From Hormiphora californensis (taxonomy: Eukaryota; Animalia; Ctenophora): a DNA stretch of 64,000 nucleotides. The position numbers and the translations under genes were made by a program. Where the stretch lies: positions 1,364,001 through 1,428,000 of the forward strand of contig CM035353.1 in assembly GCA_020137815.1 (NCBI GenBank). The letters run 5' to 3'. The notes beneath the pieces are model-generated. The model saw only the letters and a list, made by a program, of their open reading frames with translations, had not been told where the DNA came from and did not search any database. Positions 1-64,000 of this stretch are shown here, one piece after another (the first letter of the stretch is position 1; the number at the start of each line of letters is the position of its first letter).

Positions 1-252
1 AGCTGCTCCAAATCGGCTGTAACTCTGAGCGAGATTAAGGAGAAACCGAGTGATGGCAATGATTCGGATGAGGCCACGTTAAAGTGTAATATTGTCGATC
101 CGGAATCAGTTAAAAAGTTGAACGACAATTTTATAAACCTCGATATTAATAAAGACTCACCAGATCACGGGTTAAGGGCTAAAAACGATAGACATTTGAC
201 GGAGAAGGACTTCGATAAATTATTTCTAACGAATAACAGTACTGACACGTGA
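1..252 (+). CDS. C-terminal coding segment of an unidentified gene entering from upstream
   Basis: Frame 1 is open for 83 codons from base 1 (SCSKSAVTLSEIKEK...FDKLFLTNNSTDT) to TGA at 250-252 with protein-like composition. No family recognised. Confidence 0.5.
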   Translation, partial: SCSKSAVTLSEIKEKPSDGNDSDEATLKCNIVDPESVKKLNDNFINLDINKDSPDHGLRAKNDRHLTEKDFDKLFLTNNSTDT

Positions 253-596
253 TAACTGCACTGGTGTAATCTATCGAGGATAGAGGAAGAGAGAGAGAGG
301 TATAGAGTGGACCTTCCTTTTTTGTACACCCCATTTCATTTTCACGCGAGAGAGAGAGCTGTGTTCATGACCTGTCTGGCGCCGCAGACCCCATCTGAGC
401 GCACTGTCGCTTTGAGAATCAAATCGGGGTCTGGCCAGACAGTTCATCATGAGCCAAATCAGGGCGGCGGGCGGGAGGTACCATCTTTTGATTACAGCAC
501 TGGCACCGAATTGTCCTGCATCTGAGCTCTATTTGGCCTATCTTTTTTGTGTGCTGTTTTGTGCGCTGGATATTTGTTTGCCCCAATTGTATGTAC

Positions 597-705
597 CAGG
601 AACCGACCGAATCAGGAAATACTGGTCCCTGATTGGCTGATAACCAGTCACATGACCTAAATAACGAGTTCTGATTGGTTGTTTACTTGTTTCGGTCGGT
701 TCCTG
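597..705 (+). mobile_element. 109-bp hAT-type MITE, copy 1
   Basis: TIRs CAGGAACCGACCGAA...TTCGGTCGGTTCCTG with 8-bp TSD GTATGTAC on both sides. Confidence 0.9.
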
Positions 706-1488
706 GTATGTACTACCAGACCGTGCTATAATAACAGCTCAGAACCATACGCGCGGTCAGGTAGGTTATTACTTTGCTGGGTATTATATTCAGGGTGTTT
801 TGTGAGGGGACTGCTACATAATATCGGGGTGCTACATGTTGCGATGTGCTCTGTTGAGAGGGGTGCTAGGGTGTTCATATAATAAAGTTGAGTAACTGCG
901 TTACCACATGTGGAGAGGTGGTACTTGCGGGAATTATTTTACCAAAAAATCAGCTCACAATTCTGTTAGATAGTGCTGAACTTTTCTCACGCGCTTCGCT
1001 CTGTGCGAGTGGAGCGAGGAGAGAGTTCAGGCATCGCACTGACAATGGCACGTACCAATATGGTACTGAAATGAAGGGAGGGTATAGCCACGTGTGTTTT
1101 ACTTTGTTTTGCTGGAAATTTAACTTTCACTTAAAAGTTTTTCAATAATATATTATCCCATACCCCATTGTGTAAATACACTGCTATTTATAAGAAGCTT
1201 GTCTTTGTAATTTAAATTGATCATGATGAAGTGATATAATGATAAAATCCTGCGAGTTTTCCGCTTCTTTGAACAAAAAACCCTACAAAAATTAAATATC
1301 ATTGCCGCTCACTATTTGGCCCCTTAATTCATAATTATTAATTATGACATGGATCACAAACGCACATATCTCGAAGCGAAGATAGGTGGCAATGGCACTG
1401 CACTAACACCGACAGTGTCGGTCCGACACCACCATTGCATAACATTCTGTACCGTACCGGGTAAGAGGAGAGTGCAGTGCACATAACT

Positions 1489-2511
1489 TGTCTAGTGTCT
1501 GTCTGGCGGCGCCATACCCTGTCTAGTATCTGTCTGGTGGCGCCATATTCCTGTCTTGTGTCTGTCTGGTGGCACCATATCCTGTCTAGTGTCTGTCTGG
1601 CGGCGCCATACCCTGTCTAGTGTCTGCCTGGCGGCGCCATACCCTGTCTAGTGTCTGTCTGGCGGCGCCATACCCTGTCTAGTGTCTGTCTGGCGGCGCC
1701 ATATTCCTGTCTTGTGTCTGTCTGGTGGCACCATATCCTATCTAGTGTCTGTCTGGAGCGCCATACCCTGTCTAGTGTCTGTCTGGCGGCGCCATACCCT
1801 GTCTTGTGTCTGTCTGCCGGCGCCATACCCTGTCTAGTGTCTGTCTGGCGGCGCCATACCCTGTCTAGTGTCTGTCTGGCGGCGCCATACCCTGTCTAGT
1901 GTATGTCTGGCGGCGCCATACCCTGTCTAGTGTCTGTCTGGCGGCACCATACCCTGTCTAGTGTCTGTCTGGCGGCGCCATACCCTGTCTAGTGTCTATC
2001 TGGCGGCGCCATACCCTGTCTAGTGTCTGTCTGGCGGCGCCATATTCCTGTCTAGTGTCTGTCTGGTGGCACCATATCCTGTCTAGTGTCTGTCTGGAGC
2101 GCCATACCCTGTCTTGTGTCTGTCTGGCGGCGCCATACCCTGTCTTGTGTCTGTCTGGCGGCGCCATACCCTGTTTAGTGTCTGTCTGCCGGCGCCATAC
2201 CCTGCCTAGTGTCTGTCTGGCGGCGCCATACCCTGTCTAGTGTCTGTCTGGCGGCGCCATACCCTGTCTAGTGTATGTCTGGCGGCGCCATACCCTGTAT
2301 AGTGTCTGTCTAGCGGCGACATATCCTGTCTAGTGCCTGTCTGGCGGCGCCATACCCTGTCTAGTGTCTGTCTGGCGGCGCCATACCCTGTCTTGTGTCT
2401 GTCTGGCGGCGCCATACCCTGTCTAGTGTCTGTCTGGCGGCGCCATACCCTGTCTAGTGTCTGTCTGGCGGCGCCATACCCTGTCTAGTGTCTATCTGGC
2501 GGCGCCATATT
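1489..2511 (+). repeat. 31-bp minisatellite array (TGTCTAGTGTCTGTCTGGCGGCGCCATACCC)n
   Basis: About 33 tandem copies read directly. Confidence 0.95.
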
Positions 2512-2555
2512 CCGGATGACCCGATGACCGGCAGGTGGCTGGCACCACGTGGGAT

Positions 2556-3307
2556 TAGGGTAAACCGGGGCAATTCGAACAACCGGGGCAATTCGAACAA
2601 TGTACTGCCCGTCTCTCACCTAGTTAAGCTATCATAATGACGTCATCCTATCTCCAGAAGAAAACTGCTCGTTCGAGCCTGCCCGTTACCACTAAATAGG
2701 CTCTAGATCCGGTTTAAGTTGGTCAATTTCCGATTTGAAAAAACCAGCTGAAAGCTAATAATATTAGCTTTCAGATGGTATAAAAATTATTTAAATATTC
2801 GCATATTTTCATTCCAAATTCTGGTAAATTAAGATTACCGGGGCAATTCGAACCACCGGGGCAATTCGAACCGGGGCAATTTGGTTAGTGAACCGGGCCA
2901 ATGATGTGCAGTTCTTTGTACCACGTGATACCGGGGCAATTCGAACAAGAACGACCAGCGTGTAGATTGCGTGTAGATTACATTGTTCGAATTGCCCCCA
3001 CCTCTAACAACACCAGGCGGGAATCTTCTTCTGGTGTTGTGAGGACGTTCACGTGACTCCCACGTGACGAAATAAAGCACTCCTATTGGTGTTGTCCGAA
3101 TTGCCCCGGTACCATTTTTTCCGACCAAAATTTTTAAATTAGTTATTTAGTTAAGTAAATGATGGTCCCTAGAGTTGAAATTTATCTTATTTGAAAGATA
3201 AAATGATGAACTTTAATCCTATATAATTTTTTTCATTGTATCTTTTTTTAAATGGGAGTGAGAACCGATTAAGTAAAAAGTTAACCATTTTGCCCCGGTT
3301 TACCCTA
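2556..3307. mobile_element. Non-autonomous TIR DNA transposon (~750 bp), probable TA target site
   Basis: TAGGGTAAACCGGGGCAA at 2556 and TTGCCCCGGTTTACCCTA ending 3307, with internal CCGGGGCAATTCGAAC subrepeats. A related fragment lies in RhoA intron 1 (~13780-13830). Confidence 0.75.
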
Positions 3308-3943
3308 CGGGTTTAGGTCGTCGTAGGAAATCGTCATTGGTCCCATTCACTCACGTTCGATTGGGATCGATGAGCTGATCAAAATCCCACTAAAACCGAA
3401 AAAACCTAATAACCCTAGATAAGAACCAAACAGTGCGCTAGAACGTGCTGAGTGTGCTATTTTTCCTGATTCAAATCAAAATTTCACTTAGCTTCTGTCA
3501 GGCCAATGCTCTGACCCAGACCACAGTTTTCGCGCGCTCCGCGTGCAGAACTGAGAGAGAAATGAGAATAGGGTCAGGCCAATGCTCTGACCAATGCTCT
3601 GACAGCTAAACTTACCCTTTGGATGAGTTTCTACGATCATTCTAAAACATTTGGTAAAAAATTTTAGCTCTACCCCGGCCCAATTACATGGGCCGATGTA
3701 TGCTCATATATGGGCATATTCATATTAAAAATGTGTTTTGGGGCGTTCGCGTTTTTTGCAAAAACCACACATATGAATCGCCTCATGAGAACCAGTACAA
3801 CCATCCTTTTCAGTCTGAACCTTCAGGACTCCATTTTATTTGTTTATAATAAAAAAAATTTTTTTCATTTTTTTTTCTTGCACATTTTCCTACTTTGCAG
3901 TAGTAGTGGGGACGAATTTAAACTTTTTGAGTTTTTATTTGTT

Positions 3944-6247
3944 GCCGCCAGACAGTGCACTATACTAGACAGGGTATGGCGCCGCCAGACAGACACTAGA
4001 CAGGGTATGGCGCCGCCAGATAGACACTAGACAGGGTATGGCGCCGCCAGACAGTCACTAGACAGGGTATGGCGCCGCCAGACAGACACTAGACAGGGTA
4101 TGGCGCCGCCAGATAGACACTAGACAGGGTATGGCGCCGCCAGACAGTCACTAGACAGGGTATGGCGCTGCCAGACAGACACAAGACAGGGTATGGCGCC
4201 ACCAGACAGACACTAGTGACTAGACAGGGTATGGCACCGCCAGATAGACACTAGACAGGATATGGCGCTGCCAGACAGACACTAGATAGGGTATGGCGCC
4301 GCCAGACAGACACTAGACAGGTTATGGCGCCGCCAGACATGGAAACTAAGCAGGGTATGGCGCCGCCAGACATGGAAACTAAGCAGGGTATGGCACCGCC
4401 AGACAGTCACTAGACAGGGTATGGCGCTGCCAGACAGACACTAGACAGGGTATGGCGCCGCCAGACAGACACTAGACAGGGTATGGCGCCGCCAGACATA
4501 CACTAGACAGGGTATGGCGCCGCCAGACATACACTAGACAGGGTATGGCGCCGCCAGATAGACACTAGACAGGATATGGCGCCGCCAGACAGACACTAGA
4601 CAGGGTATGGCGCCGGCAGACAGACACTAGACAGGGTATGTCGCCGCCAGACAGAAACTAGACAGGGTATGGCGCCGCCAGACAGACACTAGACAGGGTA
4701 TGGCGCCGCCAGACAGTCACTAGACAGGGTATGGCGCCGCCAGACAGACACTAGACAGGGTATGGCGCCGCCAGATAGACACTAGACAGGGTATGGCGCC
4801 GCCAGACAGTCACTAGACAGGGTATGGCGCTGCCAGACAGACACAAGACAGGGTATGGCACCGCCAGATAGACACATGACAGGATATGGCGCTGCCAGAC
4901 AGACACTAGACAGGGTATGGCGCCGCCAGACAGACACTAGACAGGTTATGGCGCCGCCAGACATGGAAACTAAGCAGGGTATGGCGCCGCCAGACATGGA
5001 AACTAAGCAGGGTATGGCGCCGCCAGACAGTCACTAGACAGGGTATGGCGCTGCCAGACAGACACAAGACAGGGTATGGCACCGCCAGATAGACACTAGA
5101 CAGGATATGGCGCTGCCAGACAGACACTAGACAGGGTATGGCGCCGCCAGATAGACACTAGACAGGATATGGCGCCGCCAGACAGACACTAGACAGGGTA
5201 TGGCGCCGGCAGACAGACACTAGACAGGGTATGTCGCCGCCAGACAGAAACTAGACAGGGTATGGCGCCGCCAGACAGACACTAGACAGGGTATGGCGCC
5301 GCCAGACAGTCACTAGACAGGGTATGGCGCTGCCAGACAGACACTAGACAGGGTATGGCACCGCCAGATAGACACTAGACAGGATATGGCGCCGCCAGAT
5401 AGACACTAGACAGGATATGGCGCCGCCAGACAGACACTAGACAGGGTATGGCGCCGGCAGACAGACACTAGACAGGGTATGTCGCCGCCAGACAGAAACT
5501 AGACAGGGTATGGCGCCGCCAGACAGACACTAGACAGGGTATGGCGCCGCCAGACAGTCACTAGACAGGGTATGGCGCTGCCAGACAGACACTAGACAGG
5601 GTATGGCACCGCCAGATAGACACTAGACAGGATATGGCGCTGCCAGACAGACACTAGACAGGGTATGGCGCCGCCAGACAGACACTAGACAGGTTATGGC
5701 GCCGCCAGACAGAAACTAGACAGGGTATGGCGCCGCCAAATAGACACTAGACAGGATATGGCGCCGCCACACAGACACTAGACAGGGTATGGCGCCGCCA
5801 GACAGACACAAGACAGGGTATGGCGCCGCCAGATAGACACTAGACAGAGTATGGCGCCGCCAAATAGACACTATACAGGATATGGCGCCGCCACACAGAC
5901 ACAAGACAGGGTATGGCGCCGCCAGACAGACACTAGACATGATATGGCGCCGCCACACAGACACTAGACAGAGTATGGCACCGCCAGACAGACACTAGAC
6001 AGAGTATGGCGCCGCCAAATAGACACTAGACAGGATATGGCGCCGCCACACAGACACTAGACAGGGTATGGCGCCGCCAGACAGACACAAGACAGGGTAT
6101 GGCGCCGCCAGACAGACACTAGACAGGATATGGCGCCGCCACACAGACACTAGACAGGGTATGGCACCGCCAGACAGACACTAGACAGGGTATGGCGCCG
6201 CCAGACAGGGTATGGCGCCGCCAGACACTAGACAGGTCATGGCGCCG
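3944..6247 (-). repeat. Same 31-bp minisatellite in the opposite orientation
   Basis: About 70 copies of GGGTATGGCGCCGCCAGACAGACACTAGACA, the reverse complement of the 1489-2511 unit. Confidence 0.95.
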
Positions 6248-6307
6248 TCGCTCGATCTAATTGAACCAAAACGGGGTCGGCAACGCCTGGGGGGGGGGGG
6301 GGGGGGG

Positions 6308-6733
6308 TGGGGTGACACGTAACACTTTGTAACACTTTGTAACATGTGCAGAAAACTTTTTGTGCACGTTACATGTTACAAAGTGTTACATAGTGTTAAA
6401 AAGTGTTACATAGTGTTACAAAGTGTTACATAGTGTTACAAATTGTTACAAAGTGTTACAAAGTTTTACAAATTGTTACAAAGTGTTACAAAAAGTGACC
6501 AAAAAAATTTTTCTAGCGTAAAATACCGAAATAAATTTTACGTATTCGTATTCGGTTGAACCTAAGACACTGTTTCATGGTGTTTTATACAACAAAATCG
6601 GGTGTACGGACCGGTTTTAAGCCATATAAAATATGTAACACTTTGTAACATTTTGTAACACTTTGTAACATGTGCAGAAAACTTTTTGTGCGCGTTACAT
6701 GTTACAAAGTGTTACGTGCAGTGTCACCCCCCC
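6308..6733. mobile_element. MITE-like element with GGGGTGACAC...GTGTCACCCC ends and internal 10-bp GTGTTACAAA repeats
   Basis: Inverted termini plus inverted TGTAACACTT/AAGTGTTACA subrepeats. Confidence 0.55.
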
Positions 6734-6914
6734 ACGCCTGACAGCGAATTCGCTTTCAATTCTGGCAGTGGCACCAGACAGCCGACAACAGGGCGGTGAC
6801 GTTACACTAATATTAAAACTCCTGTATTCTGCAGAATACAGGCGTTTTAATGAAACAGAATGCTGTTGTATCCTCGCAACTACCACACCGCGTGTCCTAT
6901 CATAGACTTCATAG

Positions 6915-7073
6915 TATGGAGACGTGGAGTGGTCAATTAGTGAGGGGTGGGAGTAGATCTTTCAACAAGTCACATGTTCAGTGTTCCTATGGACTTAATA
7001 GGAACAGTGAGCATGTGACTTGTTGAAAGATCCCCTCCTACACCTCACTAATTGACCACTCCACGTCTCTATA
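6915..7073. mobile_element. ~160-bp hairpin MITE
   Basis: GAGACGTGGAGTGGTCAATTAGTGAGG...CCTCACTAATTGACCACTCCACGTCTC, a near-perfect inverted repeat over its whole length. Confidence 0.7.
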
Positions 7074-7825
7074 GCATCCCCTCCCACAATAGTATCAGCT
7101 GCCCAGTACCACAAATTCCTCTATTCTCATTCCCTAATCGACTTCCTAGAGCTGCTGCAGTACTCTACAGCTACACTATAGCCACAATTGCAATGGAAGT
7201 GGCACTTCATACCAGTTGGCGATCTGGATCACAACAGCAGCTCTACACGCCACAATTTGCCACATAAACTGCTCGATGTGTATGTCCGTATGTATATTAT
7301 TGCATGTGCGCGGCGGACTGGCTCCCTACAAAATGCTAGCAGTAACACTTTCACAGCGCGCAACCTCCCTCAAAATGTAGACCCCCCTTGGGGTTGGTGG
7401 GCTGCGCGACATGACAGAGTTGATGTGGCAAATCGAATGAGACATTTGTACATTCACACGAAATTGAGAGAAGAGAAAAAATACCTTGATACAAAAATAC
7501 ACAGTCACAATAAATAGAAGAATAAGGAAATATATAAACCTGTATCGAATAAGTAAAATAATTAAATTTAGTTGTAGAAAAACGAAATCCCACAAAAATA
7601 ATAAATGCTATCAAAAATAAGGCGGTTAAATAGTTCTCAAATACATTTAATACATAGAAAAACGTTGTAGAAATGACATGAAATTATTAAGGTGGCGCTG
7701 TAGAAAAAACCGCATTATTTAATTAACTAGAGGCACGATGTGTCACGCACATCACAGTTCCAACCCACAACACACACACTATTGTACAGAGGTACTGACA
7801 CCCTGTACCGACATGCCTTCAGACG

Positions 7826-11272
<3,447 letters not shown>

Positions 11273-11340
11273 CCCTCCTAGCTAAAAATTTAAACTTTAA
11301 AGTCAGGTGATAGGCGGAGAGATAGATAGGGAGAGAGAGA

Positions 11341-11382
<42 letters not shown>

Positions 11383-11536
11383 AGATAGTTGGAGGCTGGA
11401 ACTTGAGTGGCCCCCGCCCTTTTTTTTTTCTTTGGGGGTCCTACGCTCACACACATCTATAATTAAACACTCCTGCACTATTCCAAGATGGGGGTCGGGG
11501 GGAGGGGTAGTAGAAAAACGGTTACCGGAAGGGGGG

Positions 11537-11640
11537 CAGGAACCGACCGACACAAGTAAACAACCGTCAACCAATCAGAACTCGTAAGTTAGTCACGTGA
11601 TGGTTCAGCTCAGGGACTTTCCTGATTCGGTCGGTTCCTG
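11537..11640 (-). mobile_element. 109-bp MITE family copy upstream of DLIC
   Basis: Same TIRs, reverse orientation, TSD AAGGGGGG. Confidence 0.85.
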
Positions 11641-11991
11641 AAGGGGGGCTAATAGGGGGGGGGGATCAAGGGGCTATAAAGAGGGGGCTTATTAGAGACA
11701 AACAAACCCTCGGTAAATTTATATTCCAGGATTTATATGGAAGCCGAGTATTCTATGTAACCAAAACTAACACTAATATACAATAGATATATATTAATTA
11801 CTTTGAAGGCCTTTTTTTATTCAATTAATATTTAGGAACGACAAAATGTTAGTTTATAACTTTTTTAAAAATGAGTTTCTTTCTTTATCTAAAAGATCTA
11901 TTGTTTTTGGGGCTGTAAAAGGGACACATGTGAGAGATATGAATATACTATGAAGATTGTAGAGTCCTGTATTTTACAATGATAGATTCCA

Positions 11992-12026
<35 letters not shown>

Positions 12027-12080
12027 ATATATCTCTCACTCTATCTCTCTTGAAAACACACCACCTATGTAATCACACAT

Positions 12081-12122
<42 letters not shown>

Positions 12123-12323
12123 GGTAGTGGTATATTTATATAATAACAGTCGTTCAGAAGTTTTTTGAGAAAACAAAAATCACATATGTCTACTAAACCC
12201 AGATCTCTCTCAACGCGAGTAGTTCCCAAAATACAAGGCGGTGTTTAAAAGTGTGTGGGGGGCTTAGAAAGTGTTATATAAAAAGATAGACACAAAGAAG
12301 AGAGAGAAACACAACGTATAAGG

Positions 12324-12432
12324 CAGGAACCGACCGAAACAAGTAAACAACCAATTAGAACTCGTTATTTAGGCCACGTGACTGGTTATCGGCCAATCAG
12401 GGACCAGTATTTCCTGATTCGGTCGGTTCCTG
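12324..12432 (-). mobile_element. 109-bp MITE copy downstream of RhoA
   Basis: Same TIRs, TSD GTATAAGG. Confidence 0.9.
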
Positions 12433-12766
12433 GTATAAGGGGAACTATTATACCAGGAGTTGTTTTTACCCTCCTTTACGGGGCGCGGTGAGGCAGGGTA
12501 GGGCAATACCAGGAGAGGTAGCTATTATTGAAAAGAGAATGAGGTACCATGCAATGCTATATGTCCCATAGAAAGTTAGAGAGTGAAGATGATTTTGTAG
12601 TACAGTCTCAATCACTTATATATAAACAGTGATTTTCACGGGCTTTGCAACTACTATGCAGAGAAAGTGTTCGAGTATTTAGGAAGCAAGGGGGAGGAGG
12701 GGAGCTGGATCACAACTTCAACCCAGCTCCGACCCTATTCTCCGTTAGTTTTCGGAGCTGATCCCT

Positions 12767-13941
<1,175 letters not shown>

Positions 13942-15099
13942 CTACTTAAGGTAGTTCAAGGTTAGTTACAAAGCTTGGTGTATTATAGTATGTTGTATAC
14001 GCGAACAGAATCCCCCAAAATCAATGACGTTTGTTATTACTGATCTGCGTATACAAATATTGAATGCAAATACAATTATTCATATCCCGCTTTTAGACCT
14101 AGATGCATTTTAAAGTCTGAAAACCTGGGACGGTCCTCAATCGAAGAACGCCGAACCAACAAAAAGGGGCCCTTTTGTTACACAACTTTTTCAACAAGCG
14201 CCCTAAAGGGAAATTCAAATCTGCTACGAACCCCAAATTTTGGAGGGCGCAAGGGTGAAGTAAACCCGGGAAGATGAATGAAGAAACGTGTCAGGGTTGC
14301 CTTGGGCTGCCGAACCAAGAACAAACTCACGGGGGCCGTGAGAGGGGCCCAATTGGCAACGTTTTGGCCCCGGAAGCCGGATAAGGCAGCTTTTAAAAGG
14401 AAAAAGGGAAATTACGAAAGATTCAGGCAGCTTAAAAATCTTGTTTTTGTGGGCAAGTTTTTAGTGGAGTGAAAGAAAGGAGGAAGTGGTTGGGGGTTTT
14501 TGGGGGGGGGGGGGGTGGGGGGGTTTAGGCCTTGAAATTCGCCCAGTACGTGACACCCAAACCCTTGGGGTTTTGGCGAAACCAGGGGAATCCAGGAAGC
14601 GAACGCCCCCAAAACAACCAGGGTTCGTCGGGAACGGGTCCCATCTTTCCACGCGAATTGGGCCTTATTTTGGTAAGAATTTCTTACGATGTAAAAGGGG
14701 TTTTGGAAAACGGCGCAACCATGGGGTTTCTGGGGATGGCCACGCCCGAAAGGAAAATTTTAAAACGAACCGGGACCAAATTTTGGTTTTTCGGTTTGGC
14801 CCACGGGTTTTTGAAATTTTTATTTTGGGCCCAAAGGGAACCCGAGGGGGCCCCCTGTGGTGGGTCGGGGTAAAAATAGCAAACAAAGTTGAATTTTAAC
14901 TAAAAGGGAATGAGTTTTGGTTTTATTCTTTTCCATTTTGGCCCCGCAAGGGGACGTTGCGGGCCCAGCTTAAAAACTTATACTGACGAACCGGTTTTTA
15001 GGTTAGGGCTAAAGAGGGTGCTTTAAGGGGGTGGGTTGGGGGTTTAAATTTAAATAAATTTTGGGAAACCCCAAAAACGGTTGGATGGTTTGGGGTAGA

Positions 15100-18000
15100 G
15101 ATTAAGTGAATTCAACTTTTTTGAACAACGGAAAGGTAACAGGGCCTCCAAACACCAATCGAAACGGCGCCCAGGGGGGCCCGGTCATGCGGGACAGAAA
15201 GGGAAGAAGAGTTGGGGATTTGACTGAGGGTTCCCCTCCAGGGAAAAACTCGAGGACGATGTATCCCCCCATTGTAAATTGGAGGACCTTTGAAATTTTT
15301 CCTTTTGGGGGCACAGGCAAAGTAACCTTCACATTTTACCAAACTTAAAAACTAAATCAGAAATTAAAAAAATTGAGATCGAGGGAAACCATTAACTACT
15401 TGCCTTTTTTAACAAGAATAGAAAATATGAAAAATAACCCATTTGCCAAAATTTGGCAGTAAGGGGGCATGGTTTTATTTAATCCCCCTTTACTGTACTT
15501 TTGATTGGGTTAACAAATTCCAATTGGGCTGAGGAAACCGGGGGAATGAACCCGACACCAGGTCGGTGGGTTTCTCCCATTCCACCATCGGGAGACGTTT
15601 GCACAGTCGAAACACAGGGGGGGAGAGGAGGGAAAATAACGGAAAAATTCCCATAGAAGGGGGCCCATGCTATAAGCCATGGGGGGGAAAAAAAAGAATG
15701 ATTTGGGGGCGAAAGGGCGCCACGGTTTACTAGTTAAGACAGGCTGCCTTCCGTTTTTTGTGTGTTGTCCCAGTTGAAATGAGTTGAGTCTTTTCTATTT
15801 TCCATGGAAGGAGAAGAGAGGAGAGAGGAACGGGGTTGAGAAATTGTGAGATACGGAACATTGCCGTCTGGGCCCCCAAACTGGGTTAAAAGCTATTAGT
15901 TTAATATCGAAAGTGAACTACCCGTCTATCAGGACCAAAAGGACTGTACTCCACAGGTCAGCGGGGGCTCCTATTAAAAGGGAACCATAAAGAAAAATTC
16001 ATTTATAGTCTCCGATCGATACTTATTCAGTGATATTATCTTATCCCAAGATTGCACAGATGGGTTCCGTAGAATTCGTCCATAGTAAGCCTCTATGACC
16101 TCCAAAGTGCTCCGTTTTATCGATCTTACCAATGAAAAACTTGAGGCCTTCGTTCCAAATCTGACCATTTCCGAAGACATCCTCAAACTCCCTCAGAAGG
16201 ATCACTGGAAAGAGATGCGAAGACGACTGAAACGATGATAATACCACACGATAAAGCCAAGGGATTCTTCAGGCTTATACCTGAGTTAGCACGATGGAGT
16301 CCAGCCCTCACACCTCTCACTCGAAACATGCTCAAGATGGTCATGGCCATGACTGACACTGCACTTCCCAGTAGTGTTGACAATACCCAGAGCGTCAGCA
16401 GTACCTGCTAGCGAGCCAGTAAGTTCTGTCTCTCGCAGTAGTCTTCCCTGTAAAGCATCAGACAAATGCAATCGCCAGAAGATAGACACCAGTTAGAAGA
16501 TCTCCGACTGCTAATGGTTGCTACAAGCAGTCGGTTTTCAAGACAAACCTGACTTTCTACTGTTTGTAGTTCAAGAGAAACCTTTCCCAACGTCCACAAG
16601 TTCAATCCAATGGCGAGAGATCCTAATATAAACGCGCTAGTTTTTAAATGGTATCCTTGTAGAATTTCTTTTCCACACCTATCGTTGCACTCATCTGATA
16701 AGTCCATACAGTTGGGAACCCCGTCGCACATCTTGTACAGAGGAAAGTATAATTGATGACTCTCACCTTCTGAGGTTTTGCACCGGAAGTTATTTTCACA
16801 TTTTTCCTCATCGCTGCCATCTCCACAGTCATCGATCAGGTTGCAGACTTTCTCAAACGGTAGACACTTATTATTATCGCACTCGAAGATCTCCTGCCCG
16901 AAAGATTGTTTCTTTGTCGTCACAAATGTTAACACATTTTCGTTGGAAACTGTGTACAATCTGTTTTTGATCTCAGCCGGACACGAATCTAGTTTGAGCG
17001 GACTTTTCGATATTGGACAAGTTTCACTACAGACACCCAGACACGACAGATAAACGTATACCTCGCCAAAAGCGTAAAGACAGGAAGCTTTTTTAGGAGC
17101 TGTCACCGTGGTCTCACGGTCAATACCAAAGATTTTAGAGTTCCGCATCTTAGACGAGCTAAATTCAGAACAATCTCCTACCAGATTTATCACGTTTTCA
17201 AGTCCAGGTAAACACTGGCCTATGTACTTGTTCCAAACAGTGTCCTGGACGGCCTTGTGGAACACCTCGGAGACCAGTCTCCTACAGACGGCGTTCTCGT
17301 TCCCACACGTGTCTACACCATCACAAAGAAGATTGGATGGTATGATGCTCCGGGGACCAAACTTGCAGTGAAACACGTCTTTGCACGTGGCGCTGTCCAC
17401 TACAAACCTTCGAAATTTACCTGTTCCGCAAGTGGGCCATAGGTCCAGGATCTCATCTTCCCCGTCAACACAGTCCTCAACGCCATCCCCCAGCCAATAG
17501 ATGGGAAACGATGGAGAATACAGGTCAGGCCGGAATTTCCTCTTGCATCCAGTGCCAGTCATCCACTTGCAGTGGAGTTCGTCATGACCGTTAGGGCAAT
17601 CGCGGGTGTCATCACAAACCTGGTGCTTGTGGATTCTACAGGTAGATGTAACATCCACACAGAGGTTATCCAGCTTATCATCACAGAGCCCCTGACTTAG
17701 TCCACCACACACCATCACCTTGGAGACGGTGGACATGTACCCTCCTATGGGACAGAAAAGGGCCACCCTGGCCGGATCGGAGCAGTTAGTCTGTTCCATG
17801 AAGTCGAGACAGTGTGGAGAATAAAAGTACCCCTTTGATTCGATAGTTACAGAGTCACTGAGGTCCCATCTCCACCTGTGGTTCACTCGGATGGTGGTAC
17901 ATCGGGTGAAGTTAAAGATTGGAACTTGATACAAATCACCCACATAGTTGATTGTACACGTTGCCACGTCTGGCTGATCGTGTGCACATGATCTCATGTC

Positions 18001-18615
18001 ACCAGACACCCCGCAGATATTCTTATAATAAAAGTTGAAAACACAGGCTAGTATGGGGGAGGTCCACCCGTTTCTCTCACTGCACAGGTACCCGTATGTG
18101 AACTCACCACAGTGTATTTCATCCTCACACGTGATTGTATCACATACACCGTCACACGCCTGCGTCACGCTGTCACACACACCCGTGAAGTTGTTGCCCC
18201 TGCACTCGTCACCAAATGCCGGATTGCAAATGTCCATGATGGCCCGGGGGAAGAAAGCGTGAGGTCCCGCCTTACAGGCTGCCACCCCACAGAGGCCATC
18301 CATCTCGGATGTTACACTGCCCACCCCTGGCAGGTAGCCACACATCTCGTAATGATACGGATCATGGGGGCATGTCGTGTTGAAGGTCCACCTGTCCGAT
18401 TTTAGGGCATAGTAGTAATCTTTAGAGTTGTGGCACTGAAACAAGGTGAGGCCGTCAACGTAGTCTGTGTTGGAGAACTGGTGGGTACATACACGCTTTA
18501 AAAAGCCATTCAAGGGGGTGATCTTGCACTCCAGAGGGTGCAGGAAGCATTCCCCCGAAATAGCCAGTAACTGCAGAATAGTAATACCAACTGCGGTTCT
18601 CAATCCGATGGACAT
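15100..18615 (-). CDS. Intronless rhodopsin-class GPCR with multiple LDL-receptor class A repeats (GRL101/RXFP-like 7TM, no LRRs seen); 7TM part frameshifted
   Basis: 735-aa ORF with a signal peptide and repeated CDG..DC.DG.DE modules, then TM1 (AFILGSLAIGLN) and TM2-TM4 fragments across frames (GSAVSVMAMTILSMFR, IEAYYGR). The 3' boundary is approximate because the sequence degrades below ~16500. Confidence 0.75.
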
Positions 18616-20391
18616 TGTCCGCTAAAAGAATACAATATTAAAGTCAGGGTTTTTGAAGATGTCACCCGAAACTCATTAGGGTTTCAGTGACCACTATTGA
18701 GTTGTTCGTAGGCGAACGTCCATTGGGAACACTAAGGCTCCTAATAGGATTACGGCATTTGGGATGAATTTCTCATTGTCCTCTTTGATACATCCTGTAT
18801 TGTCTACTCTTGGGTGTTCAGGTCCATTGCAATCGGTCTAATTGTGGAATCACATTACCTGCATACTTAAGCAAATGCCAATGGGATTCTGTGGTGCCTT
18901 TAAATGTCCTCTTGGCTAATCAACCAAACTAATTGGTAACATTTTTACCAAAAATTTTTAGTGGCCTGTATAGAATTTGGCCCCGGGGGGATTTTCAAAT
19001 TTCCCGATAGCTTCCAAAATTAATCCCCAATGGACTATGGTAGACTACGCGACTTTTAAAATTGACACGTACTCCTGAAAGGGGAAATTTAAAACTATCT
19101 TTGGCAAATTTGGAAATTAATCCCTAGCCAAAACATATTTGGAAAAATTTCGACTCAGGAAAATTTTTTTCGAATGAATGCCATTTCTTTTAAAATTGAG
19201 AGGAAAAAAAAGAAAAGAGCAGGAGGTAAAAGGGTAAGAAGTAGAGAAAAGCGTAAAAGAGGCCCAGAACTGAAAGGAAAAACTTGGGGGACTTTTTTTG
19301 CCACCACGTAAATCCAAAGGGGAAAAGGAGAAGATTGGTAAAATGTGTGAAGCAAATTGGTACAATAATCGTGAGACAATACATAATTTGCCAAAATTCG
19401 ACCTCAGCAGCCAAGATTTTTATCTACTCCGCCCTTTCCTTTAATGAGTGACAAAGGAGCGGAGCCGAAAGATAAGGGGGAATCGAAAGAACCCAAATTT
19501 TCCGTGCAGGCACCGCTTTTTGCTTTCTTGCAACAATTTTTAGGGGGGGGGGGGGGGCCAATCCCCCTTTTTGCCCAATTATCTCAATTAGGGAAATTTA
19601 CCCACCTCTGAATTTAAATTTTCAGATTAGCGACAAAACGGAAAAGGGTTTTCTTGTTAACTAATTTTTTTTTTGGGTTTCACTGTTAAAAAAATCGACG
19701 GTGGGGCCCCCTCTTTTTGCATCATCGGGGCTTATCTTTCCATGGGGCGTTCTTCGTAAAAAAAGGACTGGTATTATCTCTGAGTTCTCATTTTCATTGG
19801 GGTGGGGGGAAATCAAAAAATCACTAATAAAGAAATGAAACGGATCCTTAATACCGCTTTCCCAGCAATCCGGATACTCAACGATTCGGTGAGGATCACA
19901 TGACCTGACTAACTTTAAGAAACATGACACTGTATCTCCTGTGGCGGTCCAATTTAACTGATCTCGGTCACATTGGAAAGTTAATCGATAGCCAAACATA
20001 ATTGGTTAAATTTTTGACCGGAAAATATTTTTTCTAGAATGAATGACCATGTTCATTCCGATAAAAAAAAGAATTTTGAGCTAGAGGTCTAAAATTTTGG
20101 TCAAGTTATTTATTTGTCTCATAGAGTAGCTGTACCAAATTTTAGCACTCCACGATATCTGGAACTATGGTAGACTTAGGGGGGACTTTTTATTGCCACA
20201 CACGTACATCAACAAATGAAAAGGAGAAGATTGGTAAACTACTGTGTGAAGCAAAATTTGGTACAATAACTCCGTGAGACAAATACATAATTTGACCAAA
20301 ATTTCAGACCTCTAGCACAAAATTTTTAATCGGAATGAACTCGCCATTTCTTTTAAAATGAGAGAGAGAAAAGAGAGAAAGAGCGAGGGAG

Positions 20392-20493
<102 letters not shown>

Positions 20494-21786
20494 TGAGAGA
20501 GAGAGAGTGAGAGAGAGAGAGAGAAAGGCAGTAAGTTATCCTACTACAGCAGGCCCTGCTTTTCACGTTCAGTCTGCATGACATGATGCCACCCCCAACT
20601 GATTTTTTCCCCGCCCGGGTGAATGCCTTCGGCATTCACCCGGATGCCTTTTGCAAAAAGGCATAGGGGTTTAGAATTCGACAAGATTACATACTAGTGA
20701 AGTGTCACGCTTTTTTTGTCCTGTAACGTAACCCATCCATAGCAACCATCCAGTGCGGAGTGCTCAAAATATCATTTGAAATACTTCACACACGCTCTAA
20801 TCCAAATTGTCCACGAAGGCGACGCCCGCAAAGTTATTACAGTGCTGAAATGACGCACTTTCATTAGAACGCGCAGCCCGGCGCCGCGCGCCCCTTCCTG
20901 TATGCAATTCATAACGTTCATCGTTCGTCATGTGTTCGTCATTACAATTACGCTCTGGTATTGTCATTGATTACATGAGGTTAGTTGAGTGGAGATCACA
21001 TAGACTAGAATTAAAAGGAGCCTAATTAGGCAGCTCATATCACCTGCACTGTTCTGTCTCACCTTTCAGAATCTCATTAGGTCATGGGTGATGGGATGTA
21101 ATTAGGAGTGTCACATGCCAATGGCGGGGAAATACAGTACTATGGATACATAGTGCAAATATTCTTGTTTTTGAAAATGTCTTGAAAAGAAGAGGATAAG
21201 GAGAATTAAAGTCCGATTTTAATAAAGTGAACCGCTTGTGCGCAAATCAGAGCATTTCACGCGCACCACTTTCTTAAAAATCGAACTTTATCAAGACCAT
21301 GAATTAATTTATTATATTATGTTTTCTGTTTCTTTTTCTTTTTTCATCTTGAAAAGCGCTGCCTTATCCCCATCGGGGGCCAGTAGTGTTTGCCAAGAAA
21401 ATGTCTTGAATCAAATCTTGTTTTTAAATGTATAGTTACTGTTTCGCTTACAATATCGAGCACGTGTATGAGACTATATGTATATAGTGTAAGAGCGGGA
21501 AAAGTCATTTACTGACTCTAATATGAATGGTGATGTTCATTTTCATTTCAAAAAAGAAATTGAAGTTTCTCTTAAAATCGTGTGCATTTGAGTTATGTTC
21601 GATCGCCCCAGAGGCCGGATGCATTTTTACAAGTTCCCAAAGGCCAAATGCGTGTTGCAGTTGTGCTTTTACACCTATAGTAGGAACAATACAATGTCGC
21701 AGTTCAGTGTAACCGGTATAGGGCCTCCTTTTTTTCCTATTTATCTAAACTTTCAAACTTTCGTAGAATTTTAGAATCTTAGCAGC

Positions 21787-24700
21787 ATGAAGCTCGGTAC
21801 AGTGTTCCCAGACTACAATGTGAAAACTACTGCAGGTAAGCTTTTCAGCTAATTCATACCCCCCTGTATCATATAATTGTCACCGAATCCACCCCAAGTT
21901 CCATGCATCCTATCCCTTGTTCTCCCCAGGTGATCTGAGTCTCCACGAGTACTGGGGCGAAGGATGGGGCATCTTTTTCACTCACCCCGCTGACTACACC
22001 CCCGTTTGTACGACAGAGCTGGCAATGGTGGAGAAAATGGCTGAGGAGTTTGCCAAGAGAAGTAATTTATTAATATAGTTTATTAAATTAGTTTATTCTG
22101 ATCCCTTAATTATTATCTGTACTGATGCCTTTGCTATTTTGAGTGCTAGTAGTTCAATATATATACTTTGTTTCACTGGCCCAATTAACCACTAACTTAG
22201 TGCACAGTGTGCACACCTAATATTACTATTTAAAAGACTTTATTTCACCACTAACCTATAGTGCACACCTAATATTTCTATTTAAAAGACTTTATTTCAC
22301 CCCTAACCTAGTGCTCACCCCCCTACAGATGTGAAGATGATTGCCCTGTCTTGTGACAGTGTAGAATCACATATTGGGTGGACGGAGGATATCAAGAAGT
22401 ATTCAGGTGGAAAGTTCTCCTACCCCATCATCGATGATACCAGCCGAACCCTTGCTGTAGAGCTGGGTAAGTTGTTGTCTCATTGCACAAACCTGTCATC
22501 TCAATTTCATCACAGCACAGTGCAGAATCCAAAACTAGATGCACTTTTGATTACTGCAGTATTCAAAAGTTGTTGTCACAAAACTGCCACGATACATGTT
22601 TGGCATTGTTTGACCAATTTGTAACAGGGATAACTTTGGTACATTACATCACCCCAACAGTAGTAATCGAAAGTGAATCTAGTTTTGGATTTTGCACAGT
22701 ATTTTCCTGGTACAAACTTCCTTTTGCACACAGACATGTCTAGAGACTGAGAGGTGATATAGTCACTCCTTGCAAAAGTGCATAGTTTTGCATTTTGTAG
22801 GCCCGTCGTTTAGTCTCATGTAACACGTCCTGAGTGAGGAATATTAATGTAATTTACTGCTCCCTCATATCACCCCCCTTCGTTCTAGAATATATTTCTC
22901 TTCCCAACAAAAGGACAGCACATCTCATATTCCTTCTTTTACAAAGGGAGTGGTGCCCCATGGTGATCTCACTCATAGTGAGCATCCAATACTCATCTTG
23001 AGTAGAACAATATGACATTGTGCATCCTCCTATAAACTTGACCTTTAGTAGCCCACTTTTTGAAATATATATTCTTGTTACTGGTACGAAATGTCCAACA
23101 GACTAACAGAGTACAGACTAACAGCCCAGAAGGGCGCCTTGCTCGACCCTCCCTCACCAACAGACTAACAGCCCAGAAGGGCGCCTTGCTCGACCCTCCC
23201 TCACCAACAGACTAACAGCCCAGAAGGGCGCCTTGCTGGACCCTCCCCCACCAACAGACTAACAGCCCAGAGGGGCGCCTTGCTGGACCCTCCCTCACCA
23301 ACAGACTAACAGCCCAGAAGGGCGCCTTGCTCGACCCTCCCTCACCAACAGACTAACAGCCCAGAAGGGCGCCTTGCTGGACCCTCCCCCACCAACAGAC
23401 TAACAGCCCAGAGGGGCGCCTTGCTGGACCCTCCCTCACCAACAGACTAACAGCCCAGAAGGGCGCCTTGCTGGACCCTCCCCCACCAACAGACTAACAA
23501 CCCAGAGGGGCGCCTTGCTGGACCCTCCCTCACCAACAGACTAACAGCCCAGAAGGGCGCCTTGCTCGACCCTCCCTCACCACGCAATGGAGGGTTAGAT
23601 CACAATACCACCACATGTCACTATTTGGACAATAGTGCCCCCCGGCCCCCAATAGTGGTTTAGATCATCGTGTCTGGGTATTATTATAATGTTAGAGCCT
23701 GAGGGGGATATATTTCCTTATTACTGAATACTGTGCATAATATACGGTGACAAACGTGTTTTATGTAGACTAGAGGCCAAAGTAGATTCTAGAATATTCT
23801 TTTATGGGTGTAAAGGTTGACGTATTGTTACCATGTCTAAATATTATTAAATAAAAAATGACTCCAAATCTTCACATCGTAGGCTCCCCAACAGGGGTTC
23901 ACGCTCGAGGTGGGGGGGGGGGGGTTCAGACCTATTTTTAATATGTTTGAGGTTTTTCCTCAAACAAAAAATTGGGGTGGAGCGGCCAATTTCGGCCATA
24001 AATTAAAATATCATAGTGTTAAAGGTTGACAAGATACCTAATATCGTCTTATTTTGATTTATCATTAATTTTCAGCATTTTTTCAGAATTTTTTGTCGGC
24101 TAGAAATATGTGCAAAATAGGGGGTCTACTGACAAATGAGTGTGCCTTTTTTTAAAATTGATAACGTAATATCTCCGGTTCCTGATGAGATACAGAAACC
24201 GTTTTGGTAGCGTTGGAAAGGTCTTATTGAGACCAATCCAACGCAACCAAGATCAAGTCTTTATCTTTTGAGGAACCGGAAACGTGAATTTCAATTTGCG
24301 AGACGCAGTGAGTGTGCCCAGTAAAACCAGTGCTGACAATATCGGTAGACCCCCTATTTCGAATTTTTTTCTAGCCGACAAAAATTCTGAAAAAATGCTG
24401 AAAATTAATGGTAAATCAAAATAAGACGATATACGAAAAGTTTTAGGTATCTTGTCAACCTTTAACCCAGTGTGTTAACCCATCTTACTGTTTCAGGAAT
24501 GTTGGATGCCGACGAGAAGGATGCTGCTGGTCTACCTCTAACTGCCCGTGCTGTCTTTATTGTCGGTAAGTCGTGCTGCTGGTCTACCTCTAACTGCCCG
24601 TGCTGTCTTTATTGTTGGTAAGTCGTGCTGCTGGTCTACCTCTTACTGCCCGGGCTGTCTTTATTGTCGGTAAGTCGTGCTGCTGGTCTACCTCTTACTG

Positions 24701-27700
24701 CCCGTGCTGTCTTTATTGTCGGTAAGTCGTGCTGCTGGTCTACCTCTTACTGCCCGGGCTGTCTTTATTGTTGGTAAGTCGTGCTGCTTGTCTACCTCTA
24801 ACTGCCCGTGCCGTCTTTATTGTCGGTAAGTCGTGCTGCTGGTCTACCTCTCACTGCCCGGGCTGTCTTTATTGTTGGTAAGTCTACCTCTAACTGCCCG
24901 GGCCGTCTTTATTGTCGGTAAGTCGTGCTGCTGGTCTACCTCTCACTGCCCGTGCCGTCTTTATTGTCGGTAAGTCGTGCTGTCACTACCTCTTACTGCC
25001 CGTGCTGTCTTTATTGTTGGTAAGTCGTGCTGCTGGTCTACCTCTTACTGCCCGTGCTGTCTTTATTGTCGGTAAGTCGTGCTGTCACTACCTCTTACTG
25101 CCCGTGCTGTCTTTATTGTTGGTAAGTCGTGCTGCTGGTCTACCTCTTACTGCCCGTGCCGTCTTTATTGTCGGTAAGTCTACCTCTTACTGCCCGTGCC
25201 GTCTTTATTGTCGGTAAGTCGTGCTGTCACTACCTCTAACTGCCCGTGCTGTCTTTATTGTCGGTAAGTCGTGCTGCTGGTCTACCTCTAACTGCCCGTG
25301 CTGTCTTTATTGTCGGTAAGTCGTGCTGCTGGTCTACCTCTAACTGCCCGTGCTGTCTTTATTGTTGGTAAGTCGTGCTGCTGGTCTACCTCTTACTGCC
25401 CGGGCTGTCTTTATTGTCGGTAAGTCGTGCTGCTGGTCTACCTCTTACTGCCCGTGCTGTCTTTATTGTCGGTAAGTCGTGCTGCTGGTCTACCTCTTAC
25501 TGCCCGGGCTGTCTTTATTGTTGGTAAGTCGTGCTGCTTGTCTACCTCTAACTGCCCGTGCCGTCTTTATTGTCGGTAAGTCGTGCTGCTGGTCTACCTC
25601 TCACTGCCCGGGCTGTCTTTATTGTTGGTAAGTCTACCTCTAACTGCCCGGGCCGTCTTTATTGTCGGTAAGTCGTGCTGCTGGTCTACCTCTCACTGCC
25701 CGTGCCGTCTTTATTGTCGGTAAGTCGTGCTGTCACTACCTCTTACTGCCCGTGCTGTCTTTATTGTTGGTAAGTCGTGCTGCTGGTCTACCTCTTACTG
25801 CCCGTGCTGTCTTTATTGTCGGTAAGTCGTGCTGTCACTACCTCTTACTGCCCGTGCTGTCTTTATTGTTGGTAAGTCGTGCTGCTGGTCTACCTCTTAC
25901 TGCCCGTGCCGTCTTTATTGTCGGTAAGTCTACCTCTTACTGCCCGTGCCGTCTTTATTGTCGGTAAGTCGTGCTGTCACTACCTCTAACTGCCCGTGCT
26001 GTCTTTATTGTCGGTAAGTCGTGCTGCTGGTCTACCTCTTACTGCCCGGGCCGTCTTTATTGTCGGTAAGTCTACCTCTAACTGCCCGGGCCGTCTTTAT
26101 TGTCGGTAAGTCGTGCAGGTCTACCTCTAACTGCCCGGGCTGTCTTTATTGTCGGTAAGTCTACCTCTAACTGCCCGGGCTGTCTTTATTGTCGGTAAGT
26201 CTACCTCTTACTGCCCGTGCCGTCTTTATTGTCGGTAAGTCTACCTCTTACTGCCCGTGCTGTCTTTATTGTCGGTAAGTCGTGCTGCTGGTCTACCTCT
26301 AACTGCCCGGGCCGTCTTTATTGTCGGTAAGTCGTGCTGCTGGTCTACCTCTTACTGCCCGGGCTGTCTTTATTGTTGGTAAGTCGTGCTGCTGGTCTAC
26401 CTCTAACTGCCCGTGCTGTCTTTATTGTTGGTAAGTCGTGCTGCTGGTCTACCTCTTACTACCCGTGCTGTCTTTATTGTCGGTAAGTCGTGCTGCTGGT
26501 CTACCTCTAACTGCCCGGGCCGTCTTTATTGTCGGTAAGTCGTGCTGCCACTACCTCTTACTGCCCGTGCTGTCTTTATTGTTGGTAAGTCGTGCTGTCA
26601 CTACCTCTTACTGCCCGTGCCGTCTTTATTGCCGGTAAGTCGTGCTGTCACTACCTCTTACTGCCCGTGCCGTCTTTATTGTCGGTAAGTCGTGCTGTCA
26701 CTACCTCTCACTGCCCGTGCCGTCTTTATTGTCGGTAAGTCGTGCTGTCACTACTGCAGGGTGTCCCATATATCCTGAGGGTCAGAATATGTTATATGGG
26801 ACACCCTGTATTTTGTTCGTGAATTATCAATTACTTAATAAACTATCGCACACTGACGTTGCATCATTGTACCGCAATGTTTATCTTGCTCATGACACAC
26901 CTCACAACTTCCTGGTTTAAAAAGCGAACAGGCTCTATATCTCTTTCTAGAAAGGGGGAGAGTCTCTCCCTTTCTAGAAATTTCTCTGAACACTACATTA
27001 TATAGACATATCTAACATACAAGGTGGGCCACGGATTGTTGGTAAGGGTTAGCGAGTTGTCCCGTCAAAACGGTGATAGTTGCGAGAATAAAAATCATGG
27101 GAGCACTCTGGATCAATTTCTTGGTAACTTTTTCCATATTTTTTTGTCAAAAATTTGAAAATTCATTTTTCATTCCTTCATTCATTTCTCGTTCATTTAT
27201 GATGTGAGCATCCTAATTTTCCATCATGGTGCTATTTTTCTTTGGCTTGAATTTATCTTTCCAATGAACACCATAAAAATGAAATTGAAGCACCAGGTCA
27301 CGTTGCAGTTGAGAAAATGCTCATGCATGATTTTGGCTCTTCCTGCGACTTTCAATGAGCTGTATCACGGCTCCCTTTTGTTCAATCTTTTTCAAAATTT
27401 GGGTGAACATTGGATAAACAAAGATCTTTGCTCACAAGAAAAATCAAGGTCAAAACTCAAAGTTCATTTTTCATTTTTGGTAGTTCATTCCACTCATTCA
27501 GGAACTAACATCCCTAAAGTCATGAAAAGTTTTGGGTTTTGTTTGGCCTATGCTCTGCAATGCCAGAGAGGTGTAGTAGCGTGTTTCCGGGCTAGTTTTT
27601 GGGTGTCCATGTGATCATGATGATACCTGACACCTTATTTGGGCCATAATTAAGAGATTTTCTCAAGTTGAAGCATGTGACTTGGGTTTTCTGTGATTGA

Positions 27701-29272
27701 TATCGTGAAACAATGTTATGGGATCCCATAGCACCCCTAAAATGATGATTAATTCAACAAAATGAGTTGATTTATTATTGAAAAGATTTAAACCGAAGAC
27801 AAACTCAACTAAACGAACAATTTCGATCATAAATCAACTCATTTTGTTGAATTAATCATCATTTTAGGGGTGCTATGGGATCCCATAACATTGTTTCACG
27901 ATATCAATCACAGAAAACCCAAGTCACATGCTTCAACTTGAGAAAATCTCTTAATTATGGCCCAAATAAGATGTCAGGTATCATCATGATCACATGGACA
28001 CCCAAAAACTAGCCCGGAAACACGCTACTACACCTCTCCGGCATTGCAGAGCATAGGCCAAACAAAACCCAAAACTTTTCATGACTTTAGGGATGTTAGT
28101 TCCTGAATGAGTGGAATGAACTACCAAAAATGAAAAATGAACTTTGAGTTTTGACCTTGATTTTTCTTGTGAGCAAAGATCTTTGTTTATCCAATGTTCA
28201 CCCAAATTTTGAAAAAGATTGAACAAAAGGGAGCCGTGATACAGCTCATTGAAAGTCGCAGGAAGAGCCAAAATCATGCATGAGCATTTTCTCAACTGCA
28301 ACGTGACCTGGTGCTTCAATTTCATTTTTATGGTGTTCATTGGAAAGATAAATTCAAGCCAAAGAAAAATAGCACCATGATGGAAAATTAGGATGCTCAC
28401 ATCATAAATGAACGAGAAATGAATGAAGGAATGAAAAATGAATTTTCAAATTTTTGACAAAAAAATATGGAAAAAGTTACCAAGAAATTGATCCAGAGTG
28501 CTCCCATGATTTTTATTCTCGCAACTATCACCGTTTTGACGGGACAACTCGCTAACCCTTACCAACAATCCGTGGCCCGTACACACGACACTATCATATA
28601 TGTTTGTGATTAAACCCCATTGGATTGCTGTTACACGCGCAGCAGCTGTGCTATAGCTGAATATGAGCATATATTCAAAATTGATCACACATAATATGCA
28701 GCGAGTATCATTTGTCTGTCTGTCTGTATCGTTAAATCTCTCGCTCTCTCTCTATCCCTCTCTCTCTCTCTCTCTCTCTCTATCCCTCTCTCTTCCAATA
28801 TCAGGACCTGACAAGAAGCTGAAACTGTCCATCCTCTACCCCGCAACCACTGGTCGAAACTTTGATGAAATCCTCCGAGTTATTGACAGTCTTCAGCTGA
28901 CTGCCTACAAAAAGGTACACACAGAAGTTTTAGGGAATACAGTTACTGGACCCAATTAGTAATACAACTTATTGGGCTATTGGGTGTGCTGCAAGAGAGT
29001 AAGAGATGCTTCGGTTAGCCATCGGTAAACTTAGTACTAATCTAATGGTAGAGTTAGAAAGATATACCTATAAACCATATTGAACCAATTGGTTACTCTC
29101 ACACCCCCCCCCCCTCCAGGTCGCCACCCCTGCTAACTGGCAGTCTGGGGGAGAGTGCATGGTCCTCCCCTCTGTTACTGGAGATGCCGCCAAGGAACTG
29201 TTCCCTGGAATGCGTGTAGAGGAACTTCCTTCCGGCAAGGGCTACATGAGGTTCACTCCCCAGCCCCAGTAG
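21787..29272 (+). CDS. PRDX6: 1-Cys peroxiredoxin (peroxiredoxin-6), 216 aa
   Basis: Exons 21787-21835, 21930-22061 ([12 protein letters not shown]), 22329-22466, 24497-24565 ([12 protein letters not shown]), 28805-28914 ([22 protein letters not shown]), 29120-29272 ([16 protein letters not shown]). Phases consistent. Confidence 0.97.
23096..23582 (+). repeat. 47-bp intronic minisatellite (~10 copies)
   Basis: AACAGACTAACAGCCCAGAAGGGCGCCTTGCTCGACCCTCCCTCACC tandem in Prdx6 intron 3. Confidence 0.92.
24023..24461. mobile_element. Non-autonomous TIR element with TTAA TSD and AGG termini (Kolobok-like)
   Basis: TTAA|AGGTTGACAAGATACCTAA...TTAGGTATCTTGTCAACCT|TTAA with ~100-bp imperfect TIRs. 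Confidence 0.7.
24522..26754 (+). repeat. Tandem array of Prdx6 exon-4 3' end plus splice donor (mainly 40/49/52-bp units, 45 GTAAGT donors)
   Basis: Unit TGCTGCTGGTCTACCTCTAACTGCCCGTGCTGTCTTTATTGTCG|GTAAGTCG. Includes a 750-bp higher-order duplication (identical ORFs at 24912 and 25662). Confidence 0.97.
27026..28578. mobile_element. Foldback element: 750-bp near-perfect inverted arms with a 53-bp spacer, in Prdx6 intron 4
   Basis: Arms 27026-27775 and 27829-28578. Mirrored 136-aa ORFs differ by one residue. GGGCC termini, flanked by GT on both sides. Confidence 0.85.
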
Positions 29273-30200
29273 AGAGTTGGACTGTTGTGATGGTGTTTTT
29301 TATGTTTCTCTTTTAATAAACACTCCTTTTATTAGGGCCCTCCTTCTTGGAGTTCCCCTTTTATAGTATTGCATATCCTTTATTTCACTGGCAAAAAACA
29401 TACTTTTATGTAAAAGTTATCCTATTACTATCTCTTGTTTGTCAAAAAAGCGTGGTCGTTAATTTGTTACTGGTTGGGTCGTGGGAAAATATACCATTTT
29501 GGTCACTATTATACTTTGGAAAGCTATAGTTCTTTGTACAAACCGTAATTGGCGCCCTTCAATGCCTAAGAAACTGTCTGGAGACTAAAGTGAGGAGCTC
29601 TAATGGTGATTGCTTGTGAAATAAGACCGGGGGCAACAGCTAGCCCGGTGGTAAACGGTAGTGGTAATATTCGAGAATCACCCTGGCCAGTGCTTTGTGT
29701 TGCGCGCGTTGTTTTGTTTTAATCAAAAGTCCATCTTTTCAGCACTCATTCTGCGCGTCACGGTCGATCCACCCACATGGCTTTGCCCGCTTGATGTTTA
29801 GCAAATGGCTTCCTGATCAAACAAAGATTGCCGGGAGGCTCCTGGGGAGCTTCCAATTGATGGGTTGAACCCGCCGTGAATCCCGGGGGTAGAAGGCATA
29901 AAACTCATAATTAAAGATTTGCATAACAAGACTTGGTAGGACGTTCTCTCTCAAACAAAAACATACTCAAAATTACAACTTTTCACAACAAAATGTAATA
30001 AAGTACGATTTCTACAAAAAAAAGAGTTCATCTTAAACCATAATATAATAATATGAGAAAACTTTTGTAACAGTCAATCTGCAGATATCTAAGAATAAAC
30101 AACCGATATGTCTCTTTGTGTTGGTTGACCACAAGGCATGATAACACTATATCTTTAAGTGTAAAATGTAGGTTAAAAGAATGATGGGATGTGGTTGAAA

Positions 30201-33200
30201 TTACTCTTTCTTAGAGCCCAGTGTTGCCTCAATATTCTTAATTCCTTGGTCCCGTTCCTCCTTGATTTGCCTGAAAATATAATGGGTGTGTTCGGTGTTC
30301 AGCACCTCCTATTTGATTGAATTTGAAACACAACCCAACTGTTGCCAAAAATAGTTTTCACCATTTAAACCATTGCTACGAAGGCTATCCTATTTAAATT
30401 GTTTCATAATGATGTCATAACGATATACCTGATTTCAGCAAGGGCACCAGATTTAGTATTCCTGGCCCCCATCAGCTGCTCAAGGTTAGCCGTTCCCTGG
30501 TCCTTTTCGTCCTTGATATGGCGAATATCTCCAAGGAGGTCTGATTTTGTTGATTTGGCTGCGAACAGTTGTTCCACCTGACAAAGGGGTGGTGTTAAAC
30601 AAACATACCCAAAAGATCGAGATTATATAGAAACAAACAATCATTCAAAATAACTAATAAGAATTAAATTCACGCCCATGAATTCACATTTTTTCGTCCC
30701 TCCTCCTTCTCCTTTCCAATTCCCTCAATTTGAGCATGAAGAGCCGCTTGGTTGGATTTTCCTGCGATGCAACTTTCTAAATTAACTCTGTTTTGTTCTG
30801 CCTCAGCTCCCTTAGCTTCAATGTCAGCCAATAGACCTAGAAATATGGGTGGAGAAAGTTAGGGCGGGTGAAATATCAGCAATCTTATAATTCATGTTCA
30901 AAATAAATGGAGAATTTGACAAGTTTTTACATGTACCGGCTCTTGGACCTACGCCTACATATATCTAACTATATCTAATGCAAATTTGCACGGAAATGTG
31001 ACGACGTGATCCGTCAATGTGACGACGTGATCCGTCAGCGTGACGACATGATCCGTCAGTGTGACGACGTGATTCGTAGGTATCACGTATCACACGTGTT
31101 GAGAACTACTTGCGACTTGAGGGGTCACATCACATGTATAAAAGGGAGAGAAAGAGAGAAAAAGAGAGGGATCACATCACATAGCATATAGCAGACAGGC
31201 AGAGAGAAAAACAGACCCCTCGATTTGCGATCGGTACGATCGCCCCAGTTTTGCTAGTAGACTATAATAGAGTTAGAGCCGACAGTTACTCACCTTTCTT
31301 GGTGGATTGTTGTTTAATTTCCTCCGTCATCTCTTCTTTTCGTTTATGTGTAGTTGAGATTGTCTTAAATTCACGAGTCAGGTTTTCTTTGGCTTCCCTT
31401 GCCTAAAGCAAATGGAGTGCGAAAATTAAATGGGGAATGTATCAGAATTGTTGCCTATTCAGGGGCTGTCTCTGAGACCGCAAAATTCGTTGTGTGGTCC
31501 GCACAAAAGACTAGCAAATTTGGGTGGGTTGTACAAATAAGCACACTGAGCGCGCAAATGATGGAGTTTCGCCAATTTTTTTGTACTATGGGATTCACAA
31601 GACTCTCACCTACTGCTCAGTGAAAACCCGGTGGAAAACGGTTGATCACAAGCTTTGCAGTGATCTAAACCGCTGAGAACTTCATTTCATGATGTATTTC
31701 ATATTTGGTGGGGTACGGCTCTTTATTCGCATGTCACTAAAAATTGAGATAGAAACTCGAAAAAAATCGTCTCATGAGTCATCCAAAATCGTCCATTCTA
31801 CCGATCCCCGGGTTGTTTGGGGTTCCAGGCCCAACCGTCTGGGAGCCTATTGCCACATAAGTAAAAAAGCCGGTTAATTTTTTTCGACCGGGTCATTTCG
31901 CGGTCTCACCAAGTGTCACGTGATCTGAGGTGTTGAAAATTGGATTTCATGTGATTATCTGAGGCTGCAAAACGACTTTTACAAGTAAACATATGAATCT
32001 CTCTCCCTCCCACTATTTTACGTTACAATCTCACTTGTGTGTGCACAGTTACACACAGAAGAGGGGGGGGGACCTTCTACCCTTCTGCTTCACAGGACTG
32101 TGGACCAAGGGCAGTGCTGATCAAACTGTAAACATTTGCAACTAATTGATATCAAAGCAAAAATCACTCTACCCGACTAATTTCAATAGGCTGAATCACA
32201 TGAGCAACTTTTAAAGCTCTCAGAGGTCGATAAAGTGCTCTAATTGGATATAATAGGGTCTAATTGATCTAAATTACAACTTCTCCCATGAAAACGCTAT
32301 GAATTCGTATGAGGGCACTGTACCCACTGACTTGGATACCCTGATTTACATGGGCATCTTTTCTAAGCTCTCAGAGATCGAGAAAGTGCTCTAATTGGGT
32401 CCAATTGACCAAAATAGTTACCAATTTTTCCTGTAATCTCTATAAGTTCATTTTGAGACACTTACCCACTGATTTTGATACCCTGATTCACATGAACAGG
32501 GCATGAGTATCTTTTATAAGCTCATATTTGTGGAAAAAGTGCTCTAATTGAGCATAATTGGGTCTAATTGACCAGAATAATTAACATTTGAGAGGGTGCC
32601 CTCTCTCTCTCAAATCAGTGTGCTAAGTGTCTCCAAATGAACTTATGAACTTATATGAAAAGTGTTAATTATTTTGGTCAATTAATTAATTAGAGCACTT
32701 TATCCACCATTGAGAACTTGGAATAGTTGTTCATTCGAATCAGGGTATCCAAACTAACCTAGTGGGTAAAGTGCCCTCACACGAATTTATACCGTTTCTT
32801 GAGAGGAATCGTAATTTCGATCAATTAGACCCAATTATGCTCAATTAGAGCACTCTTGCCACAAAGAGCTTATAAAAGATACTCATGCCCTGTTCATGTG
32901 AATCAGGGTATCAAAATAAATGGGTAAGTGTCTCCAAATGAACTTATAGGGATTACAGGGAAAATTGGTAATTATTTTGGTCAATTGGACCCAATTATCC
33001 TCAATTAGAGAACTTTATAGATCTCTGAGAGCTTAGAAAATATGCTCATGGGAATCAGCGTATCCAAATCAGTGGCGTAAGTGCCTAATTATATCATGAT
33101 AGTGTTTTCGGGGGAGAAGTTTTAATTTAGATCAATTAGACCAAATTATACTCAATTAGAGCACTTTCTCGATCTCTGAGAGCTTAGAAAAGATGCCCAA

Positions 33201-34486
33201 TGTAAATCAGGGTATCCAAGTCAGTGGGTACAGTGCCCTCATACGAATTCATAGCGTTTTCATGGGAGAAGTTGTAATTTAGATCAATTAGACCCTATTA
33301 TAACCAATTAGAGCACTTTATCGACCTCTGAGAGCTTTAAAAAGTTGCTCATGTGATTCAGCCTATTGAAATTAGTCGGGTAGAGTGATTTTTGCTTTGA
33401 TATCAATTAGTTGCAAATGTTTACAGTTTGATCAGCACTGCCCTTGGTCCACAGTCCTGTGAAGCAGAAGGGTGGAAGGTCCCCCCCCTCTTCTGTGTGT
33501 AACTGTGCACACACAAGTGAGATTGTAACGTAAAATAGTGGGAGGGAGAGAGATTCATATGTTTACTTGTAAAAGTCGTTTTGCAGCCTCAGATAATCAC
33601 ATGAAATCCAATTTTCAACACCTCAGATCACGTGACACTTGGTGAGACCGCGAAATGACCCGGTCGAAAAAAATCAACCGGCTTTTTTACTTATGTGGCA
33701 ATAGGCTCCCAGACGGTTGAGCCTGGAACCCCAAACAAACCGGGGATCGGTAGAATGGACGATTTTGGATGACTCATGAGACGATTTTTTTCGAGTTTCT
33801 ATCTCAATTTTTAGTGACATGCGGATAAAGAGCCGTACCCCACCAAATATGAAATACACCATAAAATGAAGTACCCAGCGGTTTAGATCACTGCAAAGCT
33901 TGTGATCAACCGTTTTCCACCGGGTTTTCACTGAGCAGTAGGTGAGAGTCTTGTGAATCCCATAGTACAAAAAAATTGGCGAAACTCCATCATTTGCACG
34001 CTCAGTGTGCTTATTTGTACAACCCACCCAAATTTGCTAGTCTTTTGTGCGGACTACACAACGAATTTTGCGGTCTCAGAGACAGCCCCTGCTATTTTTT
34101 GAACAAGACAACAGAATTCTGTTGCAGACTGGGAGGTACAGATGGTTTAGTAGTAGTATAATAGTATTACTAAGTACAGGGGTAAAGGAATAGGGACAGA
34201 GGGCTTAAAGTACCTATACTATTAAAGTACTAAGCTATATTACAAATCACAGTGTCCGTACTACAAAAAATAAATATCGAAGCTACATAATATTAAGATT
34301 GAGAAGGGAGGGGCTTCGAACAAGACAATTGGAACGGGAGAAATGAAAAAATGCAAAAGAAGTTGATCCGACAAGTTACTAAAGCTACCTGTGTGCTTTT
34401 GACCTACAGCAGTAAAGGGGGAAATATAGGGGACAGATGGTTTACAGGGAAAGCGGTCAAGTTACAGTCAAACTTGTAATTATAAA

Positions 34487-34550
<64 letters not shown>

Positions 34551-37500
34551 CAGAGAGAGAGAAAGAGAGGAGAGAGAGAGAAGGATGAGATAATAGAGAG
34601 GGGGAGGGTATAGAGTGAGGTAGAGAGTATGAGTAGAGGTAATAGTAGGAAGAGGGAGGCAGAGAGATAAGAGAAATATAAGAGAGAGAGGCTGGAGAGA
34701 GGAGAGATGAGTAGGTCGAGAGAGATTGGTGTTTGTGTGTAAAGTGGATTGGATAATTTTGATATGAGCTTCTGCAGCTGTGCAAGGGTCACCCCTCAGA
34801 AGTCTGTATCAAATATCCACGGAAATTCCGTGGACCGTGGACCATGGAGCGGTATTGTGTGAGGAATTCCTGAATCCTGCCTCTCACTCTGTCAAAACAC
34901 ATGGGCCACGGAATGAAATATGGGGGTGGATTGCGTATCCCAACGGGTGTGATAACAAAAACAGTGAAGAGAATGTAATGTGAGAAGTCGTGGGGGGGTG
35001 GGGTAGATGTGGAGAGATATAGACGATAAAAGGAGGAGAGAGAACAAATCCTAATTTAGGGAACTCAATTGTTAGTGGCAAAAAGCAAGGTTGGACACGG
35101 CTACTGTGGCGGTTATGAATACCGGTATCAAACTTCCTCGTTGTATTGTTCTGGTAAGACCTTATATGGTAAGCAAAAAAAGAGGATGGCCATGAACATA
35201 CACGCAATTCTCCTAAATGATTTGTGCCTTTGTAATTACCCATATGTTCTTGTACGGCATAATTGACTATGACGTTAGAACTGCCAAGTATCAGTAGAAA
35301 CACGAACTGCATTTGCATAATTATTTAAAAGATTCATGATTCAGATTAGGTTAGCTGTTCTGAGAAAGCTCAAAAGATATGTGAGACATGCAAGATAGAG
35401 AGATAGGGAAAGTTAACATAGGAAGGACGTAATGGCTGAGTTAACTTTATTATTGTGGCTGTACCGGCTCGTTCATCCTTACAGTCTACAAAGATAGGAG
35501 ACGGGAGGCTAACGACGGCGAACCGAAGCTGCAAAATGAGAATAAACTGGGGGGTAAGGCCGAACTGGATGCAGAAAGGGGCAACGGTCTGTTTAGAAAT
35601 GGAGGATAACAGAGGGAGGAAGTAGACGAGAGGGGGGAGAATAGAGAGAGTAAGGATGAGAGTGAGAGTAGAGAGTAATAGAGAAGGGAGAGAGAGAGGG
35701 GGAGAGAGAGAAGAGAGAGGGATGGGGGGGAGAGAAAGAGAAGTAGAGAGGATGAGAGAGTAGGAGGATATAGAGAGAGTAGAGAGAGAGAGATATGAAG
35801 AGAAGAGTAGAGAGAGAAGAGATGAAAGAAAAGAAGCAATTGATAGAGTAGATAGAGTAAGATAGGGAGAGGAGAGAGAGAGAAGATGTAGAAACTGGAG
35901 AGAGAAGTGGATAGAGGGGTGGATGTTGGGAGTGGGGATGGAAGGGGGATAGAAGGGGATAGAGTGACAGAGAGGAAAGAGAGTATGGGAGGGGAGAGAG
36001 AAAAAAGGAGAGAGAGACGAGAAGTAGGTGAAGAAGAAGGGGGAGGACGGATGAAGGATGGGGGAGAAGAAGAGGGGGAGAGAGAGAAGATTGAGGGGAG
36101 AGAGAGGAGAGGAAGAGAGAGAGAGAGAGAGAAGAGTATTTGGGCGCAATCATAGTTAGAGGATAAATAGCACCAAGTGGTAGAGTCTCCTGCAATGAGG
36201 ATAGGGAACGGTCATCATAGTCTTGCTCCTGACAAAAAATTGGGTTTCATCATCCAATTAACTGCGTAGGGGCTCAAAAGCAAATTTATCAATGTTTTAT
36301 ATTTCGCTGATACGTAGGACTATCAAAAAGCAGAGTGCCAAACCACTCGCGTTGAAATTCGGCACCGCATTTTGAAATTGGCCAGTTTTAATTTCGAGGA
36401 GCAGGAGGAAGAGCGAAATTCCAGCGACACCGCGACGGAAGTTGGTTGGGAGTTATCCATCATGAATCTAAGGCATGTTGCCAGGAGTTGAAGTGGTGCA
36501 GGTAATCAAATACAATAAACACTTCTGTGCTAAAAGACATTATAAAAGATATGAGAAGTATAAATGCCTTAGCCTTTAGGGTCAGGACGTCATGTCTAAG
36601 ACTACTATATGGACTCGGTATATGTGCTGTAAGTTGGGGGCAGGTAGGGGCTTGAGCCGTGCGCTACGAACAACTATCCTCTTTCAGCATATAAGGTAGT
36701 ACACAAACTAGCATGTCGTTCCAAAGCAGTTTATCAGTTGTCAATATTCAAGAGGGCAACCATGCTATAGTAGGTGGTACAGTGCGTGGGGTTGGTGGGT
36801 GTGCACAACCATGCATGAATGTATTCGTGTATTCTAATAGATAAAAAGCCTAGCAGAGTCTGAGATACGCTGACAAAGTATCTAGGGAATTAGGAAATTG
36901 GTGACGTTCATTGTTTCACATCTATGTATGTAGAGCCTGGAAAGGCCATTCAAATAGAAAAAAAACTAAGTCCCGGAGATCAGGAGATAGACAAAAGTGC
37001 GACCCCAATGCTTGAGTAACGGAAAGAGGAGAGGGTCGCAGAGAATCATGGAACGGTATTCTGTGTTAGTGGTGCCTAAAACCCAGTTGGGAGGGGTCCG
37101 GACGTAAAATAGAACAGAGACAAAAGGAAGGACACGATTTGAGCAGGCTACAAGACAATGGCCCTGCGACAGATCTTTTTACTTTTTCCACGCTTGTGGA
37201 TGGAAACAAACAGGGAGAGAGACGGACCGGAGATTTTACACAACAGTTACCCATATTAAAGAGGGGGGGATGGGCGGGACGCGCCACAGTGCCAGGATGG
37301 GTGTTCATATAAGTTTCTATTTGGTAGCAGGTTGTGGGTCGTGGCCTGCTATACGGGGAATCCCTCAACTTGATTTGATTCGAGTGCAAAACCAGAATTG
37401 AAACGCGGTCTAGGTATTTTGGACACAGGGGTGGGTGTTGCAGGGAGCAATAGCGAGGAAGTGTAATATGAAGTGCAAACCGCGTGTGTAGAGTGTTTAA

Positions 37501-40500
37501 GTGTCCAGGGGAATCCGAGAGGGCGGTAGAGATATAGCAGAGGTCGGACTGCTAGTCCCTAGTAGACCGCTGCTGCGGGTCCAAGTGCCGATAAGTCGCG
37601 TTTATCGGTGATGGAATCAAATACTCAGGTAACGATTTGGTAGGCGATGGTGAGCTCTAAGGTCACTTTACTTAATGGATATTTAACTATGTAGTCGGAA
37701 ATACTGAATTGTGGTAGAGATTGAAGTGATCCTCAAGCAAACCTTTTTCTCCACTGCTATGCAGATGAAGGGGTACACCTCTTCATCTTCAGCTACAGTT
37801 TGACTGAGGATGGGATGGTTTTGAGAGAACCCCCTAGAAATTAGGTTTCCGTAGCTAGCAATACTAAGGCCGTGAATAGTACCAGGACGAATTGAATATT
37901 ATATTATAGGATCGTACCCGTTGCTTTATAATGGCTGCAGCCAATAGCTGGTGCTAAGAGCAACAATTAGGTTTCAAGGGGATAGGGGGAGGTTCAAAGG
38001 GACAATAGAAATAGTTCACTTGGCAAATAGGAAGTGAAGTCTATCAGGATGCATGCGATAGGCAAGGAGAGAGAAAAGAGAGAGACAATATTTATGAAGA
38101 CTAGGGGGAAGGGTATAGCTAGGGGAGCTAGAGGGAGATTGAGAGGAATCGAAACACAGGAAATGATAGACAATACAGGCCGGCGTGTATAATGTAGAGT
38201 GCAACTGATGCAAAGAGTGAATTACAAGTACCATGGCTACTGAAGTCAACAAAAAGTGAATGGGTTAGAAGTTAATTTCAAATAAAAAAGAGCATTCAAT
38301 ATACCCAAGAAGGATTGGAATGGCTGCCAATACAAATTTACCATAAACTGTTTCTAAGCCACCCTCACTGTATGAGACCAAAACGAAATGTAAAAAAGTA
38401 GGCTAAGAAGTCGAAAGACCCCAGGTGGTGGGGCGAAGTTCACTATGAAATTCTTTACGTGTATGTTGGTGTCCACGTGGAAGATCGTTCGGGCAACACA
38501 ACAAATCACAAGGTATTTAGGAAATCGTTATTTGACACATTTTTGTAAGAATGTGGAACACGTCAAATGGAATTGAGAAACTCGGGTGCCAAGTAATAAA
38601 AGGGTGATAGAAGAAACAATAACTGAGATCGTATTTTCAATGGCGACCAAAGCGTCAAGTGACGAAAAGGCGCGGTGTAAGATTATATTCACATTTCCTT
38701 TTTACCTAGCGCTATATTGCCTGCATTGCCGCCCTCTTGTGTCAACATCTGACGAGCTGACCCGATCGATTAGAAATAGAACAAATACCGGGTTTCCTTC
38801 CTAATACGAACGTGGGAGTGGCATGCCTAACCAGCTGCTTGGAATAAGAAGAAAATTACTACCTCAAAGATAGAGGGACGCTGAATCTAGATTGAAAGAG
38901 ATATGACATTGGTGCTGAAACACCTTTGTCGACAGCTCTTGGTATGGCCCGGTTCACCCGTATTAATTATTAGGTTTAAAGTACTACTTAATTAATTATT
39001 ACGTATAATTACCTGGCCGGCCATGGGTGTGGAAACTATCACACGAGGACATCAAGTGTGTTATCCTTCACGGCGGAAGGGTAAAAAGCCATACAGCCGA
39101 CCAACAGACTCCTTCAGACGAACATCTCCCAAGTTACTCTCCTTTTGCGTTTTGCGGCGACGTTCACTACTCGAGGTCGTTCATACGCTGCACCGTGCAT
39201 TACTATTGCCTCGTGGGTGTGTCGAGGTTGATGAGGGTGGTCGGGGGCCTAGGCCAACCTGTAGGTCCTCTTTGGAGTACGAGCGCGCATGGGTATTGAG
39301 GGTGCAAGATAGGAGGGACCATGTGGGGAGGGGGCTGTGATGAAAGGAGGTGGACAGTATAGGGAGGGGCTGCACCACGTGGCGAACGGGAACTGGGAGG
39401 GGTTGGGGCATTACTATTTGCCTGGTAGCTGAATGAGGTGTGGGTGTGTTAAGGGGGGGCCTAGGACCCCCTGGTGGTATGGGGCCGCGGTGGGGGGGAA
39501 GGAGGTAGAGGGGGGGGTTGGAAGAGGGGTGAAAGTGGGTTGGGGGAACCAGGCGGGCGTGTAGTGAGGGTTGGGGGGGGCCTCAAGCCTTATATTAGGT
39601 GTCTCGTTTGGAGGTACAGGGTCCGCGCCCTTTGGGAATGGGGGGAAGTCTCATCTCATATCGGGCTGCGGCTGTTTCCCTCGGCACTCTCTGCAAAAAC
39701 GCAGCTCCCAACTGATCTCTATCTTTCTATTTCCCACCTTACCAGTTACATTTCGTCATGGGGACACATTATCATACCGTGGAGTTTTTTCTTTGCTCTG
39801 TTAATTCTCTGGGTCATGAATCTGTATAGGGGGACACAATGGAAAGCACGTCTAATTGTGAGGCGCGGCGCTGCGGCTATCTGCACGTGCGGTATTGATT
39901 AATTCAGAAGTATTGCTGAGGGAGACAATCAGTTACGTTTAATGGGTGCTGTCCTCGTCTCTTTAATCTCGCGCACGGTAGTGGGATAATATTAGCCGCG
40001 GCGCGGCGCAGTGCTGCACGTGTGCTGGTCTTCCTAGATAGAAATGTCCAGATAGAAACTCCAGATAGGAATTCCAAATACGAGAATGTTTAATGACGCC
40101 TGTATTACCCTTGTTCTGCAGGTCCATCTCGTCTGGCCTTAATGTCTGTCAACCATGATGGAAAGTAGAGTGGAAAAAATGAGAAATTGATCCGGAATCG
40201 TGTATGTTGTTAAAAATTATTGTGCAAGAGATTATAGATGAAGATCAGTCAAAGTTGGTTATAAAGCCGCGTTATGACGGTGTTGATCAGTTTCTGGATG
40301 ACCAGTGGACGATGTGGGAGTTTTCCTACACTTTCGTTTTCCCCTCCCCCTCTTGCGCTCCTTCCCTATCGCAGCGCTCTGCATAGGCTCCAACTCTTTT
40401 TTTCGTCCTTTTGAATCCAGCGTCGACCCAATGGTTAGTTTCAGATATACGCTTGCCTGCTTTGTTGTCCTAAGGTTTGGCGGTTGGGACAGGTGCACCC

Positions 40501-43500
40501 CGGTCTCTTACAGTGGGGCCATCCGCTCCGTTCGTAACTCCTTCTGCCCGCGTTGTTCACTCGTCACATAGAGACAGTCCTTGTCGCCGAATGACGGGGA
40601 CAAGGGGATGAAATTAGAGGGGACCGTCACCAGTTGCACATAAATTCGAAAACACCTAGAGAATCGTGGAAGTAGCAATTTGGGGTGAGGGTTGAACACT
40701 TGGCAAATGAGTTAGGAAAGTACTTGGTATATTCAAATAGGATTGATCGATATAACATTTCCTACGTATTTTGGCGTGTTGATACTGCCCATGGCTTGTG
40801 AGGTCATCCTGTATGGGACTCCACCAGGCGGGCCTCGTTTGCCTGTCTTGTTAACTTTGAAATATCGCTCGTATGAAGATGTATCCCAGTATAAGTGGTA
40901 GACATAGTGGTAGACCATATGGGGTAACATTGTGGTAACATAGTGGTAACATAGGGCATAGGCATAGGGATAACATAGGTGTAACATAGGGATAACATAG
41001 GGGTAAGCTATATTGATAACATATGGGGATGAAAACGATAGGGGTACCATATGGATTACATAGGGGATAAACTCAGGGTAACAGTGTGGTGGGAGACAAT
41101 AGTATAACATAGAGGGTACATAGGGGATAACTACGGGTAACATAGTGATAAAACAACAAAACAAAAAAAACAATTAGGTCTAGCATAGGGTAACAGTAGG
41201 GATTACAGTAGGGATAGAACATAGGGGATAACAACATAGGGGTTAAATAGGGTAGGGCATAGTGTTAACAAGTAGTTGGATGACATAGTGTAGGGATAGA
41301 GGTAACATAGAGGTAACATATGGTGGTACATAGGTAGTAACTAGGTTGGATAACCATAGGGTTAACGATAGGGGTAAGCAATAGTGAGGTGAGACAGATG
41401 GATATACATAGGGTAACATTGGGGTAACATAGTTTTAACCTAGGGATAAACATATGGCTAACTTAGGTAATAGGACGTAGGGATAGGCCTGTTGTTAACA
41501 TTGGTAAACAAATAGTGTACCTAGGGGTTAACCTAATTTTAATGGAATGGGAAGAATGAGAAGATACACCATGATTTGGTTGATACCGGAGAGCAATCTG
41601 TTCAGCAATCAGTTTTGCCGGGGTGTGTGCTATGTGTGGGATGGGGATGGTATCTGTGGGTGAGAACTCGTGTATGAGGGTTGGGGGCAGATGAGGTTGC
41701 AGGATAGGAGGTGAGGAACATCTGATGAGGCACTCGCGAAGCGGCCTGTGTTGAATTTGATAAGTAGGGGTGATATAGAGGAGCACTTGGAGAAATGCGA
41801 AGTTGGTAGTTCTAGAAACGTGTGCAAGTTGTACCGGAACCCCGCAGCTGATCAGTATAGTAGTATGTACTGATCAGTAGTGTACATGAAGGTAGCGAGT
41901 AGGGTACAACAAGTCCTATAGTATGTGGTATTACCTCCATAACGTATCTCTTTTGCTGCCGTAGTGTCACTAATGTCGCCCTCGGATCTCCGTCATTGTG
42001 TTCGCTTAGCGTCCCTCATTGGCTGGCAGATGTAGGTCTTCAGGCTCCTCTGCATCATCACGTCTTCCGGTCTTTGTGTTTCGACCTAGCGTAGAAGAGG
42101 TATTTAGCTGACTGAGTAGGTAGGGAAGAACCGGTCGTAATTAGCCGTAATTTACGCCCACTAATTTTGAAGAGACCGTCGGTAGATTAGCCGTGTTGAC
42201 TTGACTTTTAATTTGTCATCACGAGCACAATACCTGAGAATGTACGACTAGGAACACACTAGCCTAAAATATGAGTATTCAATTCCAGGTGACGTTTTCT
42301 ATTCATTTGAGAAAACATGGCATAAGTTTGGTCTGTGACTCGAACTAGGAGAAATTGAACACGGGTGGAGAGATTAACTTCTTTGTCGGGCGAATAGCAG
42401 TCTGGTTTGAAAGCAGGTTTCGTCCGCGCTAATTATTATGTGCGTACAATTACGATGGTAAAGATGGCAGTTTACTTACTCAAGTATATAAACAAGGTAG
42501 AGCGAAGCTGCAGTATGTAGTAAAGTCTACCTATTGAAGCGAGGGTCTCATTTTCAGCGTGCGATGTCCGTTAGCGGGCGGCCTGGCTTCATTTTCACCT
42601 GGAACTGGGGCCAAATTACCGAATCTTGAACCTGGAATGAATGATCAGATTCAGGGGTCGAAGGGTCCAGAATGGCGGACAAAAGTTGGCTTCAACAAAC
42701 GCTAGCACCAAAATGTTATCTACAGAAGCTCAAAAAATTTCAATGTTTTATTTTCCGATCTAGGAGCTTCGCAGAGGCCAAACACTCGCTTGAAATTCAG
42801 GCAACATTTTGATTCCATTTTTCGGAGAGAGTGAGAGACAAAATTCCACGCTACGACGGTTGGATTATCCATCATTCTAGGGCATGTTGCCAAGTCAGTC
42901 AAACATCAAACACTTCTGTGATGAACATTAGAAAAGTTGAGTTAAACCTTATTTCTAGAAGTATGTCTAGACTCTATAGCTCGTATATTGCTAATAGAGG
43001 AAGCTAGCTCTTAGAACACTTCCTCTTTCAGCATATAAGGTAGTACACTATATCGTTCAAGCAGTATCGTTGTCAAATTGCAAGAACCATAGCTGATATA
43101 GTGTCAGTGCGTGGGTTGTTTGTGCACAAACATCATAATCGTGATTCGTATTCTAATAATAAAAAGCCTAAAATAGATACGCTACAAATATTAAATTAGA
43201 AATTTACTTCATTGTTTCACATCTATGTATAATCAAACATTCAAATAGAAAAAAAATGAAAGGAATAGAGAGAAAGCTGAGAAAAGCTGATAACTCAGAG
43301 ATCATCGGTTCGTATTCCTATCCCATTCACGTAATAAAAAGACAAAGGAAAACACGTGCAGCTGCAAAACATGGCCTGCACAGATCTTTTTCCACATTGT
43401 GGCATGGAAACACACCGATTATACACACATTACCCATATTAAAAGGTAGCACCCCACAGGCATTGTTCATATATTTCTATGTGGTAGCATGGTGATCGGC

Positions 43501-44086
43501 CTGCTATATAGGGGATCCCTCAACTTGATTTGATTCGAGGCAAAACCAGAATTGAACGCGGCTAGGTATTTGGACACAGGGTGGGTGCAGCAATGCGAGG
43601 AAGTGATATTATGCACCGCGTGTAATTTTAATGCCAGGGATCAGAGAGCGAGAGAGAAGAAAAATCGAGCTGTCCTATAACCACTCTGCGGTCCACAGTG
43701 CATATCCGTTATCCGCATGGGAATCGAACTCAGTAACGATGTACGGTGGCTCTAATCACTTTACTAATGAATGCATCAAACTGAATTGTACAATATGAAA
43801 TTCTCAGCAAACTCTCACCAAGAGTCTCAGAACAGTACAGTTCTGTCAGAGCATTGGCCTGACAGGTACAGTTTACTATGGATGGTTTACCCAGAAATTA
43901 ATAACCGTAGACAATATTATAGCTAGGAATAACCAGAGAATAATATTTATATAGCGACCTGCTTTATATGGCCGACCATGCTGCTGCACATAGTTCAAAG
44001 GTTCAAAGGAACAAAGAAACTGTTCACTGGCAAATAAGAGTGCAGAGAGCAAGAGAGAGAGAGAGCAAGAGAGACAAATAGAGAGA

Positions 44087-44130
<44 letters not shown>

Positions 44131-44144
44131 AAGAGAGAGAGAGA

Positions 44145-44206
<62 letters not shown>

Positions 44207-47200
44207 AATAGAGAGAGGGAGAGAGGGGAGCTAGAGGGAGAGAGATAGAAACACGGAAATGAGGACTACAGCCGCGTGTATAATTAAGTCACTATGAAGA
44301 GAGTGAATTACAAGTAACCATGCTACGAAGTCAACAGAAAGTCGAATGGGTAGGTATGTCAAATAAAAAGAGGCATTCAAATACCCAAAAAATTTGCTCC
44401 AAGACAATTTCCATAAACTTTTCTAAGCCCCCTCACTGTATGAGACCATAAACGAAATGTAAAATAGCTAAAATCAAAGACCCACATGGTGGCTCACTAT
44501 AAATTCTTTCGTGATTTGTTTACACTAAGCGTTCCACACACACAAATCACAATATTTAGTCGTTTGACACATATTTGTAAGAATGTGACACGTCAAGATT
44601 TGAGAACGCCAAGAAATTAAAAGTATACGACAGAACTAGAGAACTATTTTCTGACACACAAGCGTCAAGGACGAAAGGAACGGTGTAAGATTAATTCATT
44701 TCCTACCTATATTCCTGCATGCCCCCCTCTTGTGTCAACATCTGACACTGACCTCAATTAAATAAACAATACCTGACGGCTGACCCTCGAGGGCCCTCCC
44801 TAATACGAACTGGCAGCATACCAGCTGCTGCTCGAAAGAAGAATAAGATTACCTTCAAATAGAGGTGACCTTGCATATAGCTGGACCCGGACCCCCTTTT
44901 CGCGAGTTCAGTAAAGGAGGATTAGAACATAACAAAGGGGACCTGATCTAGGACTAGGTTGACATTGGTGCTGAAACCCTTTGTCACAGATCTGGTAACC
45001 CGGTTCACCCTTATTAATTATCAATTAATTAATTAACTAACTATTAATTAATTATAAATTACCTGCCCCATGGTAGAAATATCAGCGAGGACATCACGTT
45101 TGTTATCCTTCACCCCAGACACCACCAACAACTCCTTCATCAATTCCCCCTTACTCTCTTTCTGTTTTCCCAGGTTCACTACTTCGTTCATCGCTGCACC
45201 GTGTACTACTATCGCCTGTACGGGAAGGGGTGTGGGGTGTTAAGGGGCCTAGGCCAAGCCTTAGGGGTCTCTTTGAGTACGAGGCCAGGGGTAGTGAGGG
45301 GGCAAGATAGGGAGGGACCATGTGGGGAGGGGGCTGTGAGGAAAGGAGGGGCCAGATAGGGAGGGGCTGCACCACTGGCGAGGGACTGGAGGGGTTTGGG
45401 CATTATACTATCGCCTGTACGTGAAGGGGGTGAGGGGTACGTTGAGGGGCCAGGTGGGGGAAGGAGGGAAGAGTGAAGGAGAGGTGAAGTGGGGATTGAC
45501 CAGGGTGTACAGTAGGCCAAGCCTTATATGGGTCTCTTTGAGTCTCTTTGAGTCCCCCCTTTCTCTCTCCTATCGTGCGCTGTTCTCTCGCCAACTGATA
45601 TCTCTCTCTCTCTGAGTCAGAGAGAGTCTCTCTGTTTCCCATCTGTTTCCCACGTCTTACCTTGTCTGCAGGTCCATCCAGTAGCTCTATGTTACCCACC
45701 CTCTCCTTAATGTCTGCAACCTGTGGAATGGGGTGAAAAATAAGAAATGGACGCCGGATCATGTTGTAAATTATTTGCAGAATATAATGAAATCAGTTTG
45801 TAAAGCCGCGTTATACTTTGATCAGTTCTGATAAAGTGGACGATTTGTTTTCCTTCGTTTTCTCCCTATCCAACAGCTCCTGCATAGCTCCACTCTTTTT
45901 CTCCTTTGAATCCGCTCGACCCCTTAGTTCAGATAACGCTTCTGCTTTGTTGTCCTTGGTTGCCTTGACAGTAACCAGCTCTTTCAGGGCCTCCCTCTTC
46001 GTCTCCTTCACCTGGCCTCGCTGGTTCAACTCCGCACATAGAGACAGCTTGGTTGCCATTACACCAGGAGGAATTATGGGGACCTCGCCACTTGCATCTT
46101 CAGAAAACACCTAGAGATTGGTTGAGGGTTGAAAACTTGGCAAAGGAGTTAGGAGAGTACTTGATGTATTCAAATAGGATTGATTGATTCTATTACCGTT
46201 TCGTTGATGCTTCCCAGCTTGTGTATCTCCTGTAGAACCCCACATCGGGCATCTTTTACTGTCTTGTACTTTGAAATATCCTGTAGAGAGAGACATGTAT
46301 CCAGTAGGGGTAATATATAGTGGTAACATAGGGATAACATAGGGGTAACATAGGGATTACATAGGGATAACATAAGGATAACATAGGGATAACATAGGGG
46401 TAACATAGGGGTAACATAGTGGTAACATAGGGGTAACATAGTGGTAACATAGTGGTAACATAGGGATAACATAGGGATAACATAGGGATAACATAGTGTT
46501 AACATTGGGGTAACATAGTGGTAACATAGGCGTAACATAGTGGTAACATAGTGGTAACATAGGGATAACATAGGGGTAACATAGGGATTACATAGGGATA
46601 ACATAGGGATAACATAGGGATAACATAGGGGTAACATAGGGGTAACATAGTGGATAACATAGTGGTAACATAGAGGTAACATAGAGGTAACATAGTGGTA
46701 ACATAGGGATAACATAGTGGTAACATAGGGGTAACATAGGGGTAACATAGGGATAACATAGGGATAACATAGGGGTAACATGGGGGTAACATAGTGGTAA
46801 CATAGGGATAACATAGGGATAACATAGGGATAACATAGGGATAACAGTGTTAACATTGGGGTAACATAGTGGTAACATAGGGGTAACATAATTTTTAGGG
46901 AATGGGGAAAATGAGAAGATACACATGATTGGTGATACGTACAATCTTTCCAGCATCAGTTGCCTTGTGATGTGTGGGATATGATCTGTGGGGTGAGAAC
47001 TCTGATGAGGTTCAGATGAGGTTCAGATGAGGTGAGAACTCTGATGCACTCGCAAGCTGCACTGGTGAATTTGAAAGTGGGTGATATAAGAATTGAGAAA
47101 TGCGAGTTGGTATTATAAACGTGTGACAAGTGTCCGGCCCCTGCAGCTGATCAGTATGTAGTATGTACTGATCAGTATGTACATGAAGTACATGTAGTAC

Positions 47201-50200
47201 AACAAGTCCTATAGTATGTGGTATTACCTCCATAACGGATCTCTTTTGCTCCTTAGTGTCACTAATGCCTCGGATCTCCTTCATTGTGTTCGCTTTAGCG
47301 TCCCTCATTCTGGAGATAGTCTTCAGCTCCCTCTGCATCTCCGTCTTCCGCTCTTTGTTTCGACCTAGCGTGGAAGAGGTAATTAGCTGACTGAGTTGTG
47401 GAAGAGACCTCGGTAATTAGCCGGTAATTAGCCCACTGAATTGTGGAAGAGACCTCGGTAATTAGCCGGGTGGACTTGACTTTTTAAATTTGTCTCACGA
47501 GCACAAGACTGAGAATGTACGACTACACACTACCTAAAATAATATGCAATTCAGTGACGTTCATTATTAAAAACATGGCATAAGTTGGTCTGTGACTCGA
47601 CTGGAGAATTAACTGGAGAATTAACTTCTTTCGCGAATAGCAGCTGGTGAAAGCAGGTTTCTCCGCGCTAATTTATTATGGGGTACAATTACGAGGTAAA
47701 GATGGCAGTTTCTCAATATATAACAAGGTAACGAAGCTGCAGTATCTAGTCAGTTACCTATTGAAGCGATCTCATTCATCGTGATGTCCTTCCTCTTCTT
47801 TTCAGCCTGGAACTGGGCCAAATTTACCGAATCTGAACCTGAATGAATGATCAGATGCAGGTCAAGTCAGAATGCAACAAAAGTTGGCTTCAACAAACAG
47901 CTAGCACCAATTTATCTACCGAAGCATCACAGACGGTGTGAGCCACACGACTGACACCTTACACCTAAACACCTAAACAACTAAACAACTGACACCAACC
48001 TGCAATTGAAGATATCTTACAAAGCTCTTGAAGCACAGCTCCTTTGTTTTCCTTAGCTTCGCCCCTCTCTTCGACCTGTCCAAATAAGGAAGGGGTCAAC
48101 ACCAAATAAGGAAGGGGTCAACACCAAATAAGGAAGGGGTCAACACCAAATAAGGAAGGGGTCACCACCAAATAAGAAAGGGGTCAACACCAAATAAGGA
48201 AGGGGTCAACACCAAATAAGGAAGGGGTCAACACCAAATAAGGAAGGGGTCAACACCAAATAAGGAAGGGGTCAACACGGGGCATACGGAATTAATAATG
48301 TCATTCATGGATTACAATAATTCCAGAACTGCTAATTATCAGTCGGTTAATTAATCAATAAAACTACCTCTCTGAGTAGACTGCGTTTCTTCTCCTTGGT
48401 CGAGTTAATATCTCCAATCTCCCTGTTCACGCTCTTCAGAAGACTATCTCTTTGTTTGATTTCCATCAACCCAACTTCTTCCAGGGGCCGAACACGTGAC
48501 AAATCTGGGAGGGAGGAACTCTTATTGAACGCATGTATCGCGAGGTGAAATTAGGTGGGATATGTATGTGTAGGACGTGAAAGTGATTCGAAAAACTGCA
48601 GCTAAATCTGAGGAAACTCTACAGAATTAAAAGTAGCGTATTTGTGAGAATATTATACCAATGTCAAAGTACTGGTCTGTTTCAATACTGAAAGCCATCT
48701 TTTCCATGATCACAAAGTATACAACGTATCAGCAACACTCTCTCTTGAACTGAGGCTCTATCTCACATCTCCCGTGGTAATAGAGCCATTTACTTCCTGC
48801 TCTCTCTAGCTCTCACATTCTTATACCGACCCAATGACGGGCCGATTGCAAAAATTCACTACTAAATGGCCCATACACACATCTATAGGTATGTGTGTAC
48901 TACACAGCATAGAGTGAGTGAACGGGAATATACTGGCAAGGGATAAAAGCAAAACAAACGTATTCACCTGACTTGTTATGGACATTTTCAGGTTCAGAAG
49001 AAACTAAAGTAGGTTCTGAGGGTGTGGTGAGGGATACTGTTGATGTGCTAGAAGACTGTAGGAACACAGCATCACTTTGAGTGGCTTTGTGCGCATCAAC
49101 AGTAGTGGCCCTTTGAGTGTCCGCATCAGTAGTAGTGCCACTTTGAGTGTCCATATCAGTAGTAGTGGCACTTTGAGTGTCCATATCAGCAGTAGTGCCA
49201 CTTTGAGTGTCCGCATCAGTAGTAGTGCCACTTTGAGTGGCTTTGTGCGCATCAACAGTAGTGGCACTTTGAGTGGCTTTGTGCGCATCAACAGTAGTGG
49301 CACTTTGAGTGTCCGCATCAGTAGTAGTGCCACTTTGAGTGTCCGCATCAGTAGTAGTGCCACTTTGAGTGTCCGCATCAGTAGTAGTGCCACTTTGAGT
49401 GGCTTTGGCTACATTATCAATAGTGCCACTTTGAGTGTCCGCATCAGTAGTAGTGGCACTTTGAGTGGCTTTATCCGCCTGACTGGATCTTGGGTGTTGA
49501 AGTCGATGGTAGCGATGGTAGAAGAGAAGGAGAAGTACAAAAGGGACAACAAAGGTCCCTATCAGTACATAAACCATGCTGGAGTGATATAATTGGGTCA
49601 GCTGGGTTTGGGGCAGGGACGAGCAATAAGGCAACTGGATTCTCTGGAGTGAGAATTGGAATCATAAGTATAATGAGAGACACAAAGGCTCATATGATTG
49701 TAGTCGGTCAATAAATCCACCCCCTCTCTCTTTCTTTTTATTCTCCTTCACTCACTTCAATCTTTCTATCCCCAGCTCTCACACACATACGATCACTCTA
49801 TCTCTATCTCTCTCCTTCCCTCTCTCGCGCTCTCTCCTTCCTTCTCGATCTATCCGCACAAGTAATCCCTCTCCCTCTCATTATATCGTCAAGCATACAT
49901 ACCACGGGCAAATGAGCTGTTTAAAACATGTCTCAAGGATACAGAATTAGGCTCAACTGTACATCTTTAGATAGAAGATAGATAGAAGAATCTTAATTAA
50001 GAAGAAGAATTAATTAGGCTCAACTGTACAAGAATCTTAATACATGGCTCAACTGTACAAGAATCTTAATACATGGCTCAACTGTACAAGGATACAGAGT
50101 GGACCAACACAGAATCTTAATACATAGAAGGAACACTGTGTGTACATTTTATGCAAAAAGTTTTTGGGACAAAAGGAGGCATCAGCGAAATAATATCAGC

Positions 50201-50246
50201 GTGTGTGTGTTGTTGAACAACTTGTTCAATCTACCTCTCCCTCCCT

Positions 50247-50277
<31 letters not shown>

Positions 50278-50961
50278 GAGACCAGGAGGAATATTTCATA
50301 ACATATGTTGTTCTCCTGATAAGTGATAAGGTCCAATGCAAGCTGCGAACACCAAACAACTTGTACAGCAAATGTACGACAGTGTTATAGTGGTACTGGT
50401 GCTGCAGTGTTTCTACGTGTAAAATAGTTGCCTGAGTAGATCACAACACATTGTACATAATATCCATCGGTAGTGGCATCGGTAGTGAGCCTTGGAGCGG
50501 AAGGGTCTGACAGTATACGGAGGTATGAAATGAGGGATGAAATGAGTTATGAACTATCAAACGTACCATTTATTTCTCGGAGAAGGGATCGTTTTGCCTC
50601 TTTACTTTTGACAACCTCCATAGCGTCACACAGCACCTGGGAGAATGTCTGTGCACCGGTCAATGGTATTATAGTTGTTGATCATACATCCGGTTAACCC
50701 TTTGTGGACAAAAAGCCCCCTGTCGACTTCCAAACATGGTCTAGAAATAGGTTCAAAGTACTGGTCACCTGTGACCCAATCGTAAAAGGTTGTGCATGTA
50801 ATAGTGTATAGTGATTGTTAGTTCCCACTCAGCTAATGATCCAGGTATAATATGTTTCCACTTACCGAGTGCTTCAGATCCATAATATCTCCGAGAGAGT
50901 GAGACCTGCCCGGCCCCGCCTTATTATCGTCACATGAAATTAGGAATCCTTGGGTGATATC
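30201..50961 (-). CDS. 13 exons encoding a ~527-aa Lys/Glu-rich ~17-residue helical repeat region, in frame with glycogen synthase
   Basis: Exons 50961-50866, 50636-50567, 48504-48368, 48075-48000, 47364-47228, 46280-46197, 46110-45817, 45720-45661, 45215-45063, 31402-31294, 30836-30688, 30577-30429, 30270-30201 (TAA). All GT-AG with matching phases. Confidence 0.75.
31460..34091. mobile_element. 2.6-kb foldback-type DNA transposon, CAGGGG termini, ~930-bp TIRs, 5-bp TSD
   Basis: CTATT|CAGGGGCTGTCTCTGAGACC...GGTCTCAGAGACAGCCCCTG|CTATT. Mirrored ORFs at 31689 and 33674. Interior is made of inverted subrepeats, with no transposase seen. Confidence 0.85.
36250..42725. other. Insertion-error-rich duplicate of 42725-47920 (probable uncollapsed raw long read)
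   Basis: Colinear with the downstream copy including the exons, but full of 1-3 bp insertions that destroy the frames. Confidence 0.8.
46320..46890. repeat. 10-bp minisatellite (TAACATAGGG/TAACATAGTGG)n in an intron
   Basis: Read directly. It is the source of the MLPLCY ORFs. Confidence 0.92.
48080..48278. repeat. 22-bp array abutting the acceptor at 48075
   Basis: About 9 copies of CCAAATAAGGAAGGGGTCAACA, which on the sense strand is TTGAC plus a pyrimidine tract. Confidence 0.9.
48968..49577 (-). CDS. Putative alternative first exon: N-terminal membrane anchor plus Thr-rich DADTQS/KATQS repeats
   Basis: ATG at 49577 (MVYVLIGTFVVPFVLLLLFYHRYHR), 203 codons plus 1 nt to donor G|GTGAAT at 48968, phase-compatible with the acceptor at 48504. 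Confidence 0.6.
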
Positions 50962-51058
50962 CTAACAGATATATAATTATTAGTGATGTCAGTATACCTC
51001 ACAATTGTGATACAAGTAATATTAGTAATTAGGTAATTAATATAATTATTTTAGTTAC

Positions 51059-63860
<12,802 letters not shown>

Positions 63861-63866
<6 letters not shown>

Positions 63867-64000
63867 CTGTAAGAGAAACGTAGAGCTTAGTTTTAGAATA
63901 TCTGTAAGAGAAACATAGAGCTTAGTTTTAGAATATCTGTAAGAGAAACATAGAGCTTAGTTTTAGAATATCTGTAAGAGAAACATAGAGCTTAGTTTTA
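63861..64000 (-). repeat. 35-bp array of glycogen synthase acceptor plus first exon bases (runs off the window)
   Basis: AAAACTAAGCTCTATGTTTCTCTTACAG|ATATTCT, with 4 acceptors visible including the used one. Confidence 0.9.

Follow-up and report, generated by a model that had tools for sequence, protein, structure and literature searches.

How did the end of one short exon come to be repeated dozens of times together with its splice donor, and what has become of the copies? The question is raised by a 64,000-nucleotide stretch (the window) of the genome of the ctenophore Hormiphora californensis, in which a six-exon gene on the + strand for a 1-Cys peroxiredoxin (Prdx6), with AhpC-TSA and 1-cysPrx_C domains and the conserved Arg, carries a minisatellite at the end of exon 4 (Table 1). 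The presence of 45 donors (24566 to 26735) on exon 4, of six, had been noticed in an earlier, sequence-only reading and is confirmed here. The best explanation, which we hold with a probability of about 0.6, is that this is a mirage-type minisatellite, i.e. 45 copies of the exon 4 end and its donor, spliced at the first donor only in the RNAs found, the rest being likely intronic, and that it likely arose through unequal exchange involving other alleles of the working exon.

Table 1. Prdx6 exons, the exon 4 array and neighbouring elements (positions within the window)
Feature	Position	Strand	Remark
Exon 1 (ATG)	21787..21835	+	matches protein P0001
Exon 2 (part of AhpC-TSA domain)	21930..22061	+	
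Exon 3	22329..22466	+	RNA contigs run from its end into exon 4
MITE-like inverted-repeat element	24018..24466	.	ends ~30 nt ahead of exon 4 acceptor; many similar contigs in DNA runs
Exon 4	24497..24565	+	69 nt, phase 1-1, encodes Arg124
Minisatellite: exon 4 end + 44 repeat units, 45 donors	24522..26754	+	23 distinct units
Donor 1 (GTAAGT)	24566..24571	+	sole donor seen in use: RNA contigs X8, X12; P0001
Second exact copy of 24522-25289	25272..26039	+	750-bp period, 15 units
Last donor and intron start	26735..26754	+	source of GTC, TGCTG and CTAC microhomologies
Strong hairpin	26756..26809	.	17-bp stem, z -6.05; begins 1 nt past CTAC jump point (50-bp units)
Foldback element, intron 4	27026..28578	.	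758-nt arms, 99% complementary
Exon 5	28805..28914	+	matched by loose ends of RNA contigs
Exon 6 (1-cysPrx_C, stop)	29120..29272	+	

The repeated part consists of the last 33-44 bases of exon 4 plus the donor (TRF score 2975), and its unit is found nowhere else within the 64-kb window. Four unit lengths are interleaved: 52 bp (25 units), 50 bp (10, including the four last ones), 40 bp (8) and 49 bp, the latter represented by unit 33 only, which is a 52-bp unit minus one GCT codon. None is a multiple of 3, as had been stated. The proposal that three microhomologies between intron start and exon define the junctions stands for GTC (40-bp units) and TGCTG (52-bp units), but CTAC yields units of 50 bp, not 49. 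Units of 40 bp could equally have arisen by loss of 12 bp from an existing unit, and a relative shows a fourth type of junction, at 9 nt of microhomology. The 750-bp higher-order duplication is also borne out, its two copies being identical. The units show no special fold of their own (DNA parameters, z -0.86). Tandem mutually exclusive exons are ruled out, because the units begin at 24522 or later and have no acceptor; no usable one occurs in any of them, except for an AG that arose in unit 33. What is found instead is the organization of a mirage: a terminal unit that spans the exon-intron boundary, retained splice signals and units of minisatellite size (40-52 bp, against a reported range of 10-160 bp in the accessible part of PMC3087553).

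Transcripts point to the use of a single donor. In contigs of both RNA runs examined (X8 and X12), exons 3, 4 and 5 are joined without any extra unit, so that, of many identical donors, only the most upstream is seen in use; the frameshifted mRNAs that the unit lengths had been taken to imply are not seen. This evidence is qualitative, consisting of two metatranscriptome contigs from one study of animals that may not carry the array, and minor forms could escape detection, since contigs drop rare forms and decay would hide mRNAs spliced at other donors. The protein P0001 (216 aa, from a 947-bp contig) is identical to the donor-1 product at 213/216 positions, with three differences; a metagenome scan with P0001, which returned five loci at 54-75% identity and none from this organism, was set aside. 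Among named relatives the best one is from a ctenophore. Splicing at donor 2 would shift the frame and give 148 aa, while from donor 3 onward all products meet a TAA within the second donor copy and end at 147 aa; even a 52+50 pair of units, which would be in frame, is interrupted by this TAA. Every alternative donor places its stop >100 nt ahead of the last junction. The copies past donor 1 are likely intronic and untranslated. The spliceosome would pick the most upstream donor, by analogy with human F7, and any transcripts that occasionally used the others would be truncated and probably degraded.

The scarcity of non-synonymous changes, which had been noted before without explanation, is the most informative feature of the array. 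All five recurrent variant alleles, at four sites, are synonymous, compared with 38/114 possible changes (P about 0.004). Rare changes behave differently: three of the four events are non-synonymous, each a single event. Units 6 and 21 share one of these amino-acid replacements, G>C, through duplication of a single event; the others are A>T at 26461 (unit 40) and V>A at 26632 (unit 43). The variants are highly mosaic, with 13 four-site haplotypes and all four combinations even between sites 3 bp apart. Among 43 pairs of neighbouring units there is not one identical pair, evidence against plain slippage, and units next to each other resemble one another no more than in shuffled order. A polar 'fossil record' starting from unit 1 was also considered and rejected, there being no gradient of likeness along the array (rho 0.03). 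At two of the four recurrent sites the change is C>T in a CpG, which could reflect recurrent mutation and would count against an origin from alleles; the CpG in the first two bases of the Arg codon is invariant across all units.

A possible source for silent variants lies in the working exon, where 6/6 listed differences between X5, X12 and X17 are synonymous, so that exchange with other alleles is the likely origin of the units. The commonest array allele, T at 24540, is present in a relative's exon as well. This is the only one of the four array sites seen to vary in working-type exons, the comparison listing no differences where the other three lie, and the exon variants 24528 C, 24532 T and 24534 C of other samples are absent from all window units covering those sites. 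Contigs of array units occur in both DNA samples examined from the same organism: X1, which may be the assembly's own source, and X5, an independent sample from another study. In X5, contigs cross the 52-bp junction at a depth of 3190 and carry both alleles at 24540, while the 50- and 40-bp junctions are each shown by single loose-end contigs. The G>C unit reaches a depth of 235 in X1 and is not listed for X5; the contigs of both samples are too short to reveal array length. Seven of 22 sequencing runs were examined, and the lack of exon 4 contigs in X7 and X9, or of cover at 24472-24519 in X1, is no proof of absence. In sample S2, exon 4 contigs have depths of 433 and 248 (64-87 upstream) and at least three different intron-3 ends; a whole-exon duplication is not claimed, since a pooled sample fits equally well and no donor-to-acceptor joint is listed.

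The Prdx6 array is not alone. A second one lies at an acceptor of the glycogen synthase gene in the same window, where 7/7 units encode the same 12 residues, all five variant sites in the first 33 nt are synonymous (P about 0.001) and 6/6 copies read CTA where the working exon has CTG. The two genes together hold nine arrays, of which six touch splice regions, compared with 1.4 expected (a post hoc count). Such arrays at many nearby splice sites suggest a general mutational process.

These observations can be accommodated in a scenario in which short microhomologies shared by the intron start and the exon would have seeded the first duplications (that of 50 bp possibly at the base of the hairpin), after which out-of-register crossover or conversion between homologues would have added and reshuffled units. 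The exon ends thus donated would already have been filtered by selection, which may be why the common variants are silent. In accord with this scenario, in the published alignment of amphioxus BflGb6, inspected by eye, silent alleles found in the working exon of one haplotype appear in the copies of the other. The same exchange could run in reverse: internal units would often be moved to the first position by crossover or conversion, arrays rich in amino-acid-changing units would be purged and the copies would serve as spare exon ends, so that untranslated DNA is itself under selection. A silent bias shared by two arrays is consistent with this, as are the intact GTAAGT in 45/45 donors, the restriction of non-synonymous changes to single events and the strong constraint on the copied codons (among anchored homologues, G118 is kept in 134/135 and R124 in 135/135). 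However, this demands high rates of back-transfer, and the presence of the common array allele in the exon of a relative is more simply accounted for by transfer from exon to array. Although both directions may operate, we consider selection on the copies unlikely as the main cause. Less likely still, and close to the sequence-only reading, is that replication slippage or template switching on a single chromosome, favoured by the hairpin, made all units, their variants being new mutations that are silent by chance or through CpG bias. Junctions at 3-5 nt microhomologies, a CTAC jump point 1 nt short of the hairpin, an array end made of 50-bp units and CpG transitions at two sites speak for this, and repeated independent slippage does fit the way the 52- and 50-bp junctions arose. 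It does not fit array growth, given the dissimilarity of neighbours, nor a silent bias in two independent arrays (each with P of 0.004 or less) and an invariant CpG in the Arg codon.

Regulation offers another reading, in which alternative donors tune the Prdx6 level via decay or produce a truncated protein of 147-148 aa. Conservation of every GTAAGT and the position of all alternative stops would suit such a role, and minor forms might be missed in contigs, but donor-1 products alone were found, the authentic site is the one used in published mirages and F7 (accessible parts of PMC3087553, PMC3902484 and PMC1557585), silent variants in the exon frame are left unexplained and similar arrays lie at many nearby splice sites; we regard this as very improbable. 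Hardly credible is an assembly artefact, in which haplotype mixing created the array or its variation. Parts of the window are indeed noisy (36200-42700 repeats the region that follows it at about 74% identity and with many indels), single-unit variants could stem from errors and the 750-bp block is an exact duplicate. Nevertheless, the junctions and both 24540 alleles recur in the independent sample X5, the G>C unit is well covered in X1 and the unit lengths are clean and free of the homopolymer-type indels that mark the noisy stretches. That the 750-bp block alone is artefactual is rather doubtful, although this is easier to accept than an artefactual array.

The array is a large new example of an already published kind, exon-boundary minisatellites. 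One such repeat, a 31-bp VNTR in human CBS, straddles an exon-intron boundary, each of its units carrying a donor, and the mirage of amphioxus Adh3 is reportedly unstable in somatic cells. Mirage minisatellites have been described in amphioxus Adh3, globins BflGb6 and BflGb9, troponin C and PGBD5 (PMC3087553; PMC3902484), and the accessible text of PMC3087553 calls their mechanism of formation unclear. As in the examples covered there, tandem copies span a boundary, splice signals and normal splicing are retained, the marine host is highly heterozygous and both donor and acceptor ends are hit in one genome. What differs is the host, a ctenophore, the number of copies (45, compared with 2-6 in the globin examples examined), the four unit lengths with a higher-order block and, with respect to the local homogenisation in BflGb6, neighbours that are no more alike. 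The 37-bp VNTR of human F7 intron 7 likewise has a first monomer spanning the exon-intron junction and identical downstream donors, with use of the most upstream donor only, but its 5-9 copies are all of a single unit type, and the scanning rule rests on tests in mammalian cells (accessible part of PMC1557585). Intron gain by tandem duplication (the Rogers model, as cited in PMC3087553) similarly duplicates splice-signal-bearing sequence, whereas no new intron or exon was formed here, the units having no usable acceptor save the AG in unit 33. Another ctenophore has 3.2% heterozygosity and raised intron indels, with no such arrays described in the accessible part of PMC8527503, and donor-copy arrays are absent from that of PMC10078293. 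The words 'synonymous' and 'silent' do not occur in the main text of PMC3087553, which leaves the silent bias undiscussed, and in a literature largely without subscription papers no paper was found that deals with ctenophore mirages or with a silent bias among such copies.

The finding extends mirages to a ctenophore, at high density, and its silent, mosaic variants provide a direct handle on their mechanism, while the 45 donors represent a natural test of the most-upstream-donor rule in an early-branching animal. It also carries two practical lessons: silent-only differences among such copies are not to be taken as proof of translation, and such arrays will lead to overestimates of exon depth and SNP calls. 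A broader idea, which we put forward tentatively and consider somewhat unlikely, is that in very polymorphic marine animals the two homologues cease to resemble each other at the exon edge, so that repair or recombination starting from a conserved exon runs into an unlike intron, re-primes at a microhomology and deposits the exon end and splice site of the other allele, making mirages a by-product, across the whole genome, of heterozygosity. If true, mirages would archive the silent alleles of a population, feed them to the exon and put untranslated DNA under protein-level selection, and this genome, in which at least six arrays of the kind lie in two genes, would be best suited to testing it.

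If exon 4 stops at donor 24566, Prdx6 has an open 216-aa product, and three of its five exon pieces scanned match AhpC-TSA or 1-cysPrx_C. The near-identical database protein P0001 (216 aa, from a 947-bp contig) differs from this product at 3 residues and passes straight from the exon 4 to the exon 5 sequence. Among full-length named relatives, it matches a Bolinopsis microptera peroxiredoxin-6-like protein best (77%), other named animals reaching at most 69%, which makes a ctenophore host likely. The repeated end of exon 4 codes for a 12-residue peptide containing Arg124, invariant in 135/135 anchored homologues (141 proteins, 6 left out as not anchored). Upstream, between a Rho-like gene (~12800-13950, - strand) and Prdx6, lies a long, apparently intronless cysteine-rich coding stretch (~16000-18620, - strand) with LDL-receptor-like repeats by eye. 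Within the gene, a 52-bp duplication at 22209-22310, ending 18 nt before exon 3, holds the likely intron 2 branch site. In other samples the branch-site region before exon 4 (24462-24489) carries different small duplications, with at least three forms in X5, a DNA sample of the same organism from a separate study, and another in X17, from a relative.

Exon-intron structure of Prdx6 and arrays at or near splice sites
Feature	Position	Strand	Remarks
Prdx6 exons 1-6	21787-21835, 21930-22061, 22329-22466, 24497-24565, 28805-28914, 29120-29272	+	open frame
Acceptor-like array	9736-10290	-	~10 copies; precedes exon (9743) weakly like dynein light intermediate chain
Arrays 0-35 nt before apparent acceptors	48080-48278, 47378-47469, 46317-46890	-	by eye
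Donor-end array, glycogen synthase	57131-57789	-	8 copies; same exon as next row
Acceptor array, glycogen synthase	57865-58249	-	56-bp x 7
Acceptor array, glycogen synthase	58633-58780	-	35-bp unit, adjoins acceptor
Acceptor array, glycogen synthase	60304-61141	-	12-bp unit, branch-site-like CTAAC, 68 copies
Acceptor array, glycogen synthase	63861-64000	-	35-bp unit with AG, cut by window end

The sequence-only reading had claimed 45 copies of the exon 4 donor, and 45 GTAAGT donors are indeed counted between 24566 and 26735. The 44 repeat units measure 52 bp (25), 50 bp (10), 40 bp (8) and 49 bp (1), and their junctions fall at microhomologies shared by the exon and the beginning of the intron: TGCTG yields the 52-bp and GTC the 40-bp unit, as proposed, and CTAC a unit of 50 bp rather than the 49 bp originally given. 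The 40-bp units could alternatively derive from a deletion inside a longer unit. The reported higher-order duplication is exact in the assembly, a 15-unit block present twice with a 750-bp period. All four final units are of the 50-bp type, and a hairpin (z -6.05) starts at 26756, 1 base past the CTAC jump point. A MITE-like element directly precedes the exon 4 acceptor. Deeper in intron 4 is a 1.55-kb foldback (27026-28578), one of several large foldbacks (31460-34091 and, by eye, ~53440-54270) with arms 98-99% complementary.

Since the window contains noisy stretches, the reality of the array needed testing. An indel-rich, ~74% identical copy of the neighbouring 42600-48000 occupies 36200-42700, and this and further homopolymer-distorted stretches (~14100-15900 and 18900-19900) are likely long-read sequence that stayed unpolished in the assembly. 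For the test, 7 of 22 sequencing runs were compared with short stretches in the surroundings of exon 4. Both DNA samples of the organism gave many unit contigs; in X5, contigs crossing the 52-bp junction reached a depth of 3190, compared with 64-87 in three contigs over the intron 3 end and 682, summed, in the unique exon part, depths which are not equal to copy numbers in a sample that may be pooled. The 50-bp and 40-bp junctions each appeared there in single contigs; X7 and X9 gave no contigs on the short stretches compared. In X17, a single contig of 1060 nt extends from intron 3 across exon 4 and the donor into a second copy of 24547-24572, joined via a 9-nt microhomology, and the relative thus shares the tendency of this donor to duplicate; the large uniform array is not seen in that contig. 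An artefact is the less likely explanation.

Use of the extra donors would truncate the protein, the predicted products being 148 aa for donor 2 and 147 aa for donors 3-45. A set of regulated alternative donors is less likely: both RNA runs, from one study, gave an exon 3-exon 4-exon 5 contig with no extra unit, in agreement with P0001 on splicing from donor 1, these contigs recording presence only (rare forms are dropped, truncated mRNAs hidden by decay) in animals that may or may not carry the array.

Five recurrent alleles at four sites (24540 A/T/C, 24549, 24552 and 24564), each in 5-24 units, are all synonymous in the exon frame, versus 38 of 114 possible changes (P ~0.004); three of four apparent rare variant events are non-synonymous. 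The units are mosaic, with 13 four-site haplotypes, 23 distinct units and all four allele combinations even at sites 3 bp apart. None of 43 neighbouring pairs is identical, neighbour distance is 2.0 versus 1.98 when shuffled (30 units, duplicated block left out), and a test for a gradient of likeness from unit 1 along the array found none. Silent alleles are also abundant in the working exon itself: all six differences listed in X5, X17 and the RNA sample X12 (24519, 24525, 24528, 24532, 24534 and 24540) are synonymous, in a check that reached only array site 24540 and in which differences near piece ends were counted, not placed. The relative carries the commonest array allele, 24540 T.

Most likely, junctions would be seeded by microhomology, units added and shuffled through unequal crossover or conversion between homologues, which would bring in exon ends that selection had previously filtered, and the first donor would be chosen by splicing. 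The absence of 24528 C, 24532 T and 24534 C from every unit of the array counts against an origin of the variants as alleles, although these sites lie near the junction, where exchange may be rarer. The main rival reverses the flow: copies would often replace the exon end, exposing them to selection and likewise leaving silent variants. Plain slippage, as the sequence-only reading had it, appears less likely, although its microhomology junctions stand.

A glycogen synthase gene on the minus strand (Pfam match, 12 exons in one open frame) has an exon with arrays on both sides. All seven units of its acceptor array read the same 12 amino acids, the five variant sites are all synonymous (P ~0.001), and one silent site separates 6/6 copies from the working exon; in the donor array the exon part (33 nt) shows no variation, and one copy's donor is changed from GT to CT. 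Of nine arrays in these two genes (period at least 10, copies at least 3, TRF score at least 100, thresholds set post hoc), six overlap an exon or the last 50 or first 10 nt of an intron, against 1.42 expected (P 8e-4). With the further acceptor-like array, whose exon's dynein likeness (E 0.0009) is below the Pfam cut-off, this makes the array-forming process look general in the genome rather than Prdx6-specific. One exon piece beside the 46317-48278 arrays was scanned and had no Pfam match. Among other repeats, long arrays of one 31-bp unit in opposite orientations (1482-2509 and 3964-6208, 1.4 kb between) are possibly one transposon with internal repeats, and a 30-bp repeat at 49073-49472 looks coding, Thr/Ser-rich on the - strand.

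In the parts of the literature accessible to us, amphioxus mirages are tandem exon-intron boundary copies with splicing intact (PMC3087553, PMC3902484), and in human F7 intron 7, with its 5-9 identical donors, splicing uses the first one only (PMC1557585). The Prdx6 array shows the testable defining features of a mirage and so counts as one; relative to the literature searched, its phylum, size, mixed unit types and silent mosaic variants are new. By eye and with no formal count, amphioxus BflGb6 shows the same silent-allele pattern (PMC3087553, supplement 4), with many third-position and some non-synonymous differences, and haplotype 1 copies bear silent alleles of the haplotype 2 working exon. 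Tentatively, and with the odds rather against it, mirages might arise from repair between alleles at exon edges and in turn feed back into the exon.

Follow-up and report, generated by a model that had tools for sequence, protein, structure and literature searches.

Results

The gene at the locus

The window, by which we mean the whole stretch of 64,000 nucleotides of Hormiphora californensis DNA that was analyzed, is eukaryotic sequence in which GT-AG introns are short and tandem arrays numerous, and its minus strand carries a gene for glycogen synthase (GYS). Matches to the profile PF05693 are found in the exons from 63866 downward, three of which score 53-90 bits against a cut-off of 27 and place the product in this family; the gene start lies past the window end. 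The catalytic region is 81% identical to the GYS of Bolinopsis over 493 columns, and the best protein matches of exon 52890-52652 are the Mnemiopsis and Bolinopsis GYS, plus one 154-aa fish fragment. Our gene model, built from homology and the inspection of GT and AG signals, has 26 exons and one terminal stop and encodes 1109 aa within the window; the usual short introns of the gene are 86-110 nt in size. Spliced sequences came from a seawater RNA-seq run (X1), whose contigs are mostly 90-95% similar to the window and hence stem from an allele or a close relative. The parts of the gene are as follows.

50866..63866, minus strand: GYS catalytic exons (PF05693), the Ser-Pro phospho-cluster exon and exon 50961-50866, from profile matches and splice inspection
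51184-51059, minus strand: Ser-Pro phospho-cluster exon, directly after the catalytic core
50567..50636, minus strand: exon with the first tail repeat, phase 0 in and phase 1 out, joined to exon 50961-50866 by an X1 contig
30201..48504, minus strand: shared tail, 12 exons, 499 aa, from homology and the alignment of orthologues
48504-48368, 48075-48000, 47838-47758, 47364-47228, 46280-46197, 46110-45817, minus strand: tail exons 1-6
45720-45661, 45215-45063, 31402-31294, 30836-30688, 30577-30429, 30270-30201, minus strand: tail exons 7-12
48368..48504, minus strand: first shared tail exon, with a phase-1 acceptor (X1 contig, homology)
47758..47838, minus strand: 81-nt tail exon, spliced in by an X1 contig and absent from an earlier figure of 675 aa

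Six X1 contigs fall on the tail exons, on exons 50961-50866 and 50636-50567, and on intronic repeats. Their joints lie at CT..AC intron ends (48366>48073, 47997>47835, 47756>47362, and 50864>50634), with sides of 80, 77, and 23 letters at the tail joints and 35 at the 50866>50636 joint, those of 48366>48073 (23) and 50864>50634 (35) being short; the contig over 50866>50636 runs 19 letters past 50572. All four exonic variants listed in the contigs are synonymous in the gene model. A start of the first tail-repeat exon at 50768 was discarded, as both the X1 contig and the orthologues place it at 50636. Within exon 50866-50961, only ~35 letters of the 96 nt align to the contig, whose first ~96 letters fit nothing at 85%; the exon has an internal AG before 50905, and the mismatch may reflect divergence or another 5' partner.

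A conserved tail with a 17-residue period

C-terminal to the catalytic core and the Ser-Pro cluster, the protein continues into a repeat tail of ~520 aa (522 residues). To our knowledge, glycogen synthase is ~700 aa almost everywhere, and among the best 120 of 677 matches only two ctenophore proteins exceeded 866 aa. The tail aligns to the C-terminal 566-569 residues of the Bolinopsis and Mnemiopsis GYS with 49% identity (566 and 563 columns), and the orthologues are collinear with it and unbroken across the intron 50566-48505, passing from exon 50636-50567 into exon 48504-48368. A first-pass annotation had suggested that the locus makes both an enzyme with the tail and a membrane-anchored form of the same tail; the former is borne out by this collinearity and by the spliced contigs joining the tail exons. 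The tail is already present in public gene models, unremarked there, and a full-text literature search gave, among the matches listed, no description of a ctenophore GYS tail or of a membrane-anchored GYS isoform. In Bolinopsis and Mnemiopsis, the tail is alternatively spliced with 38-aa and 10-aa cassettes. At 30837-31293, our model is ~40 residues short of the long forms of these species, and the 38-aa cassette located there is alternatively spliced in both. Two Mnemiopsis models (P0002 and P0122; 1900 and 1938 aa) carry ahead of GYS an extension of ~690 residues that gives PHD and endonuclease/reverse-transcriptase-like matches; the annotation has probably merged a retroelement with the gene.

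No Pfam family scored above its cut-off in the tail and no PDB match was found; a resemblance to WH2 repeats gave no Pfam hit and was discarded. In the Hormiphora window, in Bolinopsis, and in Mnemiopsis alike, the autocorrelation of the tail peaks at 17 residues (also at 31 and 34), the 17-residue value exceeding that of 500/500 shuffles, and the hydrophobicity power is greater at 3.4 than at 3.5 residues per turn. One tail exon is predicted to fold as a single 81-residue helix (pLDDT 84.9), with which Foldseek returned 0 PDB matches. By prediction, the tail combines the long helix and the regular hydrophobic periodicity of a coiled-coil rod, and its 17/5 pattern, 3.4 residues per turn, fits a left-handed coiled coil. 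We infer that such a rod may associate with itself, and from the 17-residue, 3.4-residue/turn periodicity, pairing through the tail is plausible.

Other elements of the window

Exon 57899-57755 is flanked by intronic arrays (57131-58249) that repeat the exon's own ends, 56-nt units holding the acceptor and the first codons and 71-188-nt units the last codons and the donor, and that create multiple candidate splice sites. The region 34400-42720 duplicates, with many indels, the sequence downstream of 47910 and contains tail exons in broken form (76% identity over 2043 columns between 46120-47910 and 40683-42711); this copy has the look of an unpolished long read within the assembly, and it brings the intron 45062-31403 to 13.7 kb. 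Between two runs of a 16-mer array, 51417-52010 is a non-repeat insert matched by one X1 contig and by two more contig ends, which suggests a dispersed element inserted into a minisatellite. Long inverted repeats at 27060-28540 and 31450-34130, the second pair seen by eye, are likely foldback or MITE-like elements, and the same 151-codon frame lies at 27159-27611 on the plus and 27993-28445 on the minus strand. On the minus strand at 16411-18621, an uninterrupted frame of 737 codons gives three matches to LDL-receptor class A and is hydrophobic in an N-terminal stretch.

An open frame inside the intron before the shared tail exons

The intron 50566-48505, whose acceptor at 48504 takes phase 1, contains the 610-nt segment on which the idea of an anchored form was built. 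The segment is as first described: an AG ends at 49579 and is followed by C and an ATG at 49577, no stop interrupts the frame before the donor, and this phase-1 donor, located after 48968, is in frame with the exon at 48504. Its parts and surroundings are the following.

48968..49577, minus strand: candidate alternative coding exon, from the ATG to the phase-1 donor, 203 codons + 1 nt (from sequence only)
49518..49577, minus strand: 20-aa hydrophobic helix, predicted signal anchor; A at -3 and G at +4 of the ATG
49473..49517, minus strand: basic flank with 3 Arg, 3 His, and 1 Asp in 15 aa, predicting a cytosolic C-terminus
49073..49472, minus strand: tandem array of 30/36-nt units with 13 TQ[S/R] repeats, predicted disordered
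48968..49073, minus strand: non-repeat, Ser/Thr/Pro-rich 35 codons up to the donor CAG/GTGAAT
49578..49598, minus strand: acceptor-like site just before the ATG, 5.9 bits; a join to exon 50636-50567 gives an early stop
49578..49663, minus strand: in-frame phase-0 acceptor, 8.0 bits, with exon start 49643 and 22 open codons without an ATG
48818..48967, minus strand: alternative ends, either read-through to a stop at 48902-48900 (225 aa) or an 85-nt intron to 48882, with a stop about 20 codons later

The hydrophobic helix of ~19 aa and the basic residues after it are also found as described, residues 1-19 having a mean Kyte-Doolittle value of 2.67 and the next 15 holding 3 Arg and 3 His. Two figures needed correction: the array contains 13 TQ[S/R] units and not ~15, and the product spliced to the tail would be 702 aa in length and not ~675, the difference arising because the 81-nt exon 47838-47758 had been left out. 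The units comprise 5 KATQS, 5 ADTQS, 2 MDTQS, and 1 TQR, with 0 TQT; Thr makes up 32%, Ala 16%, and Asp 16% of the array, and the unit length variants (30 and 36 nt) are multiples of 3. AlphaFold predicts a helix at residues 2-27, with pLDDT 86-93 over residues 1-20, and disorder after residue 33. The segment has no similarity to exon 50636-50567.

The splice matrices were trained on the GYS gene itself. The candidate donor scores 7.0 bits, a value reached by 29 of 1316 intronic GTs while 9 of the 25 true donors score lower; for the acceptor beside the ATG, the 5.9 bits are reached by 43 of 1186 intronic AGs. An open frame thus extends from an ATG to a phase-compatible donor of normal strength, as in an alternative first exon. 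Among the 49 ATG-ORFs of at least 50 aa in the sense introns (21,936 bases, the noisy duplicate 42800-34400 omitted), the candidate's is the sole in-ORF phase-1 donor of at least 5 bits; the antisense control gave 20 ORFs and one such donor, without a hydrophobic start. The candidate N-terminus is also the most hydrophobic among the 189 intronic ATG-ORFs of at least 33 aa on both strands, all these thresholds for ORFs, donors, and hydrophobicity having been chosen after the candidate was known. The combination of anchor, repeats, and in-frame donor is unique among the GYS introns. The array unit is stop-free in three of the six frames, two of them sense, and therefore the openness of the array itself says little. 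The non-repeat flanks are open for 33 codons 5' of the array and 35 codons 3' of it, with intronic frequencies of 0.178 and 0.164; the chance of both being open is ~0.03 per frame or ~0.06 for two open sense frames. The open frame and the donor phase are shown by the sequence; the segment itself is a candidate exon.

Joining exon 50636-50567 to the AG beside the ATG was discarded, since it gives a stop within five codons; the segment is therefore no simple inclusion exon at the 49578 AG, and to serve as first coding exon it would have to possess a separate 5' end. With A at -3 and G at +4, the context of the ATG is favorable by the Kozak rule, and no ATG is found between 49643 and 49577. Spliced leaders occur on at least 56% of Hormiphora reads (PMC8527503), and together with the context of the ATG and the lack of another one upstream to 49643, this makes trans-splicing at either AG plausible. 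GA tracts upstream were discarded as evidence of a promoter, 31 such tracts being scattered across the window.

Selection, transcripts, and homologues

Mucin-like repeats often evolve without purifying selection. Among the changes between array units, 1 of 12 is synonymous, or 0 of 7 without the degenerate second unit, against 0.24 expected under neutrality; the array shows no trace of purifying selection, the numbers being small. Conservation was likewise absent among the 6 full-length ctenophore GYS models: in 6/6, there was neither a hydrophobic segment above KD 1.13 nor a TQS array. An overall codon-usage score was discarded as confounded by amino-acid composition, and a test of synonymous codons only was used instead. 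By this test, 0 of 32 coding windows score lower than the 3' non-repeat flank, which is intron-like, and 5 of 32 score lower than the 5' flank, which is ambiguous.

The X1 contigs, which at a depth of 3-5 inform on presence and not on absence, do not cover 48968-49577 and bridge the intron neither way, and a second RNA run (X2) gave only GA-repeat matches. In metagenome contigs, the first tail exon had 598 pattern matches and the candidate exon 350, none of them confirmed. Of 7998 candidates, none scored as a protein of 312-996 aa with the tail, a full HMMER scan with one tail exon returned a single 126-aa fragment, and a comparison of a tail exon with longer proteins gave 0 hits in 468 candidates; these homologue searches are insensitive, as the known Bolinopsis orthologue was missed by the latter two. 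The exact candidate ORFs are not in a collection of 15 billion proteins, and the candidate exon had no usable match in the ESM Atlas.

Predicted topology and the nature of the repeats

Type III signal anchors have a hydrophobic helix with the more positive flank on its C-side (PMC2139883). By prediction, the candidate has the expected N-terminal helix of 19-27 residues, the short uncharged N-terminus, and the positive C-flank, with a charge balance of net +3.5 on the C-side of the helix. For residues 1-20, the prediction is accordingly a type III signal anchor that is not cleaved and leaves the C-terminus cytosolic; this orientation would place the spacer and the tail in the cytosol, as docking requires. 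The reverse topology, with the Thr-rich stalk exoplasmic, is conceivable by analogy. The 702-aa form has a sequon at residue 201. The ~180 disordered residues, rich in Thr, Ala, Asp, and Ser, are predicted to form a spacer.

The repeats had also been compared with binding sites for the dynein light chain LC8. The natural LC8 motif has Thr or Val at +1, in an anchor of the form [T/V/I]-Q-[T/V] (PMC3078936), and non-TQT anchors are uncommon and weaker (PMC12057147). LC8 clients carry their motifs in cytosolic disorder beside a dimerizing segment. In the candidate, disorder is predicted around the TQ motifs; the conserved +1 Thr/Val is missing in 13/13 units (12 TQS, 1 TQR, 0 TQT), and a Thr/Asp-rich disordered spacer is therefore the better reading. 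Judged from the motif, LC8 binding is unlikely, though avidity over 13 sites could compensate.

Discussion

Our tentative reading is that 49577-48968 may be an alternative first coding exon spliced to the exon at 48504, a good possibility that stops short of being probable. The 702-aa product of such splicing would lack the catalytic part and carry a predicted membrane anchor. Its transcript would start internally and gain its 5' end through an upstream non-coding exon, for which 49902 and 50234 are candidate donors, or through spliced-leader trans-splicing at the AG before the ATG. Possible as well, if somewhat doubtful, is that the segment is a non-coding intronic minisatellite, a stop-free 30-nt unit with internal ACT periodicity accompanied by a pyrimidine tract and a cryptic GT. 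The window has 18 long arrays, many of them intronic and some with long ATG-ORFs, the 11-mer array alone carrying one of 203 aa, and pyrimidine tracts of the kind encoding the hydrophobic helix are freely supplied by introns. The lack of a synonymous excess among the units, the intron-like codon use of the 3' flank, the missing orthologous segment in the six models, and the two open sense frames, which lift the chance of the open flanks to ~0.06, all agree with a minisatellite. Chance would then have to explain, however, why the best N-terminal helix of 189 ORFs comes with a good start context, a basic flank, and a phase-1 donor of a kind that no other ORF in 21.9 kb contains; moreover, the unit lengths are all multiples of 3, a period of this kind being found in only 2 of the 18 long arrays.

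The remaining readings place different ends on the same frame. Continuing past the donor, the frame reaches the stop at 48900 after 22 more codons, and with its 7.8 bits the acceptor at 48882 would make an 85-nt intron, near the 86-110 nt usual in the gene; either could complete a nested same-strand gene for a membrane or secreted mucin-like protein of ~225 aa without the GYS tail, its Thr/Ser-rich stalk being typical of exoplasmic mucins. Hormiphora has 2357 nested intronic genes, many of them parallel to their host (PMC8527503). We nevertheless find a nested gene unlikely here: both alternative ends are unremarkable intron-like sequence, the stretch from 48967 to 48505 contains no AATAAA or ATTAAA whereas the GYS 3' region has an ATTAAA, the protein collection lacks the exact ORFs, and agreement in phase with 48504 would have to be put down to a one-in-three chance. 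Very unlikely, in turn, is a cassette exon that enters through the 49643 acceptor and replaces exon 50636-50567, resulting in an enzyme with a transmembrane helix and spacer ahead of its tail. Entered at 49643, in frame at phase 0, the segment has the phases of exon 50636-50567, so that such a swap could take place, from exons ending at 52652, 51059, or 50866; with 8.0 bits the 49643 acceptor surpasses the 5.9 bits of the site beside the ATG, and Bolinopsis and Mnemiopsis splice their tails in alternative forms. But with the enzyme in the cytosol, this protein would need to send its tail through the membrane, an orientation that the basic C-flank disfavors, and the single X1 contig in the region joins 50866 to 50636; the segment is also unlike exon 50636-50567 in sequence, and entry from that exon at 49578 meets a stop.

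The anchored form of the tail envisaged by the first-pass annotation is, then, partly upheld: the anchor and spacer are in frame with the tail and the charge asymmetry predicts a cytosolic tail, but no homologue was found and three other readings compete with it. If the alternative first exon is used, the rod of the anchored isoform might co-assemble with the identical rod on GYS and could so hold GYS with its glycogen at a membrane, in the manner of mammalian STBD1. Taken as a whole, this chain from alternative exon through membrane docking is improbable. Were the exon in use, the anchor would come from the GYS gene itself, a compact way of localizing glycogen without CBM20 proteins; were the segment only a minisatellite, the tail would remain a finding of value, its conservation in three ctenophores implying a lineage-specific scaffolding or placing of glycogen synthesis in an early-branching animal group.

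Relation to known systems

Eukaryotic glycogen synthases (GT3, PF05693; human GYS1 7q0b, Caenorhabditis elegans 4qlb, and yeast Gsy2) share with the Hormiphora protein a catalytic core followed by a Ser-Pro phospho-cluster. The Bolinopsis protein matches PF05693 at E 7e-295 and the solved GYS structures over residues ~17-667; compared with other eukaryotic GYS, the ctenophore proteins add a C-terminal repeat tail of 520-570 aa. As a coiled coil, the tail would belong with the non-heptad types: for those with delocalized stammers, the accessible range lies above 10/3 = 3.33 (PMC4786415), and 17 residues over five turns, or 3.4, fall within it. Most non-heptad coils are nevertheless above 3.5, and no 17/5 example appears in the available part of that source.

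Multivalent LC8/DYNLL clients such as ASCIZ, Nup159, and Bmf (EDKATQTL) have repeated T-Q cores in predicted disorder beside a helical rod, as the candidate would by prediction; its first unit matches Bmf at D-4, K-3, A-2, T-1, and Q0. In contrast to these clients, the +1 residue is Ser (12) or Arg (1) and never Thr or Val, and K-3 is present in 5 of the 13 units.

The closest parallel is with STBD1 (genethonin-1), which has a type III N-terminal anchor in the ER, a linker, and a cytosolic C-terminal part that dimerizes and contacts glycogen synthase (PMC5358331). The candidate resembles it by architecture only, in its putative anchor, linker, and cytosolic part, and has neither sequence relation to STBD1 nor a CBM20 domain; no CBM20 was found in the candidate exon, the scanned tail exons, or the orthologues, and the candidate is therefore not an STBD1. 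In a 74-species scan, CBM20 proteins were reported absent from Ctenophora (PMC12913940), so that the anchor would be a substitute and not a homologue. Unlike with STBD1, a single gene would here supply both anchor and enzyme, and an identical rod would bring them together: an isoform made of signal anchor, spacer, and 17/5 rod would zip onto the rod of GYS and take the place of STBD1 and its CBM20, an arrangement that we regard as a long shot.
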